Source of the DNA: Patescibacteria group bacterium
Lineage (GTDB): Bacteria; Patescibacteriota; Minisyncoccia; Minisyncoccales; Staskawiczbacteraceae
DNA length: 51,420 bases
Direction of reading: 5' to 3'
NCBI GenBank assembly: GCA_038065835.1
Contig: JBBTQB010000007.1
Span: forward strand, 1 to 51,420
Numbering within the stretch: position 1 is the stretch's first letter; each line of letters begins with the position of its first letter. The notes below the pieces were generated by a model. It saw only the letters and a list, made by a program, of their open reading frames with translations. It was not told the origin of the DNA and searched no databases. Both the position numbers and the translations under genes were made by a program. Positions 1 through 51,420 of this stretch are shown here, one piece after another.

Positions 1-28
1 TATCTCATTTTTGAGATTCTCAATCTGA

Positions 29-51
29 TGATAGTTCGAATCCTGCACTCT
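29..51. repeat. Family-A repeat, solo right arm (TGATAGTTCGAATCCTGCACTCT)
   Basis: Exact 23-nt match to the right arm of the 51-bp palindrome at 28898-28948. With flanking bases (19-51) it is a 32/33-nt inverted copy of 51370-51401 at the opposite end of the window. Confidence 0.9.
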
Positions 52-75
52 AAGATTCAAGATTCAAGACTTATA

Positions 76-948
76 CTATCCAGAAACGCATTGATTAAAC
101 AGGTTTACCTCATTATTATACTGTAAAATGAGATTTTTAGTATCTTGAACCAAGGCATTATAATTATTTACCAACTGATTGTAATTTTGTACTAATTGAT
201 TGTACTCAGGTGATCTTTTATTTGTATTATCAATCTCGTTTTTTAACTCATTAATTTGCAAGGATAATTGGCTTAACTGGCTTTGATTAATGTCAATCTG
301 GTCCCTTAAGTTTAAGCTTGGCTGATCACAGCTTGAAAGCGGAAGTCCAAATTCCTGCACCCCGATCCAAGTTGTTTGCCCGTTGTATGTACCTTTTATA
401 ACTGCCACCCCAATTTCTGTAAACCTTTCATTTAAAATATTGGCCCTGTGACCGAGACTGTTCATCCAAAGTTGCACAACCTCTTTTTCATTTTTAAAGT
501 TACCTAAAATTAAGTTTTCCCCCGTAACTACATAGTCATAACTATAAGTTTTTACCAAGTCACCCGGCCCCACTCCAATTGGAGAGATGTGCTCAAAATA
601 TTGTTTCAAAAACATATCATTAGCTTTTGCCAAAGCAGCCTGGTTAAGCATTGTATTTTCAATTAATGGCAGCAACATTCCATTGTTATACCTTTGAATA
701 TTTGTCTCTGCAATTACTTTTGACCTAACTAAAACAACTTGGTTTGACTGTCCTCCAACATTCAGCGGAACTGGTGCTAAAACTTCTCTTTTAATTTCAT
801 TTATAATATTTCCTAAATCCGTCTTTTCAAATTTCTGCAAATTATCATTATAGCTTTTCAAAATTACGTCACGAAAAAAATAAACAAAACCTGCAGTAAC
901 CAAAATTAAAATAATTATTCTTATTAATACTTTTAAAAATTTACTCAT
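76..948 (-). CDS. Membrane-anchored CAP/SCP (PR-1, YkwD-like) domain protein with Q/N-rich coiled-coil tail
   Basis: 290-aa ORF. N-terminal hydrophobic anchor VLIRIIILILVTAGFVYFF. CAP-type core around GHRANILNERFTEIGVAV. The last ~80 aa are heptad-like and Q/N/L-rich. Confidence 0.65.
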   Translation of the reverse strand: MSKFLKVLIRIIILILVTAGFVYFFRDVILKSYNDNLQKFEKTDLGNIINEIKREVLAPVPLNVGGQSNQVVLVRSKVIAETNIQRYNNGMLLPLIENTMLNQAALAKANDMFLKQYFEHISPIGVGPGDLVKTYSYDYVVTGENLILGNFKNEKEVVQLWMNSLGHRANILNERFTEIGVAVIKGTYNGQTTWIGVQEFGLPLSSCDQPSLNLRDQIDINQSQLSQLSLQINELKNEIDNTNKRSPEYNQLVQNYNQLVNNYNALVQDTKNLILQYNNEVNLFNQCVSG

Positions 949-950
949 AT

Positions 951-1634
951 TTACAAAAAATTCTTCAGAATTTTGAAGTCCTCAAACATTTGCTGTTTCA
1001 AGCTGTTTTGATATAAAGCCACAGCGGGGTGATATAATGTTACGATTTTCACCCGGTCAAATTGTCTGACTGTGCCAGACACCGCTTCGCTTTGCGAAGC
1101 GGATTTGACTGGGTTAATGTCCCCATACCACCAAGCTTCTGCATCAAAAACTTTCCCATGAATTTGGCTGATTGGTTTTAATTCCCAAAGAAGTTTGAAT
1201 TTTTGCATAATATAAGCCATAGAATATCTCCCGAGGGTAGCAATAATTTTGGGCTGGATAATTTCAATTTGCCTGTCCAAAAAAGGAGCATATGTTCTTA
1301 TTTCGCTTGGCAACGGGTCTCTGTTATTGGGCGGCCTGTCTTTTATAATGTTGGTAATATAAACATCTTCGCGCCTTAAACTAATTGACTCTACTAGTTC
1401 AGTCAATATATCTCCCGCCGCTCCGCAAAAAGGCCTGCCAGTTTCCGCTTCATTTTTTCCCGGACCCTCTCCAACAAACACAACTTTTGCATCGTGGCTT
1501 CCTTCTCCAATTACGGGAAAAGCTCTATTCTTTATCCTTTCCTTATAAAGCGGTGAATCTTTTAAATTCACTATCTCTTCCTTGATTTGCCTTAAAAGTT
1601 CGTATTTTTCACTATTTGTCATGTTATTTGCCAT
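951..1634 (-). CDS. Uracil-DNA glycosylase, family 4
   Basis: 227-aa ORF with family-4 motifs GEGPGKNEAETGRPFCGAAG and HPAVALY. Contains an in-frame palindromic insert at 1051-1114. Confidence 0.85.
   Translation of the reverse strand: MANNMTNSEKYELLRQIKEEIVNLKDSPLYKERIKNRAFPVIGEGSHDAKVVFVGEGPGKNEAETGRPFCGAAGDILTELVESISLRREDVYITNIIKDRPPNNRDPLPSEIRTYAPFLDRQIEIIQPKIIATLGRYSMAYIMQKFKLLWELKPISQIHGKVFDAEAWWYGDINPVKSASQSEAVSGTVRQFDRVKIVTLYHPAVALYQNSLKQQMFEDFKILKNFL
1051..1114. repeat. Family-F structured palindromic element (closing stem plus two hairpins), intragenic in UDG
   Basis: Termini ACCCGGTCAAAT (1051-1062) and ATTTGACTGGGT (1103-1114) enclose hairpins TGTCTG-n7-CAGACA and CCGCTTCGC-ttt-GCGAAGCGG. 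Local G+C spike. Translated in frame as NPVKSASQSEAVSGTVRQFDRV. Confidence 0.85.
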
Positions 1635-1639
1635 ACAAA

Positions 1640-1963
1640 CTATAATTCTTTATTAATCCACTCTAAATATTCTTGACTTCCTTCAATAATTGGCAGAGCA
1701 ATAATTTCTGGCAATTCATAAGGATGAATTATCTTAATTTCCTTTTCTACTTTTTTATAATTACTCATTTTTGTTTTTATAATACATAAAAATTCTCTTG
1801 ATTTCTCAATTTTGCCATGCCAACGGTAAACACTTTCAATTGGTCCTGTGATTTGGACACAGGCAGAAAGTTTTTTATTTACTAAAGTTTTGGCAATTTT
1901 ATACGCATCATTTTTCTTTGTCGTTGTTGTAAAAATTTGTATGTATTTCTGCCTGTTTTTCAT
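1640..1963 (-). CDS. cutA: Divalent-cation tolerance protein CutA
   Basis: 107-aa ORF. Size and pattern (ACVQI..P.ESVYRW.GKIE...E..L.IKT....Y..VE..I...HPYE.PEI) are typical of the CutA1 family. Confidence 0.8.
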   Translation of the reverse strand: MKNRQKYIQIFTTTTKKNDAYKIAKTLVNKKLSACVQITGPIESVYRWHGKIEKSREFLCIIKTKMSNYKKVEKEIKIIHPYELPEIIALPIIEGSQEYLEWINKEL

Positions 1964-2012
1964 AATATTTTATAATGATATAATTAATCAAAGGTCTCTA
2001 TTCACTAAAATT

Positions 2013-2210
2013 ATGTTAATTCAACAAAAAACTTATTTTACTGTGGTTTCCACAATCTTTCTTATCATTGCTGTATTACATCTACTAAGAATAGTTTTAG
2101 GGTGGTACGCTGAAATCGGAGGATGGAGTGTCCCAATTTGGCTAAGCTGGATTGCTTTGATTATTTCTGGATACTTAGCTTTCGCTGGTTTTAAATTAGC
2201 AAAAAAATGA
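2013..2210 (+). CDS. Small two-helix membrane protein (unknown function)
   Basis: ATG at 2013 inside the longer 1848-2210 ORF, whose 5' part is antisense to cutA. 65 aa with two hydrophobic helices. One of the only plus-strand coding candidates. Followed by a bidirectional terminator. Confidence 0.35.
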   Translation: MLIQQKTYFTVVSTIFLIIAVLHLLRIVLGWYAEIGGWSVPIWLSWIALIISGYLAFAGFKLAKK

Positions 2211-2214
2211 TGAA

Positions 2215-2403
2215 ATGATGAATATATTTAAATCCTTCACCTTAAAATAGTGGCAGGGTAGTTTGTTTAAAATAGCTTTGCTTTCTCTCGGCATTGCCAT
2301 TGGTGCCAATTGGCCTGAATTATTTGTTGATTGGACGGGTGTTTTTCTTATTCTATTTATAGTATTATCCGGTTACGTTACAATAGTATGGTGGAAACAG
2401 TAA
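2215..2403 (+). pseudogene. Second small two-helix membrane ORF interrupted by an in-frame TAG
   Basis: The frame from ATG 2215 reads MMNIFKSFTLK-TAG(2248-2250)-WQGSLFKIALLSLGIAIGANWPELFVDWTGVFLILFIVLSGYVTIVWWKQ-TAA. A TTG at about 2263 could be an alternative start. Confidence 0.25.
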
Positions 2404-2420
2404 ACTAAATAGTGCCTTCC

Positions 2421-2464
2421 AACTATCCCATCTTTTTTGCAATTGCAAAAAAGATGGGATAGTT
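2421..2464. terminator. Bidirectional rho-independent terminator between convergent genes
   Basis: Perfect 44-nt palindrome AACTATCCCATCTTTTTTGCAATTGCAAAAAAGATGGGATAGTT, with T-runs usable on either strand. Confidence 0.7.
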
Positions 2465-2731
2465 TTATTCTAGCGAAATAATTTGCAATCCTTTTCCTTT
2501 AATTTCTTGTTCTGACCAGAATGACTCATCAATTTTTAATTTAAAAACATACGTCGCCTTTTTCTCAACCTTTCTGCCGGTATACTCTTTTGTTTTTGGA
2601 TCCCACTCTTCTAATACCAATGTATCGCCTTCTCTTATATCAAAATCATTCAATCTTAAATCAAACTTCTTTTTTCCTGAAACAATATCGTCAAAATATC
2701 CCGGCCAAACTTTCTTCTTAGTTACTGCCAT
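2465..2731 (-). CDS. ASCH-fold / DUF3850-like small RNA-binding-type protein
   Basis: 88-aa ORF. The pattern G.KKFDLRLNDFDIREGDTLVLEEWD....YTGR resembles the DUF3850/ASCH family. Confidence 0.5.
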   Translation of the reverse strand: MAVTKKKVWPGYFDDIVSGKKKFDLRLNDFDIREGDTLVLEEWDPKTKEYTGRKVEKKATYVFKLKIDESFWSEQEIKGKGLQIISLE

Positions 2732-2757
2732 ATTTTTTATTAGATAATAATGTACTG

Positions 2758-3278
2758 CTACTCTTTACCATGACATTTCTTATAATAGGGAGAGCCTTTG
2801 GGAAAATTATACATTTGCCGAACATCTTCTAAGTCGGTGGATCTTGCAACAATGGATTTATAACCTATTAACTCATCTCTGTTAACAACTGGTAAACACA
2901 TCTCGTAAATAAGAAACATTTTTGATCTAGAAAAATCGGTAGGATAGTTAATCCATTCGCCCGTTTTTGCATCATGTATTTTAACTTTATATGCACCCCC
3001 CAAATCAATTGGCTGATTATGATAATTTAACGTTAATAACATTAAGTTAAAGTGATCAGATTTATGTAGATAAGGACCTTTAACTATGAATCTCCTAACA
3101 TAATCAGTTAATACATCGAACCTGTCCTCTGGTATATCTATGTCTATATCGTATAAGGGGCGAGTTGAACATAAATACGAGCAGCAAAACCAGCTGTTAT
3201 CTGATAAGGGATTCTGTGGCTTTTTAGAATACTGCTTATCCAGACTAAAGCATTTTTCACTTTACAATCATTTCCCAT
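2758..3278 (-). pseudogene. Nucleotidyltransferase-fold protein (aminoglycoside/lincosamide NTase-like) with a frameshift in a G4/C4 run
   Basis: ATG at 3278 (overlaps the secA stop by 11 nt) reads MGNDCKVKNALVWISSILKSHRIPYQITAGFAARIYVQLAPYTI-stop(3144). The -1 frame continues RPLYDIDIDIPEDRF... into ORF 2758-3042. One extra C in the CCCC run (plus-strand GGGG 3157-3160) would give the NTase motif ...LAPLYDIDIDIPE. Confidence 0.5.
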
Positions 3279-5748
3279 GGCATTTTTTAAACTTTTTACC
3301 ACCCCCACACCAGCATGGGTCGTTTCGGCCAATTTGGGTGTTGGTTGTTTGATTTTGGGTATTAGATATTTGACTTTGATTCGCTAAGTTTTCGACAATC
3401 CTTGGTTGCCGTTGTGGTTGTACTTGCGTCCCTGCTCTCAAAATATTATCCACAACTTCAAAATCTATCTGATTTAATAGTTGTTGAAATAATCTTCTGC
3501 CCTCGTTTTTGTACTCAACTAAAGGATCTTTACCACCGTAAGCTCTTAATCTTACTGAATCTCTCATATGGTCCATATTGGTAAGATGTTCCTGCCATAG
3601 CATATCTAAAACCCTCAAGTTTATAAACTTAGCGGTCTGATAAAAGTTTTCTTCGCCTAATTCTTTTTTCTTTTTTACTAACTCTTCGGCATTTTGTAAA
3701 TTGTTTATTGTATATTGTTTATTTTCTAGGATTTCTGGTTTAGAGTTTTCAAGAAGTGCCTTGCGCTTCTTGTATATAATTTCCCTGTGCTTATTCATTA
3801 CGTCGTCATATTCTAGCAAGTGATGTCTTGCGTCAAAGTTAAATCCTTCAATTTTTGCCTGTGCAGATTCTAGAGCCCCTGAAATCATTTTTGCCTGAAT
3901 TGGCTCGTCTTCTGGCACCTTTAAAGCAGACATTAACCCTTTAATCCTGTCCCCACCAAAAACTCTCATTAAGTCATCTTCAACAGAAACAAAAAATTGG
4001 GTTGACCCCGGATCTCCCTGCCTTCCAGACCTTCCTCTTAGCTGATTATCAATTCTTCTTGCCTCGTGTCGTTCGGTTCCAATGACATACAAACCACCTA
4101 ATCCCAAAACCCTTAGACTTTGCTCAGGGTCCTGGGGGTTGCCCCCCAGAATAATATCAACCCCGCGGCCTGCCATATTGGTTGCGATAGTTACTGCCCC
4201 CTTTTTTCCGGCTTGAGCTATAATTTCTCCCTCCTTTTCATGGTTTTTAGCATTTAAAATTTGGTGTGGAACGCCTTCTAAATCCAGAAGTTTTCCCAAA
4301 TACTCATTTTTTTCAACGGATCTCGTACCTACCAATACTGGCTGGCCTTTTTGGTTTAGTTCTTTAATTTCTCTTACTACTGCTTTTAACTTTCCGGCTT
4401 CCGTTTTAAAAATCTTATCCTCCAAATCTTTTCTTATCATGGGTTTGTTAGTTAAAACTACAGCAACATCTAATTTGTAAACTTTATCAAACTCTTCAGC
4501 TGAAGTTAAAGCGGTCCCTGTCATACCTGAAAGCTTTTTATAAAGTCGGAAATAATTTTGAAAAGTAATGGTTGCCAATGTTACAGATTCTGGCTGTATT
4601 TTCACGTCCTCTTTTGCCTCAACTGCTTGGTGCAGTCCCTGTGACCAGCGGCGCCCCGGCAGCATTCTGCCAGTGAACTCATCAATAATTATTATTTCGT
4701 CGTTTTTTACAACATAATCTCTGTCTTTTTGAAACAAAGATTTTGCTCTTAATGCAGATTCTAACTGATGAGTTGACGTTATGTCGTTTTCTGCCCAAGG
4801 GTCAGCCCCCAGATTTTTTACAACTTTATCTTGGCCGACCTCGGTAAAATGGACTGCTTTTAATTTTTCGTCAACTGTATAATCTTCATCTCTAACTAAG
4901 GGAGCTACAACTTTTGTGAATTGATGGTATTTTTCCGTTGGATCTTCTGCCTGCCCTGAAATAATTAGAGGAACTCGTGCTTCATCAATTAAAATAGAGT
5001 CCACTTCGTCAACAATGACAAAGTTATGCCCTCTTTGCGATTGCTGGCCCAAATCATAAACCATGTTATCTCTCAAATAGTCAAAACCAAACTCATGGTT
5101 GGTCCCGTAAGTTATATCAGCTTCATATGCTTCTTTTTTACTAACGGGCCTTAAATAATCCTCCACTACCTTAAAACCACCCACCGTGTCTCTTTTTTTA
5201 TCCAAATCGTTCCTTTCTAAATTTTCATTTTGATTTTTGATTTTTGATTTTTGATTTTCGTATACGTATCCTCCTTCATGAGTTATACAACTCACAGACA
5301 ATCCCAAGGCAGTGTAAATTTGTCCCATCCAAACAGCGTCTCTTTTTGCCAAGTAGTCGTTAACCGTTACAATATGAACTCCTTTTCCCTCCAAAGCATT
5401 TATATAGGCAGGCAGAGTGGCAGTTAAAGTTTTTCCTTCTCCCGTTCTCATTTCAGCAATTTTTCCCTGATGCAAGATAATTCCACCCATCAACTGTACA
5501 TCGAAATGGCGCTGATTTAGAGTACGCAGTGCCGCTTCGCGAACCAATGCAAAAGCCTCTGATAAAATATCATCTAAAGTTCCTCCTTTTGCCAATCTTT
5601 CCTTTAATTCTTTTGTTTTTTCTTTTAATTGATCCTCCGATAACTTCTGAATTTCTGGCTCAAGAGAATTTATTTTTTCAGTAATTGGCTGCAGGCTTTT
5701 GGCAACTTTTTGGTTAGAATCCCCAAAAATTTTAGTAAAAATAGACAT
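3268..5748 (-). CDS. secA: Preprotein translocase ATPase SecA
   Basis: Start taken at MSIFTKIFGDSNQK (ATG 5748); the longer ORF to 5817 reads through an upstream terminator hairpin. Walker/DEAD-type VIVDEVDSILIDEARVPLIISG. C-terminal zinc motif CWCGGGKKFKKCHGK. Confidence 0.97.
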   Translation of the reverse strand: MSIFTKIFGDSNQKVAKSLQPITEKINSLEPEIQKLSEDQLKEKTKELKERLAKGGTLDDILSEAFALVREAALRTLNQRHFDVQLMGGIILHQGKIAEMRTGEGKTLTATLPAYINALEGKGVHIVTVNDYLAKRDAVWMGQIYTALGLSVSCITHEGGYVYENQKSKIKNQNENLERNDLDKKRDTVGGFKVVEDYLRPVSKKEAYEADITYGTNHEFGFDYLRDNMVYDLGQQSQRGHNFVIVDEVDSILIDEARVPLIISGQAEDPTEKYHQFTKVVAPLVRDEDYTVDEKLKAVHFTEVGQDKVVKNLGADPWAENDITSTHQLESALRAKSLFQKDRDYVVKNDEIIIIDEFTGRMLPGRRWSQGLHQAVEAKEDVKIQPESVTLATITFQNYFRLYKKLSGMTGTALTSAEEFDKVYKLDVAVVLTNKPMIRKDLEDKIFKTEAGKLKAVVREIKELNQKGQPVLVGTRSVEKNEYLGKLLDLEGVPHQILNAKNHEKEGEIIAQAGKKGAVTIATNMAGRGVDIILGGNPQDPEQSLRVLGLGGLYVIGTERHEARRIDNQLRGRSGRQGDPGSTQFFVSVEDDLMRVFGGDRIKGLMSALKVPEDEPIQAKMISGALESAQAKIEGFNFDARHHLLEYDDVMNKHREIIYKKRKALLENSKPEILENKQYTINNLQNAEELVKKKKELGEENFYQTAKFINLRVLDMLWQEHLTNMDHMRDSVRLRAYGGKDPLVEYKNEGRRLFQQLLNQIDFEVVDNILRAGTQVQPQRQPRIVENLANQSQISNTQNQTTNTQIGRNDPCWCGGGKKFKKCHGK
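5228..5258. repeat. Heptanucleotide tandem repeat (TTTTTGA x about 4) inside secA
   Basis: GA dinucleotides recur at 7-nt spacing (5232, 5239, 5246, 5253). Encodes KSKIKNQNEN within a lineage-specific SecA insert. Confidence 0.85.
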
Positions 5749-5788
5749 AGAATTATACTTCACTCTACATAAAAATGACACTTTTAGC

Positions 5789-5822
5789 AATAAAAAGGCT
5801 CGAGATCCGCGGATCACGAGCC
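5789..5822 (-). terminator. Rho-independent terminator of the G+C-rich gene
   Basis: Near-perfect 26-nt palindrome GGCTCGAGATCCGCGGATCACGAGCC (5797-5822), followed on the minus strand by TTTTTATT. It lies 10 nt after the stop at 5832. Confidence 0.7.
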
Positions 5823-5831
5823 ATGAATTGA

Positions 5832-6698
5832 TCAGTTGAAGCTCAGCTCAACAGCTGAGGCTTCGGGATGTTCACCGTGCCCGATGTGGGGTTGGTAATC
5901 TTTCTCATCCCGCCATTTGAGAACAGCAGATATGCCACTGCTCTCGTACAGCCGTCCCAACTCATCCTTGTATCCTGGCCGGAAGTGACGATGCAAGAGG
6001 CCATCAGTACCAATGAGTACCCATAACACCTGATGGAGGTGGTCGATGTGCACCATTGTTCGATATTGAAGAACGGTTGGATCCCCGTTTAGCGTGGCCC
6101 AGCCGCCCTTGCCGATGTTCTTGTTGGCGTAACGCACGCGCTTTTCCTGGTAGTGCGGGTAGTACAGATTCCAGGCTTCGCCTTTGTTGCCACCAGCTTG
6201 CTCGAGGCACTTGCCATAGGCATTAATGTCCTGCTCCTCGACTTCGTGAGCGGCTTGGTCGAAACCAGACACGAAGTGGTACCCTTCCAAATCCTTCCAG
6301 AGCTGGAAGCAATCTCCCCCTAGAAATGTGAGAGCGACGTTATCGAAAATCCGACAGATGGCGAAGCTTGCTCCGCCCACATCGTCTCCATTGCAAGGAT
6401 CTTTGCCGATGCTCTGGTGCATTCGGCGGACTCCATCGTTTGTCTGGCGGAGAAAAGAGTAGAGATCAATAGGGCCATTCAAGGCTGCCGCATTGGCAGT
6501 GAGTACTATTGAGGCCATTTGCCCTCCCGTAAGCCCGCAACACGGGTAACGCACGGGTGGGTGCTTTGGGCAGTAGGCTGCCGAGTCGCCATCCGCAGTG
6601 GCATAGACCTGAGCTTCGTCGTTGCAGGATACCGCATCCTCCCTGATAGCCCTCTCATCCGACGGTGGACGGGAGAAGGGTTTGGCAGAAAATCTCAT
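5832..6698 (-). CDS. PP2C-like (PF13672-type) putative Ser/Thr phosphatase, compositionally foreign
   Basis: ATG at 6698 (MRFSAKPF) preceded by GGAGAG. Motif series REDAV, ATADGDSAAY, GGASFAI, GGDCFQLW, IGTDGLL resembles PP2C_2 metal-binding motifs. Clearly G+C-rich relative to both flanks. Confidence 0.5.
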   Translation of the reverse strand: MRFSAKPFSRPPSDERAIREDAVSCNDEAQVYATADGDSAAYCPKHPPVRYPCCGLTGGQMASIVLTANAAALNGPIDLYSFLRQTNDGVRRMHQSIGKDPCNGDDVGGASFAICRIFDNVALTFLGGDCFQLWKDLEGYHFVSGFDQAAHEVEEQDINAYGKCLEQAGGNKGEAWNLYYPHYQEKRVRYANKNIGKGGWATLNGDPTVLQYRTMVHIDHLHQVLWVLIGTDGLLHRHFRPGYKDELGRLYESSGISAVLKWRDEKDYQPHIGHGEHPEASAVELSFN

Positions 6699-6782
6699 GC
6701 ATCTCTCCACTGAAATGTGCTACTGCAGAAACCAAATCCCCCGCAGTATGGGTGCTAAGCAGAAATGCAAAGCATAGTAAAT

Positions 6783-6811
6783 ATATTATGACAAAGATTA
6801 TATACTGTCAA
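6783..6811 (-). promoter_or_regulatory. Sigma-70-type promoter for the G+C-rich gene
   Basis: Minus strand TTGACA (6811-6806), 17 nt spacer, TAATAT (6788-6783). About 85 nt upstream of the ATG and just downstream of the hpf stop. Confidence 0.55.
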
Positions 6812-6851
6812 ACTAAAAAACCGCTACACCGGAGTTTTTAGTTTTTTATTT

Positions 6852-7205
6852 TTAGATAATTTCTCTCTTTGTTTTTCTGTACTTGCGGCGGGGCAGCTCA
6901 ACTGTTTTTGACTTATACTTTCTTATTTCTCTTTCCATCTCGCTCTTTACTTTTGTAATTACCCTGCCTAGATTTTCCCCATGAGACCTTGCCACCAGGT
7001 TGGTTCCGGGTAGATTAATCATTGCTTCTGATTTAAAAATATCTCCTTTACGATGGTGCTTTGTCTCTTTTTCTACCTCAAATAATAATTCTGAACTTTC
7101 CTGCAAATTTTTAACCAACTTTTTGAGACTTACCATTTTCTTATTAATTAAATTTTCTAGCGAATCAGTAAGCTCTAAATTTTTGGTCTTAATAATTATA
7201 TTCAT
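6852..7205 (-). CDS. hpf: Ribosome hibernation promoting factor / RaiA family (short form)
   Basis: 117-aa ORF. N-terminal MNIIIKTKNLELTDSLENLINKK and a basic C-terminus are typical of the S30AE/HPF family. Confidence 0.8.
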   Translation of the reverse strand: MNIIIKTKNLELTDSLENLINKKMVSLKKLVKNLQESSELLFEVEKETKHHRKGDIFKSEAMINLPGTNLVARSHGENLGRVITKVKSEMEREIRKYKSKTVELPRRKYRKTKREII

Positions 7206-7222
7206 ATTTTCTCTTTAGAGAT

Positions 7223-8197
7223 TTAAAGGCCAATGAATTGCACTTCTATCTCTAATTCTATATTATATTTATTCTTAACCTTTTTCTTAATCAGTTCAAC
7301 TAATTTTAAAACATCTTTTGCTTTTGCTCCGCCTAAATTTACAATGTAATTTGAGTGCTTTTTTGAAATCTGGGCCTGGCCGATCTTTTTACCTGCCAAA
7401 CCGGCCCCAATAATAAACCAGGCTGAAGGTATAATCAAGAAAGGATCTTTTTTTACTTTGTCTAAAAAAAGTTTCTGTATTTTCAGCGTAACTTTTCTAA
7501 AGTCTACATTCTTAAATATGCTGCCTGCATTCGGGTATTCCAAGGGATGCTTTTCTTTCCGATATTCAATGTGAGAATTTGCGATATTTTTTAAATTCTT
7601 TTTAATTCCCTTAACTAGCTTTAACTCTGCTGAAATCACAGCCCAATTTTTTTCCTTGAAAATTGACGACCTATAAGAAAATCTGCATTGTTCATTAGAT
7701 AATTTCCTTAATCTCAATTTATTGTCTAATGCCTCAACTGTTAAAATTGAATCCTTTATTTCTCCGCCAAAAGCACCGGCGTTCCCCCTTATAGCTCCTC
7801 CAAATGTTCCGGGTAATCCCCCTGACCATTCTAGTCCCTGCAGGGATTTATCTATTGAAAACTGGACAACTTTACCCAGTTGAATGCCGGCTGGGGTCTG
7901 AATAATATTTCTCCTTTTTAAAATTATCGGCTCCTTATTTTGTAACTTAACTACCAATCCCTTTATTCCATTATCTGAAACTAAGAGATTACTTCCTCCG
8001 CCTAATACAAAAACCGGTAATTTTAACTTTTTAGCTATTCTTATGGCCCTTAAAAGATCTCTTCTTTTTCTTGCAAATAAAAAATACTCGGCAGGGCCGC
8101 CGATTTTAAAAGTTGTATGGTTTTTCATCAAAACATTTCTTTTTATACCTGTGAACTCCTTTTTAAGAATCAAAAAAGCATTATCGCCTCGTTTCAT
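7223..8197 (-). CDS. murB: UDP-N-acetylenolpyruvoylglucosamine reductase MurB
   Basis: 324-aa ORF. FAD-binding motifs FKIGGPAEYF and VLGGGSNLLVSD. C-terminal MurB domain (NAGSIFKN). Confidence 0.9.
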   Translation of the reverse strand: MKRGDNAFLILKKEFTGIKRNVLMKNHTTFKIGGPAEYFLFARKRRDLLRAIRIAKKLKLPVFVLGGGSNLLVSDNGIKGLVVKLQNKEPIILKRRNIIQTPAGIQLGKVVQFSIDKSLQGLEWSGGLPGTFGGAIRGNAGAFGGEIKDSILTVEALDNKLRLRKLSNEQCRFSYRSSIFKEKNWAVISAELKLVKGIKKNLKNIANSHIEYRKEKHPLEYPNAGSIFKNVDFRKVTLKIQKLFLDKVKKDPFLIIPSAWFIIGAGLAGKKIGQAQISKKHSNYIVNLGGAKAKDVLKLVELIKKKVKNKYNIELEIEVQFIGL

Positions 8198-8209
8198 GTT
8201 TCATGTTTC

Positions 8210-8268
8210 CCGCCTTCGCCAACCTGTCTGCGTGCGGATACGCACAGGCAGGAGCTATGGCGGGCAGG
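8210..8268. mobile_element. Family-C G+C-rich palindromic insert flanked by 8-bp direct repeats
   Basis: CATGTTTC at 8202-8209 and 8269-8276 flank a 59-nt imperfect palindrome (CCGCC...CCTGTCTGCGTGC-GGATAC-GCACAGGCAGG...GGCGG). It sits between the peptidase stop (8275) and the murB start (8197). Confidence 0.7.
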
Positions 8269-8274
8269 CATGTT

Positions 8275-9951
8275 TCATAACTTCAATAATTGATTAATTT
8301 TTGCTCTTGTTAAAACCCCCGCAAAGCCTGTTGATGAGATTTGGTACTTTTGTTGAAAACGAATTACTGCAGCTTTTGTAAGATTGCCAAAATACCCAGT
8401 TATAAGGCCTTCGGGATAAATATTTGAATCCTGGACTTTTAAAAATTGCTGCAGACACTTTACTTGGTCGCTTGCTTTAACACCAATATAAAGATTAACG
8501 CTTATTAAAGAGCAAAAAGAATTTGCGCTACTCCCTGCTTGTAAAGTGGCGATTTGTTTTTTTAAATAATCAATTTGCGCCAAGAGTTTTTGGATTACAA
8601 GCTGGTCTTCCTCTGGTACAGCCCCCGTAATTGAAACTTTAAAGGTATAAGGATAAGTAAACTCAAATCCGTCAAATCCTGAAGTTTTGGTATGTAAAAA
8701 AGGCATAATAACCAGAGAATTATATTTACTTCCAAAATTTTTAATGCTGATTTCTCCTTTTTCTTTTTGGTCTAACTGTATGAAATTTATTGAATAATTG
8801 TTATCCTTGTCAAAAATTATGTAGGGAACTGTAAAATCGAGTCCGGGTATGCTTTCAAATTCAAGCTTTAAGTCTCCATTGCCACCAATAATTTTTTGCC
8901 AGTTCCCTGACCAATTTTTCGTAACATTAGTAACTGACAAAGAACTATTTCCAGATAAAGGCAAGAAATTAAGAATTGGATTTATTCTTAAATTAGAAAG
9001 ATTTTTATTTAAAAAGCAATATTTTAAATCAGGAGAACAGTAATTAAGTGTCATGGCTATAGTCCAATTTGTAAAAATCTGTTTGAAATCCTCTTTATAT
9101 CCATTTTTCAAAAGGAGTTCATTTATACTGGCTATACCAATCAGCTTAGATTTTAACGAATCAGCTAAAATATTTATTCCGTAATGGTCTACTAAATAAT
9201 GAAAAAAAACATTTACCACTCCGTAGTCATGTTTTGTTTCCTGCCATTCAGTTAAAGAATCTGAGGGTTTTTCCAAAAAATCTTTAACTCTTTTTGCAAG
9301 ATTACTACTATCGTAAATATTATTGTATCCTAAAATGGTTGAAGCATAGTCTGCCCTTGCTTCATTCAACCAAACTTCTTCTTGCACACCATGCACTCTG
9401 TCTTTTTGATTAAAAGTTATCAAGTGAACAAACTCATGAGCTAAAGCAACTTTTAGCCTGGGGAAATTATCAATGTGAGCAATTGGCAAATAAAGCATCT
9501 CTCTTTCATTTGAGATTGGAGTTTGCAGTTTTATGTGTTCGTCTGCCGAACGGAAGTATCCGCCAACTCCATCTTTCATTGAATGGAACAAAATGGTAAT
9601 TCTTTTGTCGCCATCAACTCCAGGATTCCATTCAGATCCAAAAACAGAAGTTAGGATTGGATATATAGTACTGCCAAACTCCAGAGATAGGGCGTCTATA
9701 TAAGCTAAGATTTCACTCTGTTTTGCCGGTAATTGCGCTTCCCACCAGTTTTTTTCAACATAAAAATAAAGATTGGGGTAAGTTTTTACTAAAGTTGCTG
9801 AAATTTGTGATTTTTCACTAACTTCGAAGTTTTTATCCACATTAAAGTTTACGTAATCACTTGCATTGGCGATTTTGGCGAACGAGAAACTAAAAAAGAC
9901 AAAAACTAATCCTATAACAAAAAAAACAATTCTATATTTTTTCTTAGGCAT
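8275..9951 (-). CDS. Secreted gluzincin-type metallopeptidase with C-terminal peptidoglycan-binding domain
   Basis: Start uncertain (MPKKKYRIVFFVIGLVFVFF signal/anchor from ATG 9951). HEFVH plus WLNEARADY (HExxH...NExxA). C-terminal PG_binding_1-like YFGNLTKAAVIRFQQKYQI. Confidence 0.6.
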   Translation of the reverse strand: MPKKKYRIVFFVIGLVFVFFSFSFAKIANASDYVNFNVDKNFEVSEKSQISATLVKTYPNLYFYVEKNWWEAQLPAKQSEILAYIDALSLEFGSTIYPILTSVFGSEWNPGVDGDKRITILFHSMKDGVGGYFRSADEHIKLQTPISNEREMLYLPIAHIDNFPRLKVALAHEFVHLITFNQKDRVHGVQEEVWLNEARADYASTILGYNNIYDSSNLAKRVKDFLEKPSDSLTEWQETKHDYGVVNVFFHYLVDHYGINILADSLKSKLIGIASINELLLKNGYKEDFKQIFTNWTIAMTLNYCSPDLKYCFLNKNLSNLRINPILNFLPLSGNSSLSVTNVTKNWSGNWQKIIGGNGDLKLEFESIPGLDFTVPYIIFDKDNNYSINFIQLDQKEKGEISIKNFGSKYNSLVIMPFLHTKTSGFDGFEFTYPYTFKVSITGAVPEEDQLVIQKLLAQIDYLKKQIATLQAGSSANSFCSLISVNLYIGVKASDQVKCLQQFLKVQDSNIYPEGLITGYFGNLTKAAVIRFQQKYQISSTGFAGVLTRAKINQLLKL

Positions 9952-10007
9952 CTTAAAATACATATTTAACTCTAACATATAAACAAAAAAACCTCTAAGC
10001 AACAGGT

Positions 10008-11864
10008 CTATTGGGTCTTATAATAGGGTGTAATATTTTTTAGGCCGGCAATAATTTCCTTGCTATTGCCTTTGTATAGTATATTTCTTAGTTTATTGAG
10101 ATCTTCCTTTATTGCATTAAAATTTACATCAGACATTTTTGCTATAAAAATCTTTTGGTTCTGCGTTACAACGGTTCCTTCTTCTGCCGTTAAAATTTCT
10201 TCGAATAATTTTTCCCCGGGTCTTATACCAGTAAAAACAATCGGTATATCCTTATCTGGTTTGTAACCTGATTGTTTAATCATTTCTTTTGCCAAGTTCA
10301 AAATTTTTATGGGTTTTCCCATATCTAAAACAAAAACTTCTCCTCCTTGGCCCATAGCTCCTGCCTGCATAACTAAAAGGCAGGCTTCAGAATTCAACAT
10401 AAAATATCTTTTCATTTCGGGATCCGTTACAGTAACTTCTTCTCCCCTTCTTATTTGCTCCCTGAATATCGGTATTACACTGCCCCTGCTATCCAAAACG
10501 TTTCCGAATCTTACTGAAATAAATTTCGTCTGATTTTTCTGATTATATGCCTGGCAAATCATTTCTCCGATTCTTTTGGTAGCCCCCATGACTGATATTG
10601 GGTTCACTGCTTTATCGGTGGAGATGAAAACAAGTTTCTCCACATCGCTTTGCAAGCTGGCTTTAACTAATATCTCAGTTCCAAAAATATTATTTTTAAC
10701 AGCTTGATCCGGCTGCATTTCCATTAAGGGTACGTGTTTGTAGGCCGCTGCGTGAAAAATTATCTGAGGCTTAAGGCTACTAAAAACATTTCTTATCTTT
10801 ATTTCATCTTTGATATCTGCAACGAATGATTTTATATCCAAACCGGAAAAATTTTTCTTGATTTCGCTTTCTACATTAAATATGCCTGTTTCATCTTGAT
10901 CCAAAAGTACTAACAAAGAAGGGTTAAACTTTGCAACTTGGCGTGACAGTTCAGAACCGATAGAGCCTGCGGCTCCAGTAATTAATACTCTTTTATCTCT
11001 TATAAAATTTTCAACTTGGCTTTTATCCAATGAAATCGGCTCCCTGCCTAATAAATTGCTGACATCAACATCTTTTAAGTTCTTTAAAGAAAGCTGGCTC
11101 TTGATAATAGCAAACACAGAAGGAACAATTTTTATTTTATACAAGCCGGCCTGTCGGCCTAGTTCAACTGCCTTTTTTATGAAATTATCGCCAGCCGAGG
11201 GAATGGCAATAATCAACTGCTTTATTTGGTGATTTTTGACAATATGGGGAATGTCTTGAATCTTGCCTAAAACCTTAATACCGTGGATTTTTACGCCTCT
11301 TTTAATAGGACTATCATCAACAAAACCAACAGGCAAGTAAGGATTTATTTTGGAAGATGAAATGTTTCTTAATATTTGCTCGCCGGCATCGCCAGCCCCA
11401 ACAATTAATGTCCTTTCTTTATTGGCCTTGCCACCTCTGCCTTTAATATTGAGATAAATCCTTTTAGAAAAACGAATCGCGCCACATAAGATAAAAACAA
11501 GAATATAACTTATAAAAATTGTTGATCGGGGAAAATTTTGAAAAAGGGGAAAATACTTGGAAATATAAATAGCAATAGCCCAAAAAATGAAGGCAATGGT
11601 GGTAGCTTTAAACAAAGATAAAGCCTCATTGACCGACACATAAGACCAGGAAAAAGAATACAATCTTTGGAAATAAAATATCGGTATAATAAAAACAACT
11701 GCCAGAATAGATAATCTCTCAATCAAAAAGTAATACCCGGGGGGAATCTCTCCCTCAAATCTTATAAAAAAAGAAAGCCAAATTGCCAAGGCAATAAAGA
11801 TAACATCGGCTAAAACAAAAAATAAAAATTTGATTATTGGATTTTCTTCAATTAAGTCCTTCAT
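10008..11864 (-). CDS. Membrane-anchored UDP-HexNAc 4,6-dehydratase (CapD/PglF/WbpM family)
   Basis: 618 aa. Four N-terminal helices, two Rossmann segments (LIVGAGDAGEQ, LITGAAGSIGSEL) and the CapD-type core. Confidence 0.85.
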   Translation of the reverse strand: MKDLIEENPIIKFLFFVLADVIFIALAIWLSFFIRFEGEIPPGYYFLIERLSILAVVFIIPIFYFQRLYSFSWSYVSVNEALSLFKATTIAFIFWAIAIYISKYFPLFQNFPRSTIFISYILVFILCGAIRFSKRIYLNIKGRGGKANKERTLIVGAGDAGEQILRNISSSKINPYLPVGFVDDSPIKRGVKIHGIKVLGKIQDIPHIVKNHQIKQLIIAIPSAGDNFIKKAVELGRQAGLYKIKIVPSVFAIIKSQLSLKNLKDVDVSNLLGREPISLDKSQVENFIRDKRVLITGAAGSIGSELSRQVAKFNPSLLVLLDQDETGIFNVESEIKKNFSGLDIKSFVADIKDEIKIRNVFSSLKPQIIFHAAAYKHVPLMEMQPDQAVKNNIFGTEILVKASLQSDVEKLVFISTDKAVNPISVMGATKRIGEMICQAYNQKNQTKFISVRFGNVLDSRGSVIPIFREQIRRGEEVTVTDPEMKRYFMLNSEACLLVMQAGAMGQGGEVFVLDMGKPIKILNLAKEMIKQSGYKPDKDIPIVFTGIRPGEKLFEEILTAEEGTVVTQNQKIFIAKMSDVNFNAIKEDLNKLRNILYKGNSKEIIAGLKNITPYYKTQ

Positions 11865-12982
11865 TTTATAATATTAAGCACTGCTTTTAATTGCCTAACC
11901 ACAAAGTCAATTTGGTTTTCCCGTAAGTCGTTAAAAAATGGCAGAGCAATGGTTCTTTTGCTGATATCCTCACACACGGGAAAATCACCTTCTTTAAACC
12001 CAAGTATTTCTTTATAAAACGGCTGTAAATGTATTGACTTATAATAATCTCTGGATTCTATTCCCCTTTCTTTAAGTTTTTCCATCACAATATCTCTTTT
12101 ACCAGCAGCGTTTCCGATTAACTTAATAACATATATCCACCAATGTAATTTAACATCTTTGGCAACATAGGGGATTTCTATATCTTTGATATATTTTAAT
12201 TTTTTATTGTATAACGATGCGGCTTTCTGCCGTTTTCTCATTGTATCTTTTATTCTTCTTAGCTGAGATAGTCCTACCGCACAGCTCATTTCGTTTAACC
12301 GATAGTTATAACCTAATCTTATGTGCTCTAACCATTTGCCGCCTTCAATTTTTCTCCCTTGGCTAGCTGAGCTTCTGCAAAAGTTAGCAATCTCTTCATT
12401 ATCAGTTAAGACCATTCCGCCTTCACCGATTGTAATTTGCTTGTTGGGCGAAAAAGCAAAAATACTAGCATCCCCAAAGTTTCCGCATCTTTTTCCCCTA
12501 TACTCACTGCCGACGGATTCAGCTGAATCTTCAATTAAAAATAGGTTATGTTTTTTGGCGATTTTACTTAAGGCATCCCAGTCGGCTGGATGAGCAAACA
12601 TGTCGGGCGCTAAAATTGCCTTGGTCTTTTGAGTAATACGTCTTTGGATAAGCTCAGGGTTGATATTAAGGGTATCACCCTTAATATCAACAAATACCGG
12701 TTTGGCTCTTTCAAATAAAATGCAATTAGCAGAGGCAATAAATGAAAAAGGACTGGTAATGACTTCATCACCGTCTTTAATGCCCAGTGCTCTTATAATT
12801 AAATGCAAGGCGCTGGTTCCGGAGTTTACAGCAACGGCATACTTTACGCCCGCAAAACCAGCCAATTTTTCCTCAAATTCTTTTACCTTGGGACCTATGG
12901 AAAGTTTTTGCGATCTCAAAACTTCTAAAACTTCTTTTATTTCTTTATTGGTAATATCCGCCTGAAAAAGAGGTACATTCAT
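11861..12982 (-). CDS. DegT/DnrJ/EryC1/StrS sugar aminotransferase (PglE-like)
   Basis: 373 aa. PLP-lysine context FAFSPNKQITIGEGGMVLT. 4-nt overlap with the dehydratase. Confidence 0.85.
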   Translation of the reverse strand: MNVPLFQADITNKEIKEVLEVLRSQKLSIGPKVKEFEEKLAGFAGVKYAVAVNSGTSALHLIIRALGIKDGDEVITSPFSFIASANCILFERAKPVFVDIKGDTLNINPELIQRRITQKTKAILAPDMFAHPADWDALSKIAKKHNLFLIEDSAESVGSEYRGKRCGNFGDASIFAFSPNKQITIGEGGMVLTDNEEIANFCRSSASQGRKIEGGKWLEHIRLGYNYRLNEMSCAVGLSQLRRIKDTMRKRQKAASLYNKKLKYIKDIEIPYVAKDVKLHWWIYVIKLIGNAAGKRDIVMEKLKERGIESRDYYKSIHLQPFYKEILGFKEGDFPVCEDISKRTIALPFFNDLRENQIDFVVRQLKAVLNIIK

Positions 12983-12986
12983 TAAT

Positions 12987-13391
12987 TTAGGATTTATGAT
13001 TTATTTTACGAACGACTTTTGCTGGAATCCCAAAAGCCACAACATTATCTGGAATGTCTTTGTTCACAAAACTAAAAGCTCCAACGATTGAATTTTTCCC
13101 GATAGCAACGCCTGGCATAACTACCGAGTGGCTCCCTATTTTGCAATTTTCTTTTAAAACAACTTTGGCATTTTTTTCTCCTATGCTGGAATAAGAATAT
13201 ATTGAGCAATGAGATCCTATTTGAACATAATCTTCAATTACAACACCGTTCTTGGCATTAATGTAAGTAAAAATTCCTATATCTGTTTTATATCCTAATT
13301 TTAGATTTTTTACATGCTGAACAACCCAGCCATATTTGGTTGGTTTCATTTCTTTAATCACCGGCTTTTTCCAATTTTTGAATCGTTCCAT
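12987..13391 (-). CDS. Left-handed beta-helix (hexapeptide) sugar N-acetyltransferase (PglD/WbbJ-like)
   Basis: Hexapeptide repeats IGSHCSIYSYSSIGEKNAKVVLKENCKIGSHSVVMPGVAIGKNSIVGAFSFV. ATG at 13391 preferred over GTG at 13400. Confidence 0.75.
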   Translation of the reverse strand: MERFKNWKKPVIKEMKPTKYGWVVQHVKNLKLGYKTDIGIFTYINAKNGVVIEDYVQIGSHCSIYSYSSIGEKNAKVVLKENCKIGSHSVVMPGVAIGKNSIVGAFSFVNKDIPDNVVAFGIPAKVVRKINHKS

Positions 13392-13400
13392 AGAAGTCAC

Positions 13401-13570
13401 GGAGGCAGGTCGCTCGCCTTATCGTCCTCGCTTCGCTCGGACTAGCTCCTCGACCCGCTTAGCGGGTCTTCGGTTCCGGCTCGCTCCTTAGAAACCCACG
13501 GTTTCTAACGTGTCCGCTTCGCGGCACTGTTTTCCTACACGGGGAAACCGAAGTTTCCCCGACCCCCTTC
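13401..13570. repeat. G+C-rich cluster of four or more stem-loops (intercistronic)
   Basis: GACCCGC-tta-GCGGGTC (13452-13468), TTAGAAACC-cac-GGTTTCTAA (13487-13507), CCGC-ttc-GCGG (13514-13524), CGGGGAAAC-cgaa-GTTTCCCCG (13540-13561). The last one is C(UUCG)G on the gene strand. Confidence 0.8.
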
Positions 13571-13603
13571 CAGTTGTATTAATAATAGTTAATCTAATAT
13601 GAA

Positions 13604-14269
13604 TTACTTATTAATTTCTCTTATTAACATAAACGCTTCAGCATATTCTAAGCCAGCTTCTATTCCCCTCTTCTTTGCTAAAATTTCTATTCCCTCCAGT
13701 GACCGGGGATGAGGATACTCTTTCAATTCGCTTTTGTAACAAGCCATGGCTTCTTTTTTGGCATCAACAAAACCTGAAATATCTTCGTAGTAATTTGGCA
13801 CGAACACGCTATCTCTGGGCATATTCCATTCAGTTTCAGATAACACTTCATAAGCAAATATTTTTTTTACTAATGATCCGGGTTTAGGACGAGCGGCAAC
13901 CAAACCAGCTCTGGAAACTATTTGATGGTCGTGGTTAATGTCGCCAAAAAATGGAATGTATAAAATTTGCGGTTTTAACTTTTCGCAAATTTTAATAAGC
14001 TGGTCGTTCAAGTCTTTTTGGGCAATAGTGTCCAGTCTCAAGGCTGGCAAATCCAAAAAGAAGGTTTCTTTAAAACCTAATGCCTTATTTGAGGCTTCTA
14101 TTTCCTTCTGTTTACTTGCAATATACTCCTCTGACCAATCGGGAACTCGAGGTTTTGTTATAATACAAAGATAAACCTCATCTCCGGATTCCACATATTT
14201 TTTAATTGTTCCTCCGCAACCCAAAACCTCGTCGTCTGGATGCGGAGCAATTACTAAGATTTTGCTCAT
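13604..14269 (-). CDS. PIG-L/LmbE family N-acetyl-sugar deacetylase
   Basis: 221 aa. Signature VIAPHPDDEVLGCGGT and a downstream HxDH-type histidine cluster (DINHDHQ). Confidence 0.8.
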   Translation of the reverse strand: MSKILVIAPHPDDEVLGCGGTIKKYVESGDEVYLCIITKPRVPDWSEEYIASKQKEIEASNKALGFKETFFLDLPALRLDTIAQKDLNDQLIKICEKLKPQILYIPFFGDINHDHQIVSRAGLVAARPKPGSLVKKIFAYEVLSETEWNMPRDSVFVPNYYEDISGFVDAKKEAMACYKSELKEYPHPRSLEGIEILAKKRGIEAGLEYAEAFMLIREINK

Positions 14270-14302
14270 CTTTTGCGAGCTTTAGCGAGCATAAAAGTGA
14301 GC

Positions 14303-14455
14303 ACCCCGCTCAAATTTTGCCATCGCAATTACTCTTCTTACGATAAATCTGGCTAAAAAATTTGGACTCTTACAACCTGCGTGGGGCGAATAGCCCCATC
14401 CCTTGTTGAGCGAAGCGGGTTGCCACCCAGCGTCTTGCAAAATTTGAGCTGGGGT
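14303..14455. repeat. Large family-F-like structured element in the leader of the PIG-L gene
   Basis: 18-19-nt inverted termini ACCCCGCTCAAATTTTGC (14303-14320) and GCAAAATTTGAGCTGGGGT (14437-14455), closely resembling family-F termini. Internal hairpin TGGGGC-gaata-GCCCCA. G+C-rich. Confidence 0.75.
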
Positions 14456-14519
14456 CATAATCATTTAATATATTTAATTTCTTTAATACTATCAGATTTT
14501 TTCCTTAAAGCAATAATTT

Positions 14520-14552
14520 AAATAAAAAATCCGCTGCAGCTTCCTGCAACGG
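14520..14552 (-). terminator. Rho-independent terminator after the WbqC gene
   Basis: Minus strand CCGTTGCAG-gaag-CTGCAGCGG followed by ATTTTTTATTT. Confidence 0.7.
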
Positions 14553-14690
14553 ATATGTTTAGTTGTCTAACTAAGCACAAGCGACAAGACTCCTTTTTTG
14601 TTCGTCAGAAAAATCTATCACAGAGTCTTACCCTTTCTTATAGAGTAACCCTTGATCCAATCAAAGAACCTTTTTAAGGATACCATACTA

Positions 14691-15443
14691 TTATAAATAG
14701 TCAATACTTTTCTTAATTACTTCAAGACTCTTCGGCCCTTCATTAAATAATAAATCAATTGCGGAAAGATTTTCCATAAATGGCTCAAATCTTTGGGGGT
14801 AAATTGGGTGTTTGAAGTCCGAAAAAACGAGCTTTAGATTATTATCTTTAAACTTTTCTATTTCAATATAGGATTTTCCACCTGATCCCGAAAGATAGCT
14901 GTTTGCCTTGAATTCCTTGCATAATTCAATTATTAAATCTGTTCTTTCCAGAACGGGATTTTTCGCTTCGCGAATAAATCTCGCGTTCAGACCTTTAAAA
15001 TCGTAATCAGAACTTTTGATAAGGGTGGTTTTAATGCCTAATTCCCTCTTGATATATTGAATGATAGTCTCGTTCAAATCCACCAATTTTTGCCATTTTT
15101 TTGAATAAAGCTTTTCAAAGAACCCGCTGTATTTGTCAAAAAATGGAGTTCTCTTGTAATTAAAATAAATAAGTTGCCAATGGTGTTTTGCCCAGGGAGT
15201 AGAATTGTCTATTTGAACTTCATTTATCTTTTGGTATCCCTTTTTGTTGGCAAGAACTGGCACTGTCAGCCAAACCCAGCCCTGAGAATTAGAGTTAGTT
15301 CTAATTCGGTTACGATTTTGAAATCCCTTTCTAGAGAATTGAAGATGGTCAACCAAAATAAATTCATCGGCTTTAGCCATCTTATAAAAAAAGCCGAGGT
15401 AAGGAAGGTATTCTGGCTGATGAGCAGAAATAGTCATAAACAT
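14691..15443 (-). CDS. WbqC-family protein (copy 1)
   Basis: 250 aa. N-terminal AHQPEYLPYLGFF and FQNRNRIRT are typical of PF08889. Confidence 0.75.
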   Translation of the reverse strand: MFMTISAHQPEYLPYLGFFYKMAKADEFILVDHLQFSRKGFQNRNRIRTNSNSQGWVWLTVPVLANKKGYQKINEVQIDNSTPWAKHHWQLIYFNYKRTPFFDKYSGFFEKLYSKKWQKLVDLNETIIQYIKRELGIKTTLIKSSDYDFKGLNARFIREAKNPVLERTDLIIELCKEFKANSYLSGSGGKSYIEIEKFKDNNLKLVFSDFKHPIYPQRFEPFMENLSAIDLLFNEGPKSLEVIKKSIDYL

Positions 15444-15450
15444 GACACAA

Positions 15451-15540
15451 ATCTACAAATTTAATGCAAATTTACAGATATGCGAATACGTATTTGCATA
15501 TTCGTAGATTGGCATTATTTGCATCGTATTCGTATCTTAC
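15451..15540. repeat. Family-D AT-rich repeat array (ATTCGTA / ATTTGCAT words, imperfect palindrome)
   Basis: Near-palindrome ATGCGAATACGTATTTGCAT (15480-15499). ATTTGCAT occurs three times (one inverted) and ATTCGTA twice to three times. Shares words with 38588-38672. Confidence 0.7.
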
Positions 15541-15543
15541 AAT

Positions 15544-16212
15544 TTATTCGGGGGGCTTGTTTACGCCCTCTTTACCATAAACTCCGCGTCTTGACAAAAC
15601 CGCAAAAAAACCTAAAAATAATATTTTAAAATCCAGCCAAAAAGACCGATTTTCAACATACCAGACATCTAATTCTAACCTTTCCCGCCAAGATGATACA
15701 AAACCTCTTCCTTTAATATCCACTAAACATATTAGGCCAGGTTTTACTGATACTCTCTTTTGCCAAAGTGTAGCTGGAAGAATATTTTGGTTAGGATACT
15801 GAGGTAGAGGCCTTGGCCCAACTAGACTCATTTCTCCTTTTAAAATATTAATAAATTGGGGCAGCTCATCAAGCGTCCATTCTCTTAAAAATCTGCCTAC
15901 TCTTGTAATGCGGAAATCATCTTTTGAAACTCCAAGACCTAAACCAATTTTTTCTGCATTTTCTACCATTGTTCTGAACTTTAAAAACTTAAATAACTTT
16001 CCATTCTTTCCTACTCTGTCTTGAATAAAAAAAATCGGGCCTTTAGAGTCCAACTTTATTAATAAGGCAATAAGTAAAAACAGAGGCATTAAAAAAACAA
16101 AGGCAATTAAAGTTATCGTGAAGTCAATTATATTTTTTACCCCGTTAAATAATTTTGCCTTTGGTAAAATTACCGCCCTGCGGTATTTAACTGGGTGAAT
16201 TTTTTCCTTCAT
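15544..16212 (-). CDS. Small monotopic phosphoglycosyltransferase (bacterial sugar transferase, PglC/WbaP C-terminal type), copy 1
   Basis: KLDSKGPIFFIQDRVGKNGKLFKFLKFRTM and DELPQFINILKGEMSLVGPRP. Residues about 5-25 are encoded by repeat 16139-16196. Confidence 0.85.
   Translation of the reverse strand: MKEKIHPVKYRRAVILPKAKLFNGVKNIIDFTITLIAFVFLMPLFLLIALLIKLDSKGPIFFIQDRVGKNGKLFKFLKFRTMVENAEKIGLGLGVSKDDFRITRVGRFLREWTLDELPQFINILKGEMSLVGPRPLPQYPNQNILPATLWQKRVSVKPGLICLVDIKGRGFVSSWRERLELDVWYVENRSFWLDFKILFLGFFAVLSRRGVYGKEGVNKPPE
16139..16196. repeat. Family-F structured element spanning the WbqC stop / PGT N-terminus
   Basis: Termini ACCCCGTTAAATA (16139-16151) and TATTTAACTGGGT (16184-16196). 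Inner hairpins ATTTTGCC-ttt-GGTAAAAT and TACCGC-cct-GCGGTA. Confidence 0.85.
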
Positions 16213-16903
16213 CTGAGTTAAATATTATCTGTTTGCTCTCAGGACCCTTATTAAATAATAAATCGATTGATGACATGTTTGGCACGAATGGTTCATATTT
16301 TTGTTTGTAAATAGGGTGTTTGAATTCGCAATATTGATGAGAAAGCCCTGCTTTTTTAAACTTTGATTCATCAACATAAAGCTTGCCACCCTGTCCTGAC
16401 AAATAACCTTCAGCCCCTATCTTTTTGCACATGTCCAAGAGCATATCTGTTTTTTCGCCGACAATATTGTAATCAGAGTTTCTTAAAATTTTAATATCAG
16501 TGTCCAATATTTTAAAAATAGTCCTTAAAATAGTTTCGTTTAAATCTACAAGTTTTTCCCATTTTTTTGAATATATTTCTTCAAAAAAGGGAATGTAATT
16601 TTCAAAAAAGGGAGTGCTTTTATAAGAGTAATATATTGATTTAAAATGTTTTTCCCTCCATTTTAATTTGTTATTTATTAAAACATCTTTTATCTTTTGA
16701 TGGAAACGCCCATGTGTTATAACAGGAACTGTTAGCCAAATCCAGCCATCGGGCCCATTTGAAGTTCTTATTCTATTTCTATTTTGAAACGATTTTTTGG
16801 CATATTGGGTATTGTCAACAAAAACAAAAGTATCGGCATGCATTGCCTTACAAATAAGGCCTATATAAGGGAGATATTCTGGCTGATGTCCTGCGATTAT
16901 CAT
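16187..16903 (-). CDS. WbqC-family protein (copy 2)
   Basis: 238 aa. GHQPEYLPYIGL and FQNRNRIRT. Its TAA stop (16187-16189) lies inside the repeat terminus. Confidence 0.75.
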   Translation of the reverse strand: MIIAGHQPEYLPYIGLICKAMHADTFVFVDNTQYAKKSFQNRNRIRTSNGPDGWIWLTVPVITHGRFHQKIKDVLINNKLKWREKHFKSIYYSYKSTPFFENYIPFFEEIYSKKWEKLVDLNETILRTIFKILDTDIKILRNSDYNIVGEKTDMLLDMCKKIGAEGYLSGQGGKLYVDESKFKKAGLSHQYCEFKHPIYKQKYEPFVPNMSSIDLLFNKGPESKQIIFNSDEGKNSPS

Positions 16904-16914
16904 ATTTAGATATT

Positions 16915-16981
16915 GGGTGTTTGGTGTTAGGTTTTGGCTTATAACGATTCCCCGTTATCTAATACCTAACACCTAAAACCC
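16915..16981. repeat. Intercistronic long hairpin
   Basis: GGGTGTTTGGTGTTAGGT (16915-16932) pairs with ACCTAACACCTAAAACCC (16964-16981) at 16/18 positions. Inner ATAACG-attcc-CGTTAT contains the CCCCGTTA word. Confidence 0.75.
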
Positions 16982-16993
16982 ATCACCTAGCGC

Positions 16994-17611
16994 CTACTCA
17001 TAATCTTTAGAAATTCCGTCTTTGTCATACTGCAAATTGGTCAGCAGAATCATAAAGGGGGTTAAAAATAATATCTTAGAATCCAGCCACAAAGACCAAT
17101 GTTCTATGTACCAAATGTCCCATATTATCCTTTGTTTCCAGGGGAGATTATTGCCTCCCTTTATTATATCCATATTTGTAATCCCAGGTTTCGCCAAAAG
17201 TCTTTTCTTTTCGAGCTCTGTATATTTGACCACTTGGTGGGGCGAAGCCGGCCTAGGGCCCACCAAAGACATGCCATCAAAAATAACATTTATAAGCTGA
17301 GGAATTTCATCTAGTCCAACTCTTCTTATAACTTTCCCAACTCTTGTGACTCTTGGGTCGTCTTTAGATGTTTCATATCTCATGCCAATATGTTCTGTGT
17401 TTTGCTGCATTGTTCTAAATTTTAGCATTATAAATTCTTTTCCATTCCTACCTACCCTTTTTTGCTTAAAAATCACGGGGCCTTTTGAATCAAGCTTTAT
17501 CAAGATAGCTATAACTAAACATAATGGACTCAATAATATAAGCAAAAAAATAGAAAATAAAAGATCTATTATATCTTTTATAACGTACTGAATAGTTAGG
17601 CTTTTTTTCAC
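16994..17611 (-). CDS. Small monotopic phosphoglycosyltransferase, copy 2
   Basis: 205 aa. KLDSKGPVIFKQKRVGRNGKEFIMLKFRTM and DEIPQLINVIFDGMSLVGPRP. GTG start at 17611 lies inside the repeat terminus. Confidence 0.85.
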   Translation of the reverse strand: MKKSLTIQYVIKDIIDLLFSIFLLILLSPLCLVIAILIKLDSKGPVIFKQKRVGRNGKEFIMLKFRTMQQNTEHIGMRYETSKDDPRVTRVGKVIRRVGLDEIPQLINVIFDGMSLVGPRPASPHQVVKYTELEKKRLLAKPGITNMDIIKGGNNLPWKQRIIWDIWYIEHWSLWLDSKILFLTPFMILLTNLQYDKDGISKDYE

Positions 17612-17731
17612 GCCGTTAGAAGTCTGTTCTTATGGTACTTTAAAGTTATTTTGAACAGATATGTTACTTTAATATTAATTTGTTAGTACGTAACAGGAAA
17701 ATTTCAATGAAATTTTCCTGTCTAACGGGGT
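17610..17731. repeat. Family-B stop-to-start palindromic element (short copy)
   Basis: Termini ACGCCGTTAGAAGT (17610-17623) and GTCTAACGGGGT (17720-17731). The upstream TGA (17732-17734) abuts it and the downstream GTG (17611-17609) is embedded. Internal perfect hairpin CAGGAAAATTT-caatg-AAATTTTCCTG. Confidence 0.85.
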
Positions 17732-19624
17732 TCATCTTACTTTTCTTGCTTCCAAATAAAAGTTATGTGAAAAAATAATAAACAATGGTAAAAAAAGATT
17801 AAAAAAACGGTGAATTCTAAGCTTTATAATAACATCTGCCATAAAATCCAAAAAACTTGGCATAACATAAACACCTTTTAAATTAAATCTATCAAAACCA
17901 TTTTGCCTCATCAAGCCTTTGAATCTGTAGGGATTGTATCTTATTAACTTTTCTTTCTGTAATAAAATATCTAAAGCAAAAACATTTAAAGTAACAATAA
18001 TTAAAAGTCCGTCTTTTTTTAAAACTCTTTTTAATTCACCAATAGCTCTTTCTGAATCAGATAAAACTTGAAGAACTCCTTTACAAATAACAATATCAAA
18101 AAAACCATCTTCAAACGGCAAATTATAAGCATCAGCCACTTGGAAATTTATACTTTTGTCTTTATTTTTTGCAGCTTCAATAATTTCTGGAATATAATCG
18201 ACTCCATAGCATTGAAAACCTAATTCTAATAAGGGCATCAGGGTGTCTCCAAAACCACAGCCGACATCAAGTATTTTATTTTTTAAATTATAATCTCTAC
18301 TTCCAATATGCTTTTTAAAATAATCAAAAAAATAAACATTATCATTTCTAAATCCGGTTTTAGAATGAAACATTATTTCATGCTCTTTTTTCCCGTCCCT
18401 GGCAGCCCGACTGTATTTTGAAAACCATTCATCTTCAAGTCTAGTATTAAGTTTTTTCTTGATTAACTCTTCATAGGCAGAACCCAATCTTTCAAGAACT
18501 ATTTTTTTGCTGAATTTTTGAATAACTTTTTTTCTCCCCATGATTCCCATCTCTCTTGCTATTTCTGGGTTATCTAAAAGATAACCTATGGCACTCACGA
18601 TTTTGTTCGGGTTATTTACGGGAATTAATATGCCTGTTTTGCCATCATCAACTGCCTCAAGAATTCCTCCGGTATTAGTGGCTATGACCGGCCTCTCCAT
18701 TGACGAAGCTTCTAATATTACTGCTCCCAAACCTTCCCTGCGAGACGGCAAAACAAAAATATCCATCACCGAATACAGCTCCTGAACATCAGTCCTATCT
18801 CCCAGGAAAATAACATTACTGCCAAAGCCATAGGATTTAATTGTTTCAAGGTTAATGGGATCTTTTTTTTCCGGCTCAAGGGGCCCTACAACCAAAAGCA
18901 CGACATTATCGTATTTCTTTAAAATTTCCTGAAAAGCTTCGAATAATTCCAAGTACCCTTTTTCAACTACTAATCTGGCAACAATTCCAACTATTCTTTT
19001 ATCATCAGGTATACTTAATTCTTTTTTCTTCCTCTTTTTGAATTCATCGTTAAAGTTTTGAGGATTGAATCTATCAGTATCTATATCCCTCCCCAGGTAC
19101 AAAAGAACATCGGCAGAGAATATTTTATGTTCTTTGGCTTTGTTAATTATATCGTCACTTATTGAAAAAACTACTGATGAATATTTTCCAGTTATCTTTT
19201 GGAGCAACAGGTAAAGTTTTTTCTGCCAATAAGGAAGAGATCTGGGTAAGTCAGATCCAAATCCATGTAAAGTATTTAAAATAATGGGAACTCCCGCCAA
19301 GTAAGCTGATAACTGGCCGTAAATTTCAGCTTTGGGAGTATGAACATGAACAATATCAAACTTTTCTTTCTTGAAATAAAAAAATAACCTTATAAAAGCC
19401 AGTAAATCAGAAAATGGACTTATCATTCTTCTAGATAGTTTTATTGTTTTAACTTTAATGCCTTCGTTTTCTAGGCTCTGAATCCACTTTCCAGGGCTAC
19501 AAACAGCATGAACATCATAATCTTGAGATCGCAAAAACTTTAACTGGTCAAACAGCATAAATCTTAAGGTAAAGTCGGAGCTGACAACTTGGCAGATTTT
19601 GACATTTCTTTCTTTATTGTTCAT
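17732..19624 (-). CDS. Fusion: GT4 glycosyltransferase + class I SAM methyltransferase + C-terminal membrane helix
   Basis: 630 aa. GT4 E-x7-E region EGLGAVILEASSMERPVIATNTGG. Methyltransferase motif I ILDVGCGFGDT. Hydrophobic tail FFNLFLPLFIIFS. Confidence 0.75.
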   Translation of the reverse strand: MNNKERNVKICQVVSSDFTLRFMLFDQLKFLRSQDYDVHAVCSPGKWIQSLENEGIKVKTIKLSRRMISPFSDLLAFIRLFFYFKKEKFDIVHVHTPKAEIYGQLSAYLAGVPIILNTLHGFGSDLPRSLPYWQKKLYLLLQKITGKYSSVVFSISDDIINKAKEHKIFSADVLLYLGRDIDTDRFNPQNFNDEFKKRKKKELSIPDDKRIVGIVARLVVEKGYLELFEAFQEILKKYDNVVLLVVGPLEPEKKDPINLETIKSYGFGSNVIFLGDRTDVQELYSVMDIFVLPSRREGLGAVILEASSMERPVIATNTGGILEAVDDGKTGILIPVNNPNKIVSAIGYLLDNPEIAREMGIMGRKKVIQKFSKKIVLERLGSAYEELIKKKLNTRLEDEWFSKYSRAARDGKKEHEIMFHSKTGFRNDNVYFFDYFKKHIGSRDYNLKNKILDVGCGFGDTLMPLLELGFQCYGVDYIPEIIEAAKNKDKSINFQVADAYNLPFEDGFFDIVICKGVLQVLSDSERAIGELKRVLKKDGLLIIVTLNVFALDILLQKEKLIRYNPYRFKGLMRQNGFDRFNLKGVYVMPSFLDFMADVIIKLRIHRFFNLFLPLFIIFSHNFYLEARKVR

Positions 19625-20900
19625 TCTTTAACATTTTATTGATAAATAATAAGTACATCCAACCAAAAAAATAAGTCAGCATAAGAACGGTGACCGCCCC
19701 CATAAGTGAAAACCTAGGGATTAAATACCAATTCAGTAAAATATTAATAAGAAACATGGATAATGAGAATACCATAATCAGTCTAGCCTCCTTAAGGCTT
19801 TTTGAATATAAAAGCCAATTATAAACGTTATAAATGAAAAATAATATTGACGCCAAGGCAAATAAAAACATCAAAAGATAATCAGTCGGGTAATCTTTGC
19901 CAAAAAGTTTTAAAACTATCAATTCAAATAAAAACAAAGCAACTAGGCCAAACACGAACAAGGGTAAGGTTGATTTTCTAATTATTCTCAAAATCTTAAC
20001 TTTAGAAACGTATTGGGAGGCAGTTGGGAAAAAAACGGCAACAAAAATAGTACTGGCAAACATCATTAAGTTAAGCGACGAAAAATAATAAGCATTGTAA
20101 ATGCCAACTTCAGATACGGTTAAAAACTTATTGATCATTAGTTTGCTTAATGGCGGAAGAAGGAAAAACAGGAAACTTCCGCCGGTAGCATAAAGCCCGT
20201 ACTCAAGGACTTTCTTTAACCAATTTTTGTCAATTTGAAAAGAAAGATATTTAGCAATATTAATGAGTACTAACACAAAAACAGCTAGGTAACTAAAACA
20301 AGCTATTAAAATTACTGTTATAAAGGAAATGCTATTTTTAAGTAAAAAAAGCGACAAGAGTAAAACCACAAAAAATCCGAACAAAGCTCTAATTAGCGAT
20401 AAACTCTTCATCTTATGCAAACCCCGTAAAGTATCAGTAGCCAACATATACAAGGCGTAACAAACTGCAAAAATAATAGACAAATAAAATACTGTCAGAG
20501 AAACTTTAATTGTCTTTGACAAGGGGCCTGCAAAAACAAAGAACAAAACAGTAATGATAATTAAAAAAACAGCTACTACTAAATAAGATGTTGAGATTAT
20601 TTTTTTTGAGGTAAGATAATCTTTTGTTTGGGCAGTATAGCGCACCAAGGCCATGCTAATGCCAAGAGTCATCAAAAGGTATAAAAAAGTTGCTATTGAA
20701 TCTACTAAGGCATACTTGCCGTATTCCTCCGGCCCCAAAATTCTACCAGCTAAAACCTGAAATAAAAGGAGCAGAACTGCTGAAATACCGTAGCCAAACA
20801 CCAAGCTCTGGAAGTTATCGAAAAAAATTTTAATTGCAGGGGTAACTCTTTCTCTAAAAATTATTTCGTATATTTTTATGAGTAATTTTTGTAAGAACAT
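19614..20900 (-). CDS. Wzx-like oligosaccharide flippase (MOP superfamily), copy 1
   Basis: 428 aa, about 12 hydrophobic helices, positioned within the glycan locus. Confidence 0.6.
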   Translation of the reverse strand: MFLQKLLIKIYEIIFRERVTPAIKIFFDNFQSLVFGYGISAVLLLLFQVLAGRILGPEEYGKYALVDSIATFLYLLMTLGISMALVRYTAQTKDYLTSKKIISTSYLVVAVFLIIITVLFFVFAGPLSKTIKVSLTVFYLSIIFAVCYALYMLATDTLRGLHKMKSLSLIRALFGFFVVLLLSLFLLKNSISFITVILIACFSYLAVFVLVLINIAKYLSFQIDKNWLKKVLEYGLYATGGSFLFFLLPPLSKLMINKFLTVSEVGIYNAYYFSSLNLMMFASTIFVAVFFPTASQYVSKVKILRIIRKSTLPLFVFGLVALFLFELIVLKLFGKDYPTDYLLMFLFALASILFFIYNVYNWLLYSKSLKEARLIMVFSLSMFLINILLNWYLIPRFSLMGAVTVLMLTYFFGWMYLLFINKMLKNEQ

Positions 20901-20921
20901 TATTTATAAAACTTAGTAATT

Positions 20922-20949
20922 AGAGTGCAGGATTCCAATCCTGCACTCT
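20922..20949. repeat. Family-A repeat, short hairpin form
   Basis: AGAGTGCAGGAT-tcca-ATCCTGCACTCT. Arms equal the outer 12 nt of the 51-bp palindrome arms. The last base overlaps the TAA stop of the epimerase gene. Confidence 0.9.
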
Positions 20950-21893
20950 TATTTCTCATGTTGCTTTTTGAACCAATCTACTGTTGAAGACAATCCCTTA
21001 TCTAAGTTGTATTGAGGCTGCCATCTAATAGCTCGTTTTGCCTTCTTAATAGACAAAGCTCCCCTTTTTAATACGCCTGTTGGCAAGGGAATATGTTTGG
21101 CTTCTTTTTTAAATCCGGTAATCTTCTTTAATTTATTAAAGATTTCCATAACTGAAGTTTCTCTGCCTGTGGCTACATTAATAATTCCATTGATATTTTT
21201 ATTGCAAGCAGCCATAGTAACTTTTATAGCATCATCAATAAAAATATAATCTTTTGTCTGCTTGCCGCTACCGTGGATAACACATTGTTTGCCCTGCAGC
21301 ATATTGTTAGCAAAAATTGCAACTACGCCCGCTTCTCCAAATGGATTCTGCCTGGGCCCATAAACATTACCGTAGCGCAGTGCCAAATAGCCTATGTTGT
21401 ACATCATAAAATAAGAATCCAAGTATTTCTCAAAAGCCAATTTGGCAACGCCGTAAGGAGATAAGGGACAAGGAAGATAATCTTCAGGTGTTGGCATGAC
21501 CTTTGCCCGGCCATATATTTCTCCTCCGCTAGAAGCAAAAACTATTTTTTTAACCCCAACACTGCGGCAGTTTTCCAAGATATTTAAACTTCCCAAAATA
21601 TTTGCTTTGGCATCAAAAATTGGATCTTTGACTGACTGCCTAGCTTCAATATGGGCGGCAAAATGAAAAACCATTTCCGGTTTTTCTTTCCTAAAAATAT
21701 TACCAATTTTAAAATCCGTAATGTCTTTTTTATAGAATTTAGCTCTCGCATTTATATTTTCCTTTTTACCGGCGGAAAGGTTATCAATAATAACTACTTT
21801 GTGGCCTTGTTCAAGCAGATTATCAACAAGATGGCTACCTATGAATCCGGCTCCACCAGTAACTAAGATATTTTTTTTGCTAAAACTTTTCAT
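20949..21893 (-). CDS. NAD-dependent sugar-nucleotide epimerase/dehydratase (GalE/WbpP-like SDR)
   Basis: 314 aa. ILVTGGAGFIGSHLV and catalytic SPYGVAKLAFEKY (YxxxK). Confidence 0.8.
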   Translation of the reverse strand: MKSFSKKNILVTGGAGFIGSHLVDNLLEQGHKVVIIDNLSAGKKENINARAKFYKKDITDFKIGNIFRKEKPEMVFHFAAHIEARQSVKDPIFDAKANILGSLNILENCRSVGVKKIVFASSGGEIYGRAKVMPTPEDYLPCPLSPYGVAKLAFEKYLDSYFMMYNIGYLALRYGNVYGPRQNPFGEAGVVAIFANNMLQGKQCVIHGSGKQTKDYIFIDDAIKVTMAACNKNINGIINVATGRETSVMEIFNKLKKITGFKKEAKHIPLPTGVLKRGALSIKKAKRAIRWQPQYNLDKGLSSTVDWFKKQHEK

Positions 21894-21898
21894 CTTAT

Positions 21899-23503
21899 TT
21901 ATAATTTTAGATACTTCTCTAAAAGTGGCACTTTGACGTTCTTTAATCTATCAAGTCCGAAGGGTAGTAGGCATAAAAGGGCTAAAAATGCCGGCATTCT
22001 AATTCTAGTTATCATGCCAAAATTATTTATGTAAAGAGACAAAACTCCAAAAATAAGAAGACTGAAAATAATTAAAGGCAAGATAACTTTGTAATTTACT
22101 TTTATGGATTTTAGCATACCCTTTATAATAAAGAATAGCAGAAAATACCAGGGGATTACTTCTGGCAAAACAAAAAGGTGTTTGGCTTTTTTTAACTGCC
22201 AGGGGAAGGGACCCAAAATAGAGTAAACAAAAGATAAGGAATTGCTTTTAAGAAATGAAATGGGATTGTCAAAACCAGCATCTATTACAATTGAGGAATC
22301 TTGAGCTATTGTACTTTTACCCTCTGGCAGAGGTATGGTTTCTTCTGCTTTTTTGGTTTCTTGAAGCTGAGATTTTGGGGGATAAGCTAGTTCTCTATAA
22401 CCAACAATTGTTTGGGGATTTAAAAAATTTTTAATAGCTTTTACACCCATATATCCTTGAGTAGCTCCGTCTAATGGAGCAATTCTCGGCAAAAAACCAA
22501 GAAGAAGAATCATTATAATTCCATAAATAACTCTTTTTTTAATTCTTAAATCACAAAAGCTAAACCAACAAATTATGAAACTTAAAATAAGTGCATAACC
22601 AATATAAAAACGGAAATGGGTCACTCCAGCCAACACAATATAGAAAATCAAAAAATTTAACCAGGAGAATTTTTTAATTATCTTTAAGGTCAACAACAAC
22701 CCAATAACGCTCAGTAAAACAACTAAAGCATCTTTTAATAACAAACTTCCGTAGAACGCCAAAGAGGGGTAAAAACAAACAATTAATCCCACAATGAAAC
22801 CTTCTTTTTTTGAACGACCTATTTGACAAACCAATAAAAAAACAAATACGGCTATGAGGGCAACTATCCAAGCGTTAAGCAACTGACCCATCAGCATGCT
22901 GGGAACTGTTAGAAGATAAACATAACCAATAGCAAGCGGATAGTAGTGGACCAGCGGCAAACCTAAGAATGGTAAACCTTCTAAAGAAAAATTTCCCGCA
23001 GAAACTCTTTTTGATATTTCTAGTGCAATTGCATGATATTCATTGAAATCTCCCCTTCCCTCACTGAATGGTTGAAAATCTGCATAATATACAAAAACAA
23101 CCATTACGATATGAATCAAAAAAACAATTAAAAAGAGTAGGGTTAAAAACTTTACCGTTTCCCCGCCCGCATCGCTATGCCAGCCTGCATTACCTGCGTT
23201 ATTATGTCTGGCAGGCGAAGCATTGCGGGCAGGCTTTTCTTTTACCCAGTTAGAAAGCTCTGCTTCTTTTTTCTCTTTTTCTAAAAAAGGACTATTGTTT
23301 GTTAAAATATTGCCCTTTCTAACGGGGTTTATTGTGTTAATAAAAAATAAAGCAATAGAAGATAAAAAAACAACAAATATAGCTCCTACAGCCAAATCTT
23401 TGTCAATCAAGGAAAGCAAAGCTAATATAATACAGATTAATATAACTTTATGATACCTTGAAAATGATTCTAAAAAATCCACCTCGTTAGAAGTTATGGG
23501 CAA
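21899..23503 (-). CDS. Polytopic membrane protein, GT-C-like (ArnT/PMT-type) or glycan polymerase/ligase; N-terminus built from repeats
   Basis: 534-aa ORF with at least 9 hydrophobic helices. An acidic loop GDFNEYH follows the helix FLTLLFLIVFLIHIVMVVFVYY. The first ~125 codons overlap three repeat copies, so the start is uncertain (TTG 23503 or GTG 23482). Confidence 0.4.
   Translation of the reverse strand: MPITSNEVDFLESFSRYHKVILICIILALLSLIDKDLAVGAIFVVFLSSIALFFINTINPVRKGNILTNNSPFLEKEKKEAELSNWVKEKPARNASPARHNNAGNAGWHSDAGGETVKFLTLLFLIVFLIHIVMVVFVYYADFQPFSEGRGDFNEYHAIALEISKRVSAGNFSLEGLPFLGLPLVHYYPLAIGYVYLLTVPSMLMGQLLNAWIVALIAVFVFLLVCQIGRSKKEGFIVGLIVCFYPSLAFYGSLLLKDALVVLLSVIGLLLTLKIIKKFSWLNFLIFYIVLAGVTHFRFYIGYALILSFIICWFSFCDLRIKKRVIYGIIMILLLGFLPRIAPLDGATQGYMGVKAIKNFLNPQTIVGYRELAYPPKSQLQETKKAEETIPLPEGKSTIAQDSSIVIDAGFDNPISFLKSNSLSFVYSILGPFPWQLKKAKHLFVLPEVIPWYFLLFFIIKGMLKSIKVNYKVILPLIIFSLLIFGVLSLYINNFGMITRIRMPAFLALLCLLPFGLDRLKNVKVPLLEKYLKL
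23161..23234. repeat. Family-C G+C-rich imperfect palindrome, intragenic
   Basis: GCCCGCA...TGCGGGC, TCGC/GCGA and GCCAG/CTGGC pairings. Shares the words GGCGAAG, GCGGGCAGGC and CCTGC with 8210-8268. Read in frame as ...ARNASPARHNNAGNAGWHSDAGGE... Confidence 0.7.
23244..23328. repeat. Family-B-type element, intragenic, opposite orientation
   Basis: Termini ACCCAGTTAGAAAG (23244-23257) and CTTTCTAACGGGGT (23315-23328), 13/14 complementary. Read in frame as NPVRKGNILTNNSPFLEKEKKEAELSNWV. Confidence 0.75.
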
Positions 23504-23670
23504 AATGTCATATGGGACATTTTGCTTACTCTTTGTTAATTTTTATTATTTACCTTATTTTAACCCATTGAAGTTTTAATTATCCTCATACAAACCCCGT
23601 TAGGGGTTTGTTTCTTTTGCATTTACCTTAAAACTCCTTGACCTCTAACGGGGCAAACTTCTAACGGAGT
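23481..23670. repeat. Family-B stop-to-start palindromic element (long copy 2)
   Basis: Termini ACCTCGTTAGAAGT (23481-23494) and ACTTCTAACGGAGT (23657-23670). Nested pair ACCCCGTTAGGGG (23594-23606) and ACCTCTAACGGGG (23641-23653). TGA of the upstream GT4 at 23671-23673 abuts it. High similarity to 33804-34027. Confidence 0.9.
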
Positions 23671-24687
23671 TCATCTTAAAACGTTATTGATTAAATCCAG
23701 CCATTCTTGGTTAAACCTTTCTATAGTAAAATCTTTGGCGTAATTATAACCTATCTGACCGATTTTTTTTCTTTCCTCTGAATTATTCAGTAAATATTCC
23801 ACCTTCTGTTTTAATTCCTTAAAATCGGTGCAAATTATCTGTCCCCCATTCTCCAATAACTCTCTCATTCCACCCATTCCAGAACCAATTGTAGGCACTT
23901 TCAAAAGCATTGCCTCATGAGTGGTCATAGACCAACCCTCTTTAAATTTAGACATCGTTACAACAACGGAAGATGCTTTCAGCAAGATTAAATAATTTTT
24001 ATAATCTAAATCAAGATTTAGCGTTGGGACTTCAACTTCTTTTCTGCCAGAGGTAACAAGATAAACATCTAAGTCTTTAAGCGCTTCATAAGCATCAACG
24101 ACACCTTTTGGTTTTTGACAGTTTCCAAGATATACTATCGGTTTTCCTTCTAACTTATATTTTTTCTTAAACTCTGAAACTTCTTCTGCTGTAATGTTAA
24201 AATTATTCATACTAAACCCGCAATAAATTTTGCAGACATTTTTGTATCCTTTCTCTAAAAAATAATTCTTCCAGTATTCAGATATTACAACAGTAGCATC
24301 TGCTCTTTTTACCTGAATGTAAAAAAAAGTTTTTTCTAATAAGGGTAACAGCAATCTTGGAATTAAACGAAACCCCGAAAAATCAATGTGAAAAATCAAA
24401 GTTAAGTTTTTGCCTCTTGTATTTTTTTTATTTAATGTGATTGTTGAATAAAAATCTCTTATCCAAAGGTCTTTTTTGCCTCTAAAAAACAAAAGCTTTA
24501 TAAAAGACTCTAAACTTTTAAGGTATCTGTTTTTAAAATAATTTGCCTCTAAATTTACGTACTCTACATCAAAAGTTCCAGATAAGGTGTTAATAACTTG
24601 ATTTTTGTAAATATTCCCCCCAGATCTTTTTGAAAAAATGTTAATCAAACCGATAGTTTCCATGATAGTTATACTGTTTCCCTCCAA
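23671..24687 (-). CDS. GT4-family glycosyltransferase
   Basis: 338 aa. C-terminal EGWSMTTHEAMLLKVPTIGSGMGGMRELLENG (E-x7-E). The true start may be ATG 24663 (METIGLINIF). Confidence 0.7.
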   Translation of the reverse strand: MEGNSITIMETIGLINIFSKRSGGNIYKNQVINTLSGTFDVEYVNLEANYFKNRYLKSLESFIKLLFFRGKKDLWIRDFYSTITLNKKNTRGKNLTLIFHIDFSGFRLIPRLLLPLLEKTFFYIQVKRADATVVISEYWKNYFLEKGYKNVCKIYCGFSMNNFNITAEEVSEFKKKYKLEGKPIVYLGNCQKPKGVVDAYEALKDLDVYLVTSGRKEVEVPTLNLDLDYKNYLILLKASSVVVTMSKFKEGWSMTTHEAMLLKVPTIGSGMGGMRELLENGGQIICTDFKELKQKVEYLLNNSEERKKIGQIGYNYAKDFTIERFNQEWLDLINNVLR

Positions 24688-25634
24688 TAATTAAGCGTGT
24701 CCTCTAGGGTTTTTTCAAAAGGAATCTGTAGTTCCCATCCAGTCGCAGCTTTGAATTTATGGCAATCACCCAAAAGAATCTGCACGTCCGAAGGCCTCAT
24801 TCTGGCAGGATCTTGCCTTACCTCAATGTGTTTCTTTGTGCTTTTGCTAAGCAGTAAATCCAAAACTTCTTGAATCTTCCATGCTCTGCCAGAACAAACA
24901 TTATAGGGCTCGCCAAAATTGCATTTTTCGGTTGCCAGCCAATAAGCATGAACAATATCCCGAACATCTAAGTAGTCTCTTTGTGCCTCTAAATTTCCCA
25001 CATAAATTACCGGCTCCTTTTTACCCTTTTCAATTTCTGCTATCTGTTTTGCAAAGTTAGAAGTAACAAAGGCTTCTCCTCTTCTTGGCCCCTCATGGTT
25101 AAAGCCCCGCGTAACTACTGTCTTTAGTCCATAGCTATAATGGTATTGGCAAGCCAAGGTATCTTGAGCTACCTTGGAAACGCCATAAGGAGACAGGGGT
25201 CTTAAAGGATTTGATTCTTTTATCGGCAACTCACCTTCTTTTACCAACCCATACTCTTCTGATGATCCGGCAATATGGATTACCGGGTGTATTCTCATTT
25301 CCCTGACCGCTTCAAAAATGTTCAACTCTGAAATAATATTATTGGTTAGGGTATCTTCGGGAGACTGCCATGAAACAGGCACGAAACTCTGGGCAGCCAA
25401 ATGGAAAATTTTATCCGGCTTTACTTTTTCCATTACCCGCTGGACTGCAACCCTATTTTGTAGGTTGCACTCCAAAAGCTCTATTTTATCCTTAAGATGC
25501 TCAACTCTTTTGAGCTCATCCCCTAAGTGATGTGAAAAAACCGTCCCATAGACTTTTACGTCCGGCTTTGATAGGCAATATTCCGCTAAATGGCTGCCAA
25601 CAAACCCCGTGATACCCGTAATCAAAACTTTCAT
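24669..25634 (-). CDS. GDP-4-keto-6-deoxy-D-mannose reductase-like SDR (Rmd/GMD family)
   Basis: 321 aa. VLITGITGFVGSHL, SPYGVSKVAQD, FNHEGPRRG, YNVCSG...QDPARMRPSDV. Confidence 0.7.
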   Translation of the reverse strand: MKVLITGITGFVGSHLAEYCLSKPDVKVYGTVFSHHLGDELKRVEHLKDKIELLECNLQNRVAVQRVMEKVKPDKIFHLAAQSFVPVSWQSPEDTLTNNIISELNIFEAVREMRIHPVIHIAGSSEEYGLVKEGELPIKESNPLRPLSPYGVSKVAQDTLACQYHYSYGLKTVVTRGFNHEGPRRGEAFVTSNFAKQIAEIEKGKKEPVIYVGNLEAQRDYLDVRDIVHAYWLATEKCNFGEPYNVCSGRAWKIQEVLDLLLSKSTKKHIEVRQDPARMRPSDVQILLGDCHKFKAATGWELQIPFEKTLEDTLNYWRETV

Positions 25635-25730
25635 TTATAATAATTTTAATAAAAATTGAAAGGCATAACATCATAGCTCTGATTAATAGACCTTACCACA
25701 AAAATCAGCTTATTTTCAAGTATTTATATT

Positions 25731-25897
25731 GTGAGCTTGGTGAATAATGCCATATTGGCGTCTTTATCTAAAATATCGGCTGCAAATTGGTAAAGATTAT
25801 TCAACGATGCCCTCTGGCATCGCCTCATAATCTTTACCAATTTTCGCTGTGATATTTTAAACAAATCCATCCAAAGAGCATTATTCACCAAGCTCAC
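25731..25897. repeat. 167-bp nested palindrome upstream of the SDR/GT4 sub-operon
   Basis: Perfect 20-bp inverted repeat GTGAGCTTGGTGAATAATGC (25731-25750) / GCATTATTCACCAAGCTCAC (25878-25897). Inside it are the 16-bp pair AATTGGTAAAGATTAT / ATAATCTTTACCAATT and the core GATGCC-ctct-GGCATC. Confidence 0.9.
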
Positions 25898-25921
25898 GTT
25901 ATAATGTACAAACATGGCGCG

Positions 25922-25963
25922 CACAGACACCGGGTGTCTGTGAGGCTGGGTGTCTGTGAGGCT
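25922..25963. promoter_or_regulatory. Iteron-like 10-mers (GGTGTCTGTG, two direct plus one inverted)
   Basis: CACAGACACC (25922-25931) is followed by the 16-nt unit GGGTGTCTGTGAGGCT repeated in tandem (25932-25947, 25948-25963). Directly downstream of the ParB-like gene terminator. Confidence 0.75.
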
Positions 25964-25990
25964 CACTATTTTTAAAATCAGGCATTAACA

Positions 25991-26019
25991 ATAAAAAAAG
26001 CTGCTAGTTTCCTAACAGC
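25991..26019 (-). terminator. Rho-independent terminator of the ParB-like gene
   Basis: Minus strand GCTGTTAG-GAAA-CTAGCAGC followed by TTTTTTTAT. Confidence 0.7.
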
Positions 26020-26040
26020 CTTTGGTGATGTTGGCTAGAT

Positions 26041-26871
26041 TTAAATATTTTTTAATTCTAGTTTCATAATCACCTGTTTGAGAACGCCGATGATTTGCCT
26101 GATCGTCGGATTAGGTTCAGGAAAACTTACCGATACCACAGCCCCATACAGAGTCTCAAAGGAACGTTTATAGCCTTTTTCTTTGCGGGGTCTTCCGCTG
26201 CGTTCTTTACGCTCTTCCTTACCCCTGTCTTTTGCATTATGCAACTGCTCGCGAAGTCTGCCACCAGGAATTTTTTCATCAATTACCTCTTGAAGAACCT
26301 TTGGCTGCTCCTTTTCGGGAATTCCTGATACTTGGTAAAGATTTTCCATTCCAACCTTGCTCGCTCCTGCTGAAGATGCGATCTTTTTAGCTTTTGGGCC
26401 AAGATTCTTAGCAACACTAAGCACCTTGCTAACCCATGATTCGCTTTTATGAACCATTGCTGCAATCTCTATTAAAGTTTTCTTGCGTTCTTCTTTATGA
26501 GCTAGCAACTCTTCTGCTAATTCTATGGGCGACAGATCTTCCCTATGAAGATTTTCGATCAGCCGGATTTTGCTAATGTTGCCATCGCTGATGTCAGCAA
26601 CAATTACCGGAATGGCATGCAAGTTGGCTAATTTGGCCGCTCGTCTGCGACGATCGCCGCATACGGTTTCATATCTCAAACTGCCCTTTTTAGGACGCGC
26701 TAACACCGGCTGAATTATGCCGACATCGGCGATACTCTGAGACAATTCCCTTAGGGAAGAGTCTCCCTTTGTAGGATCAACTGTCCTCAATGCTTTGGCC
26801 GGCGGCTCTAAATGTTTGACTTTCATCATCAAAAACTGAGGATTCCATTTTTCGATTCCGATGACAGCCAT
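26041..26871 (-). CDS. Orphan ParB/KorB-like DNA-binding protein (ParB N-terminal domain + HTH)
   Basis: 276 aa. Arginine patch GDRRRRAA, IENLHREDLSPIELAE, HTH-like SESWVSKVLSVAKNL, basic tail. Strong SD GGAGGT 5 nt before the ATG. G+C visibly above the neighbours. Confidence 0.75.
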   Translation of the reverse strand: MAVIGIEKWNPQFLMMKVKHLEPPAKALRTVDPTKGDSSLRELSQSIADVGIIQPVLARPKKGSLRYETVCGDRRRRAAKLANLHAIPVIVADISDGNISKIRLIENLHREDLSPIELAEELLAHKEERKKTLIEIAAMVHKSESWVSKVLSVAKNLGPKAKKIASSAGASKVGMENLYQVSGIPEKEQPKVLQEVIDEKIPGGRLREQLHNAKDRGKEERKERSGRPRKEKGYKRSFETLYGAVVSVSFPEPNPTIRQIIGVLKQVIMKLELKNI

Positions 26872-26921
26872 AGGTGACCTCCATGGAAAAAGTGTTTGTT
26901 AAGGTTCAGAACAACAGTTTT

Positions 26922-26950
26922 ATCATACAATAGTTTCGCTTAATTTACAA
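26922..26950 (-). promoter_or_regulatory. Sigma-70-type promoter of the ParB-like gene
   Basis: Minus strand TTGTAA (26950-26945), 17 nt spacer, TATGAT (26927-26922). Confidence 0.5.
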
Positions 26951-26979
26951 ATTAGCATAACCAAGCAAGTGTATTATTT

Positions 26980-27729
26980 TTATGGTTTTTTAAAATATAC
27001 TCCTGTATAATCTATTTTTATTAAATCCGGCCTTACATTTCGCTTTAAAAAAAATTCTTCTAAAGCCTTTTTCGCCCCTTCCCAGTGGCCATAATCATCA
27101 ATTATTATATATCCTCCAACTATAACATTGTCGTATAAATTATCAAGGCAACATTTCGTGGATTCATACCAGTCCCCGTCTAACCTTAGGATGGAAATTT
27201 TCCCTATTTTTTCTCTCGCTTTTGGCAAAGTGTTCTGAAACCAGCCTTTTTCAATAACTATGTTATCTTTTTTTAACCTCAACACTTCAAAAAGCACTTC
27301 TTTTACATCTTTTAAAGATGCTACGCATTGCTCTATTGTTTGAAGTTTGCCTTCTGTTTTATTGCCAGCATACTCTTTTGCTACAAGCCCGTCTTCTTTA
27401 GTTGGCTCCGGTAAACCTTCAAAAGAGTCAAAAAGCCATGTTTTGCGATTTGAATTATATTTTTTTGCCACAAAAGCCATTATTGCTGAACATCCTCCTT
27501 TCCATACCCCACATTCAACAAAAGCACCATTTATTTTCTTTCCCTCTATTTTTTTTGCCAATTGGTAGACATTGGACAGTCTTTTGTAGCCAGACATAGT
27601 ATAGGGATAAACTTTCAAGAACAGCCACAATTTTTCAAAGTTAAAAAAATCTTGCGGTGAAATTCCGCTCCAAAATCTTAACTTTTGGTATAATTGACTT
27701 TCTCTTATTAAATTTTTAATTATTTGCAT
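26980..27729 (-). CDS. TylF/MycF-family (macrocin-O-methyltransferase-like) sugar O-methyltransferase
   Basis: 249 aa. ECGVWKGG and LRLDGDWYEST motifs. Confidence 0.75.
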   Translation of the reverse strand: MQIIKNLIRESQLYQKLRFWSGISPQDFFNFEKLWLFLKVYPYTMSGYKRLSNVYQLAKKIEGKKINGAFVECGVWKGGCSAIMAFVAKKYNSNRKTWLFDSFEGLPEPTKEDGLVAKEYAGNKTEGKLQTIEQCVASLKDVKEVLFEVLRLKKDNIVIEKGWFQNTLPKAREKIGKISILRLDGDWYESTKCCLDNLYDNVIVGGYIIIDDYGHWEGAKKALEEFFLKRNVRPDLIKIDYTGVYFKKP

Positions 27730-28882
27730 TTTCTAGAAACTGCCACTCTTTAATAATATTTTTAATATCAAAATCCAATGCTCTTTTTATTGATTTTTCT
27801 TTAAGTTCATTTAATAAATTTTCATCTGAAAGGAGTTTTACCGCGGCCTCGCTTAATTTATCTTTATCCCTTGGCCTTACCAATGTCCCGTATTCTGCAT
27901 ATTCAATATCTTCTGTTTCAAAACCGAAATTAGTATCGGGAGCTAAAATCTCCCTTGGTCCAGATTTACAATCAAAAGAAACAATGGGTAGACTGCAAAC
28001 CATTGCCTCTAACAGAACATAGGGCAAACCCTCCCACAAAGAAGATAATAAAAAAAGTTTTGACCTTGCAAGAAATTTAAATGGGTTTTTCTGCCACCCA
28101 AGAAAGTAAATATCTTTATCTAAACCTAATCTTTTTGAAAGTTCTTTTAATTCTCTCTCCAGCTCTCCCTGTCCGAGAATCACTAATTTTACATTTTTTA
28201 TTTCCTTCTTTATCTTTAAAAATGCTTCTATTAGGCTTTTTTGATTCTTTTGAAAAGTAAGTCTGCCCACATTTATAATAACAGGATTATCAAATATTTC
28301 TTGATACTTTGTTTCAAGAGGTTCTTCTGCTAATTTTTCAATTTCTTTTACATTTAAGGGGTTGTAAATTACTTTGATTTTATTAGCTTTTACCCCAAAA
28401 TTCTCAATTAAATCTTTAGCGGAAGCTTTTGACACATCAATAACAAAATATGCTTTGTTAAAAAACCTCTTAATAAAAAATTTATAAATTCTGCCGCCTA
28501 AATCATAACAAGAATTGGACAAAAATCCTTCTACTCTGACAATAGCTCTTTGCTCCCTGCCTGCCGGCAGGCAGGCGGAAAGAATATTGATGACGTTGGC
28601 AGGATGCCCGAAGCTTATTACATAGTCTGGATTCTCTGTTTTAACTATTTTCCTAAACTTCAGTAAACCCAGTAAATAATGGAAAATCTTGGAAAACGGA
28701 TTTTTTAGCGGTAAGGGAATATTTAAGGAAATTAAATTTCCTTTATAAGGATAAGAAACTTCTTTTTTAAATAAAACAATAACCCTCTCCATGGACTCGG
28801 GCAAATTTAAAGAAAGTTCTGAAACTACCCTTTCTCCCCCGCCAATGCTTAGAGTTGGTATTAAAAATAAAACCTTCTTCAT
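27716..28882 (-). CDS. GT4-family glycosyltransferase
   Basis: Start taken at MKKVLFLIPTLSIGGGERV (ATG 28882); the longer ORF to 28945 reads through the 51-bp palindrome. EGLPYVLLEAMVCSLPIVSFDCKSGPREIL. Carries the 20-nt palindrome at 28556-28575 in frame. Confidence 0.8.
   Translation of the reverse strand: MKKVLFLIPTLSIGGGERVVSELSLNLPESMERVIVLFKKEVSYPYKGNLISLNIPLPLKNPFSKIFHYLLGLLKFRKIVKTENPDYVISFGHPANVINILSACLPAGREQRAIVRVEGFLSNSCYDLGGRIYKFFIKRFFNKAYFVIDVSKASAKDLIENFGVKANKIKVIYNPLNVKEIEKLAEEPLETKYQEIFDNPVIINVGRLTFQKNQKSLIEAFLKIKKEIKNVKLVILGQGELERELKELSKRLGLDKDIYFLGWQKNPFKFLARSKLFLLSSLWEGLPYVLLEAMVCSLPIVSFDCKSGPREILAPDTNFGFETEDIEYAEYGTLVRPRDKDKLSEAAVKLLSDENLLNELKEKSIKRALDFDIKNIIKEWQFLENANN
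28556..28575. repeat. 20-nt perfect palindrome CCTGCCTGCCGGCAGGCAGG (copy 1, inside GT4)
   Basis: Identical to 28997-29016. Read as ACLPAGR. Confidence 0.95.
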
Positions 28883-28897
28883 GAAATATCGATGCTT

Positions 28898-28948
28898 AGA
28901 GTGCAGGATTCGAACTATCATCAATTGATAGTTCGAATCCTGCACTCT
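28898..28948. repeat. Family-A 51-bp perfect palindrome (23-bp arms, 5-nt loop)
   Basis: AGAGTGCAGGATTCGAACTATCA-tcaat-TGATAGTTCGAATCCTGCACTCT. Contains the TGA stop of the methyltransferase and ends 15 nt before the GT4 ATG. Confidence 0.95.
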
Positions 28949-29946
28949 TTAGCGAATAGGCACATACGAATTATTGGCTGCATTAGTATGCATTTGCCTG
29001 CCTGCCGGCAGGCAGGTATATTGGTATCGCGGTTTATTTGTAGTTCAACAAACATTATTCCGTTATTGCGACCCGTTAATCTTCCAAACGTCCACAAAAA
29101 AAACGCCGGGACAAATCCTATTAAATACATCTTAATCTTTGCCAGAATATACAGTACCTTGGCAAGCAGAGAAGATTTTTTGTTTTCAATAGAATTGCTA
29201 GCCGTCCTAGCTGCTAATCCTGACCTAAATCTGCCGTCTATTGCGCCCATTATCATTTTAAACTGCTCTACATAGCAAAAATCCGATATTTCAAAGTTAA
29301 TTTTTGAAAATAAATTAGAAATTGCCTCTTTATTCCACCTTGTGAGGTGATGTGGGGGGAAATCCCAATTATTCCAATTTGCCAGCATGCGTTCCCTAGA
29401 TGGAGTGCTTATTATCATCTTTCCCCCCGGTTTTAACAACTTCTTTGCGCTTTTGATGAATTTCAAAGGATCTTGGACGTGCTCTATCACTTCAAAAAAG
29501 ACAACATAATCAAACAAGGGCAAATTTTGCCTTTTAAAAAAACCTTCAAATGGTTCAGCAAATACATTTTTTAAGCCAAAATATTTTTTGGCTAATTCAA
29601 TGCCTTTTCGGTCAAAATCAACTCCAAAAACCGTATATCCTCTTTTTTCCAGTTCAGCAATAAACTCTCCCGAGCCGCAACCTAGTTCAAGTACGGCAGT
29701 ACCTGCTGGAAACTGCAAATACTTCTGTAAAAACTTTTTGTGGGACCCGCGATATATCTTTGGGCCTATTACATTTTTTATTTCGTAATCGCTTGTCTCT
29801 TCATACCAATGAGCTCCTGGGTTTTTCGCGCCCCAAAAGAATTGCACCTTACAATCTTTGCATTGGTACATAAAAAACTCATTATATTTCATGATGGGTA
29901 TTAGTTCTCTGCTTTCTTTACAAATTGGGCAAACATTGGGATTCAT
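28921..29946 (-). CDS. Zinc-ribbon + class I SAM methyltransferase with membrane helix; repeat-encoded C-terminus
   Basis: CPICKES...CKDCKVQ. Motif I VLELGCGSGEF. Helix MYLIGFVPAFFLWTF. The last ~30 codons run through the 20-nt palindrome and the 51-bp palindrome. Confidence 0.7.
   Translation of the reverse strand: MNPNVCPICKESRELIPIMKYNEFFMYQCKDCKVQFFWGAKNPGAHWYEETSDYEIKNVIGPKIYRGSHKKFLQKYLQFPAGTAVLELGCGSGEFIAELEKRGYTVFGVDFDRKGIELAKKYFGLKNVFAEPFEGFFKRQNLPLFDYVVFFEVIEHVQDPLKFIKSAKKLLKPGGKMIISTPSRERMLANWNNWDFPPHHLTRWNKEAISNLFSKINFEISDFCYVEQFKMIMGAIDGRFRSGLAARTASNSIENKKSSLLAKVLYILAKIKMYLIGFVPAFFLWTFGRLTGRNNGIMFVELQINRDTNIPACRQAGKCILMQPIIRMCLFAKECRIRTIN
28997..29016. repeat. 20-nt perfect palindrome CCTGCCTGCCGGCAGGCAGG (copy 2, inside methyltransferase tail)
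   Basis: Identical to 28556-28575. Read in a different frame as PACRQAG. Confidence 0.95.
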
Positions 29947-31439
29947 TTTTGTGATGTCAAAAACCTTTTTATTTCCTTGCAGATAAACTGGTAATTATTT
30001 TTATCATTTGGGTCTTTCGCATAAAGGATATCTGCCAAGATACTGTTCCTCAAATAAGAAATAATGAATCTCATATTAATTTCCTCCAAATTCACCCCGT
30101 TAGAGGTTTGCTTTGTTTCATTTTCTCTCAAGACTCCCTGATCTCTAATGGGGTTGGGTAAATCCCAATTTATTTGAAGGTCTCTTTTTATTTTTTCCTT
30201 TAAGTCTTCAAAGTTTACTACCTTTTGGCATAAAGGATGATAAGAATAAAATACGTTTCCCAAAACATAGACTGGTTTTCCCTGTATTGCCGCTTCCATG
30301 CCAACCGTGCTGGTCATGGTAATTACGCCTATTGAATTAGCAATAACGTTTGGCGTTGATTCTTCTGAAGACAACAATACAGCATTGGGTATTTTTTTTA
30401 TCTCTTCGTAAAACTGATTGGTCCTTGAGCCAATAGAGCCCGGATGCTCTTTTAAACATAATTTATAAGGAAATGGCAGGGTGGCTGAAACATATTTTAT
30501 GGTAGCTAACTGGTTTGAATAATAGGTTGCTAAAACTAAAGTTGAAGCTTCCGGCTCGTATTGAATAGGAAAAAAGAAATATTTGTCTTTTGAGCTAAGC
30601 TTATTAAATATATTTCCCTGGAGTTTGATTTTAATATTTTTTTTAATGGTTCTAAATGGAGCCATAAGGCTTCTCCTTAACACTGCCTCGCTTTCGTAGT
30701 CAAATCTCTTAACTTTGGACCTATCCAAAAAATACCTGAAGAAAACGTAGCTGGATTCTTTAAGTCTTCTTAAGTAATGTCTAATATAATCAAATAAACT
30801 AAATCTTACTTTGACTATATAATAAGAAGAATAAATGGTTTTGTGAGATATGAACTTTTTTATGAAATTTTTGGCAAATTCTGTTTCGCCCGGCAAAAAA
30901 TCTTCCTTTTTCAAATTTTTGAAATTATCTTCAAATTTTGAGCAGGTCCATTCTAAGTCCCAAATATCTATCCTACCCGGGAAGCGCGATTCGGCGATGC
31001 CACAAAAAGGAATATTATTTTTTTTAGTAAAATAGTAAGCCACCTCGCCAAAAAGCCCTGGCGGCGGTTCCCCAATTACAATATCTGGCTTTTCATAACT
31101 AAAAATGTAGTCAAAAAATTGATAAAGTTGATTTACTATATCCAAAGATTGATTGTAATTGTACCTATTATAAAGATTAAACCTTTCAAAAACAGTAAAA
31201 AGCTCTCTCCAGCTCAAATTCCCAAAGTCTTTTTTTGAAGAATCGTAGTTTTTAATGCACCAATCTATTTTTGATAAAAACTTGGAATTTTTAGGAAAAA
31301 ACTTGCCCTTTTCATACTCAGCAATCTTGCTGTTAAAAACAACCAAACATTCATCTCCTTCTTTTGTAAGCTGATGGGAAATCTTGCCTAAAAATTCAAA
31401 TAAATATGACGCATCATTTATTAAAAATAGCCATTTCAT
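29943..31439 (-). CDS. Capsule polysaccharide biosynthesis protein (KpsS/LpsZ-like, Capsule_synth family)
   Basis: 498 aa. YFFFPIQYEPEAS...CLKEHPGS...ITMTSTVGMEAAIQGKPVYVLG pattern. Carries the in-frame repeat 30094-30154 near the C-terminus. Confidence 0.5.
   Translation of the reverse strand: MKWLFLINDASYLFEFLGKISHQLTKEGDECLVVFNSKIAEYEKGKFFPKNSKFLSKIDWCIKNYDSSKKDFGNLSWRELFTVFERFNLYNRYNYNQSLDIVNQLYQFFDYIFSYEKPDIVIGEPPPGLFGEVAYYFTKKNNIPFCGIAESRFPGRIDIWDLEWTCSKFEDNFKNLKKEDFLPGETEFAKNFIKKFISHKTIYSSYYIVKVRFSLFDYIRHYLRRLKESSYVFFRYFLDRSKVKRFDYESEAVLRRSLMAPFRTIKKNIKIKLQGNIFNKLSSKDKYFFFPIQYEPEASTLVLATYYSNQLATIKYVSATLPFPYKLCLKEHPGSIGSRTNQFYEEIKKIPNAVLLSSEESTPNVIANSIGVITMTSTVGMEAAIQGKPVYVLGNVFYSYHPLCQKVVNFEDLKEKIKRDLQINWDLPNPIRDQGVLRENETKQTSNGVNLEEINMRFIISYLRNSILADILYAKDPNDKNNYQFICKEIKRFLTSQK
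30094..30154. repeat. Family-B core hairpin, intragenic and in frame
   Basis: ACCCCGTTAGAGGT (30094-30107) and ATCTCTAATGGGGT (30141-30154). About 80 percent identical by eye to the inner unit of 33951-34010. Translated NPIRDQGVLRENETKQTSNGV. Confidence 0.85.
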
Positions 31440-32871
31440 GGATTAAACTCTTTAAAAATATAAATTCCTTACTACTAAAACCTTTTAATAATGCCATTAA
31501 TGCTAAATAAACAATAATGCTAAATACTATTGATAGTATTAATCCCGGCAATCCCTGCAAATCAATCAAAAGAATAAAAAAAGCTATAAAAATAGAGGCT
31601 ATTGTGGTTTTTAAAACAAAAGCCCATTCTACCTTGAAACGGAATTCTCTAAAAGCAAAATAATGCATCAATAAGAGGGCGCATAAATAAGCTAAAAATG
31701 TGGTGATGGCAGCCCCCAAAATACCTAAAAAGGGAATGAAAATAATGTTTAACCCTAAATTTAAAAAAGCGGCTGCAGCCCAAATAGATGCAATGATTTT
31801 TGTTTTTTTTGCCAAAACCAAAATTTGGCTGAAAAAATAAGTAAGGCCGTACAGGAAAATACCCGCAGCTATAAAAGGAACAACAAAATAAGCGTTATTG
31901 GCAATTTCTCTTGTGGAAAAAAGTATAAGCAGCTTTCTTGAAAGCACCGATATGACAAAGGCAGCAGGAAGTACAATCCCCCAAAAATATTTTAGTGAAT
32001 TTCTCAAATAGTTTTGGACTTGGACCATATTGTCTTCATCAAAAAACTTGGGTAAAATCACCGATAGCATAAAAGAGAGAGGAAAAATAAAAGTGGTAAG
32101 AAGATAAGCAATTGAGTAAGCAGGCACGTAATAACCCACAAAAATTATGCCCAAAAAAAACGCTATTAAATATCTGTCTGAAGAGGTAACTATCCAGTAA
32201 AAAAGGCCGTCAGCCATAGTGGGAAGCCCAAAAGACAAATATTTTTTAACCAGTGAAAAATCAGGAAACTTAAACCCGATTTTTTTAATTATGTAAAAAA
32301 GCAAAGATATGAAAAAAAGAATTTTAACCAATAAATAAGAAATTACCACCCCGAGAATACCGTACCCCAAGAAGATAACAATCGTTAACAGTATTATTTC
32401 GGAAGTCATTTTTGAGGCCATAAACCAAAAGTATTTCCCTATTTCTCTTTTTGCCCTGATTGCAACCAAAAAAATGCTGTTTAATGACTCAAAAATAACT
32501 ATCAAAGACAGTATTTTGACAAAAGTTTGGCTAATTTTTAAAAATGAAGCCACGTAATCAGAAAACGCCATCAAAAACAAAGATATTGCCAAATTGATAC
32601 AAAACATCAAAAAAACCGAAGAATAAACTCCTTCTTTAACATTTTTTTCGTCTTTATCCCCCGGGATAAATCTTATCAGGGCTTCGTGCATTCCTAAAAA
32701 GGCAACAGAAACCACCAATCCTACAGTAACCCTTATTTGAGACCAAATACCATAATCTACTGCACCCAAGGTTTTTGTTATTAAAGATAAAAAAATTAAA
32801 CCTTGAGCCATCCCTAAAAAATCAAGGAATCCGACAGTAAATATATTTTTTGCAAATTTAATGTACGACAT
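31414..32871 (-). CDS. Wzx-like oligosaccharide flippase (MOP superfamily), copy 2
   Basis: 485 aa, about 12-14 hydrophobic helices. Confidence 0.6.
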   Translation of the reverse strand: MSYIKFAKNIFTVGFLDFLGMAQGLIFLSLITKTLGAVDYGIWSQIRVTVGLVVSVAFLGMHEALIRFIPGDKDEKNVKEGVYSSVFLMFCINLAISLFLMAFSDYVASFLKISQTFVKILSLIVIFESLNSIFLVAIRAKREIGKYFWFMASKMTSEIILLTIVIFLGYGILGVVISYLLVKILFFISLLFYIIKKIGFKFPDFSLVKKYLSFGLPTMADGLFYWIVTSSDRYLIAFFLGIIFVGYYVPAYSIAYLLTTFIFPLSFMLSVILPKFFDEDNMVQVQNYLRNSLKYFWGIVLPAAFVISVLSRKLLILFSTREIANNAYFVVPFIAAGIFLYGLTYFFSQILVLAKKTKIIASIWAAAAFLNLGLNIIFIPFLGILGAAITTFLAYLCALLLMHYFAFREFRFKVEWAFVLKTTIASIFIAFFILLIDLQGLPGLILSIVFSIIVYLALMALLKGFSSKEFIFLKSLIHEMAIFNK

Positions 32872-33805
32872 TTATTATTTTACCATTGTTATTCGCGCTT
32901 TTTTTTATGGCAAACAAAACTTTTAGAACTTCCAATCCGTCCTGCCCCGTGCTTTGAGGCCGTTCTCTTTTTTCTAAGCAAGAGACAATATGCCAAACCA
33001 TTTGAGCCATTAAACTTCTCTGGCTTCCTATTTTTAAATTATTGTAACTTATCTGCATCCCTAATTTTTTAAGAAATAATTTATTCTTTTCACCATAGAA
33101 AGACCATTCGGTAAGTTTTTGCTTTTCGCTTACAGATTGAAGAAATGCCCTTGCTCCACTTTTAAAGAAGATTATTGCATCAACGTTTTTATCTCTTTTG
33201 GGGTTGGATGTTAAATTATTGTAAAAACCAATTACCTCCTTTACTTCGCCTAGAAACATTCTCAGTAAATCCATAATATGGGTTCCATTATTAAAAAGAC
33301 CATTGTGGTAAGCCGAATAAGATTGCAACACGTTTCCCAAAATTCCATTCTTAACTTTTCTTTGCCATCTTTGTATTAAAGAATCAAAGTGCCTTGAGTG
33401 GTTTACAAACAAAAGGCATTTTTTCTGACGACACAATTTAACCATCTCTTTGGCTTCCCCAAGAGAATCAGCAATTGGTTTTTCACAAACTATTGCTTTT
33501 ACTCCCAAGCCCGCTGCCATTTTAACAAACTTATAGTGGGTATTAGTATGAGTCGCTACCGAGACAATATCGGGTTTGGTTTCTTTAAGCATCTTTTTGG
33601 CTGATGAATATAAAGAGACGTCTGGAAAAAGTTTCTTAGCTTTTTTTAATTTTTCAGAATCAATATCACAAAGACCTACCAATTCAATTTTGGAGTTTTT
33701 AAAATAAGCCGCGGCGTGAGTAGCTGGCCTTACGTTTCTTGAGTAATTCCATTCTTGGGCTCCAATCCGACCGCAACCAATAACTACTGCTTTGTATTTT
33801 TTCAC
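32858..33805 (-). CDS. Gfo/Idh/MocA-family sugar-nucleotide oxidoreductase
   Basis: 315 aa. N-terminal Rossmann KAVVIGCGRIG. GTG start at 33805 embedded in the repeat terminus. Confidence 0.8.
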   Translation of the reverse strand: MKKYKAVVIGCGRIGAQEWNYSRNVRPATHAAAYFKNSKIELVGLCDIDSEKLKKAKKLFPDVSLYSSAKKMLKETKPDIVSVATHTNTHYKFVKMAAGLGVKAIVCEKPIADSLGEAKEMVKLCRQKKCLLFVNHSRHFDSLIQRWQRKVKNGILGNVLQSYSAYHNGLFNNGTHIMDLLRMFLGEVKEVIGFYNNLTSNPKRDKNVDAIIFFKSGARAFLQSVSEKQKLTEWSFYGEKNKLFLKKLGMQISYNNLKIGSQRSLMAQMVWHIVSCLEKRERPQSTGQDGLEVLKVLFAIKKSANNNGKIINVVH

Positions 33806-34027
33806 CCCGTTAGAAGTATGGGCAAAATGTTAATCATGAGACCTGGTCTTATCAACGAGGCCGGGTCTCGTTGTGACAATTTGCTTGCTCTTTGTTAATA
33901 ATTATCATATTAAATTTTGACTCATTAAAGCTTTTTACTACCTTATCCAAACCCCGTTAGAGGTTTGTTTCTTTTGCATTTACCTTAAAGCTCCTTGACC
34001 TCTAACGGGGCAAACTTCTAACGGGGT
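33804..34027. repeat. Family-B stop-to-start palindromic element (long copy 1, with nested insert)
   Basis: Termini ACCCCGTTAGAAGT (33804-33817) and ACTTCTAACGGGGT (34014-34027). Nested pair at 33951-33964 / 33998-34010. A 44-nt G+C-rich insert (33831-33874) splits a hairpin that is intact in the 23481-23670 copy. Confidence 0.9.
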
Positions 34028-34894
34028 TCATTCTTTTACACAATCAACCAAGAAAGCATTGGCCATGAAATGGCCGTACCAATCTTTTGATTTTTTTACT
34101 TCCAATTGTCTTTTAAATCTTTCTAACTTATCTTTATATTTATTTTCTATCAATCTAGGTAGGGGGAAAAAGCTATAAAAATATTTCTGCAATAACCTGA
34201 GTTTGTACTTAGCGAGTTCTTCACCAATCGTTAAGGGGTTGGTTGTTTCAACATAAATATTATCCCTAGCAATCTTAGCTGAATAATCTGGCTTGTTTGG
34301 GTGTGTTATTAGGCTCTCTAGGTCCTTAACTATGCCTTTGCCTAATAACTTTTCTAACCTCAACGGTTCAAAAAACTTCTCTTCAAAAAAATAAATGGTG
34401 TATTTATTGAAAGTGAATAAATCAAAAAGAGCGTTTTGGAAGGTAGCCATCATATGGCCTTTGGGTTTTAGTAAGCGATGAATTTTTATATACAATTGGC
34501 TTCTTTTTTTTGGAGGCAAATACTGAAATACTCCCATTAGAATAACAAAATCAAAAGAATTTTTAGGCAAGCTACCTAATTCTTTGATACTTCCCCTAAT
34601 AATGCTGTCTTCACTAAAACCCGCTTCTTTGAGACGTCCTTTTGCTAATCTGAATAATTCCTTGCCTTTTTCAATTCCCTTAGCTTTAATACCGAGCTTT
34701 AGCATTTTCAATAGCAAAGCTCCCCCGCCGCATCCAAAATCTAAGACAGTAATCTTGCTTTTATTTTTTTCTCTATACTCTGGCAGGATTAACTCAAGAA
34801 ATATTTCGTCTCTGGGAGCATGAGCTGAAAAATAACCTTCGGCTAAATCTTCAAAATACTTTTTTGTTTTTTTGGCATTATATTTATGAACCAT
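34028..34894 (-). CDS. Class I SAM-dependent methyltransferase
   Basis: 288 aa. Motif I VLDFGCGGGALL. Confidence 0.7.
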   Translation of the reverse strand: MVHKYNAKKTKKYFEDLAEGYFSAHAPRDEIFLELILPEYREKNKSKITVLDFGCGGGALLLKMLKLGIKAKGIEKGKELFRLAKGRLKEAGFSEDSIIRGSIKELGSLPKNSFDFVILMGVFQYLPPKKRSQLYIKIHRLLKPKGHMMATFQNALFDLFTFNKYTIYFFEEKFFEPLRLEKLLGKGIVKDLESLITHPNKPDYSAKIARDNIYVETTNPLTIGEELAKYKLRLLQKYFYSFFPLPRLIENKYKDKLERFKRQLEVKKSKDWYGHFMANAFLVDCVKE

Positions 34895-35921
34895 TTTTTA
34901 AGATATTATTTATAAAATTTATTACTTTATAGGTTGAATTATTTCTGGTATATTTTTCAAATTCTTCTTTTTTAGCAAGGGGCTTCCTGAAAATATTTCT
35001 TAAAGCAGAATCAAGCTTTTCCTTTTTGTAAACTGGAAAAGACCAGCCGTTTTTGTTGCTTAAAAGCGTGTCGTTTTTTTTGTTTTTACCTGGCTGATAG
35101 CTAACTACTCTTTTACCCATTAAAGAAGCGTCAACAAGTGCTATGGAATTCATGCCAATTGTTAACTCAGCTTTTTGGGCCAATCTTTTACTATCTTCCT
35201 GTTTGCCTGCTTTTTTAATTTTTAATATTGAATTTTTGATTATATGATCGTACTTTTTCCTATTTTTTTCATCATTTTCCTTTGTTGGGTGGAACTTAAT
35301 AATAATTTCTTTTTCAGGATAAACTCCCTCTAAAACACCGACAATGTCTCTGAAAATTTGCAATTCATGTAAATTTCTTCTTGAAAGGGGTTGGGAATAA
35401 AAAATTACCAAATTCTTCCTCTCTTTAACTTTCTTTCCACCAGACAATATGTCAAAACGGGGAGAGCCGGTGATTTTAATTATAGCCTGTGGAATTCCTA
35501 ATTTCTCCAAATCATCTTTCATTTTTCTATCTATTGCCAAAATAGTATTTGGAAGGCTTGATCCTAATCTTTTTTGGTATGAATCCCATGAATCCAGAAT
35601 GATAACTGTTTTTTTATTTAACTTTTTTGAGGCAACAATGAATTTTTTAGCAATGGAAAATTTAAAATCAGAATCATTGGTATCTGCAAAAACAATATCA
35701 GGATTTATTTTTTTGATTATCTTTTCAATATTTGAAAAAGAGCTGTCAGTTAGTAACCTGCATTTGATTTTTTGATTTCTTGCAAAGCGGTATATGTTTT
35801 TATTATCTGAAAAAAGGAGGACAGTAAATTTTCTATTTTTAATCTTTTCAATTATCGGCAAAAAAATGTCTAGTCCTCCCCTTTGTTCTGCGGCAAAAAT
35901 AATCTTAAAGCTTTTTCTCAT
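34884..35921 (-). CDS. GT-B-like protein of unresolved family (candidate sugar-nucleotide 2-epimerase/hydrolase or capsule-type transferase)
   Basis: 345 aa. Weak resemblance only: ITGSPRFD, IIKFHPT, IGMNSIALVDASLMGKRVV. Confidence 0.3.
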   Translation of the reverse strand: MRKSFKIIFAAEQRGGLDIFLPIIEKIKNRKFTVLLFSDNKNIYRFARNQKIKCRLLTDSSFSNIEKIIKKINPDIVFADTNDSDFKFSIAKKFIVASKKLNKKTVIILDSWDSYQKRLGSSLPNTILAIDRKMKDDLEKLGIPQAIIKITGSPRFDILSGGKKVKERKNLVIFYSQPLSRRNLHELQIFRDIVGVLEGVYPEKEIIIKFHPTKENDEKNRKKYDHIIKNSILKIKKAGKQEDSKRLAQKAELTIGMNSIALVDASLMGKRVVSYQPGKNKKNDTLLSNKNGWSFPVYKKEKLDSALRNIFRKPLAKKEEFEKYTRNNSTYKVINFINNILKNGS

Positions 35922-37203
35922 AATCCTTCAGTGCTTTAATGTTCAACTCAATTTTTTCTATGGCTTTAATAAATAGGTCAATTTCCTTCTTGGTTTGGTT
36001 TGGCTGGCAAATATCCGTGCATAACAGTTCTTTTTCGTACATCCTTTCAGCTACCGGACATATGCCTTTGCTATAATCTATTTGATGTGGGTAATCTTTT
36101 GAAACAAATGGAAACTGGGAGTGAGAGTACACTTCTTTCTTTTGGTACATGGGAAACAAGTAAATGGGCTCTTGGTACCCTTGGCCTAAGGGGAAACCTT
36201 CGGCTTTCATTGCTTTGGCAAAAGTTTCTCTTTTTATTCCAATCTTCCTATCCCAAAATCTGATTGGATACGTATAATAAATATGAATATTTTCTTTGGG
36301 TAGGGAAGGAACAACGAGCCAGTTAAACTTTTTCAACCTTTTGGTCAAATAATTAGCTAATATTATTTTTTTATTATTTAGTTTTTTAAGTTTTTTAAGC
36401 TGCTCTGTAACAATTACTGCCTGTAACTCTGTCATACGATAATTACTTCCCAAAACTGGCTCAAAGACACCCTTATTCTTCAAATCATTCATTACTGCCT
36501 CTCCATGATTTCTTATTAACTGGGTGCGAAAAGCGTAGTTTTTATTGTTAGTTACCAGCATACCACCCTCACCAGATTGAATGACTTTATGAACATTAAA
36601 ACTAAATATTCCAATATCGCCTATCGTGGCTAAAAATTTATTTTTGTAAGTAGCTCCAGCTGATTGGGCATTATCTTCAATAATTTTTAAATTATATTTT
36701 TTAGCTATCTTTAAAATTTTACTATAATCAGCAGTTCCACCAAATAAATTAACGGTTAAAATGGCTTTGGTGTTTTTGTTTATCAATGGTTCAATTTTAT
36801 CTGGATCGATACAAAAATCATTTTCATTAATATCACAAAATACGGGCAAGGCATTGTTAAAAAGAATAGCTGAAGCTGTAGCTGACATGGTAAAAGGCGT
36901 AGTAATGACTTCGTCGCCGGGCCCAATACCCAAAGCCCCAATAGCTGCCTGCAGAGCGGTTGAAGCTGAATTGAAAGAAACAGCATACTTTATTTTGAAG
37001 TATTGGCAAAACTTTTTTTCTAATTCTTTTACATAATGTCCCCCTAAAAAATACTGCCCTTCCCTGCCCAAAAAAGCAGAAAGAACTTTAGTCTTCATCA
37101 CCTTTAAAGCAGCTCTTTCTTCTTCTTTTCCCAGCGAGTTGTAAGGTGGCAGTGGATTTTTCAACACCGGCCTGCCTCCAAAAATAGCGAGTTTATTTTT
37201 CAT
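35905..37203 (-). CDS. DegT/DnrJ/EryC1/StrS sugar aminotransferase (long form)
   Basis: 432 aa. PLP lysine in FSFNVHKVIQSGEGGMLVT. Confidence 0.8.
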   Translation of the reverse strand: MKNKLAIFGGRPVLKNPLPPYNSLGKEEERAALKVMKTKVLSAFLGREGQYFLGGHYVKELEKKFCQYFKIKYAVSFNSASTALQAAIGALGIGPGDEVITTPFTMSATASAILFNNALPVFCDINENDFCIDPDKIEPLINKNTKAILTVNLFGGTADYSKILKIAKKYNLKIIEDNAQSAGATYKNKFLATIGDIGIFSFNVHKVIQSGEGGMLVTNNKNYAFRTQLIRNHGEAVMNDLKNKGVFEPVLGSNYRMTELQAVIVTEQLKKLKKLNNKKIILANYLTKRLKKFNWLVVPSLPKENIHIYYTYPIRFWDRKIGIKRETFAKAMKAEGFPLGQGYQEPIYLFPMYQKKEVYSHSQFPFVSKDYPHQIDYSKGICPVAERMYEKELLCTDICQPNQTKKEIDLFIKAIEKIELNIKALKDYEKKL

Positions 37204-37228
37204 GTTTTTTAAGAATCATAAATCATTC

Positions 37229-37284
37229 ACCCGGTTAAATAGCCCAAGGGGCTAATTTCGCAAAGCGAAATTATTTAACTGGGT
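37229..37284. repeat. Family-F structured element, intergenic copy
   Basis: ACCCGGTTAAAT (37229-37240) and ATTTAACTGGGT (37273-37284). Hairpins AGCCC-aag-GGGCT and AATTTCGC-aaa-GCGAAATT. Followed by the tandem repeat (AAATCGT x3). Confidence 0.85.
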
Positions 37285-37308
37285 AAATCGTAAATCGTAA
37301 ATCAAAAA

Positions 37309-38568
37309 TCAATCACCTTCCCACCCTCGACCAATTAAAACATATTTATCTTCCTTTTCTTTTACTCCCACTCCTTCTCTTTTGTTAATAATAAATTGAC
37401 AATTATCCTTTTTAGTTAATCTAGCCGAATCAACGCCCTCATCTTTTGCATGATTGATTACAGAATCTTGGAGTTGCCACTGATTTCTTTTATTCTTTTT
37501 CCAAATTTCTGGATCTCTTTTCTTGTCAATATAAGACCAGAATTCCTTTTCTGGCATTGAAATCCAACTTAAAAATAATTGTAAGGCTTTTTTGCTTGGT
37601 TTTAAATTCTGATATTTTCTTACAAGTTCAATCCCCTTTTCCTGGGTTAGGCGCTTTAACCTAATTTCTCTAGTTGCATGATCGGTAGCTTTTCCGTAAC
37701 CCCATTTTAAAAATTTAATATAATCATGTAATTCAGAATAATTAAAACAGTCTACATCGTTATATGTGTCAAAAGTTCTTGGCTGCAAAACTGTTTTGTA
37801 GCCATAAAGATTTATCATCAACTCGTGCTGTTTTTTTGAGTCCCAGCGGATATAATTTGAAAGATAAATTCCTCTGACTCCAACTTTTTCTATTTCCTTA
37901 TCGTGAGGGTATTTATAGGGAGTAACATCACTTTCTGATATATTGTCATCAATCAAATCTTCCGATTCAAAACCCATCAAATCATGGTCTTTTCTATACC
38001 TTCTCGTCATTTCTACCTCGTCTAAATGGCTAAACTGACCAACTTGGTCAACTCCTTGATGAACCCCCCAAATGATAAGAGGAATTTTAAATCTAACAGC
38101 GATTTGAACCGGAAAAACAGTCTGCCCGGCAATACAATGCCAGTATACGCTGCCCATTTTTTCTATTGTATACCTCGTTATCTTCTTAACGGTTTCTGGG
38201 GAAATCGTTAAAGTAAATAAATCGCATCCAAAAATGGTTTTTAAATAGGCTAAGTTTCTTATTCCCAATTTTGTGTTGTATTGCTTGTTGTAAGTTACCA
38301 ATAAAGGATGCATTTTATAAACATTTTTTACGGTATGAACTATAAAATAAGAATCTCTAGCTCCGCTAACTGGTATAATGCAGTCATAATTTTTGCCGTC
38401 TTTATTTCTATACTGCTCCAGTATTTTTTTTAATTTTTTCTCACGCTCCGACCAATTAATAACGTCTTTTTCTCCATGGATAAGACACCCGCTGCAAACA
38501 CTTTTTTCATTAAAGATTATGCCAAGAGGATGATTTGCTGGGTATAAACATCTTACACAATATTTCAT
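37309..38568 (-). CDS. N-acetyl sugar amidotransferase (WbuX/PseA/LfnA-type PP-loop enzyme), copy 2
   Basis: 419 aa. N-terminal Cys cluster CVRCLYP...CSGC. PP-loop-like IIPVSGARDS. Confidence 0.75.
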   Translation of the reverse strand: MKYCVRCLYPANHPLGIIFNEKSVCSGCLIHGEKDVINWSEREKKLKKILEQYRNKDGKNYDCIIPVSGARDSYFIVHTVKNVYKMHPLLVTYNKQYNTKLGIRNLAYLKTIFGCDLFTLTISPETVKKITRYTIEKMGSVYWHCIAGQTVFPVQIAVRFKIPLIIWGVHQGVDQVGQFSHLDEVEMTRRYRKDHDLMGFESEDLIDDNISESDVTPYKYPHDKEIEKVGVRGIYLSNYIRWDSKKQHELMINLYGYKTVLQPRTFDTYNDVDCFNYSELHDYIKFLKWGYGKATDHATREIRLKRLTQEKGIELVRKYQNLKPSKKALQLFLSWISMPEKEFWSYIDKKRDPEIWKKNKRNQWQLQDSVINHAKDEGVDSARLTKKDNCQFIINKREGVGVKEKEDKYVLIGRGWEGD

Positions 38569-38587
38569 AATTTACTGCGATAAATTT

Positions 38588-38672
38588 CCTACGAATAGCG
38601 AATATTTTCGAATTACGAATTATTACGTGTGATTTTTTTTATTCGTAATTCGTTGCATTCGTAATTCGTAGG
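38588..38672. repeat. Family-D repeat array (ATTCGTAATTCGT direct and inverted)
   Basis: CCTACGAAT (38588-38596) pairs with ATTCGTAGG (38664-38672). CGAATTACGAAT (38609-38620) pairs with ATTCGTAATTCG (38641-38652). A second direct copy is at 38657-38669. Confidence 0.8.
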
Positions 38673-38676
38673 GCCT

Positions 38677-39546
38677 TTATATAATTTCTTCTTTAATATA
38701 TTCGAATCTAAGCTTATCTAAATAATTTTCCGGCCTTTTTGCTATTCTCCCGTTTTCCACAAAATTTATCTCTTGGTAATTGGCATAGGTATCTAATCTA
38801 ACATCTACCCCTTTTTTAATTAAAAATGATTTTAACGTTATCGGACTATGTTCTGTAAAATGGAAAAAGTTTCCTGCAGCCGAGGCCAAAGCGCTAGTTT
38901 TAGTGAAAACTTCCAAGAAATGTTTGGGCTGCCCAGCTCCTCCGCAGGCAATGACAGGGATTGAAACAGCTTTACTTATTTTTTTAATTATCTGCAGGTC
39001 ATAGCCTCGTTTTGAGCCATCCCTATCAATAGAATTAAGCAATATTTCTCCGGCCCCCAAATTTTCAACTTCTCTTGCCCATTTTACGGGATCCAATCCA
39101 GTAGGATTTTTGCCATTGTCAGAATAAACTTCATATTTGCCGTTTTTTCTTTTTACATCCATGGAAACTACGATGCACTGGTTTCCAAAAATTTCTGCTG
39201 CCTTTTTAATGATACTTGGATTTTTTAATGCCAATGCATTGATTGAAATTTTATCTGCCCCTTCTCGTATGATTTTCCTCATATCATCCAAGTTTCTTAT
39301 TCCTCCTCCTACAGTTAATGGCACGAAACTTTTTTTAGAAACTTCTGTTATCAATTTAAAATCTGGTCCCTTACCCTGCCTCGTTTTATCAATGTCAAGC
39401 AAAATTATCTCGTCTATGCCCCACTTATTTAAAAATTCAATACAAACACCAATGCTTCCAATCGGCAAATACTTTTTAAATCCTACGCTTTGCACAACAA
39501 TTCCGTCTTTAATGATTAATGTAGCGACAATTCTTTTTTTAAGCAT
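38677..39546 (-). CDS. HisF-like cyclase subunit (WbuZ-type) of a glycan amidotransferase complex
   Basis: 289 aa. LLDIDKT, TVGGGIR, NSIDRDGSKRGYD, ACGGAG. Confidence 0.85.
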   Translation of the reverse strand: MLKKRIVATLIIKDGIVVQSVGFKKYLPIGSIGVCIEFLNKWGIDEIILLDIDKTRQGKGPDFKLITEVSKKSFVPLTVGGGIRNLDDMRKIIREGADKISINALALKNPSIIKKAAEIFGNQCIVVSMDVKRKNGKYEVYSDNGKNPTGLDPVKWAREVENLGAGEILLNSIDRDGSKRGYDLQIIKKISKAVSIPVIACGGAGQPKHFLEVFTKTSALASAAGNFFHFTEHSPITLKSFLIKKGVDVRLDTYANYQEINFVENGRIAKRPENYLDKLRFEYIKEEII

Positions 39547-39552
39547 AGTAAT

Positions 39553-41589
39553 TTATTCCCTTGCGCTTTTTAACGCACTATAAAATGTTTCGTATTCTTT
39601 TACTAATTGGTAGTCATCAACATTCGCAACAAGATCATCATATTTTTGTGCATTTATAGTTTTTAAAGACTGACGTATTTTCTCAAAAACACCCTTGATT
39701 TTTTCTTCGGACGGATTTCTGGTGTCGACTATATATTCATAATGGCTTAATATGGGCGATTTGCTTAATAAGTATTTTAGTTCCGTAGCATCTTCTTCTT
39801 TTGTTCCAGGTGAAAAATCAAAGAATAATTCTGGCATAGCTTCCCTCATTTTTACTCTAAATCTTGGACTCTCTTTGAGGAGTTTCTCAAAATCTTTATG
39901 AGATTTTAATTCTTCAAACACTTCCCTTTGTAGGTTGTTATCTAAAAAAATCAACGATTGTGCATGGTAATCTGAAAGTGTTTTATTTTTTAAGTAATTT
40001 TTAAGAATACCCCTAAAATCTAGTTCAGAATTTGTTTGCGAAATCTTATATAGCGTTTCAATTTCAGTCCTGTCTGCACTCTCTGCAATTTTTAAGTATT
40101 CTTGTCCAATTGCTTTAATAAATGGTTTTGGTAGTCCCTGCGGCACTCCTTGTTTTTTCATCAGTTCCAATGCTCTTGATACATAAAACTGCTTTTCTTC
40201 TTCTGGGCTTACATGACCTCCTACATCACCAGGTTTTTCCATTTTCAAGGCATAAAAAGACAGAATGTGTTTTAATTGTTCTTCCTTATTTGGAGCAGTA
40301 TCTTTAAGGTCTTTTCCAATTGCATTAACCACAGGCTCCATTCTGGTGAGCGTATAATCTAAACCTTCTATCTCTTTAGTATCTAAATTTCTCTTTGCCC
40401 ACGTAGTATCAATGATAACCGCATTTGCAGCACCCCCTCTTGAAACAGTAACGAATGTATTCCAAGCATGTCCGCTCTTATTCATTTGTTGCTTGTTCCA
40501 ATCCTCTCTTTTGGGAGCAAAAGTTTCTGTGCCTTTTTCATATAGGCAATAAGTATCACGAAGTTGACTGAACTGCGTTTGGTTTTCCTTTAATGCTTCA
40601 AAAACTGCTTTAATAGCACTGGCAAAATTTCTGCAGACTCCATTACCCTTCCAATCTTTATTATCTCTTTTTTTCTTTCCTTCTTTCAAAAGTTCCAAGG
40701 TAGTGCTTTCATCTGCCTCTGTTTTTTCTGGCTCACCCGTATAAATTCCTTTGTATTTTTTTACATCACTCCACTTATATTTCGTTAAATCAATAACTAT
40801 TTGAGTTGCTAACTCTATTGCTTGTTTTGGAGTAAGTGCATCTAAATGTTCAATTTTTAACTGCTTCAAAATGTCTTGACCATCCTTTTGGAGATGTTCA
40901 GAAACAAAAGCAAAGAGCTTTTTCTCCCAATCTTTTTCTTTAATTGTTTCTTGATACGTTGAAGCTCCCGGTTCAGTTCCGTCCAGTCTTCCTTCCCCTA
41001 TTAAATACTTTTTAATGGAATCTGGTATTTCGTGAGTCTCTTTTGACGGGGCAACATTTGGATTAAATGCGGTAAGTTCTTCAAAGGCAATCTTTTCATT
41101 TTCAGCTGTTTTAATTTCAAGCAAGGGATTACGTGTTAACTTTTCCTCATCTTTTCTCCTTTCTAAAAAATAATCCTTAGCTTCGTTCCAGGTATCAAAT
41201 TCTTTATAGGTTGTGCCAATATAATGACCTGTTTTTGTATCAACTAATCCCGGAAGCATAACTCTAAATTTGCCCTCTGGATTTTCATCAATTCTGAAGA
41301 AATATTTTGAATATGTTTTTTCCAGCGAGGCTCTTTCAAATTGCTCTTTCACATCTTCTTTTACTTGTTCTACGGCTGTCTCAGCTTCTTGTCTTGTTTC
41401 AAAAATTTTCTTGGTTGTTCCAAAAATCAACCTTTTATTTTTATCCAAAAGACCGGGCATATTAACTTCAAAACCATTTTCAACTGGACTTATTTCATAC
41501 AAACCTATCACAGATTTCTTTTTTTCTGGCTTTAACCGTTCTTTATTATCTTGTGATTGTTGTTGTGACTGCTCATTTTTTTTTGACAT
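39553..41589 (-). CDS. Large cytoplasmic protein with transglutaminase/papain-like Cys-His-Asp core and duplicated N-terminal module
   Basis: 678 aa, no signal peptide. Candidate triad GVCRNFA / SGHAWNTFV / IIDTTW. Two ~50-aa N-terminal repeats (NGFEVNMPGLLDKNKRLIFGTTKKIFETRQEAE and GKFRVMLPGLVDTKTGHYIGTTYKEFDTWNEAK). Confidence 0.45.
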   Translation of the reverse strand: MSKKNEQSQQQSQDNKERLKPEKKKSVIGLYEISPVENGFEVNMPGLLDKNKRLIFGTTKKIFETRQEAETAVEQVKEDVKEQFERASLEKTYSKYFFRIDENPEGKFRVMLPGLVDTKTGHYIGTTYKEFDTWNEAKDYFLERRKDEEKLTRNPLLEIKTAENEKIAFEELTAFNPNVAPSKETHEIPDSIKKYLIGEGRLDGTEPGASTYQETIKEKDWEKKLFAFVSEHLQKDGQDILKQLKIEHLDALTPKQAIELATQIVIDLTKYKWSDVKKYKGIYTGEPEKTEADESTTLELLKEGKKKRDNKDWKGNGVCRNFASAIKAVFEALKENQTQFSQLRDTYCLYEKGTETFAPKREDWNKQQMNKSGHAWNTFVTVSRGGAANAVIIDTTWAKRNLDTKEIEGLDYTLTRMEPVVNAIGKDLKDTAPNKEEQLKHILSFYALKMEKPGDVGGHVSPEEEKQFYVSRALELMKKQGVPQGLPKPFIKAIGQEYLKIAESADRTEIETLYKISQTNSELDFRGILKNYLKNKTLSDYHAQSLIFLDNNLQREVFEELKSHKDFEKLLKESPRFRVKMREAMPELFFDFSPGTKEEDATELKYLLSKSPILSHYEYIVDTRNPSEEKIKGVFEKIRQSLKTINAQKYDDLVANVDDYQLVKEYETFYSALKSARE

Positions 41590-41635
41590 AAGTTCAATAT
41601 CTGACCAATCATCTGCGAGATGGACAAATTACTCA

Positions 41636-42262
41636 CTATGAAATGCTTAGATGATTGAAGAATGACCTAAACAACTTCAAGCCGTTGTTTTGTGATTTCT
41701 CGGGGTGAAATTGGACTCCAAAAATATTATCTTTTTGCACCGCCACCGCCATCTCTTGGCCATAATTACAAGTTGCCGCAGTATATTTTCTATTACACTC
41801 TAAATAGTAGCTATGGTCAAAATAAAAATTTGAACCATCTGATAATTTTGAGAATAAAGGCTCTTTTTTAAAAATATTTATTGTATTCCATCCAACGTGA
41901 GGTATTCTAAATCCCTTTTTTTCTTTAAACCTTACAACATTCCCGCTTATAAAACCCAATCCCCTGTGAAATCCGTTTTCTTCTGACCAGTCAGCAAACA
42001 CCTGGAATCCCAGGCAAATTCCTAAAATCGGCTTTTTCTTTTTTAAAACTTGTTGCTTTAACAATTGAGTGATTTTAAACTTTTCAAGATTCTTCATTGC
42101 TTCGCCAAAAGCGCCAACACCGGGTAAAATAAGAACCTTGGCATTTTCAATGTCCTTTTTTTTATTTGAAACCAAAAAATCATATCCTAAGGATTCAAGC
42201 GCGTTTATCACCGATTGATCATTTCCAACCCCATAATCAATAATAAGAATGGGTTTGTTCAT
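41636..42262 (-). CDS. HisH-like glutamine amidotransferase subunit (WbuY-type)
   Basis: 208 aa. Nucleophile elbow GICLGFQV. HVGWN. FGVQFHPEKS. Confidence 0.85.
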   Translation of the reverse strand: MNKPILIIDYGVGNDQSVINALESLGYDFLVSNKKKDIENAKVLILPGVGAFGEAMKNLEKFKITQLLKQQVLKKKKPILGICLGFQVFADWSEENGFHRGLGFISGNVVRFKEKKGFRIPHVGWNTINIFKKEPLFSKLSDGSNFYFDHSYYLECNRKYTAATCNYGQEMAVAVQKDNIFGVQFHPEKSQNNGLKLFRSFFNHLSIS

Positions 42263-43383
42263 TTTAACTCTACTTTTAATTTAAATTTCTCATTTCTATC
42301 TTTTTTCCAGATGTTTTTATTACGATATGATTCAGCAACTTTCCAAAATTTCTTTTCTGAAATTCCAAGGTATTTACAAAATCTTTTAATAAATCTATCA
42401 GCGCATTTGCCATCGTACTTTTTAACAAACTCTATTGCTTTTTTTCTTGTTATCATTTTGAGTCTCACTGCTTCAGCTATCTGGTCGGTAACTTGGCCAA
42501 AACCAAATTTTAAATATTTTAGCATCTGGTTTACCACTACATAGTCTTCGTCTAAGGCGCCGAAGCCATAAATATCTCCAATATCTTCAGGCGGATCGTC
42601 CCGCACCATCAAACCTCTTTTAACAGCAAATTCAGCATTTTTAAACCTTGTGAAATCTTTTATATAGTAACCCAAATAAACAATTCTCAATTTTGCCCAC
42701 TCTAATTCTTCATCTTCAGGATATTTGTATAAAATAAGATCTTGGTCCTCCATTTCTTCAGTCACTAAATTATTTTTTCTTGGATCTCCCCCTTGCAACG
42801 TATGATAATATTTCATTTTGTTTGCATCTCCTGTTAAAGATCCGACACCCGTATCTCCCATGGCGATAGCTGGATTTTCTCCTAAAAATATAAGAGGGAT
42901 ATGATAGGCAATAGCAACCTTAGGAGCCGACGCGTAAAGAGCCATCTCTGTTGATTTACACCAATTTCCATATTTCAAAAACCCTTGCAACATTAATTTT
43001 TTCCATACTTTAGGATTTGGAGCCGTTGTAATACAGTCAAAACCCAGGGAAATGAGATTTGATATGTTGCGAGCTCCCCTTTCTGCAAGCTGCTCTGGTG
43101 GGTATTGGCAAGAAACCAATAACGGCTTTAATCCTAGCTCATCTCTAACAAATATGGACTGGCGAGTACTGTCTTTTCCTCCGCTCACCCCAATAATACA
43201 ATCGTATCCTGAAACATTATGTTTCTTCCCATATTCAGCAATTTCCTTTAATTCCCTAGCTCTTTCCCCCCAATCAATTGCTTGGGTCTGTTTAGCAAAA
43301 AAACAGGCCAGGCAAACCCCATTTTTATCAAATTGAATGCCAGGCCTGGTATCTGGTTGAACACATTCTTTGCAATATTTCAT
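42259..43383 (-). CDS. N-acetyl sugar amidotransferase (WbuX/PseA/LfnA-type), copy 1
   Basis: 374 aa. CKECVQPDTRPG...CLAC. Canonical PP-loop IIGVSGGKDS. Confidence 0.8.
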   Translation of the reverse strand: MKYCKECVQPDTRPGIQFDKNGVCLACFFAKQTQAIDWGERARELKEIAEYGKKHNVSGYDCIIGVSGGKDSTRQSIFVRDELGLKPLLVSCQYPPEQLAERGARNISNLISLGFDCITTAPNPKVWKKLMLQGFLKYGNWCKSTEMALYASAPKVAIAYHIPLIFLGENPAIAMGDTGVGSLTGDANKMKYYHTLQGGDPRKNNLVTEEMEDQDLILYKYPEDEELEWAKLRIVYLGYYIKDFTRFKNAEFAVKRGLMVRDDPPEDIGDIYGFGALDEDYVVVNQMLKYLKFGFGQVTDQIAEAVRLKMITRKKAIEFVKKYDGKCADRFIKRFCKYLGISEKKFWKVAESYRNKNIWKKDRNEKFKLKVELK

Positions 43384-43405
43384 TTATTATTAATTTCGGT
43401 TAAAT

Positions 43406-44116
43406 TTAACTTGATTTTCTAGCGTCTTCAATAAATATAGCCACTCCCTCTTTGGATTTTGCCGATACTAAGGATTTAGCAAGGGCTTCCGGAGGAATAG
43501 TTATGGCGTGGCCTCCAGCTCTTGAAAAGTATTCAACGTTTTCTGGACTCCTTACGGAAGCTATTAAAATTTCAACACCATTAATCTGATAACAATCAAG
43601 CCAATCGCGCGTATTTTTAATTGCGTTAAAAGCGACTTGAACTCCGTGCTCTTCTGCGATTCTACCCGCAAAAATGCTGATGAAATGAGGTTTTTTTGCA
43701 TTTGCAGATTGTAAACCATTGGCAAGAGTTTTTGCTGTCAATATTGCCTGATTATAGGTCATCACTGAGGTCACGTTTATAATTATTCCCTCTTTGACCA
43801 ATTGATTAATCGCTGAAAGCAAAGAGTTGCCATTTCTGTCAATTACAGTCACTTTCACTACTATATTTAGAGCCCAGTTGGTAAATTCTCTTGCCTGGCT
43901 TATAATTTCTTCTGGGTTTTCTGATGTTACTTCAACACTTAGTGGTCTTGGATCAATTAATTTTGCAATTTCCAGGATTCTTTCCTTAACTTTTTCCTTG
44001 TCCAAAATTCCCGCTTTTACAAAAGTTGTGGGATTGGTAGTAACCCCGTCGCAAAGCCCTTCTGCAAGATATTTTTTAATTTCCTCTATGCTGGCTGTGT
44101 CTATAAATATTTTCAT
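43406..44116 (-). CDS. Fructose-6-phosphate aldolase / type-3B transaldolase family protein
   Basis: 236 aa. MKIFIDTASIEEIKK and DGVTTNPT. Confidence 0.8.
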   Translation of the reverse strand: MKIFIDTASIEEIKKYLAEGLCDGVTTNPTTFVKAGILDKEKVKERILEIAKLIDPRPLSVEVTSENPEEIISQAREFTNWALNIVVKVTVIDRNGNSLLSAINQLVKEGIIINVTSVMTYNQAILTAKTLANGLQSANAKKPHFISIFAGRIAEEHGVQVAFNAIKNTRDWLDCYQINGVEILIASVRSPENVEYFSRAGGHAITIPPEALAKSLVSAKSKEGVAIFIEDARKSS

Positions 44117-44133
44117 ATTTTGTTCTTTTTAAT

Positions 44134-46380
44134 TTAACTTTGTTTTACGAGATTGCCAATCCAATTAATTCTTTTGGGGACCGAGGTACTTTCTGCTTTT
44201 GTAGATACATAGTTTACTAAATCAAAATATCTGTTTGTCGAATTTTCATTGTCAAAATAACCATGCAAATATAAATTATTGTTCAACATACGAACATTAT
44301 CCTCAATAAAGACGGCTGAATGCGTTGTAAACTTATGCTCTTCTGGTCCCTTATCAGAATCTTGAAAAAGGTAAAGATTTTTCAGTTCTCCTTCTTTAAA
44401 GGCTCTTTTAAGGTCTTCAAGAACTTGCTCTTTAGAGACATTATTTGTAAGCTTGAACCTAAAATCAAGCATTGAAACTCCGTCGTAGGGAACGACGGTG
44501 TAATTTACCGTAAAATTATTTTTGTTAATGAAATCTAAAAGATTAGGTCCTGATTTTTCAAGAGTACAAAATTTTCTGTTCATAGTATTAAAATCTTTAA
44601 GTTTGTAATTGGGAACACTGTGTACAAAGTTAGCATCGCTTTCCAAAACGCCGTACTTTTTATTGATATAATTTGTTAAAGGAACATATGAGTTGACTGT
44701 GCAAGAACCGTAAGAAATTACCTTCATGTCTTTATTGTATTCAAGATGATTAAAACCATAAATTAAATTTTTAGCGTCCCATGAAGTTGCAGAAATTACT
44801 ACTAATTTTGTGTTGTCTAGAATATACTTTTCACAGTCTTTGGCAATATTGTTTTTACCAGAGCATTCCAAAAATATATTAGGCTTTCCTACCCAAGGTA
44901 TTTGGTCTTTTAATTTGTTTGTATACTCTATAGTAACCTTTGCGGCATCTGAGTCAGAAAAAACCAAATTACTTTGCAATATACTCACCTTATAATCTTT
45001 AAAAGAAACGTAAGAGTCATTATTAATGATAGAAAGCGCATCTTCAATTGAAAGAAAATTATCGTTAATGTAATTAATTTCAAAATTAGCGCTGTTTTTC
45101 CTATCAAGCCAATACCTTAAAAGGTGAAGTCCGAACCTGCCAAATCCATTTATTCCAGTAGTTGTTATAGGCCTTGTTTTAATAATGAGGGTTTCTTGTA
45201 TTTTATCTTCTATTTTCAGTAAATCTTCAAGTGTATCTGCAGAACTTATAATTTGATTGGTCCTTGCAGCTGAATGTACCAGGGGTTTTACTCTATCTCC
45301 AATTTTAGACCTGAAATAGACATCTCGCACCCCCCTTATATTTTTAAGTTCTTCTGCCCCTTGAATATCAACAATGATTCCTGAATCATGGATTACCGAA
45401 ATGGTAGAAGACCATTTCACCCATTTGGGCACCAAGTCAACCGGATCTAATGGAAGCCCACAGGCAATATCTATTGTAGCTTTTAAGATATCCATGCCAA
45501 AGCTATAGGGTTTTCTCAGTTGTGAATCAAATCCTCCGGAAGTTCTGGCAGTTACTTCAAGAATTCTTACATTTCCCTCTTCATCTACTAATAAATCTCC
45601 CTTAAATGCTCCATCCGTGACACCCAAGACCTTGGCAGCTTTATCCATTTTTTCATACATGGCGCTCTGCACGCTTTCTGGCAGTAAAGAGGGAGTGCGG
45701 GAGCCAATATGCACCGCATATTTTTCCTTTGGCAGGAAAATCCTGTCTGAAACGCCAGCGGGATATAATTTACCCTGATACAAAACTGTGTCCACACTAT
45801 ATTCTTCACCTTTTAATTCTTCTTCAATTAAAACTTCTTTTGTAAAGTTGCAAAAACTTAACGCTAAGTTAAATGCTTGCTCTAACTGGTCTTCGCTAGT
45901 TATTTTAGTTATCCCCTTACAAGCCCAGCTGTCTGCTGGCTTTACATAACAGGGGAAACCAACATCTTTTACTGCTTCCTCAACTTCCTGTAGGTTCTTA
46001 GCCGTGGCGAAGCGGACATTTTCTACGCCAGCCCCCGAAAGAATGTGACGCATTCTAATTTTACTCTTGCAATTTAAAGCAGCTTCGGGGTCTATGCCGG
46101 GCAAACCAGCTTCTTTTGCAGCATAAGCTACGGTGTAAGCGACATCATGTCCTTGAGTGTATACTGCAATGATTTTGCCTTCTGACTTTAACTGCTTTGC
46201 CACTTTAGCTGCTCCACCTAAGTCATTTATATCAACGCAATAGAAAAAGTCAGCGTATTCTCTTGCAACACAGTTTTCTGAACCATCTAAAAGATAGGTG
46301 GTAAAACCAAGCTCTTTTGCCTTCTTCAAACCCGGTATCTGCAGCTCACCCCCCCCAATAATTAAAATTCCTTTTTCCAT
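44134..46380 (-). CDS. Fusion protein: N-terminal ATP-grasp ligase + C-terminal divergent GAPDH-like dehydrogenase
   Basis: 748 aa. Residues about 1-400 are ATP-grasp-like (GFPCYVKPADSWACKG, ILEVTARTSGG). Residues about 405-748 carry GAPDH landmarks INGFGRFGLHLLR, SYGSCTVNSYVPL (catalytic Cys context) and YFDNENSTNRYFDLV. Confidence 0.7.
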   Translation of the reverse strand: MEKGILIIGGGELQIPGLKKAKELGFTTYLLDGSENCVAREYADFFYCVDINDLGGAAKVAKQLKSEGKIIAVYTQGHDVAYTVAYAAKEAGLPGIDPEAALNCKSKIRMRHILSGAGVENVRFATAKNLQEVEEAVKDVGFPCYVKPADSWACKGITKITSEDQLEQAFNLALSFCNFTKEVLIEEELKGEEYSVDTVLYQGKLYPAGVSDRIFLPKEKYAVHIGSRTPSLLPESVQSAMYEKMDKAAKVLGVTDGAFKGDLLVDEEGNVRILEVTARTSGGFDSQLRKPYSFGMDILKATIDIACGLPLDPVDLVPKWVKWSSTISVIHDSGIIVDIQGAEELKNIRGVRDVYFRSKIGDRVKPLVHSAARTNQIISSADTLEDLLKIEDKIQETLIIKTRPITTTGINGFGRFGLHLLRYWLDRKNSANFEINYINDNFLSIEDALSIINNDSYVSFKDYKVSILQSNLVFSDSDAAKVTIEYTNKLKDQIPWVGKPNIFLECSGKNNIAKDCEKYILDNTKLVVISATSWDAKNLIYGFNHLEYNKDMKVISYGSCTVNSYVPLTNYINKKYGVLESDANFVHSVPNYKLKDFNTMNRKFCTLEKSGPNLLDFINKNNFTVNYTVVPYDGVSMLDFRFKLTNNVSKEQVLEDLKRAFKEGELKNLYLFQDSDKGPEEHKFTTHSAVFIEDNVRMLNNNLYLHGYFDNENSTNRYFDLVNYVSTKAESTSVPKRINWIGNLVKQS

Positions 46381-46396
46381 ATTATAGACTTGCTTT

Positions 46397-46427
46397 GTAA
46401 TAATTTTTCGTGACGAAAAATTATTAC
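46397..46427. repeat. Intercistronic 14-bp perfect hairpin incorporating the HAD stop codon
   Basis: GTAATAATTTTTCG-tga-CGAAAAATTATTAC. Confidence 0.85.
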
Positions 46428-47122
46428 GCAGTAAGTTTTTTTTCTAATTCTTTTAAACTTTTAACTATTATTAAATTGTCTTTAACTAAATTTTCTTTGT
46501 TATTCGTTATCCAACAAACTTTAGCTCCCATATTAAGAAATCCCTCAACATCATTTTTAAAATTATCACCTATATAAAGAAACTCTTCTGGAAATTTTAC
46601 TGATATTTTATTCAAATATTTATTAAGACTTTCAAGTATTTTTTTGGTTGGTTTTTTATCTTTCTTGCCTTTTCCGTAAATAACGAAGTCAAAATAATCA
46701 TAAATTCCGGCCTTTTTTATTCTTCCTTCCTGGTACGACCGTTTTCCATCTGTAATAATTCCCATTTTAAATACAGTTTTCTTTATTGATTCCAATAAAT
46801 CTTTTGCGCCATTTAGGAGTTTTTCGTCTTGGAAAGTTTTTCTTAGTTCTAATAAAATCTCTTCTTTAAATTCCTTGCCAATTTTAAGCTCGGCTAAAGT
46901 ATCATCTAAGTGAAATTTGTAATTTGGTCCCTTCTTATTATATATCTCAAAAAACCTTTTTTCCAAATTTGGTGATAAAAAACTGTAATCTCTTAAAACT
47001 TTTTGCCACCTTTGTCTTATTGAATACTGCCCGTCAATCAAAGTATCATCAAAATCAAATCCAATTGCTCTTATGTTTCCAAAAAATTTAGTATTTCCTG
47101 ATTTTTTCTGTAATTTTGCCAT
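46424..47122 (-). CDS. HAD-superfamily phosphatase
   Basis: 232 aa. DxDxT motif GFDFDDTLIDG. ITDGK. YIGDNFKNDVEG. Confidence 0.7.
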   Translation of the reverse strand: MAKLQKKSGNTKFFGNIRAIGFDFDDTLIDGQYSIRQRWQKVLRDYSFLSPNLEKRFFEIYNKKGPNYKFHLDDTLAELKIGKEFKEEILLELRKTFQDEKLLNGAKDLLESIKKTVFKMGIITDGKRSYQEGRIKKAGIYDYFDFVIYGKGKKDKKPTKKILESLNKYLNKISVKFPEEFLYIGDNFKNDVEGFLNMGAKVCWITNNKENLVKDNLIIVKSLKELEKKLTA

Positions 47123-47777
47123 ATTTTTTCCTTAGCTGGCTAATTCCTTTTTCTACAACTTTTTCATCAAAAGTCAAACTGCCTTCTGTTCTTATGTAGA
47201 CATATAGGGGAATGGGTAGGTGTTTGCCTATTTTTTTGGCTTTCATCATTCTCAACAAAAAGTCATATTCTGCAAATACAAAATCTTTGTTGTAAAGCCC
47301 TAATTCTTTGAATAATTCTTTCTTAAACATTATTGCAGTAGCCAAGCTGTTAAATATGTTTTTTTTTAAAGAAACCTTTTTCCTTTTTACGCCATAAAAA
47401 GGCTTTTCAAAATAATCACAATAAACAAAGTCCGCAAATTTATCCTTTTCAAATTCCTTCAACATTTTTTCTAAAGTATAGGGAAGAAACTGGTCATCTG
47501 AATCAAGTAAAGTTACATATTTGCCCCGGCTTTCCAAAATACCTCTATTGGTTGCAGGAGTACCTCCCAAGTGTTCTTGATGAATTAATCTTATTTTCCC
47601 TTTGTAATTTTTTAGGATATCCAGTGTATTGTCTTCTGACCCATCATCTATTACCAGGATTTCGTAAAGTTCTTTATTTAATGTTTGACGAAGAGCGCTG
47701 TCAATAGCTTTTTTCACGAATTTCCCTGAGTTATAAGTACGTATTATAACGCTTATTTTTGGTTTGTTATTTTTCAT
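47088..47777 (-). CDS. GT2-family glycosyltransferase
   Basis: 229 aa. ISVIIRTYNSGKF, VIDDGSEDNT, LLDSDDQF. Confidence 0.8.
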   Translation of the reverse strand: MKNNKPKISVIIRTYNSGKFVKKAIDSALRQTLNKELYEILVIDDGSEDNTLDILKNYKGKIRLIHQEHLGGTPATNRGILESRGKYVTLLDSDDQFLPYTLEKMLKEFEKDKFADFVYCDYFEKPFYGVKRKKVSLKKNIFNSLATAIMFKKELFKELGLYNKDFVFAEYDFLLRMMKAKKIGKHLPIPLYVYIRTEGSLTFDEKVVEKGISQLRKKYGKITEKIRKY

Positions 47778-47786
47778 TTCAAATTT

Positions 47787-48893
47787 TCATTTTGAAAGCA
47801 CGTGTTCCCAACTTATGCTCCGATATTTTTGCAGATTTTTTGTTGCTTTATATCCCCCAACCAGCAATTCGTAATACTTAGGGTCCAATCCTCTTCTATG
47901 ATTGCCCGGTCTTAAAACGGCAATATTTTCCCTGCTGAATTTTTCCCCCTTTTTAATGTTTTTTATGGCAAAGACGCATCTTTGAGCAAAGGATCTAGGA
48001 ATCATTTCATTTTTATAAGCTTTTCTTTCTGGACTCCCTAGTAATTGGTTTTGAATCTTTATTTTCCTGCCTATTTTCATCTCTTTTTCTGTTCGCCTTA
48101 TGGTTTTTACCATTAAAGTAAGCTCTTTGGGCTCTAGGGCAAAAAAGTGATCAGGCCCTGGCATATTTTTATCTAGTGTTATATGTTTTTCAATGATTTT
48201 TGCTCCCAATGCCACGGCTGCCCTTGGCGCAATTATTGGGTCAGCTGAATGGTCTGAATATCCTATCACTATATCAGGAAAAGCTGTCTTTAGGGCGTAA
48301 ATCACAGAAAGATTAAGTCTATTCAGGGGTGCTCCGTATTCGGCAATGCAATGCAGAAGGGCTATTCTATTGTTTTTTTCCTCTTTAAATATTTCCAGTG
48401 CCTCTGCTATCTCTTTTATTTCAGCTGCCCCACAGGAAAATATAATTGGCTTCTGGAATCTAGCCACATATCTTAAAAGTGGAATGTGGGTTATTTCATA
48501 CGAGGCAAACTTAAAAGCTGGCATTTTGTATTTTTTTAAGATATCCGCCCCCTTCTCTTCGCAGACAGTGCAAAAAAATTCTAACCCCTTACTTTCAGCA
48601 TATTTCTTTAATTTGGGAATCCAACTTTGGGGCAATTGGGCACTTTTGACTATTTGATATATATTCTTCTTCCTGCCTTGACCGCTTTTATCATTTCCGG
48701 CGCTAGGAGGATACATTTTTTTAGCAAAAAACAGTTGAAATTTTACCGCATCGCAACCGGCCCTTGCCGCTGAATCTATCAATTTTAAGGCATTTTCGTA
48801 TTCTCCATTAAAGTTAATACCAACTTCAGCAACTATAAAACAGGGGTTGCTGCCTCCAATTTTAGTTTTTCCAATGTTAAACTCTTTTGCCAT
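47787..48893 (-). CDS. Nonulosonic-acid synthase (NeuB/PseI/LegI family) with SAF domain
   Basis: 368 aa. CFIVAEVGINFNG, DAVKFQLF, GYSDHS. C-terminal SAF-like RENIAVLRPG. Confidence 0.85.
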   Translation of the reverse strand: MAKEFNIGKTKIGGSNPCFIVAEVGINFNGEYENALKLIDSAARAGCDAVKFQLFFAKKMYPPSAGNDKSGQGRKKNIYQIVKSAQLPQSWIPKLKKYAESKGLEFFCTVCEEKGADILKKYKMPAFKFASYEITHIPLLRYVARFQKPIIFSCGAAEIKEIAEALEIFKEEKNNRIALLHCIAEYGAPLNRLNLSVIYALKTAFPDIVIGYSDHSADPIIAPRAAVALGAKIIEKHITLDKNMPGPDHFFALEPKELTLMVKTIRRTEKEMKIGRKIKIQNQLLGSPERKAYKNEMIPRSFAQRCVFAIKNIKKGEKFSRENIAVLRPGNHRRGLDPKYYELLVGGYKATKNLQKYRSISWEHVLSK

Positions 48894-48913
48894 AAATTAT
48901 AATTTTGATATTT

Positions 48914-48969
48914 ATCCCGCACTTAAAAATATATCTCAGCTACAAAATCATAATTTTTAAGTGCGGGAT
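48914..48969. repeat. 17-bp perfect inverted repeat, family-A-like core (AGTGCGGGAT)
   Basis: ATCCCGCACTTAAAAAT (48914-48930) pairs with ATTTTTAAGTGCGGGAT (48953-48969), 22-nt loop. Core GTGC[G]GGATT resembles the family-A GTGCAGGATT. Confidence 0.8.
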
Positions 48970-49035
48970 TCCGCTCGTAATTTAAGCTTCCTATAAGTAA
49001 GCAAAAACTTGTTAATAGGGCTTGAATTACTCGCT

Positions 49036-50232
49036 TCATTTTCTGTAATATGCAATAATTTTTATTACGGCCCTAACAACATCCTCTGCATCTTTCTTGC
49101 CTAAATCAGGATGCATAGGCAAGGAAATTATTCTGTCAAAAATATATTCTGCATTGGGAAAATTACCTCGTCTAAATCCAAATTTTTCCTTATAATAAGG
49201 GTGCAAATGGACAGGAATAAAATGAACGCTGGCTCCAATATTTTCTGCGTCCAAAGCAATGAAAAACTGATTTCTGTCTACTTTTAATTTATCAATGTCA
49301 ATTAAAATTGAGTACAGGTGCCTAGCGTGCTTTATGTACTTTCTTGGAGTAGGAATAGTGATTTCTTTAACATGTTTAAAATTCTTGTTATAAAACTGGG
49401 CTATTTTTTCTCTCTTCCTAATAAAACCCTCCAATTTTTTAATTTGATGCATGCCCATAGAGGCCTGGATGTCTGTCATATTATATTTAAATCCAGGATA
49501 CTTTATCTCATAATACCAATATCCTTTCTTAGAATACCTTTTCCAGGCATCCCTATTCATACCGTGTAGACTCATTACTCTTATCTTTTCTTCTGCGTTA
49601 TTATCTTTTAAGCAAACCATTCCACCTTCGGCAGTCGTTATATTTTTTGTTGCGTAAAAGCTGAAGGTTGTATAATCACTGATTGTTCCTATATTTCTGC
49701 CTTTATACTTAGCTCCTATGGCGTGAGCCGCGTCCTCTATTACTACTAAGTTATGCTTCTTGGCAATCTTTAAAATTTCATCCATATCGCAGGGATGTCC
49801 TCCGTAGTGCACGGGCATTATGGCTTTGGTTTTCTTTGTTATAGCTCTTTCAATTAAACTAGGATCAATATTATAGGTATCTTTTTGAATATCAACGAAA
49901 ACCGGTTTTGCTCCAACATGCAAAATGACATTAGAAGTAGCCGCAAAAGTAAACGGGGTTGTAATAACTTCATCCCCGAACCCAATACCAGCTGCAATTA
50001 GTGATAAATGTAGCCCGGCAGTACAGGAATTTAAAGCTACGGTATATTTGCAACCCACATATTTTCTAAGTATCTGTTCAAATTTATGTGTTTTTGGACC
50101 AGTGGTTATCCAGCCCGATTTTAAAGTATCAACTACTTCACTAACTTCCTCCTTGCCAAAAGAATAAGGGAAGGGAGATAGTTGACTTTTTCTTACTTTT
50201 TTACCACCGGCAATAGCTGGTTTCTCTATCAT
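49036..50232 (-). CDS. DegT/DnrJ/EryC1/StrS sugar aminotransferase (PseC/LegC/ArnB-like)
   Basis: 398 aa. PLP lysine in FSFYATKNITTAEGGMV. Confidence 0.85.
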   Translation of the reverse strand: MIEKPAIAGGKKVRKSQLSPFPYSFGKEEVSEVVDTLKSGWITTGPKTHKFEQILRKYVGCKYTVALNSCTAGLHLSLIAAGIGFGDEVITTPFTFAATSNVILHVGAKPVFVDIQKDTYNIDPSLIERAITKKTKAIMPVHYGGHPCDMDEILKIAKKHNLVVIEDAAHAIGAKYKGRNIGTISDYTTFSFYATKNITTAEGGMVCLKDNNAEEKIRVMSLHGMNRDAWKRYSKKGYWYYEIKYPGFKYNMTDIQASMGMHQIKKLEGFIRKREKIAQFYNKNFKHVKEITIPTPRKYIKHARHLYSILIDIDKLKVDRNQFFIALDAENIGASVHFIPVHLHPYYKEKFGFRRGNFPNAEYIFDRIISLPMHPDLGKKDAEDVVRAVIKIIAYYRK

Positions 50233-50984
50233 ATTCTATTTCTTTGAACTATATGAGCGTTAATTTCTTTTAATTCCGGCTTTTGATTAATAAACTCTAA
50301 AACTTCTTCTGTTCCAAAAAATTCTCCTTTCTTATACAAATTTTCGTAAATTTTAGTTATTAATTCCAAGTCTTCTTTAGTATCAAGAGTTAAGCGCAAA
50401 TCAGGATTTTGGAAGTATTTGGGAAGTTCTACCTTGCTAATCTTAAAAATATTGGGGTTTTCTTGAAAATAAGATGTAAGGTTTTCTCTGTTATAGGTGT
50501 CTCCTGCCTTTTTATAAGCCAAATCTAATGCTTGAAAATTCAAAACTGCTACATCTAATCCCAAAGGCAGAAGCCTTGAGGGATAAGAGGTGTCAGTATA
50601 GTCAGAATTTCTGTCTATGTGTTGTTTAATTGTTAAATCAATTATCTCTGGATCAATTAGGGGCTTATCAGCCGGAACTTCTACAACAACGTCACAGCCA
50701 TTTTCTTTAGCCGCTAAATAAACCCTTTCTAGAACTTCTTTTTCGCTGCCTCGGTAATAGGAAATCGAGTTTTCCAAGGCAAATTTCTCTAAAATATCAT
50801 TCTCTTTTGTATTAGGAATCGCTAAAATAATCTGGCTCATCAATTTTGAAAACCTTAAGCGCTCAATGATGTGCTGCAGTACAGATTGGCCAAAAATAGG
50901 AAGTAAAACTTTTCCTGGCAATCTTTCAGAGCTCATTCTTGCTTGAATAATTGCAGATATTTTTTTTTGCTCCGAGTTTACCAT
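50229..50984 (-). CDS. NulO/acylneuraminate cytidylyltransferase-family protein (SpsF/PseF-like)
   Basis: 251 aa. AIIQARMSSERLPGKVL. Confidence 0.75.
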   Translation of the reverse strand: MVNSEQKKISAIIQARMSSERLPGKVLLPIFGQSVLQHIIERLRFSKLMSQIILAIPNTKENDILEKFALENSISYYRGSEKEVLERVYLAAKENGCDVVVEVPADKPLIDPEIIDLTIKQHIDRNSDYTDTSYPSRLLPLGLDVAVLNFQALDLAYKKAGDTYNRENLTSYFQENPNIFKISKVELPKYFQNPDLRLTLDTKEDLELITKIYENLYKKGEFFGTEEVLEFINQKPELKEINAHIVQRNRI

Positions 50985-51226
50985 TTCTCAATTACTTTTT
51001 TAGTTTTTTCCCGGAGGTTCTTATAAATTTTATAGACCTTAACATCAAGCTTTGGAGAAACAAGCTTTAATATTTCATGCCCCCAAATTCTGTACTGGCC
51101 CGAAACTTTATAAGCTTCAATAATACCGTTTTTTAGCATTCTTTTCATTGTACTCTCGCTAATCTTTAAAAAATCGCGGGTTTCCTTTGAGGTATATATT
51201 TTATCTGGTTTAATTTGTTCTACCAT
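50978..51226 (-). CDS. Excisionase-family helix-turn-helix (HTH_17/MerR-like) DNA-binding protein, first gene of the locus
   Basis: 82 aa. IYTSKETRDFLKISESTMKRMLKNGIIEAYKVSGQYRI. Overlaps the next gene by 7 nt. Confidence 0.65.
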   Translation of the reverse strand: MVEQIKPDKIYTSKETRDFLKISESTMKRMLKNGIIEAYKVSGQYRIWGHEILKLVSPKLDVKVYKIYKNLREKTKKVIEKW

Positions 51227-51247
51227 TTTCTTTATGTTTCATGATCT

Positions 51248-51297
51248 ATGTTAAACCCCTATTGACGGGGTGTCAATAGGGGTCAAAATAGGTCAAA
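51248..51297 (-). promoter_or_regulatory. Candidate locus promoter with overlapping palindromic operator and phased TTGAC repeats
   Basis: Minus strand TTGACA (51276-51271), 17 nt spacer, TAACAT (51253-51248). The spacer lies within the palindrome CCCCTATTGAC-ggggt-GTCAATAGGGG (51256-51282). Two further TTTGACC repeats sit at 10-nt spacing (51281-51297). Confidence 0.5.
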
Positions 51298-51369
51298 TTG
51301 ATTATAGAACAGTTGGCTTTGCTGTATCTTTTTTTCGTAATCCAAAATTAAATCAATGATTTTACTTAA

Positions 51370-51401
51370 AGAGTGCAGGATTCGAACTATCATCAATTGA
51401 G
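51370..51401. repeat. Family-A repeat, solo left arm (AGAGTGCAGGATTCGAACTATCATCAATTGAG)
   Basis: The first 31 nt are identical to 28898-28928. Inverted copy of 19-51. Confidence 0.9.
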
Positions 51402-51420
51402 CGTCGGGTCTCTGGCTTTT

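What the first reader, a model, noticed from the sequence alone, without database searches (positions are those of the whole stretch)
17610..17731. Short family-B copy between the GT4-methyltransferase fusion and phosphoglycosyltransferase 2
This 122-bp element has the same boundary logic. TGA (17734-17732) is followed directly by ACCCCGTTAGA. The far terminus TCTAACGGC-GTG-AAAAAAAG contains the GTG start of the PGT (MKKSLTIQY).

The interior differs from the long copies: a perfect 11-bp hairpin CAGGAAAATTT-caatg-AAATTTTCCTG and an AT-rich spacer. So only the termini and their relation to the stop and start codons are conserved. This is the pattern expected if the termini are the functional part.
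Basis: seen in the sequence. Interest (0 to 1): 0.6.

Follow-up and report, generated by a model that had tools for sequence, protein, structure and literature searches.

The report
Decayed mini-transposon on a start codon
The 120-base spacer between two sugar-coat genes is a worn-out copy of a tiny jumping DNA element of ultra-small groundwater bacteria. It landed on the four letters where one gene stops and the next starts, and its own last letter rebuilt the second gene's start signal.

Summary
Window 17611-17730 (minus strand) is a 120-bp, ORF-less element. It is bounded by CCCCGTTAGA ... TCTAACGGCG and flanked by a direct TGAA duplication.

Removing the element and one TGAA restores ...AGATGAAAAAAAG..., an ordinary ATGA stop/start overlap. 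The left TGAA keeps the glycosyltransferase-methyltransferase stop. The element's last G plus TG of the right TGAA makes the phosphoglycosyltransferase GTG start.

It is a decayed member of a ~130-bp subfamily found in many Patescibacteria. It has lost 9 bp at one end and has one mismatch in the other.
- An interior-only search model still finds copies with near-invariant ends.
- 21 of 22 such copies sit on a rebuilt GTG start. Only 4 of 22 also abut a stop codon.
- Orientation is fixed.
- The interior is not free: the "perfect hairpin" is a conserved, covarying stem.

Within the genus, the sibling copy's site (clpB start) is empty (plain ATGAA) in six species, filled in this genome, and filled by another subfamily in one more.

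Coding relatives (282 bp, same ends) carry only a 93-aa GIY-YIG nuclease, read from the host's ATG. No such element was found in the searched literature. The mobilising enzyme is inferred, not shown.

The parts
17611..17730 (-). The element proper: 120 bp, 31% G+C, no ORF of its own. It is a decayed member of the ~130-bp CCCCGTTAGAAGTC subfamily.
   Evidence: Full-length alignment with 15 other copies. Scored 71.5 bits, E=1e-10, by the interior-only model R1. Identical in three other public assemblies.
17731..17734 (-). Left copy of the 4-bp target-site duplication, TGAA. Its TGA (17734-17732) is the stop of the GT4-methyltransferase gene. With A17735 it also forms the orphaned original ATG of the downstream gene.
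   Evidence: TSD statistics: 72 of 118 terminal-repeat pairs have perfect 4-bp direct flanks, against 0 in a shifted control.
17721..17730 (-). Upstream terminal inverted repeat CCCCGTTAGA. The next 9 bp of the subfamily consensus (AGTCYTNGN) are deleted in this copy.
   Evidence: gap in alignment columns 11-19.
17694..17720 (-). Hairpin HP1: CAGGAAAATTT / CATTG / AAATTTTCCTG. This is the subfamily's conserved stem, and here it carries a compensated G-C pair.
   Evidence: 9 of 12 pairs have changes on both sides, 95% of cells paired, and 0 of 500 shuffles reach the observed values.
17653..17659 (-). 5' arm (TCTGTTC) of a weaker second stem, HP2.
   Evidence: Pairs with 17623-17629. Two positions are compensated relative to the consensus GTCTGTCT/AGACAGAC. 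The helix is only 74% paired across copies.
17623..17629 (-). 3' arm (GAACAGA) of HP2. It overlaps the inner part of the downstream terminal repeat.
17611..17624 (-). Downstream terminal inverted repeat GACTTCTAACGGCG, matching the consensus GACTTCTAACGGGG at 13 of 14 positions. Its last G (17611) is the first base of the rebuilt GTG start.
17607..17610 (-). Right copy of the TGAA duplication. TG (17610-17609) completes the GTG start (17611-17609) of the phosphoglycosyltransferase.
17732..19624 (-). Upstream gene: GT4 glycosyltransferase fused to a class-I methyltransferase (630 aa). The C-terminus is intact.
   Evidence: Pfam Glycos_transf_1 1.7e-37 and Methyltransf_11 9e-25. It ends FYLEARKVR*, the same length as the relative's FYIEGRKNI*.
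16994..17611 (-). Downstream gene: small phosphoglycosyltransferase (205 aa) with a rebuilt GTG start.
   Evidence: Pfam Bac_transf 1.4e-61, covering residues 12-189. The next in-frame Met lies beyond residue 60, so the GTG or a nearby codon must be used.

Best explanation
This is a non-autonomous, now probably immobile copy of a miniature inverted-repeat transposable element.

**Inferred history**
- The ancestral junction was an ordinary 4-base overlap, ...AGA TGA / ATG AAA AAA AGC.
- The element inserted with a 4-bp staggered cut at TGAA and duplicated it.
- The left TGAA still supplies the TGA stop of the glycosyltransferase-methyltransferase gene.
- The right TGAA has lost the A of the old ATG. 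The element ends in G, so G+TG gives a GTG start for the phosphoglycosyltransferase at the same codon position.

**Shown**
- The anatomy.
- The duplication as a family-wide rule.
- The conserved ends and hairpin.
- The strict orientation and start-codon seat of the subfamily.
- Empty and filled orthologous start codons for sibling copies within the genus.

**Inferred**
- The rebuilt GTG is actually used.
- This particular copy can no longer move, because of its 9-bp terminal deletion and one terminal mismatch.
- The family is moved by the ~93-aa GIY-YIG nuclease, which is the only gene found between identical ends in coding relatives. That nuclease is translated from the host gene's own ATG.

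The strong conservation of the ends is what one expects of the sites handled by the mobilising enzyme. The conserved hairpin and the fixed orientation probably reflect either what the enzyme needs or what the downstream gene's translation tolerates.

The confidence given (0.85) is for the reading as an inserted mobile element with a TGAA duplication and a rebuilt start. The identity of the mobilising enzyme is rated separately, at about 0.4.
For: **1. Terminal repeats plus TGAA/TGAA flanks at this copy**.

**2. The duplication is a family rule.**
- 72 of 118 terminal-repeat pairs have identical 4-bp flanks; a control shifted by 2 bp gave 0.
- The 4-mer varies between copies but matches on both sides, so it is host-derived.

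**3. Subfamily membership.**
- Full-length alignment.
- Hairpin covariation.
- Own-genome siblings at C66 472-603 and a partial one on C68.

**4. Unbiased sampling.**
- Model R1, built without the termini, finds copies in 14 of 81 relatives.
- All 22 complete copies carry the consensus ends.
- 21 of 22 are followed by an ORF of at least 60 codons that starts at last-G+TG.
- 17 of 22 are preceded by ATG.
- Only 4 of 22 abut an upstream ORF's stop.
- In the first sample, 12-13 of 16 have the gene on the same side and 0 of 16 on the other.

**5. Mobility and the exact empty site.**
- The clpB-like gene starts ATGAAT or ATGAAC with no element in six congeners. In this genome it reads ATGAA[132-bp element]TGAATGG with a GTG start. 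In G025 the same codon is occupied by a different subfamily.
- rplI is filled in congener G014 and empty (ATGAAG) in this genome.

**6. This junction in a relative.** In the nearest relative that keeps the gene order (G026), GT4-MT and PGT are 5 nt apart with no element. Both proteins begin and end at the same positions.

**7. Coding relatives.**
- L071 6221-6502 (282 bp) has the same ends and TSD TGAA. Its ORF runs from the host ATG (MNPVRS = TSD + repeat) to a TAA inside the right repeat. It matches Pfam GIY-YIG at 2e-17.
- Of the 120 homologues listed (956 in total), most begin M-x-PVR-S/N and end ...DF.
- L140 sits in a hisF/hisH ATGA overlap exactly as here.
Against: - No precise empty site exists for THIS junction. 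The only syntenic relative is 56% identical at protein level and has TAA-5 nt-ATG, not ATGA.
- Three other assemblies that carry the gene all carry the identical element, so no polymorphism was seen.
- This genome assembly holds no nuclease gene with matching ends. It has only distant GIY-YIG genes (49% identity or less) with other ends.
- Several genomes rich in these elements lack a close nuclease.
- No transposition event or enzyme activity has been observed.
- No Shine-Dalgarno sequence precedes the rebuilt GTG. The short ORF from the orphaned ATG ends 52 nt before the GTG, so how the PGT is translated is unexplained.
- The start-codon bias exceeds what a TGAA target alone would give: about 110 genes start ATGAA, against about 1,560 intergenic TGAA sites. 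Something in the model is still missing.
Confidence: 0.85

Rival explanations
1. It is the same mobile element, but moved by a conventional DDE-type transposase from an undiscovered insertion sequence with the same ends. The GIY-YIG gene in the 282-bp relatives would be cargo or a secondary invader.
For: Terminal inverted repeats plus a fixed-length 4-bp duplication are the classic footprint of DDE transposition (established knowledge). GIY-YIG enzymes are not known transposases. Many genomes carry the small elements without a close nuclease.
Against: - Among 120 loci and the whole genome, no pair of these ends 0.5-6 kb apart with matching flanks encloses a transposase.
- No DDE_Tnp_1 match, and only a sub-threshold rve match, in this genome.
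- The only coding members found fill the space from repeat to repeat with the nuclease ORF.
Confidence: 0.2
2. It is a purpose-built cis-acting RNA module, such as a leader, translational coupler or processing site. On this reading the host keeps it between the two genes, and its ends are conserved because they frame the stop and start codons.
For: - Conserved, covarying hairpin.
- Fixed orientation relative to the downstream gene.
- Strong predicted fold.
- It must be co-transcribed in this one-strand operon.
Against: - It sits in front of unrelated genes: PGT, clpB, rplI, hisH and an epimerase.
- It is absent from the same genes in congeners.
- Distribution is patchy, in 14 of 81 relatives.
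- It is flanked by duplicated host bases.
- No Rfam family matches.
- The stop-codon contact is present in only 4 of 22 copies.
Confidence: 0.05
3. It is a REP/REPIN-type or IS200/IS605-type palindromic element moved by a Y1 (RAYT/TnpA) tyrosine transposase. Such an enzyme inserts next to a fixed tetranucleotide without duplicating it.
For: The genome encodes three Y1_Tnp-like proteins. The elements are hairpin-rich and orientation-specific, and TGAA is by far the commonest flank in this subfamily.
Against: - The flanking 4-mers co-vary on both sides (TGAG/TGAG, TGGA/TGGA, TTGA/TTGA, TATG/TATG). This is a true duplication, which Y1 transposition does not make.
- None of the three Y1 genes lies next to the motif.
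Confidence: 0.04

Closest known systems
Correia / NEMIS elements of Neisseria (MITEs co-transcribed with neighbouring genes); comparison from my own knowledge
   Same: About 100-150 bp with no ORF. They have terminal inverted repeats and a target-site duplication, occur in many copies, often sit between genes of one operon, and become part of the mRNA.
   Different: - Correia elements duplicate TA and have 26-bp ends of unrelated sequence.
- They are confined to Neisseria and show no start-codon seat.
- Here the duplication is 4 bp, the ends are CCCCGTTAGAAGTC, and 21 of 22 copies rebuild a start codon.
Rickettsia palindromic elements (RPEs); comparison from my own knowledge
   Same: Small palindromic repeats in reduced genomes that survive at positions where they do not destroy genes. 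The 59-bp relative at window 30095-30153 sits in frame inside a gene.
   Different: RPEs are defined by in-frame insertion in coding sequence and have no clear duplication. This copy is intergenic, has a 4-bp duplication and belongs to a start-codon-seated subfamily.
REP/REPIN sequences with RAYT transposases
   Same: Short hairpin-forming repeats that are orientation-biased and dispersed between genes. Y1_Tnp-like genes are present in the genome.
   Different: REPINs make no target duplication, and their RAYT gene is flanked by the cognate repeats. Both features were tested here and not met.
GIY-YIG homing endonuclease genes (for example I-TevI and free-standing phage HEGs) and UPF0213/YhbQ-type small GIY-YIG proteins (PDB 1zg2, 1ywl)
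   Same: The coding relatives' only protein is a ~93-aa GIY-YIG domain. Its nearest solved relatives are BH0048 (1zg2, E=6e-6) and EF2693 (1ywl).
   Different: Homing endonucleases copy themselves into one cognate allele by break repair. They lack terminal inverted repeats and target duplications. These elements sit at dozens of unrelated start codons, and this particular copy has no nuclease gene at all.

Membership tests
Bacterial MITE (non-autonomous terminal-inverted-repeat element) | Terminal inverted repeats | tested here: met
   CCCCGTTAGA / TCTAACGGCG pair at 9 of 10 positions. The subfamily consensus is a 14-15 bp perfect repeat.
Bacterial MITE (non-autonomous terminal-inverted-repeat element) | Target-site duplication of fixed length | tested here: met
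   TGAA on both sides here. 72 of 118 pairs have a perfect 4-bp duplication, against 0 in the control.
Bacterial MITE (non-autonomous terminal-inverted-repeat element) | Small, non-coding, multi-copy | tested here: met
   120 bp. The only ORF is a 23-codon read-in from the orphaned ATG. There are 3 subfamily copies and about 25 superfamily copies in the 692-kb genome.
Bacterial MITE (non-autonomous terminal-inverted-repeat element) | Presence/absence at orthologous sites | tested here: inconclusive
   Met for sibling copies at the clpB and rplI start codons. For this copy there is only a distant syntenic relative without the element, and no polymorphism in 3 assemblies.
Bacterial MITE (non-autonomous terminal-inverted-repeat element) | Coding partner with the same ends | tested here: inconclusive
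   A 282-bp element with identical ends and a GIY-YIG ORF exists in other Patescibacteria, but not in this genome. Whether that protein is the transposase is untested.
REP/REPIN with RAYT | No target duplication; insertion beside a fixed tetranucleotide | tested here: not met
   Flanks co-vary on both sides.
REP/REPIN with RAYT | RAYT gene flanked by the cognate repeats | tested here: not met
   Three Y1_Tnp-like genes are present. None has the motif within 900 bp at 1 mismatch or fewer.
Correia/NEMIS | TA duplication and the Correia 26-bp end sequence | tested here: not met
   The duplication is 4 bp (TGAA) and the ends are CCCCGTTAGAAGTC. The Correia consensus itself is recalled from memory and was not aligned.
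Rickettsia palindromic elements | In-frame insertion inside a protein-coding gene | tested here: not met
   This copy lies between a stop codon and a start codon.
Described structured RNA family (Rfam) | Match to a curated covariance model | tested here: not met
   No match at gathering score anywhere in the window.

The most novel reading that the evidence does not exclude
The CCCCGTTAGAAGTC elements may be a distinct class of prokaryotic DNA transposon. On this reading:
- The autonomous form is only about 282 bp.
- It encodes nothing but a ~93-aa GIY-YIG nuclease whose reading frame runs from one terminal repeat to the other.
- It has no start codon of its own. It lands on a host gene's ATG, borrows that ATG and ribosome-binding site for its nuclease, stops at a TAA inside its right repeat, and returns a start codon to the host with its last base.
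- The 120-bp copy at 17611-17730 would be a decayed non-coding derivative of this system, seated the same way.
Probability: 0.4. Interest if true: 0.85.

Novelty: new variant of a known kind. Interest (0 to 1): 0.55.

Why it matters
**For annotation.**
- The 120-bp "intergenic region" and the GTG start of this phosphoglycosyltransferase are scars of an insertion, not designed features.
- Gene callers often mis-place starts next to these elements. One example is the hisH-like gene called from inside the element.

**For biology.**
- The family shows how a mobile element can persist in genomes with almost no spare DNA. It duplicates the four bases that hold a stop and/or start codon, and it ends in a base that restores the start.
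- The start-codon seat (about 95% in the unbiased sample) and the fixed orientation go beyond what the TGAA target explains. This makes the family a testable case of start-site targeting, or of very strong filtering.
- If the tiny GIY-YIG protein is the mobilising enzyme, it would add an enzyme class to bacterial transposition. It would also define an exceptionally small autonomous element.

Tried and rejected
- **Rfam scan of the whole window:** no family matched.
- **Promoter/terminator consensus scan of 17400-17950:** no promoter-like site inside the element on the gene strand. The one terminator-like hit is on the wrong strand. The idea of an outward promoter in the downstream end is therefore unsupported.
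- **Termination-reinitiation coupling:**
  - Idea tested: the short ORF from the orphaned ATG ends next to the rebuilt GTG, as the nuclease ORF does in coding copies.
  - Rejected for the non-coding subfamily. The ORF ends 18-122 nt upstream, with no constant frame.
- **Full-length insertion sequence with the same ends:** a search for pairs 0.5-6 kb apart with matching flanks gave only two coincidental pairs of separate elements.
- **DDE and integrase families in the genome:** no DDE_Tnp_1 match and only a sub-threshold rve match.
- **Y1/RAYT link:** the genes are present but not associated with the motif.
- **Population polymorphism at this site:** the three assemblies that carry the identical PGT all carry the identical element.
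- **Literature:** four full-text searches found nothing relevant. They covered GIY-YIG with TIR/TSD/start codon, MITE with Patescibacteria, the literal end sequences, and GIY-YIG mobile hairpin repeats.
- **Caveat on one sample:** the first set of 120 loci was ascertained with an exact 14-mer of the end, which inflates end conservation. The analysis was therefore repeated with the interior-only model.

Full report
**1. The observation**

All genes in this part of the window lie on the minus strand. Read on that strand:
- The 630-aa GT4 glycosyltransferase-methyltransferase fusion ends ...AGA TGA (stop at 17734-17732).
- The sequence then runs A-CCCCGTTAGA-CAGGAAAATTT-CATTG-AAATTTTCCTG ... GACTTCTAACGGC-G-TG-AAAAAAAG.
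- GTG (17611-17609) opens the 205-aa Bac_transf phosphoglycosyltransferase.

The core motif is far over-represented. CCGTTAGA occurs 10 times in the window against 0.66 expected, and 0 of 100 shuffles reach 10. It occurs 47 times in the 692-kb, 36.5% G+C genome. The genome is a small one that earlier notes of this scan label Patescibacteria.

**2. What it is**

If one TGAA and the 120 bp are removed, the junction reads ...GTA AGA TGA overlapping ATG AAA AAA AGC. That is an ordinary ATGA stop/start overlap.

Inverted ends with a direct 4-bp repeat are the footprint of a transposable element, and I tested that on a larger sample. Most are from Patescibacteria, with some from Planctomycetota, Omnitrophota, Nitrospirota and others.
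- Of 118 pairs of inverted ends 40-500 bp apart (these loci plus the own genome), 72 are flanked by identical 4-mers. A control shifted by two bases gave none.
- The 4-mer differs between copies (TGAA, TTGA, TAAA, TATG, TGGA, CGAG, CATG...) but matches on both sides. It is therefore host DNA duplicated on insertion, not part of the element.
- 53 of the 72 contain a stop trinucleotide, against an 18% background. TGAA alone makes up 25%, against 1.1%.

**3. Not a free interior**

It does differ from the two long copies in the window. However, it aligns along its whole length with a ~130-bp subfamily. That alignment holds 15 other members, including one from the same genome at contig C66 472-603. 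A truncated copy lies on C68.

Relative to the consensus, this copy has:
- lost 9 bp just inside the upstream end;
- one mismatch in the downstream end (GGCG for GGGG);
- about 55% identity in the interior.

The "perfect 11-bp hairpin" is the subfamily's conserved stem:
- 9 of its 12 pairs show compensatory changes somewhere in the alignment, and 95% of cells are paired.
- No shuffle reaches the observed covariation, and sliding the partner by one column drops pairing to 56%.
- This copy carries one such compensated pair (G-C where others have A-T).

A second, weaker stem is also compensated in this copy (TCTGTTC/GAACAGA here, GTCTGTCT/AGACAGAC in the consensus). It is only 74% paired overall.

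**4. Are the ends really the most conserved part?**

In the first sample the ends show 98-99% column identity, the hairpin 85% and the rest 66%. That sample was ascertained with one end, so I removed the bias:
- I cut the 14 terminal bases off every copy and built a covariance model of the interior only.
- I searched 81 related genomes with it.
- It found more than 40 copies in 14 genomes. The distribution is patchy: only 3 of 26 genomes of the same genus have one.
- All 22 complete copies carry CCCCGTTAGAAGTC ... GACTTCTAACGGGG almost unchanged.

**5. The real "boundary logic"**

In that unbiased set:
- 21 of 22 copies are followed by an ORF of at least 60 codons that begins with the element's last G plus TG.
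- 17 of 22 are preceded by ATG.
- Only 4 of 22 also have an upstream ORF ending in the left TGA.

In the first sample, 12-13 of 16 have the gene on that side and 0 of 16 on the other.

The constant feature is thus the start codon, always in one orientation. Contact with a stop codon occurs only when the start that was hit is part of an ATGA overlap, as at 17731-17734.

**6. Evidence of movement and the exact empty site**

For this junction I found no close relative.
- The nearest genome that keeps GT4-MT followed by PGT (G026, same family, 56% identical PGT) has TAA-AAAAT-ATG with no element. Both proteins begin and end at the same positions as here.
- Three other public assemblies that encode the identical PGT carry the identical element.

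For sibling copies the evidence is direct.
- The clpB-like gene (Clp_N + AAA) starts ATGAAT/ATGAAC-GGA-GG with an unrelated leader in six species of the genus.
- In this genome it reads ATGAA[132 bp]TGAATGG with a GTG start.
- In a seventh species the same codon is occupied by a different subfamily with the same ends.
- Conversely, rplI carries the element (GTG start) in congener G014 and is empty (ATGAAG) in this genome.

**7. What might move it**

I checked this on my own loci.
- L071 6221-6502 is a 282-bp element with the same ends and a TGAA duplication.
- Its single ORF starts at the host's ATG. The residues MNPVRS are encoded by the duplication plus the repeat.
- It ends at the TAA inside the right repeat, 4 nt before the rebuilt GTG.
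- It matches Pfam GIY-YIG at 2e-17.

Of the 120 homologues listed (956 in total), most start M-x-PVR-S/N and end ...DF, the translation of the repeats.

Two further coding copies were read at DNA level:
- One sits in a hisF/hisH ATGA overlap exactly like the present case.
- In the other, the terminal pair has changed from C...G to T...A, and the host start is rebuilt as ATG.

The nearest solved structures are the small UPF0213 proteins 1zg2 and 1ywl.

This genome has four small GIY-YIG genes. They are at most 49% identical to that clade. Where ends are visible they are different: CCCCCCACTAATTTTGTCC on C46, and TCCCGCACCTATCAAACACT with a CTTG duplication on C26. That the nuclease is the mobilising enzyme is therefore an inference from association. 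Nothing here shows activity, and several element-rich genomes lack a close copy.

**8. Open points**

- *Start-codon bias.* By a rough count this genome has 110 genes starting ATGAA, against about 1,560 TGAA/TTCA sites outside ORFs of at least 100 codons. A TGAA target plus loss of harmful insertions predicts a minority of copies on start codons, not about 95%.
- *Orientation.* The two ends are identical for 14 nt, so rebuilding GTG cannot explain the fixed orientation. The hairpin end resembles the 3' end of the nuclease ORF. This suggests that the small elements lie inverted relative to coding ones. A hairpin placed right before the start codon may be selected against, but this is speculation.
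- *Translation.* No Shine-Dalgarno sequence precedes the rebuilt GTG. The read-in ORF from the orphaned ATG stops 52 nt upstream here, and 18-122 nt upstream elsewhere. How the PGT is translated is unknown.

**9. Comparison with known systems and novelty**

- It works like a bacterial MITE and meets the structural criteria: inverted ends, fixed duplication, small size, no coding capacity, many copies.
- It is not a Correia element (TA duplication, other ends).
- It is not an RPE (in-frame, no duplication).
- It is not a REP/REPIN or IS200/IS605 element (no duplication). Three Y1-like genes exist here but none is next to the motif.
- No DDE_Tnp_1 match, and only a weak rve match, were found in the genome.
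- No Rfam family matches.
- Four literature searches, including the literal end sequences, found no description.

Other agents of this scan have met the same family at other sites and reached the same reading. That is not independent evidence, but the claims I re-tested held.

**10. Verdict**

- The finding is real.
- The "termini matter" idea is right.
- The "stop/start device" and "free interior" ideas are not.
- This particular copy is an old, damaged and probably immobile member, so it is of moderate interest on its own.
- The family it belongs to appears undescribed and has unusual properties.

Noticed in passing
L071 6216-6502; L140 1501-1790; L142/L143 1501-1790: These are 282-bp elements with the same ends. 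Their only ORF (93-aa GIY-YIG) starts at the host gene's ATG and stops at a TAA inside the right repeat, 4 nt before the rebuilt host start. In L142/L143 the terminal pair is T...A and the host start is rebuilt as ATG instead of GTG.
   Followed up: partly
G000 contig C66 472-603 versus L196-L202: The clpB-like start codon is empty (ATGAAT/ATGAAC) in six congeners and filled by the 132-bp sibling in this genome. In G025 (L201) it is filled by a different subfamily with the same ends. The same codon was therefore hit twice independently.
   Followed up: yes
window 33952-34010 and 23595-23653 (nested); 30095-30153: A 59-bp hairpin element with the same 10-nt ends (CCCCGTTAGAGGTC...) lies nested inside both long family-B copies, with a TTTG duplication. 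It also lies inside ORF 29943-31439.
   Followed up: partly
G000 contigs C46 629-820 and C26 8933-9169: Two other small GIY-YIG genes are bounded by their own, different inverted ends: CCCCCCACTAATTTTGTCC, and TCCCGCACCTATCAAACACT with a CTTG duplication. This suggests several co-varying nuclease/end lineages in one genome.
   Followed up: partly
G000 contigs C56 6608-6835, C21 5483-5701, C1 14819-15037: Three Y1_Tnp (IS200/RAYT-like) genes occur in a 692-kb genome. None is adjacent to the CCCCGTTAGA motif, and their own repeats were not looked for.
   Followed up: partly
long family-B copies, e.g. window 33840-33880; G000 C47, C48, C53, C16, C29: A GC-rich imperfect palindrome, GAGACCCGGCCTCGTTGAYRAGACCRGGTCTC, recurs inside the long copies. 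It looks like yet another nested small element.
   Followed up: no
alignment of L069/L039/L024 elements with L071 coding element: The hairpin end of the ~130-bp elements resembles the 3' end of the nuclease ORF (AAATTCTTTTTTGCYCATGACTTCTAACGGGG). The non-coding elements therefore appear to sit inverted relative to coding ones with respect to the host gene.
   Followed up: partly
window 23245-23327: A further small pair of degenerate ends (CCCAGTTAGA ... TCTAACGGGG, about 83 bp) lies inside the listed ORF 21899-23503. The TTG start listed for that ORF lies inside the neighbouring element, so the true start is probably the GTG at about 23483.
   Followed up: no
L168 and L181 (G041): Two copies share an identical foreign left flank (CACGCCTCGGATTTCGTCCTCGG) that replaces the first bases of the upstream end. 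Either the element is embedded in another repeat or this is a recombinant end.
   Followed up: no

Follow-up and report, generated by a model that had tools for sequence, protein, structure and literature searches.

In bacteria, MITEs such as the Correia/NEMIS elements of Neisseria, ERIC and RUP occupy transcribed intergenic DNA, and Correia elements duplicate a TA target. Mobile elements can also enter other repeats, as when IS1397 and ISKpn1 insert into the loops of REP/BIME palindromes. REP and REPIN sequences are short dispersed hairpins that form inverted doublets and flank a Y1/HUH transposase-like gene, the RAYT gene (PMC3116915, PMC3337134, PMC5581495). The Rickettsia palindromic elements (RPE) are palindromic repeats of about 150 nt found in frame in unrelated protein genes (PMC10969869).

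Here we compare these systems with a locus in a 51,420-nucleotide stretch of DNA from a Patescibacteria group bacterium, referred to as the window. Region 23481-23670 of the window is very probably a non-autonomous inverted-repeat transposable element (a MITE, termed family B) of Patescibacteria, layered as described below. The hosts of family B are ultra-small groundwater bacteria.

Two homologous copies of family B

The window holds three family-B-type copies and two solo members, and the core CCGTTAGA occurs in it 10 times where 0.66 occurrences are expected, a count reached by 0/100 shuffles. Copy A (23482..23669, minus strand) is 188 nt long and runs from CTCCGTTAGAAGT to ACTTCTAACGAGG; copy B (33805..34026, minus strand) is 222 nt long. 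An earlier note on this DNA had paired the two, and they indeed align along their whole length, beyond the termini too, with a mean column identity of 83% over 264 columns (short flanks included). On the gene strand, here the minus strand, the first 85 nt match at 80/85 positions, and the right ends differ only by a 1-nt indel and one substitution, which agrees with the near-identity described at first.

The difference between the copies is a stretch of about 43 extra bases that copy B carries in the loop of a hairpin intact in copy A. In copy A the hairpin (23500..23525, minus strand) reads GCAAAATGTC-CCATAT-GACATTTTGC, also given as GCAAAATGTC-ATATGG-GACATTTTGC, and adjoins the right inverted repeat. 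In copy B its arms, GCAAAATGTT (33822-33831) and GACAATTTGC (33875-33884), are split by an inverted doublet, the measured gap being 43 nt (33832-33874). Copy B with its insert is no assembly artefact, since it is identical at 240/240 nt in three independent assemblies from two wells.

Inverted termini, target duplications and empty sites

In its basic form family B measures about 125-132 nt. It is bounded by 13-nt inverted repeats, CCCCGTTAGAAGT and ACTTCTAACGGGG, contains an imperfect third copy of the terminal motif CCCCGTTAGAAGT in its interior and forms an A+T-rich hairpin (GCAAAA...TTTTGC) just inside the right terminus. The termini, 13-15 nt in length, pair in 16/16 aligned copies, and the inverted repeats I13 and I18 of the window are element termini. 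These inverted-repeat elements are of the CCCCGTTAGA type. Members are small (29 to 300 nt), non-coding and multicopy, with 10 matches in the MAG ERP125453_co1_163, five in ERP119705_co24_179 and four in H43-bin145_1.

Five kinds of 4-bp duplication flank the members, most of them with empty sites: TTTG, TTCA (at locus L108), TTTA/TAAA (in a pilin gene with a duplicated GFT motif), TAAA and TGAA. The orthologous junctions of copy B are empty in L007 and L006, and an epimerase start that is empty in the window holds a family-B copy in L009. The duplication at 30095-30153 is imperfect (CCAA vs TGAA), and the short members L067 and L017 show no target duplication.

The nesting had been read as a sign of recent or ongoing mobility of at least two element types. 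Mobility itself is borne out by the target duplications, by empty orthologous sites and by in-frame insertions that homologs lack. The qualifier is not borne out: copy B is identical in the three assemblies, with no presence/absence polymorphism at its locus among them, and copy A has acquired mutations in its inverted repeats that are not compensated.

Family B and its shorter relatives may be moved in trans by a transposase making 4-bp staggered cuts. Among the 127 fetched loci we found neither a terminus pair enclosing a transposase gene nor a parent insertion sequence of family B. Terminus pairs 2.6 kb apart in L013, L017, L018, L028 and L051 were rejected, each being a 29-nt pilin-gene hairpin and an unrelated half site. 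The constant TGAA and the fixed orientation are unusual for a cut-and-paste DDE enzyme and count against the MITE explanation.

Like Correia/NEMIS, ERIC and RUP, these are 100-200-nt non-coding units that end in inverted repeats and duplicate a short target; they are multicopy in a genome, presumably co-transcribed with their neighbours and able to fold into long hairpins. The duplication made by family B is 4 bp, whereas that of Correia elements is TA.

Three layers and their solo relatives

A repeat within a repeat is what the earlier note had proposed; the nesting holds, and its layers are three rather than two: family B, a REP-type doublet and a 59-nt mini-element. The mini-element lies at 23595..23653 (minus strand) in copy A, as CCCCGTTAGAGGT-33 nt-ACCCCTAACGGGG between TTTG duplicates at 23654-23657 and 23591-23594, and at 33952..34010 (minus strand) in copy B, again with a flanking TTTG duplication. 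L054, L062, L104 and others show the site unoccupied, as GAAGTTTGGAT. With its related inverted repeats, the mini-element belongs to the same superfamily as family B. Composite copies of family B that hold it are rare in a scan of genome contigs: the composite left end CCGTTAGAAGTNNNCCCCGTTAGAGG gave 0 matches in reference genome contigs, and the plain right end then gave 19.

A third element with the same termini and a different interior lies at 17611..17730 (minus strand), as CCCCGTTAGAC...CTTCTAACGGCG between two TGAA duplicates. It provides the TGA stop of a 630-aa glycosyltransferase and the GTG start of a sugar transferase.

The two solo members, superfamily members of 59 and 83 nt, sit inside coding sequences of the window. 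A 59-nt mini-element (30095..30153, minus strand) is in frame within a 498-aa Capsule_synth gene, where it accounts for 21 extra residues missing in 14/14 aligned homologs. The 83-nt member (23245..23327, minus strand; CCCCGTTAGAAAG...CTTTCTAACTGGG) duplicated TAAA and, at 83+4=87, keeps the frame of the gene for the 527-aa membrane protein, whose L009 ortholog is without it. The in-frame coding insertions are 29, 59 and 83 nt long, each length plus 4 being divisible by 3, and homologs exist without them.

The resemblance to RPE lies in an in-frame palindromic insertion that adds a peptide segment tolerated by the protein. Unlike RPE, the members described here are shorter (29-83 nt vs about 150) and reside in a different host phylum. 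They are bounded by clear 13-nt inverted termini, a 4-bp duplication accompanies them, and their superfamily also forms a gene-start element.

Insertion at start codons

Nearly every family-B copy is flanked by a TGAA duplication and is placed at a start codon, between the A and the TGAA of ATGAA. Between ATGAA on the left and TGAA on the right, 21/23 copies open a long ORF, a placement for which random TGAA sites outside long ORFs would give about 5%. On the left, the duplicate preserves ATGA/TGA, a stop codon where the upstream gene overlapped the start. On the right, the last G of the element and the duplicate together read GTGA, which sets a new GTG start where the first codon had been. 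The downstream genes include those for ribosomal proteins L24, S6 and L36 as well as SSB and PGK, and their Pfam profiles match from position 1.

At copy A the upstream glycosyltransferase ends at a TGA stop (23673-23671) within the left TGAA duplicate (23670..23673, minus strand), and the right duplicate is TGGA (23478-23481). The GTG start of the 527-aa membrane protein (23482-23480) takes the last G of copy A as its first base. The suggestion that the terminus supplies the start of this protein, from TTG 23503 or GTG 23482, is upheld for the GTG: the L009 ortholog starts with ATGGATTTTTTAGAT and can be aligned with the membrane protein from residue 1 onwards, so GTG 23482 is the real start. 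TTG 23503 lies inside the element and is unsupported. Gene callers began the membrane protein at TTG 23503 and shortened the sugar transferase at its start. Copy B is flanked by TGAA at 34027-34030, with the TGA stop of a methyltransferase, and by TGAA at 33801-33804; the GTG start of a GFO/IDH/MocA oxidoreductase (33805-33803) is at its end. Unlike Correia, ERIC and RUP, the surviving family-B copies sit on the start codon itself, remade as GTG; in the review that covers such MITEs the term 'start codon' is absent (PMC10969869).

Copies may be retained at start codons since nothing short of a precise deletion would repair the gene. More tentatively, and with some doubt on our part, family B might be a start-codon specialist among transposable elements and act as a portable translational control module rather than as inert selfish DNA. 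As such a specialist it would land between A and TGAA, with the old ribosome-binding region and the ATG staying on the left; its left side would be a short upstream frame (MNPVRSL...) and its right side the rebuilt GTG. The terminal stem or translation of the upstream frame would couple ribosomes to this rebuilt start. If this is true, a structured insert of 130-220 nt is tolerated even before the genes for L24, S6 and L36.

The fixed orientation and the position at start codons, essential genes among them, would also suit a family that acts chiefly in cis, as a structured RNA leader for translation in which the 43-nt segment is a variable helix extension. The folding of both window copies is much stronger than that of shuffled sequence (z = -4.8 and -6.4), the right-terminus hairpin keeps its pairing via compensatory changes in 8 pairs across copies, and structured RNAs usually vary by an extra hairpin in a terminal loop. 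We nevertheless consider an RNA leader improbable as the main identity of family B. The sequence of the insert is present independently in 92 contigs, with a transposase-like gene of its own; the 4-bp duplications and empty sites mean insertion at the DNA level; and related members within coding sequences speak against a leader, as do terminal-stem mismatches left uncompensated (CTCC vs GAGG in copy A, CCCC vs GGCG in the element at 17611-17730). Rfam offered no family for such a leader: nothing in the window reached the gathering score of a known RNA family, and two loci with basic copies gave only a chance-level plant hairpin precursor (E = 0.42). Family B may, besides being mobile, also have a role as RNA.

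A REP-type doublet in the hairpin loop

The insert of copy B (33832..33874, minus strand) is a REP-type inverted doublet that occupies the loop of the hairpin: its first unit is CAACGAGACCCGGCCTCGTTG, its second, ATAAGACCAGGTCTCAT, is degenerate, and the exact 21-nt core CAACGAGGCCGGGTCTCGTTG is at 33853-33873. It is G+C-rich, as first described (50% for the 44-nt span 33831-33874 vs 37% for the remainder of copy B), and contains the reported palindromes GAGACC/GGTCTC and CAACGAG/CTCGTTG. The core, a short dispersed palindrome of the REP/REPIN kind, has a 7-bp stem and a 7-nt loop. A search for free-standing copies returned it 127 times as an exact match, in 92 metagenome contigs and with diverse flanks. 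REPIN-type inverted pairs occur in L010, L012, L015, L050 and L057, and in every family-B carrier as well. In the 51-kb window the core is found at this one locus, with no second REP copy. Viral contigs matched neither the REP core nor the family-B right end, and thus give no sign of phage carriage.

The doublet is derived and not ancestral to family B, in keeping with the original view of the segment as an insertion. It is absent from copy A, and 0/19 copies carried it when family B was sampled without regard to the insert (five GTDB genomes, copies retrieved by the plain right end). For the opposite course, an ancestral segment that copy A lost by deletion between the arms, one could cite the nine family-B copies from Hainich and JGI metagenomes that bear the doublet at the same place and in the same orientation, and L024, whose interior is near-identical to that of copy A, yet with a doublet. 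The nine carriers, however, were found by searching for the doublet itself. The stem bases beside the doublet vary among carriers (GTCA, CCCT, CTAC, AATA, GCTT) and L069 has doublets at three positions of one element, and we regard an ancestral segment as very unlikely.

Because at least eight further family-B copies hold the doublet in the same loop and orientation as copy B, its insertion may not have occurred at the copy B locus. The likeness of the nine carriers in position and orientation could stem from one old insertion spread with the host, as opposed to repeated targeting. In having one mobile element specifically in the loop of another repeat's hairpin, the arrangement is like that of IS1397 and ISKpn1. 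With IS1397 a full insertion sequence is the guest of a REP; here the REP-type hairpin is itself the guest, and the host is a MITE.

A Y1 transposase-like gene flanked by the hairpin

From its 127 dispersed cores and the Y1/IS200-like gene that they flank, the insert looks like a REP/REPIN-type doublet from a system other than family B. The core CAACGAGGCCGGGTCTCGTTG flanks ORFs of 232-234 aa in inverted orientation and also lies inside them in frame, as QRDPASL. In L047 an ORF at 199-897 has hairpins at 144(+) and 912(-), in L098 an ORF at 761-1465 has them at 706(-) and 1513(+), and L051 is arranged similarly. Pfam Y1_Tnp scores these ORFs at 24.8-29.1 bits (cut-off 23), and the motifs HFHIL and YI.TNP are seen in their translations. 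The sole NCBIfam match is REP_Tyr_transpos (E ~4e-9), a weak one at 36 bits vs a curated cut-off of 80. A PDB sequence search with the protein gave no match, and in the window ORFs examined we noticed no RAYT-like gene. Judged by this arrangement and these profiles, the 21-nt hairpin is linked to a predicted Y1 (IS200/RAYT-like) transposase gene. The doublet would then have been moved by a RAYT-like enzyme acting on single-stranded hairpin DNA.

The system shares with REP/REPIN-RAYT a hairpin of 21-33 nt in many dispersed copies, its inverted doublets, and a Y1/HUH transposase-like gene between hairpins in inverted orientation. It differs in its patescibacterial host, in a hairpin that is also common in coding sequences including that of the transposase-like gene, in a tight doublet with no spacer, and in a protein of about 232 aa that matches the RAYT model only distantly; the 5' GTAG/CGTC tag of REP/RAYT is not evident here, as judged by inspection only. 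The literature searched contained nothing relevant on RAYT, REP or MITE in Patescibacteria, CPR or Parcubacteria, and we did not find a RAYT-like gene described there for the phylum Patescibacteria.

Other readings of the repeats

The least credible reading, integron-like attC sites marking gene cassettes in a polysaccharide cluster, fits genes that all lie on one strand, repeats that start at stop codons and finish at starts, and imperfect palindromes of variable length whose conserved ends hold GTTAGAA/TTCTAAC, but it was dropped since the attC top strand reads RYYYAAC...GTTRRRY and the order here is the opposite (5' GTTAGAA, 3' TTCTAAC), the window holds no integrase, and the 4-bp duplications and the copies before ribosomal protein genes and inside coding sequences do not agree with it.

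A tRNA/tmRNA scan of the window found none, and a 31-mer containing GGATTCGAAC, considered as a tRNA, is a palindromic repeat instead. Promoter-like sites were not above shuffled expectation, and terminator-like matches on the non-coding strand were set aside as the element's own hairpins.

Implications for Patescibacteria

The genomes of Patescibacteria are very small and densely packed, and the usual view is that they contain little mobile DNA. At this locus at least three families of tiny non-coding mobile elements are layered on each other. One of them replaces ATG by GTG exactly at start codons, those of essential genes included, and related members lengthen proteins in frame. A practical effect is that the repeats break metagenome assemblies and mislead start-codon calling. 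Should the position at start codons be a matter of function rather than survivorship, transposons would have a new means of being tolerated or of controlling translation.

Comparison of two copies of a nested element

The window derives from Hainich groundwater after a 0.1-µm filter (ENA contig Hain_H51_01um_R3_247), with a G+C content of about 34%. All its long ORFs lie on the minus strand. The region encodes a cluster for the biosynthesis of sugars and polysaccharides, and secA lies at one of its ends. Two long copies of the non-coding inverted-repeat element family B are found here, copy A (23482–23669, minus strand) and copy B (33805–34026, minus strand). An earlier note, from sequence alone, took the comparison of the two to expose an element inside an element. 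Its sequence statements all hold on re-check, which confirms what it observed; its interpretation is supported, with corrections concerning layers, recency and a start codon. Copy A carries the intact hairpin GCAAAATGTC-ATATGG-GACATTTTGC (23500–23525), whereas in copy B the arms of the stem (33822–33831 and 33875–33884) are 43 nt apart. Both palindromes (GAGACC/GGTCTC and CAACGAG/CTCGTTG) fall within these 43 nt, and the span described as a G+C-rich segment of 44 nt has 50% G+C versus 37% in the remainder of copy B. Pairwise alignment extends the homology beyond the termini over the full length, with a mean column identity of 83% and 80/85 matches over the first 85 nt. A common core, CCGTTAGA, is found in the window 10 times, where 0.66 occurrences would be expected. 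Since 240 nt of copy B are identical across three independent assemblies (wells H51 and H41), an assembly artefact can be dismissed; several other assemblies stop within the elements, as expected for repeats.

Anatomy of family B and a third layer

The basic form of family B spans 124–132 nt and reads ATGAA / CCCCGTTAGAAGTTTGGAT ... AAACTTCAATGGG ... A+T-rich ... AAGAGCAA GCAAAAAATATTTT-loop-AAAATATTTTTTGC CCAGACTTCTAACGGGG / TGAA. Its termini pair over 14–15 bp, AAACTTCAATGGG in the interior repeats the terminal motif a third time in degenerate form, and two-sided changes at 8 positions of the hairpin preserve pairing. The nesting stands, but the number of layers has to be corrected to three: directly after GAAGTTTG, copies A and B both contain a 59-nt hairpin module, CCCCGTTAGAGGT-33 nt-ACC(T/C)CTAACGGGG, bordered on both sides by duplicated TTTG, and its empty site GAAGTTTGGAT is present in basic family-B copies. 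The same module sits at a different place in the family-B copy of a retrieved locus (L108), with a TTCA duplication and an empty site, ACTTCAATGGG, in other copies. Another locus (L068, 4116–4383) holds a tandem pair of family-B-type elements with a single TGAA common to both, as expected if one inserted into the duplicated target of the other.

Evidence of insertion into DNA

The 4-bp duplications comprise five sequences (TTTG, TTCA, TTTA/TAAA, TAAA and TGAA), with an empty site known for most. They bear out the proposed mobility, but not that it is recent or ongoing. Insertions also reach coding sequence. In a pilin gene, a 29-nt hairpin (TTTA/TAAA) stands between two copies of the GFT motif that belongs to the prepilin signal. 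The 59-nt module at 30095–30153 adds 21 residues in frame that are absent from 14/14 aligned homologs (54–74% identity to the window protein), and an 83-nt member at 23245–23327 (TAAA) adds 29 in-frame residues absent from the ortholog in the syntenic locus L009. Each of these lengths, 29, 59 and 83 nt, gives a multiple of three together with its 4-bp duplication. These members behave like the Rickettsia palindromic elements, the comparison system for coding-sequence insertions (PMC10969869).

Between genes, the methyltransferase–oxidoreductase junction of copy B has a 5-nt spacer in two relatives (L007 and L008) and lacks the element in a third (L006). At the epimerase start the window has no element and L009 has a family-B-like one; at the copy A site L009 holds an unrelated inverted-repeat element instead.

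Reading family B as a purely structured RNA explains the fold statistics and covariation, but leaves unexplained the duplications, the empty sites, the copies in coding sequence and the independent life of the insert. Rfam gave no family match. In both copy A and element 17611–17730 the terminal stem has mismatches without compensation, which count against a strict RNA requirement.

Further repeats and rearrangements

The unrelated L009 family (AATTACCTTGAATTACGAAATG..., 6622–6804 and 4385–4560) occupies copy A's orthologous site and is also nested in the family-B element of L009, again at the GAAGTTTG position; it is absent from the window. Directly after the 83-nt element, a 73-nt G+C-rich imperfect palindrome, GCCTGCCCGC...GCGGGCGGG (23162–23234, minus strand), lies in frame in the membrane protein gene, its residues absent from the L009 ortholog. 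Another family forms a perfect palindrome with 23-bp arms, AGAGTGCAGGATTCGAACTATCA / TGATAGTTCGAATCCTGCACTCT, between two genes at 28898–28948, where L007 has no spacer. It has a shorter copy at 20915–20956 and a half copy at the contig end (51370–51400), and ARAGORN found no tRNA at these repeats. The motif adjoins truncated family-B copies in two loci (L024 and L064), and a related motif lies just past the copy in L093. A segment at 25640–26990, between a TylF-like methyltransferase and the epimerase, contains a ParB_N gene (26041–26871), an 80-aa ORF and long inverted repeats (25724–25904); it looks inserted, because L009 has only a 300-nt family-B-like element there. The family-B-type element 17611–17730 lies at the upstream edge of a tandem duplication (14691–17611) of a WbqC-like and a sugar-transferase gene, whose two pairs share 72–77% DNA identity (repeats D2, D4–D6).

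The insert as a REP-type doublet

The core of the insert, CAACGAGGCCGGGTCTCGTTG, is a hairpin of 7-bp stem and 7-nt loop. In copy B (33832–33874) it forms a tight doublet of inverted units, in which a degenerate second unit comes after CAACGAGACCCGGCCTCGTTG. Free-standing copies, for which the earlier note proposed a search, do exist: the exact core occurs 127 times in 92 metagenome contigs, many from Hainich, with highly diverse flanks, frequent inverted pairs and some half-unit arrays. In more than 10 contigs three cores mark a unit of about 770 nt, in which an ORF of 232–234 aa lies between two inverted cores and includes the third in frame (QRDPASL). This ORF matches Pfam Y1_Tnp (IS200-like) above threshold; its sole NCBIfam match is the REP-associated tyrosine transposase model (E ~4e-9, below the model cut-off). 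Core, inverted flanking copies and Y1 ORF repeat the arrangement described for REP/REPIN sequences with their RAYT gene (PMC3116915, PMC3337134). The copy B insert works like a REP/REPIN and shares three of the features that define that system. The window yielded no second REP copy, and no RAYT-like gene was noted among its ORFs. RAYT-like genes are found in L047 (199–897), L098 (761–1465) and L051 (2263–2967), their in-frame hairpin at a conserved position; in L047 the whole unit is present twice, as mirror images, one close to each contig end.

Is the doublet derived? With the right end of family B, TGCCCANACTTCTAACGGGGTG, as a query independent of the insert, 185,579 species genomes yielded 19 family-B copies. 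These belong to two Ca. Staskawiczbacteria MAGs, one Patescibacteria MAG from Hainich and two MAGs that carry the label Saccharibacteria. The doublet is present in 0/19; at its site every copy but one, which is truncated, shows a plain A+T-rich hairpin. Judged by these sequences, the doublet is derived, as had been claimed. Among nine doublet-bearing copies retrieved from metagenomes with the doublet itself as query, its position and orientation are constant and the adjoining stem bases vary; one element (L069) carries them at three places. The pattern tilts the balance towards targeting of the loop by the doublet that was repeated and strand-specific. A single old insertion, later multiplied along with its host element, may also account for it, and under either reading the event need not have occurred at the window locus. 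An ancestral doublet lost from copy A conflicts with the 0/19 carriers.

Insertion at start codons

Of 23 complete family-B copies, 21 have ATGAA on the left and TGAA on the right, and in these the last G of the element together with TG opens a long ORF. The downstream genes are mutually unrelated (ribosomal proteins L24, S6 and L36, SSB, phosphoglycerate kinase, SecG, RNase H and ATP synthase delta subunit). Their Pfam profiles match from the first positions, and GTG is therefore the true first codon. Element-free orthologs start with ATGAAA (L007 oxidoreductase, window epimerase) or ATGGAT (L009 membrane protein), and removal of copy B and one TGAA leaves GTAAAAGAATGAAAAAATAC, in which stop and start overlap normally as a 4-nt ATGA. 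Counted crudely, 129 kb of genome loci contain about 20 ATGAA gene starts versus 356 TGAA sites outside long ORFs, so that about 5% of tolerated random TGAA insertions would fall on a start codon; the observed occupancy is far higher. Of the two starts offered for the membrane protein behind copy A, GTG 23482 is the start, while TTG 23503 lies within the element. No obvious Shine-Dalgarno sequence precedes the rebuilt GTG behind its 130–220-nt hairpin. Gene-caller starts are wrong beside elements: the membrane protein (21899–23503) was called from that TTG, and the sugar transferase (16994–17611) as 179 aa instead of 205 aa from the GTG at the element end.

Possible mechanism and known systems

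The sequences show non-coding repeats, nested in one another, that have inverted termini, duplicated targets and empty sites; the REP-type guest has its own Y1 gene. One transposase, or two that are related, would mobilise family B and the mini-elements in trans by making 4-bp staggered cuts. IS1380-type elements have CC ends and 4–5-bp duplications (ISfinder family table), a likeness that is only a lead. The RAYT-like enzyme would place the doublet into single-stranded hairpin loops, which would explain its constant orientation; its landing in the hairpin loop of another repeat recalls IS1397, a guest that inserts into BIMEs. Start-codon enrichment may combine a TGAA/ATGAA target preference with survivorship in streamlined genomes with deletion bias, where copies on start codons would escape sloppy deletion because removal must be exact to keep the codon. 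For translation from the GTG, the terminal stem might bridge the old ribosome-binding region to it; alternatively, translation of a short frame from the orphan ATG (MNPVRSL...) might unmask it.

In how it works, family B is like the bacterial MITEs of the Correia/ERIC type, with all features except a known autonomous partner; a reading as integron attC sites fails because of the motif order and because the window has no integrase. The literature, incompletely covered, described neither such elements in Patescibacteria nor any MITE sitting on and rebuilding start codons. The elements described here are variations on the known MITE and REP/RAYT kinds, and it is their start-codon behavior that deserves follow-up.

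Follow-up and report, generated by a model that had tools for sequence, protein, structure and literature searches.

Small non-coding mobile elements as the probable source of an in-frame loop extension in a GT-C-like glycosyltransferase from a Patescibacteria genome

Results

A GT-C-like membrane glycosyltransferase gene with two repeats in its reading frame

The window, a stretch of 51,420 nucleotides from the genome of an ultra-small CPR/Patescibacteria member, carries a PMT_2/GT-C-like membrane glycosyltransferase gene on its minus strand (Table 1). The ORF track gives this gene as 534 aa (21899-23503), the source gene call (P0001) as 527 aa, and gene callers differ among 534, 527 and 506 aa. 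The first-pass annotation placed two unrelated repeat types back to back and in frame inside this ORF, and both are present there: a family-B element, termed INS1, and a family-C block, termed INS2. Hydropathy reveals a polytopic membrane protein of ~10 or more hydrophobic segments. The top 16 PDB fold matches of its AlphaFold model, and 16 of the top 18, are GT-C proteins, among them PglB, STT3, Pmt1/2/4 and DPY19, the matches being weak (E ≥ 5e-3, TM ≤ 0.39) and the model mediocre (mean pLDDT 64). A profile search of PDB sequences with the glycosyltransferase found nothing. By comparison with 16 aligned homologs, to which it is 55-75% identical, the window protein has no Pfam match at E ≤ 1, whereas 12 of the 16 match PMT_2 (best 3.9e-8) and 6 match PMT; the inserts in its loop may be the cause of this miss.

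Alignment with homologs, which had been proposed as a means of locating the conserved first helix, reveals that two N-terminal helices are conserved and that the repeat segment is absent from the homologs. The helix pair and the short K-rich linker that follows are common to all full-length homologs (16 aligned, 120 inspected). The GT-C core's first helix is followed by an acidic external loop, YADFQPFSEGRGDF, in which D145 is invariant. In 18 relatives, every tblastn match begins at query residues 113-122, and at 118-122 in all but one. Five members of the family (P0028, P0030, P0043, P0045 and P0048) start just before the third helix and have no N-terminal helix pair.

Table 1. Positions of the glycosyltransferase gene, its helices and the associated repeats in the window
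Feature	Position	Strand	Remarks
PMT_2/GT-C-like membrane glycosyltransferase gene	21899..23482	(-)	527 aa; GTG start = 23482-23480
Third helix, equivalent of the GT-C core's first helix	23090..23146	(-)	Followed by YADFQPFSEGRGDF; homology to relatives resumes here
INS2, 72-nt family-C block, 24 codons (PARNASPARHNNAGNAGWHSDAGG)	23162..23233		Outer 36-nt element = 23216-23233 + 23162-23179
Inner degenerate 36-nt family-C copy (CCTGCCAGACATAATAACGCAGGTAATGCAGGCTGG, PARHNNAGNAGW)	23180..23215		Centre of outer copy
Native codons AAA GAA AAG (KEK) between the two insertions	23234..23242	(-)	KEK conserved here in homologs
TAAA target-site duplication, copy 2	23241..23244		TTTA on +, TAAA on coding strand
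INS1, 83-nt family-B element, 'AAAG' subfamily	23245..23327		Coding strand CCCCGTTAGAAAG...CTTTCTAACTGGG
TAAA target-site duplication, copy 1	23328..23331		TTTA on +, TAAA on coding strand
Two conserved N-terminal transmembrane helices, DKxLAVG turn between	23339..23446	(-)	Residues 13-48 of 527 aa; alignment, hydropathy, dN/dS
Codons 1-7 of the 534-aa ORF track (TTG..GAG)	23483..23503	(-)	Within terminus of upstream family-B element; probably untranslated leader
188-nt composite family-B element, spacer between GT1 gene and glycosyltransferase	23482..23669		Termini; flanks TCCA/TTCA

Two inserts occupy the linker between helices 2 and 3

Homologous proteins read ...FFINKI-KEK-ETIKFL... between helices 2 and 3, with no insert, and the homologous DNA at this empty site reads aacaaaaTAAAagaaaaa followed directly by gagacgata, with a single TAAA. 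The empty site is seen in two loci (L013 and L014) and in more than 100 homolog proteins. By comparison, the filled site of the window reads acaaTAAA[83 nt]TAAAagaaaag[72 nt]gaaacggta, and the linker carries exactly 29 + 24 extra codons whose edges are the edges of the two repeats. The loop thereby grows from ~11 to 64 residues, by 53 residues or 159 inserted nucleotides; a longer loop is found in only 2-3 of 120 homologs. The short linker of the homologs and the match between codon edges and repeat edges support the earlier suggestion that repeats are building a cytoplasmic or loop segment. Judged by its sequence, the linker is probably cytoplasmic, because it is lysine-rich. A large share of the N-terminal region is indeed repeat-derived, but the former estimate of ~60 of the first ~125 codons becomes 53 of 107 when codons are counted from the GTG start up to the third helix. 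In the AlphaFold model, pLDDT falls below 50 at residues 53-67 and 85-104, and one short helix (65-81) lies within the inserts, whose predicted peptides include GNILTNNSPFLEK and HNNAGNAGWHSDAGGETVK. In an independent assembly, a Logan contig of run ERR3858114, 3151 nt that take in both inserts match at 100% identity; the inserts are thus not an assembly artefact. An Rfam search of 22800-23800 gave no structured RNA at E ≤ 1.

The family-B element had been drawn at 23244-23328; it is present with its inverted repeats, but its edges now fall at 23245-23327. Its termini, CCCCGTTAGAAAG and CTTTCTAAC(G>T)GGG, form 14-nt arms that are complementary at 13 of 14 positions, and these inverted repeats together with the TAAA duplication constitute the signature of cut-and-paste/copy-in transposition with a 4-nt staggered cut. 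INS1 plus one copy of the duplication measures 83 + 4 = 87 nt, or 29 codons (NPVRKGNILTNNSPFLEKEKKEAELSNWV). The element is open in only two of six frames, and the frame used in the glycosyltransferase is stop-free. INS1 was assigned to family B by its termini, duplication, length class and internal-hairpin layout, its interior playing no part; compared with 121 same-terminus copies, the interior significantly resembles none (best score ≤1.3 sd from the shuffle maximum). A derivation of INS1 from a diverged 59-nt core element was rejected, as comparison of its interior with the 59-nt copies of the L015 locus and of the window gave p = 0.3-0.45.

INS2 lies 9 nt downstream of INS1 and has no visible target duplication. 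The palindrome that had been placed at 23161-23234, with its odd encoded peptide, is present, but its edges are 23162-23233 and it looks like two nested 36-nt elements. Joined together, the outer halves are identical at 35 of 36 positions to CCTGCCCGCAATGCTTCGCATAGCGATGCAGGCGGG, which occurs exactly in relatives, and the outer element appears to be split, exactly into 18 + 18 nt, by an inner copy whose arms match the consensus at 7 of 9 and 8 of 9 positions. A similar nesting is found elsewhere (C68:5436-5510), and the outer element of that copy is uninterrupted in a relative (G018). RNA folding gives -37 kcal/mol for INS2 and -25.2 kcal/mol for the outer element alone.

The N-terminus is coding and the probable start codon overlaps a family-B terminus

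The first-pass annotation also raised the option that the ORF track over-extends and that the protein starts downstream of the repeats, the repeats then belonging to a leader or to a small gene upstream. The five proteins that begin just before the third helix speak for this option, as does the likeness of the minus-strand stretch CTTTCTAACTGG-GTA-AAA to CTTCTAACGGG-GTG-AAA, the motif at which other genes start. However, there is no in-frame ATG, GTG or TTG from 23244 to the third helix, and the next candidates, at codons 129 and 134, lie inside the helix and would delete conserved residues. In addition, the 51 codons upstream of the inserts are conserved, collinear with the homologs and under purifying selection (dN/dS ~0.22-0.24), and both inserts keep the frame, which would be needless in a leader. 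A downstream start is therefore extremely improbable, and the N-terminus is real coding sequence because its two helices are conserved in all close homologs. The conservation of the helix pair also led us to reject the GTA after CTTTCTAACTGG (GTA-AAA, 23245-23247) as a decayed GTG start in an ORF fused with the spacer. A gene split by an internal promoter or terminator was likewise rejected, the coding strand having no terminator-like site and promoter-like matches only at shuffle level.

At the other end of the N-terminal region, the family-B terminus recognized earlier at codons 1-8 is real (CTTCTAACGAGGTG), but codons 1-7 are probably untranslated leader. The homologs lack these codons and have their ATG opposite codon 8, a GTG, which on this alignment is most likely the start. 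The last base of the spacer composite is the G of the GTG start, and the ...CTTCTAACGGG-GTG arrangement also precedes other genes of the genome. In homolog loci the GT1 and GT-C genes are adjacent or overlapping, with no spacer, whereas in the window the composite lies between them. Nested in the composite is a 59-nt family-B core element (23595-23653) with a CAAA duplication. The composite would have landed on the original ATG-GAT of the glycosyltransferase gene, and the new GTG start was most likely made from the terminal G of the composite and the TG of the duplicated target.

Families B and C are dispersed mobile repeats

Family B is mobile. In the 692-kb genome its terminus CTAACGGGGT is ~50-fold over-represented, at 26 copies where 0.5 would be expected. 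The sequence GCGGGCAGGC, with 18 copies where 0.1 would be expected, likewise exceeds chance. Direct repeats of 3-5 nt flank 10 of the 13 non-redundant family-B pairs of this genome. The copies share ~9-13 nt of termini and have unrelated interiors, the sub-terminal arms being complementary within each copy. Of 41 genomes searched, only 6 have family B. The 13-nt terminal pair of INS1 (CCCCGTTAGAAAG..CTTTCTAACGGGG), matched exactly, is present at no fewer than 120 loci in many phyla, including Planctomycetota, Patescibacteria, Nitrospirota, Omnitrophota and Proteobacteria, while IMG/VR has no contig with an INS1-type terminal pair. Among the matches listed, 84 of 121 INS1-type copies have a 4-5 nt duplication, which is TAAA or TTTA in 51 of the 84, and all 14 copies in long ORFs have a (length + 4) divisible by 3; these 14 encode xPVRK...LSNGV or TPLE...FLTG.

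With regard to the origin of family B, termini placed around a gene in one longer element were looked for in this genome and none was found, the 437- and 465-nt copies contain no convincing ORF, and DDE_Tnp_1 is absent from this genome. An integron attC identity was rejected since the GTTAGAA/TTCTAAC cores stand in the reverse order to attC (RYYYAAC...GTTRRRY); the dispersed copies beside housekeeping genes and the target duplications also rule it out.

Family C is mobile as well, and tolerated in proteins. It is a palindrome of 27-39 nt (CCTGCCCGC..GCAGGCGGG) with dozens of copies in the genome; identical 36-mers occur in several genomes of the same genus, and the search of 41 genomes found exact-arm copies in only 10. 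About 20 copies lie in long ORFs, and ~13 of the 20 use the PAR..AGG frame, as INS2 does. Within this genome, 36-nt copies stand in frame inside the H_PPase (H+-pyrophosphatase) and HtrA/Trypsin_2 domains, and in-frame repeat copies are also found in a histidine kinase and in a GyrA-like gene (GyrA assigned by eye only). By comparison, a 37-nt subfamily is found only outside long ORFs. The 36-nt consensus is present in one IMG/VR contig. Three Y1_Tnp-family genes are encoded in this genome; within 400 nt of them neither family C nor family B has a clear arm, a lone arm match with one mismatch being the exception, and the hairpins present there are others.

A second lineage carries an element at the same TAAA site

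The only other lineage with elements in the loop (protein P0009, locus L015) has the very same TAAA occupied by another family-B element, which shares the orientation and frame of INS1 (NPVR...); there is also a further 36-nt palindrome in this locus, 9 nt away from where INS2 sits. P0009 lacks the catalytic external loop and shows a large internal deletion, and the gene looks degenerate.

INS1 and the L015 element could be one ancient TAAA insertion whose interiors have since diverged, a sub-question that is compatible with the main reading of the locus. Nucleotide position, TAAA duplication, orientation and frame (NPVR...) all agree, and since dS between the lineages is ~1, near saturation, unrelated interiors alone are not decisive. 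However, the subfamilies differ on both arms (AGAAAG/CTTTCT versus AGAGGT/ACCTCT), and the L015 copy resembles other 59-nt copies (p < 0.0005), whereas its comparison with INS1 gives p = 0.3. Near-perfect termini and duplications, if neutral, would not survive dS ~1, and the L013 locus, with an empty site, is at least as close to the window here as L015 is (79% versus 73% nucleotide identity). A single shared insertion is thus unlikely.

Discussion

Our comparison of the filled site with the empty site in relatives makes it very probable that the loop segment arose when small non-coding mobile elements landed separately, at least twice and probably three times, in the linker of this glycosyltransferase. 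In the first event, the 83-nt family-B element inserted at TAAA and duplicated it. In the second, a 36-nt family-C quasi-palindrome inserted 9 nt downstream, where it is read in the PAR...AGG frame, and in the third a second 36-nt family-C copy, now degenerate, would have inserted into the apex of the first. The downstream frame and the conserved residues are intact because each insertion is a multiple of three and free of stops. The inserts would be translated too, adding to a variation-tolerant linker 53 residues that are for the most part disordered.

A different account holds that the gene is a young pseudogene, inactivated by the insertions or by the 53-residue loop, and that its frame is open only because little time has elapsed. 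The missing Pfam match of the window protein against 12 of 16 matching homologs, the large internal deletion of P0009, which has inserts in the same loop, and the nearly perfect terminal repeats and duplication of INS1, from which the insertions may be recent, are in its favor. However, the inner family-C copy is not very recent, because it is degenerate, and 527 codons are still open in a genome of 36% G+C. A total of 120 columns are invariant across 16 aligned sequences, the window glycosyltransferase being one of the 16, so that they are by definition kept in the window protein. In addition, INS1 is open in just two of six frames and, together with its duplication, has a length divisible by three, and the same families stand in frame in the H+-pyrophosphatase, HtrA and, by eye only, GyrA-like genes. 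We consider a pseudogene very unlikely, and favor an enzyme that tolerates its inserts. Since the P0009 gene looks degenerate, the window gene would be the single case of such tolerance by a working enzyme.

The inserted segment could also have been co-opted, as a peptide that lengthens the cytoplasmic linker or serves for interaction, or as an mRNA hairpin that causes a translational pause. The hairpin stands ~35 codons after helix 2 with the strong predicted fold of INS2 (-37 kcal/mol), part of INS1 is predicted to be helical, and the loop is occupied in two lineages, with the identical TAAA site in L015 and a 36-nt palindrome nearby. Nevertheless, TAAA reuse is expected from the TAAA/TTTA preference of the subfamily, there being only two TAAA sites in the loop; the longer loop is confined to the 2-3 homologs out of 120 mentioned above, the L015 gene looks degenerate, the insert peptides are of low confidence in the model, and no terminator- or promoter-like site on the coding strand rises above background. 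Co-option is accordingly highly improbable. The best reading of the new segment is selfish DNA that is tolerated and has passed the filter of selection, with no sign of an acquired function.

The closest analogue is provided by the Rickettsia palindromic elements (RPEs; Ogata et al. 2000, summarized in PMC10969869), which are ~100-150 bp long and known from Rickettsia. Like families B and C, RPEs are palindromic non-coding repeats of a small A+T-rich genome that lie in frame in unrelated genes. They are read through, as would follow from the frame for families B and C too, give recurrent peptides (here PAR..AGG and xPVRK..LSNGV), and occupy loops and other sites that the fold can accommodate. 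The present elements are set apart by size and host (36 and ~60-95 nt, in a Patescibacteria genome), by the cross-phylum occurrence of the AAAG-type ends of INS1, by the clear 4-nt duplication of family B and by the nesting of family C in itself. By analogy, families B and C are RPE-like in their working while standing outside the RPE families.

Family B also resembles MITEs (Correia/NEMIS of Neisseria, ERIC, RUP; PMC10969869): terminal inverted repeats, a fixed-length target duplication, and small size without coding capacity are shared, as are many dispersed copies in a patchy distribution, empty sites in relatives, and landings at gene boundaries that make new start or stop codons. INS1 itself has the inverted repeats and the target duplication and belongs to a small multi-copy family with empty sites, the features by which MITEs are recognized. 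In this genome, no parent insertion sequence with the ends of family B was found. Unlike MITEs, family B has copies with unrelated interiors and a distribution that crosses phyla.

Family C, by comparison, recalls REP/REPIN sequences, which RAYT (Y1 HUH) transposases mobilize, in being a short G+C-rich imperfect palindrome with asymmetric mismatches, many copies and no target duplication. REPs are extragenic by definition, whereas the ~20 copies of family C inside long ORFs depart from a REP/REPIN-RAYT system. Family C stands single, tandem or nested, with no inverted doublets of the REPIN kind seen, and the Y1_Tnp genes here are not flanked by its palindromes. The G+C-rich palindromic clusters of yeast and fungal mitochondria are likewise short hairpins that spread in a very A+T-rich genome and occasionally lie in frame within a coding gene; those clusters are organellar and eukaryotic, differ in sequence and presumably arise by another mechanism.

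More broadly, it is quite possible, though we advance it tentatively, that families B and C represent cross-phylum, extremely small, hairpin-ended elements that routinely remodel both protein loops and gene starts where genomes are reduced. The helix 2-3 linker would then serve as a recurrent landing pad, struck independently in different lineages by different elements; family B would be characterized in this setting by its CCCCGTTAG.. ends, a duplication of 4 nt and TAAA/TTCA as target. If true, an RPE-like process would extend far beyond Rickettsia, and without a recognized transposase. Our search of the literature on palindromic, MITE and in-frame elements in CPR/Patescibacteria found nothing relevant. 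For the gene itself, the inserts explain the disagreement of gene callers over its length and may explain its GTG start. The case shows the growth of a protein loop by selfish DNA, with the empty site in relatives and the target reused in another lineage. Because in-frame copies also lie in the H+-pyrophosphatase, HtrA, histidine kinase and GyrA-like genes, it further suggests that many 'odd' low-complexity segments of Patescibacteria proteins may be mobile-element scars and not lineage-specific functional motifs.

The repeats are inserted into a genuine coding region

The host gene lies in a 692-kb source genome (68 contigs, 36.5% G+C) of which the window is one entire contig (C7), and it sits between a NAD-dependent epimerase gene, on the downstream side, and a GT1 glycosyltransferase gene, on the upstream side. 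The same gene order is present around its homologs; the relatives and homologs are affiliated with Patescibacteria/CPR. Over 3151 nt that span both inserts, a Logan assembly of run ERR3858114 matches the window with 100% identity; its contig ends within the repeat upstream, where a repeated element would be expected to break it.

The codon layout shows that the minus strand is open through both repeats, in agreement with the first-pass annotation, which had left two possibilities: repeats enlarging a loop, or an over-extended ORF. In a tblastn search of 41 genomes (own genome and 40 relatives), the alignments of every homolog begin at query residue 113–122 (118–122 in all but one), coinciding with the beginning of the third hydrophobic helix, and this alone would favour a protein that begins downstream of the repeats. 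However, the open frames of the homologs all hold two more N-terminal helices and a conserved (F)DKxLAVG turn; the 51 codons preceding the inserts show dN/dS of 0.22–0.24 against two homologs, and no in-frame start codon occurs from the inserts to the third helix. A downstream start is therefore not supported, and the segment is an insertion into a genuine coding region.

Homologs in a large protein collection share 55–75% identity with the host protein along its full length, and the alignment leaves no ambiguity. The window aligns as MDFLESFSRYHKVILI-CIILALLSLIDKDLAVGAIFVVFLSSIALFFINTI, 29 aa, KEK, 24 aa, ETVKFLTLLFLIVFLIH, and homolog P0004 as MDFLESLSKYHKIIIVSSICLASLSFIDKFLAVGALFIVFLASVALFFINKI, KEK, ETIKFLSVLFLVIFLIH, lacking both inserts; the repeats thus enlarge a loop, as had been proposed, by exactly 29 + 24 codons within the linker. 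The spacing from the turn to FQPFS is near constant in 120 homologs, being longer only in the window, P0009 and perhaps P0053. The native linker sequence NKIKEKETIK is lysine-rich, and the positive-inside rule and its position just before the first helix of the GT-C core would place the linker in the cytoplasm.

Pfam PMT_2 is matched by 12 of 16 aligned homologs and PMT by 6 of 16; the profile search gave neither match for the window protein itself. AlphaFold gives a model of mediocre quality (mean pLDDT 64, pTM 0.68), with pLDDT below 50 at residues 53–67 and 85–104 and one helix modelled at 65–81, within the inserts. The PDB structures that rank highest against it (PglB, STT3, Pmt and DPY19) all belong to GT-C enzymes, but the matches are weak; the label GT-C-like is reasonable, with the homologs as main support. 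Elsewhere, the external loop holds, within EGLPFLGLP, five residues (GLPFL) more than 15/15 aligned homologs, which looks like a small local duplication rather than a repeat-family insertion.

Positions of the inserts and related features (L, homolog or viral contig; other contigs, source genome)
Feature	Contig	Position	Strand	Remarks
Host ORF	C7	21899-23503	-	534 aa counted from TTG
INS1 (family B)	C7	23245-23327		83 nt, inverted termini; with duplicated TAAA, 87 nt = 29 codons
INS2 (family C)	C7	23162-23233		72 nt = 24 codons
Family-B composite	C7	23482-23669		188 nt
Most likely start	C7	23482		GTG, 527 aa
EGLPFLGLP of the external loop	C7	~22900-22925		extra GLPFL
Family-B copy	C7	33805-34026
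Family-B copy	C47	4634-4806
Family-B copy	C48	14958-15119
Family-B copy	C66	472-603
Y1_Tnp gene	C56	6326-6868
Y1_Tnp gene	C21	5156-5959
Y1_Tnp gene	C1	14561-15271
37-nt family-C copy	C24	15058
37-nt family-C copies	C26	4284 and 4321
37-nt family-C copy	C28	5435
37-nt family-C copy	C68	5775
Histidine-kinase-like gene (by eye)	C68	3717-5588		two in-frame family-C blocks
Nested family-C block	C68	5436-5510		75 nt; 36-nt copy inside 39-nt copy
GyrA-like frame (by eye)	C29	32962-36681		1240 codons
Match to INS2 junction	C19	2082-2098		17 nt, exact
P0009 gene	L015	948-2285		ENA ERZ27245926
NUMOD3-like gene, small	L015	3445-3801
Insertion in P0002 gene	L014	4037-4108		24 codons (72 nt); GCA_964368555.1
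Exact 36-nt family-C consensus	L139	5081-5116		one occurrence; predicted viral contig IMGVR_UViG_3300028581_001365

Anatomy of the two inserts

At the empty site of the homolog contigs L013 and L014, attaacaaaaTAAAagaaaaa directly abuts gagacgataaag. By comparison, the window reads attaacacaaTAAA, then CCCCGTTAGAAAG...CTTTCTAACTGGG (INS1), TAAAagaaaag, then CCTGCCCGC...GCGGGCGGG (INS2) and gaaacggtaaag. The first-pass description of INS2 as a G+C-rich in-frame palindrome stands, except that we read the block as two nested 36-nt copies. The outer 18 + 18 nt, when joined, give CCTGCCCGCAATGCTTCGCATAGCGATGCGGGCGGG, which shares 35/36 identity with a 36-mer present letter-perfect in three same-genus genomes and is near-identical to a copy within the pyrophosphatase gene of its own genome. 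The arms of the central 36 nt, CCTGCCAGA...GCAGGCTGG, are recognisable though degraded, suggesting a second family-C copy at the hairpin apex. A like nesting occurs in the C68 block, whose outer element is uninterrupted in the relative G018. RNA folding gives –25 kcal/mol for the outer element alone and –37 kcal/mol for the entire block. A match on C19 (AATGCAGGCTGGCATA..) to the inner/outer junction, with NAGWH encoded at both places, may be a solo arm or hint at an inexact boundary.

Family B is transposon-like

In the genome, CTAACGGGGT occurs 26 times against 0.5 expected and GCGGGCAGGC 18 times against 0.1. Both repeats are genuine, and families B and C are far commoner than chance. The family-B core is found in the own genome as inverted pairs enclosing 45–222-nt stretches, and of 13 non-redundant pairs, 10 have 3–5-nt direct repeats on either side (including TTCA, TGAA, TATG, CTGG, CAAA and TTTA; TTCA/TGAA most frequent). 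Exact pairs are restricted to 6 of the 41 genomes searched; across genomes the interiors are unrelated, yet the arms remain complementary within each copy. Family B is a transposon-like element. Three Y1_Tnp genes (IS200/RAYT-like, HUH motif NHxHLLxKQ) are flanked by ACGAGGTCCGACCTCGT-type hairpins, and similar hairpins (GAGACCCGGCCTCGTTGACGAGACCGGGTCTC) make up the sub-terminal part of long family-B composites.

When one genome per species was scanned for CCCCGTTAGAAAG, 40–70 nt and CTTTCTAACGGGG, the exact INS1-type terminal pair turned up at no fewer than 120 loci, the matches listed coming from Planctomycetota, Patescibacteria, Nitrospirota, Omnitrophota, Delta- and Gammaproteobacteria, Elusimicrobia and others; none was found in the viral collection. 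Among the matches listed, 84 of 121 copies show a 4–5-nt duplication, being TAAA or TTTA in 51 of the 84, and 14 of 121 lie within long ORFs. In all 14, length + 4 is divisible by 3 (58% overall), and these copies encode xPVRK...LSNGV or TPLE...FLTG. By termini, duplication (TAAA), length (83 nt), frame and peptide (NPVRK...LSNWV), INS1 is a typical member, and its interior showed no significant similarity to any other copy compared, including the 121 listed.

A family-B element at the start codon

In the homologs, the GT1 stop and the host-gene ATG are adjacent or overlapping, while in the window the two genes are separated by the family-B composite, flanked on the coding strand by TGAA and TGGA. 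The ATG-GAT of the homologs aligns with GTG-GAT of the window, which most likely is the start, as in the source's own call (P0001); the upstream TTG of the longer track is less likely. This GTG takes its G from the final base of the element and its TG from the duplicated target. Codons 1–7 of the track are element sequence, as the first-pass annotation had recognised for codons 1–8, most likely preceding the actual start. The same arrangement, CTTCTAACGGG-GTG-AAA, also precedes other genes, such as an L31-like gene and C7:33805, the terminal G and the duplicated TG forming a new GTG start; at such landings the second duplicated copy often provides the TGA of the upstream gene. The TTCA/TGAA preference directs landings to ATGAA(A) start or TGA stop junctions.

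Family C in other proteins

The family-C core belongs to palindromes CCCGCCTGC...GCGGGCAGG of 27–75 nt, with dozens of copies in the genome. About 20 lie in long ORFs, all with lengths in multiples of 3, and ~13 of these are read as PAR...AGG, though the 36-mer is open in five of six frames. The Pfam profile of the H+-pyrophosphatase is matched end to end across its insert, and the HtrA-like protease domain exceeds its profile by exactly 12 residues. The flanks show no target duplication, and of 18 in-ORF copies, 16 are preceded by an A. Members of the 27/30/33/36/39-nt subfamilies lie within genes as well as outside them, whereas every copy seen of the 37-nt subfamily (CCCGCCTGCTTCTTTAATGCGAAGCATTTCGGGCAGG) lies outside long ORFs. 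The GyrA-like frame carries an in-frame 33-nt copy (PARSATGVAGG) near its C-terminal end and, seemingly, an intein-like insert.

Probable re-use of the TAAA site in another lineage

The homolog P0009 reads ...FFISKI, NPVRGQGILGEIEKIQTSNGV, KEKETV, TPVVERRAFTTG, REF..., and its DNA (L015) aaaaTAAA, a 59-nt family-B core element, TAAAagaaaaagaaacagta and a 36-nt palindrome of a third family (ACCCCAGTAGTAGAACGCAGGGCGTTCACTACGGGG, encoding TPVVERRAFTTG). A different family-B member thus occupies a TAAA identical to that of INS1, and its similarity is significant to the 59-nt copies of the window itself (p < 0.0005) but not to INS1 (p = 0.3). Descent of both from one old insertion, as the shared site might suggest, appears unlikely: synonymous divergence is near-saturated, both arms of each element match its own subfamily, and empty-site homologs are no more distant from the window than L015. 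We therefore favour two independent hits on these sequence comparisons; such coincidence is plausible given the TAAA preference and just two TAAA sites in the loop.

In P0009, the third helix runs straight into ...LVCQVGRSKKEGF, with ~90 residues gone, including the acidic external loop. P0009 lacks this catalytic loop and probably represents either gene degeneration or a mis-assembly; it supports site re-use rather than functional tolerance. In the closest full-length homolog, P0002, an insertion not shared with the window (IICKAYNESRGRHIKINFHMPSLL) separates KYHK from the first helix. A stretch of this insertion (GGCATATAAAAATTAATTTTCACATGCC) forms an imperfect palindrome, so the insertion may be another hairpin element.

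Comparison with known systems

Rickettsia palindromic elements are selfish palindromes read through within protein-coding genes (PMC10969869), the same process as the presumed read-through of the window inserts; intragenic MITEs offer a more general match. The window elements are not members of the Rickettsia family, as size and host differ and INS1-type ends cross phyla. Family C also differs from REP/REPIN in being intragenic, forming no doublets and flanking no RAYT gene. No description of family B or family C was found in the literature searched. The window site makes a clean example, combining three layers, an empty counterpart in relatives and a target that was probably used again.

Follow-up and report, generated by a model that had tools for sequence, protein, structure and literature searches.

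An orphan ParB-family protein with replaced catalytic residues within a glycan gene cluster of a groundwater Patescibacteria contig

Genomic setting and expression signals

The DNA analysed here (the window) is a whole contig of 51,420 nucleotides from groundwater Patescibacteria, and the SecA, MurB and UDG genes found on it indicate that the contig is chromosomal. Among the GTDB species genomes its SecA matches Ca. Staskawiczbacteria best (71%), which places the host in Patescibacteria. A gene for a 276-amino-acid ParB-family CTP-switch protein (positions 26041 to 26871, minus strand) sits inside a glycan cluster of about 40 kb, in which all genes lie on one strand; a TylF-type methyltransferase gene is located 108 nt upstream of it and the next gene downstream is Rmd-like. 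The reading frame cannot be extended at the 5' end, since there is an in-frame TAA 10 codons upstream.

A preceding sequence-only reading of this DNA had credited the gene with a promoter of its own, with the only canonical strong Shine-Dalgarno sequence among the inspected starts and with a GAAA-tetraloop terminator. The promoter-like sequence TTGTAA (26950 to 26945)-N17-TATGAT (26927 to 26922) is indeed present at 26922 to 26950 on the minus strand and agrees with the consensus at 9 of 12 positions. Taken alone it is weak evidence, because matches of this class occur 14 times in 3 kb where 7.3 would be expected, but a counterpart upstream of the orthologue at locus L007, TTGAAG-N17-TAACAT, can be aligned with it. 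The Shine-Dalgarno claim proved to be stronger than it was stated: GGAGGT (26877 to 26882, minus strand), with a 5-nt spacer to the ATG at 26871, is the single match of at least 6 nt at the first start codon among the 42 long ORFs of the window, while in 36 of the remaining 41 not even 4 nt match. When all in-frame starts in the first 60 codons were allowed, a strong core appeared in only two other ORFs, at internal GTG/TTG codons only. The same GGAGGT is found at L007/L008 (5-nt spacer) and at L174 (9-nt spacer).

Between the promoter-like sequence and the Shine-Dalgarno there is a conserved 5'UTR element, GTTCTGAACCTTAACAAAC (26894 to 26912, minus strand), which contains the inverted repeat GTTC-N-GAAC and is a candidate operator. 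Even with 3 mismatches allowed it is single-copy in the window, and its counterparts at L007 (GTTTTGAACATTGACA) and L174 (GTTCATTTGAACCTTTTGACAAAC) are both placed directly upstream of GGAGGT; thus element and Shine-Dalgarno are kept even in L174, a 64%-GC genome. These orthologue contigs are short (144 nt upstream in L007; 40 nt in L174, whose reading frame is open to the contig end). Folding indicated no structure in the 5'UTR RNA (z = +0.65), so the element would act at the level of DNA. Downstream of the gene the intrinsic terminator was confirmed at 25989 to 26023 (minus strand), where a 12-bp stem is capped by a GAAA loop and followed by 7 U (-17.7 kcal/mol, z = -4.2), and analogous terminators are present at the L007 and L174 orthologues. 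Judged from these signals, it is supported that the ParB gene forms its own transcription unit and splits the glycan cluster, separating the methyltransferase/GT genes from the Rmd-like/GT4 genes as the earlier reading had described.

No ParA could be detected in the 51-kb contig by tblastn with three ParA queries, and the Pfam results for the window ORFs contain no replication or integrase domains, in full agreement with that reading. ParA matches are found about 100-450 nt upstream in most of the 80 metagenomic ParB relatives for which upstream sequence was available. Orphan ParBs have been described as common, associated with mobile elements and devoid of a ParA-binding motif (PNAS 2025, PMC12704722 = bioRxiv 10.1101/2025.10.10.680097). 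On the 51-kb contig the gene is a clear CTPase-fold ParB homologue outside a parAB operon, that is, an orphan ParB. Neither tRNA nor tmRNA was found in the window, and the defence-system search (PADLOC) returned only a marginal match, a ParB-like domain in a methyltransferase model. With 99.9% identity and a coverage of about 4x, the strain variants L177 and L178 carry no information on covariation.

Identity and domain structure of the protein

Pfam, NCBIfam, the AlphaFold2 model, Foldseek and PDB profile searches, completed with clade and motif analysis, agree that the gene encodes a ParB-type protein. It is built from an N-terminal nucleotide-binding domain, an HTH DNA-binding domain, a K/R-rich linker with a conserved GRP and a C-terminal beta-beta-alpha segment. 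ParB_N (PF02195) was matched at 2.7e-19 and TIGR00180 at 3.6e-29 (101.9 bits, cut-off 58.45); the HTH_ParB match was weak (8.9e-4, 19.8 bits against a gathering cut-off of 22.6) and Pfam gave no match to ParB_C/PF23552. The model has a mean pLDDT of 86, above 90 in the HTH region, and can be superposed on the NTD+DBD structures of ParB, Noc and KorB in an alignment of about 200 columns, the top Foldseek matches being ParB, Noc, Spo0J and KorB; the central HTH domain that characterizes the ParB/Spo0J superfamily is therefore present according to both model and structure alignment. Box I, GxRR (Box II) and ENxxR (Box III) can all be recognized in the N-terminal domain. The motif GDRRRRAA, which the earlier reading had named for the ParB N-terminal domain that it proposed together with an HTH, corresponds to residues 72-79, and that proposal is borne out by TIGR00180, ParB_N and the structure model. 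Residues 234-275 form the beta-beta-alpha segment (pLDDT 75-85), which is conserved across the clade described below, and as a monomer model it matched none of the solved C-terminal domain structures.

The nearest PDB relatives by sequence and profile are chromosomal Spo0J/ParB and Noc, with which the protein has the three-domain layout and Boxes I to III in common. It differs from chromosomal ParB/Spo0J in having no parA neighbour, no LG[KR]GL motif and changes at both catalytic residues, and from Noc in its score of 97.5 bits, where the TIGR04285 cut-off is 315; no Noc NBS site is present in the window at up to 2 mismatches. KorB of RK2 gave the highest Foldseek TM-score to the model (0.60/0.76), also combines a ParB-CTPase domain with an HTH, also departs from GERR, and uses its clamp in transcriptional repression including autoregulation. 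However, its sequence match to the window protein is weak (phmmer 8e-6 versus about 2.6e-20 for Spo0J), and it is a plasmid protein with the partners KorA, TrbA and IncC, none of which is found at this chromosomal locus. By sequence, then, the window ParB is nearer to chromosomal ParB/Noc than to KorB. One exact palindrome of what we take to be the KorB OB type lies 24 kb from the ParB gene and is probably a coincidence.

Relatives of the window ParB

An exhaustive HMM search yielded a small set of full-length relatives. In a distance (NJ) tree on a limited sample the window protein was joined with P0002 in 200 of 200 bootstraps and with P0047 in 199, and a 23-member clade around them was recovered in 191; the clade stands apart from the canonical ParB sequences sampled in the tree. 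The window protein, P0002 and P0047 constitute an orphan trio, which includes the 64%-identical orthologue of the window protein.

Five relatives with a long N-terminus were looked up: P0194, P0180 and P0196 from the clade, the next-joining P0197, and P0307, which is outside the tree but is the best full-length match to P0047 and is of the same long type. All five genes overlap the end of an upstream gene, which is a ParA in four cases (Pfam-annotated or tblastn-supported) and an unannotated, parA-sized gene in the case of P0307. Conjugation or replication genes are carried by four of the five contigs (TrwC relaxase, TraG/TrwB-type coupling proteins, Replic_Relax, RPA replication initiator, integrase or Toprim); none was seen on the P0196 contig. 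The ParA-linked ParBs of this clade (P0180, P0194, P0196, P0307 and others) are homologous to the window protein over the full length, with the GRP linker motif and the C-terminal domain in common. They differ from it in keeping the Q and E discussed below, in overlapping parA or a parA-sized gene, in the 52-65% GC of the genomes of the other clade members, and in a 30-45-amino-acid N-terminal extension, which is present in all longer members and missing from the trio. The extension may be the ParA-interacting part; the argument is drawn from its distribution, since the canonical ParA-binding motif [LIFVM]G[KR]G[LIFVM] is missing in the whole clade, the ParA-linked members included. This motif is found in 66 of 83 canonical-like sequences and not in the window ParB.

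The phylogeny that had been proposed as a check thus groups the window ParB with mobile-element ParBs (191 of 200 bootstraps). Its composition points in the same direction: a G+C content of 44% against 35%, the sole strong Shine-Dalgarno in a genome otherwise without Shine-Dalgarno use, and the 52-65% GC of the clade genomes suggest a foreign origin. The elevated G+C, already noticed from the letters, is real (44.2% for the gene, 35.2% for the window) but not unique, given that the Rmd-like neighbour has 42.0% and the ORF at 5832-6710 has 54.8%.

The lineage is very sparsely represented. One close homologue was found among 5.8 billion proteins; a scan of 185,579 GTDB species genomes with the orphan-trio alignment gave no relative; only generic ParBs with at most 45% identity over the N-terminal domain were obtained from a metagenome scan, and tblastn against plasmid and phage databases gave no match covering at least 80% of the window ParB. 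The orthologous L007 locus is in another low-GC genome, where it adjoins nusA and not glycan genes, and the homology between the two loci spans promoter to terminator only, in different contexts.

CTP-binding and catalytic residues

All CTP-binding residues (R29, G72, R74, R75, E106, N107 and R110) are conserved in the window ParB, and CTP binding may be expected from them. The two catalytic positions are altered: A27 stands for the Q of QPR and D73 for the E of GERR. The Q is Q in 88 of 91 aligned sequences (A in the window protein, V in P0002) and in 19 of a separate 22-sequence alignment that includes P0047, which has P; the E is E in 89 of 91, and D in the trio. The ParA-linked clade members keep both residues. 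In MxParB Q52 and E93 are the catalytic residues, the Q52A variant retains CTP binding and loading but is locked in the closed state, and partition in M. xanthus requires CTP hydrolysis (bioRxiv 10.1101/2021.05.05.442810). VirB has lost one of the two catalytic residues and its CTPase activity is very weak (PMC10770331), while KorB has GARRYR without the Glu, yet hydrolyses 60-90 CTP per dimer per hour (PMC11790492). Slow CTP hydrolysis by the window ParB is consequently only a prediction, because KorB hydrolyses CTP without the Glu and the exchange of E for D is conservative.

VirB of Shigella flexneri gives a parallel for this residue pattern: it is derived from a plasmid ParB, has no ParA partner, keeps the CTP-binding residues and misses catalytic residue(s), with a very weak CTPase and a long-lived clamp for gene regulation as the result. 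Unlike the window ParB, which is nearer to chromosomal-type ParB, VirB is of P1-type ParB descent and acts against H-NS at virS sites.

These residues bear directly on the question whether the protein could be the working chromosome-partition or SMC-loading ParB of the organism, with parS and a ParA (if any) elsewhere in the genome. The TIGR00180 score, the chromosomal Spo0J/ParB and Noc proteins as nearest solved relatives, and the chromosomal nature of the contig, the one contig that this analysis covers, would all fit such a role. We nevertheless regard it as quite unlikely. Both catalytic residues are changed, and M. xanthus cannot do without CTP hydrolysis in partition; the protein belongs to a clade of mobile-element ParBs away from the sampled canonical sequences; it has neither an LG[KR]GL-type motif nor the N-terminal extension; its orthologue is in a different, non-origin context; and it is extremely rare in the protein and genome collections searched. 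There is no parS-like site in the 51 kb either, the only match to canonical parS (TGTTNCACGTGAAACA) having 3 mismatches, which is the chance level, and the L009-type sequence GGTTTCGTTAACGAAACC was not found in the window.

That ParA, the N-terminal extension and the catalytic residues have all been lost could also be taken as the signature of an inert remnant, left by an integrated plasmid partition module and without function at present. The comparison of the window ParB with its orthologue gave pN of 0.22 against a saturated pS of 0.82 (pN/pS about 0.27) and the ORF is intact in three lineages, and as read from these substitution values it was shown that the window ParB is under purifying selection. 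Since, in addition, all nucleotide-binding residues are conserved, as are promoter, UTR, Shine-Dalgarno and terminator, a functionless relic is very improbable. The earlier proposal of a plasmid or phage partition remnant gains support as regards ancestry, as the clade is ParA-linked and mostly on plasmid- or ICE-like contigs, but not in its decay, because of the pN and pS values and the conservation of the whole unit in a different context.

The downstream repeats and the large palindrome

The intergenic region downstream of the terminator contains a repeat cluster (25922 to 25963) which consists of two copies of the 16-mer GGGTGTCTGTGAGGCT (25932-25963) and an inverted 10-mer (25922-25931); the inverted core and the tandem repeat together make a perfect 10+1+10 palindrome, CACAGACACC-C-GGTGTCTGTG. 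To call these repeats iterons, as had been done, was an overstatement for two tandem 16-mers and one inverted 10-nt core. The search for other copies of the 10-mer, proposed along with it, was run on the window and gave no further exact copy and four matches at up to 1 mismatch, a number reached in 0 of 100 shuffles. The large palindrome was confirmed as a 181-nt imperfect, MITE- or ERIC-like palindrome at 25724 to 25904, with 54-nt arms and nested 28-nt arms; the intergenic fold has z = -14.8, and three independent assemblies break inside the palindrome, at 25867. It has no other copy in the window or in the fetched loci, the hairpin and repeats have no Rfam family at gathering thresholds or at permissive E-values, and blastn of the intergenic region against a plasmid database gave nothing. 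An integron attC reading of the hairpin was ruled out by eye, the R''/R' core sites being missing and no integrase being present.

The downstream regions of the window and L007 loci are not homologous, and the repeat cluster is absent from the orthologue's flank. When the two flanks were compared by k-mers of 9-13 nt, with as many as 2 mismatches allowed, and by perfect 6-nt half-sites of palindromes, they had only AT-rich low-complexity sequence, the Shine-Dalgarno and terminator tails in common. The recognition-helix segment HKSESWV is identical in the window ParB and the orthologue; as the orthologue with this identical helix shares no downstream motif, it is improbable that the window ParB binds to the adjacent repeats or to the palindrome. 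The only conserved non-coding element is the one in the 5'UTR, and its GTTC-N-GAAC would be the best candidate binding site, a short one whose conservation could also reflect shared ancestry.

The same comparison weakens the idea of a KorB/VirB/Noc-like long-range regulator of the surrounding glycan genes, which would load at the 21-bp palindrome and direct repeats and slide into the Rmd-like/GT operon or the upstream genes; the earlier reading had named such a role first. The position of the gene in the middle of a one-strand glycan cluster, the perfect palindrome and repeats, unique in the window, between its terminator and the next operon, and the VirB-like loss of catalytic residues speak for it, as does the terminator itself, which would end read-through from upstream, so that the downstream genes need a control of their own. 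On the other hand the orthologue has the identical HKSESWV beside nusA, with no common motif or palindrome half-site downstream, a KorA-like partner is not evident, and the genome holds several other palindromic intergenic repeat families, hence such elements are common there. We judge this regulator of the glycan genes to be unlikely.

The ParB gene could alternatively be cargo or part of a small, perhaps formerly mobile element which includes the downstream repeats and hairpin as a MITE-like end or centromere-like site and which it serves instead of the host. Plasmid centromeres often lie directly 3' of parB (P1 parS and F sopC), the G+C and Shine-Dalgarno usage look foreign, and in each of the different contexts where the unit is found, about 400 nt of non-coding DNA, rich in repeats and strongly structured, come after it. 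Against these points, the downstream regions of the two loci are non-homologous, the intergenic G+C (36%) is host-like, no transposase, integrase or replication gene is present in the window, no direct repeats were seen flanking the unit, and several wells and samples gave an identical locus, none of them showing an empty site. The element reading is distinctly unlikely in our opinion.

The 10-nt repeat core beside a ParB-like gene in a CPR host recalls the TIGR-Tas RNA-guided systems, where ParB-like genes are sometimes in an operon with tasA beside TIGR arrays on 10-nt repeats, frequently in CPR bacteria and phages (PMC12045711). In the window Tandem Repeats Finder detected only the duplicated 16-mer and no array in which two repeats of 8-12 nt alternate at 9-nt spacing, and no Nop domain was found among the window ORFs that were scanned or had precomputed Pfam results. 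With both defining features, array and Nop-domain tas gene, missing from the window, identification as a TasParB was rejected; it is extremely unlikely.

A putative ParA-independent CTP clamp

The reading that we favour, with moderate confidence, is an orphan ParB CTP-dependent clamp encoded by a horizontally acquired, self-contained unit, which descends from a ParA-linked lineage and has a regulatory and not a partitioning role. The unit would have been acquired with its promoter, the operator-like inverted repeat of its 5'UTR, the strong Shine-Dalgarno, the ORF and the terminator, from a ParB lineage whose other members appear to be partnered with ParA on plasmids and conjugative elements. 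Relative to these the protein would have lost the N-terminal extension and the two residues responsible for CTP hydrolysis in M. xanthus ParB, while retaining every residue predicted to serve CTP binding and clamp closure. A dimer might bind a specific site, for which GTTC-N-GAAC between its own promoter and Shine-Dalgarno is the best candidate; CTP binding would then close the clamp around the DNA for a long residence, and such a long-lived clamp may repress its own promoter, acting as a regulator or nucleoid-organising factor instead of an adaptor for ParA-driven partition. In this reading the window ParB is kept by selection and probably autoregulated, and an effect on the neighbouring genes is conceivable.

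A bolder version is quite improbable in our estimation: a ParA-independent, "Q52A-like" CTP-locked ParB clamp captured by Patescibacteria and by at least one unrelated high-GC bacterium, spread as a cassette with its own operator and strong Shine-Dalgarno even into genomes that do not use Shine-Dalgarno sequences, and serving here to regulate or insulate the glycan cluster, as a long-lived sliding clamp that loads at the 5'UTR or at the adjacent palindrome. If true, this CTP-locked glycan regulator would mean a VirB/KorB-style mechanism in an ultra-small episymbiont.

The window ParB is a new example of the already known class of orphan ParBs and not a new kind of system. Like those (PMC12704722) it stands outside a parAB operon, is TIGR00180-positive, has no ParA-binding motif and has relatives on mobile elements; it differs in that its lineage is very rare, occurs in Patescibacteria, combines the Q-to-A with the E-to-D exchange and has a conserved regulatory unit. 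Should it be merely one more DNA-binding orphan, the result would be a useful but ordinary annotation. Orphan ParB-CTPase proteins are widespread, and a function has been established for very few of them (Noc, VirB, KorB). In the lineage described here both hydrolysis residues are naturally replaced and the binding residues kept, and a compact protein of this size with an adjacent candidate operator would be a convenient test case for CTP-locked clamps outside partition and for the domestication of a mobile-element partition protein, in this instance one that was probably acquired horizontally and that lies in the surface-glycan island of an uncultivated lineage of Patescibacteria.

Genomic setting

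The window represents nearly the whole of a 51,423-nt contig originating from the 0.1-µm filter fraction of Hainich groundwater (ENA ERZ1292643). Patescibacteria provide the nearest relatives of its SecA, whose best segment shares 71% identity with Ca. Staskawiczbacteria. All of the long ORFs used (42/42) lie on the minus strand, and a cluster of sugar-modification and glycosyltransferase genes fills most of the region from 10 to 51 kb. Since SecA, MurB and uracil-DNA glycosylase are also encoded, the contig is chromosomal.

Two further features of the contig were recorded. A tandem duplication (14691-17611, period about 1.46-1.5 kb, 72-77% nucleotide identity) doubles a WbqC-like and sugar transferase (Bac_transf) gene pair. 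A 292-aa minus-strand ORF (5832-6710), flanked by a hibernation-factor-like small ORF and SecA, has 54.8% G+C in a 35% G+C contig and likely starts at an internal ATG with a GGAGAG SD-like site; it gave no Pfam match, and its GTDGL-type motif reads as that of a real protein, probably another foreign gene.

The ParB gene and its expression signals

The gene (26871..26041, minus strand) encodes 276 aa; with an in-frame stop 10 codons upstream, the ORF can reach no further. The ParB N-terminal domain proposed by the sequence-only reading was clearly recovered (ParB_N 2.7e-19, TIGR00180 3.6e-29), and HTH_ParB was matched at 8.9e-4, under the model cut-off. Both the promoter-like TTGTAA-N17-TATGAT and the GAAA-loop terminator were found, and the Shine-Dalgarno sequence GGAGGT is separated from the ATG by a 5-nt spacer. 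Its claimed uniqueness also held: this is the sole ORF among 42 with an SD match of at least 6 nt, 36 of the 41 others have no SD-consensus match of at least 4 nt at the first start codon, and allowing alternative in-frame starts added just two strong sites, at internal GTG/TTG codons. The segment is essentially SD-free, with A/T-rich ORF upstream regions. The supposed excess of G+C is real against the window (44.2% versus 35.2%), but the next gene already reaches 42%.

Origin of the protein

The AlphaFold2 model (mean pLDDT 86) comprises a nucleotide-binding domain, a helical DNA-binding domain, a long helix, a K/R-rich linker and a C-terminal beta-beta-alpha unit, and Foldseek together with PDB sequence searches led to ParB, Spo0J and Noc, and more weakly by sequence to KorB. 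A TIGR-Tas TasParB identity was rejected, as neither defining feature was found: the window showed no TIGR array, and the ORFs with domain annotation no Nop domain. When 5.8 billion proteins were searched by word index, a single close homologue emerged, P0002 (64% identity), and exhaustive HMM searching across 1.84 billion representatives returned a small set of full-length relatives. In a neighbour-joining distance tree (200 bootstraps) the window protein paired with P0002 in 200/200 replicates, P0047 joined them next (199/200), and this trio fell within a 23-member clade (191/200) apart from the sampled canonical ParB and Noc sequences.

Among the longer-type relatives, five were looked up. 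Each of their genes overlaps the preceding gene at its 3' end; Pfam or tblastn identifies that preceding gene as ParA for four of them, and for one (P0307) it is unannotated. Four of the five contigs carry conjugation or replication genes (TrwC relaxase, TraG/TrwB-type coupling proteins, Replic_Relax, RPA replication initiator, integrase or Toprim); no genes of these kinds were seen on the fifth, that of P0196. The G+C content of these contigs is 52-65%. A plasmid-like contig of the same clade, L009 (8871-8975 and 11289-11451), has two copies of the parS-like palindrome GGTTTCGTTAACGAAACC upstream of parA, while its gene for an RPA-type replication initiator is preceded by six iterons of 23 nt (TCGACCAGTTAGGAAG...).

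The absence of ParA from the window was borne out by tblastn with three ParA proteins, which gave no match. This absence is judged from one contig of the genome, and a less likely alternative is that the protein serves partition or SMC loading, with its ParA encoded elsewhere.

Altered catalytic positions

All longer members have an N-terminal extension of 30-45 aa, which is missing from the trio. The Gln of the QPR motif, present in 88 of 91 aligned ParBs, is A in the window protein, V in P0002 and, in a separate 22-sequence alignment, P in P0047; the Glu of GERR (89 of 91) is D in all three. R29, G72, R74, R75, E106, N107 and R110 are retained in the alignment. M. xanthus ParB uses Q52 and E93 for catalysis, and its Q52A variant binds CTP and loads normally but is locked on DNA (bioRxiv 10.1101/2021.05.05.442810), and VirB, missing one of the two catalytic residues, has a very weak CTPase used in gene regulation (PMC10770331). 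However, KorB has GARRYR and CTP hydrolysis persists (PMC11790492). The window ParB would probably be a long-lived DNA clamp, serving as regulator or organiser.

Another short relative (L077 1360-2091, 243 aa), for which ParA was not found within 1.4 kb upstream, has likewise lost the QPR Gln (GLR) and kept GERR; such loss may recur among orphan ParBs.

A conserved unit at different loci

The homology between the window and L007, the P0002 locus, is confined to the stretch from the -35 region through the terminator; the orthologue contigs are short. The L007 unit stands upstream of nusA, outside any glycan cluster. Cargo of a small mobile element is a further, less likely alternative. The gene is under purifying selection (pN 0.22, pS 0.82 and saturated), which argues against another alternative, an inert relic. 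The earlier idea of a plasmid partition remnant gains support as to descent from the mobile-element ParAB clade, but with purifying selection and a conserved unit the gene has been retained.

An inverted-repeat element precedes GGAGGT at all three loci inspected, the window (GTTCTGAACCTTAACAAAC), L007 (GTTTTGAACATTGACA) and L174 (GTTCATTTGAACCTTTTGACAAAC), the last being an orthologue locus in a 64%-GC genome. Since the 5'UTR RNA is unstructured, the element is read as a candidate DNA operator, at which the window ParB would probably be autoregulated. Control of the glycan genes, the role suggested earlier, is a possible but less likely function.

Downstream repeats and other palindromes

The repeats after the gene are real, consisting of two tandem 16-mers and an inverted 10-mer which creates a perfect 21-bp palindrome, but with two copies the term iterons was overstated. 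The large palindrome stood as a 181-nt imperfect palindrome, statistically real like these repeats. Structured repeats of about 380 nt again follow the L007 unit, as three tandem hairpins, each about 90 nt long, directly upstream of nusA, with a conserved loop CCAAGGTATA and compensatory stem changes in the middle unit; they have nothing in common with the window repeats. Downstream of the orthologous ParB, L007 1020-1370 has a strong TTGACA-N17-TATTAT promoter-like site, a small terminator-like hairpin about 40 nt on, and then the hairpin units. The window ParB and P0002 share exactly the same recognition-helix segment, HKSESWV, while the downstream repeats are unlike, which argues against the window palindromes as the cognate site.

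Palindromic intergenic repeats form other families in the window, so this genome habitually carries elements of this kind. A perfect palindrome with 23-nt arms (AGAGTGCAGGATTCGAACTATCA / TGATAGTTCGAATCCTGCACTCT) recurs at 28898-28948, 20915-20956, 27-54 and 51370-51400; both contig ends fall in its copies, L002, another assembly, breaks at 28922, and the palindrome's GGATTCGAAC string is reminiscent of a tRNA T-arm. A family of about 60-118 nt (23557-23674, 33914-34031, 30094-30153, with shorter copies near 17607 and 33801) forms hairpins built on ACCCCGTTAGAGGTTTG, often directly upstream of gene starts in a REP/MITE manner. A perfect 44-bp palindrome (AACTATCCCATCTTTTTTGCAA / TTGCAAAAAAGATGGGATAGTT; 2421-2464) sits within roughly 1.6 kb (1635-3267) that lack a long minus-strand ORF. 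The exact palindrome TTTAGCCGCTAAA (50706-50718), inside a cytidylyltransferase gene, equals the RK2 KorB operator (OB) consensus; an exact match appeared in 0/100 shuffles, this being one among several patterns tried, and no copies were found in the orthologue loci. It is a probable coincidence.

Significance

From sequence comparison, the likeliest reading of the window ParB is an orphan CTP switch of the ParB type, gained horizontally from a mobile-element ParAB lineage and kept by selection. A 2025 survey (PMC12704722; bioRxiv 10.1101/2025.10.10.680097) describes as common those orphan ParBs that have no ParA-binding motif and are associated with mobile elements, so the protein joins an already described class. 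What marks it out is that both catalytic positions are changed, that it has a strong SD although the genome is poor in SD sites, and that it is extremely rare.
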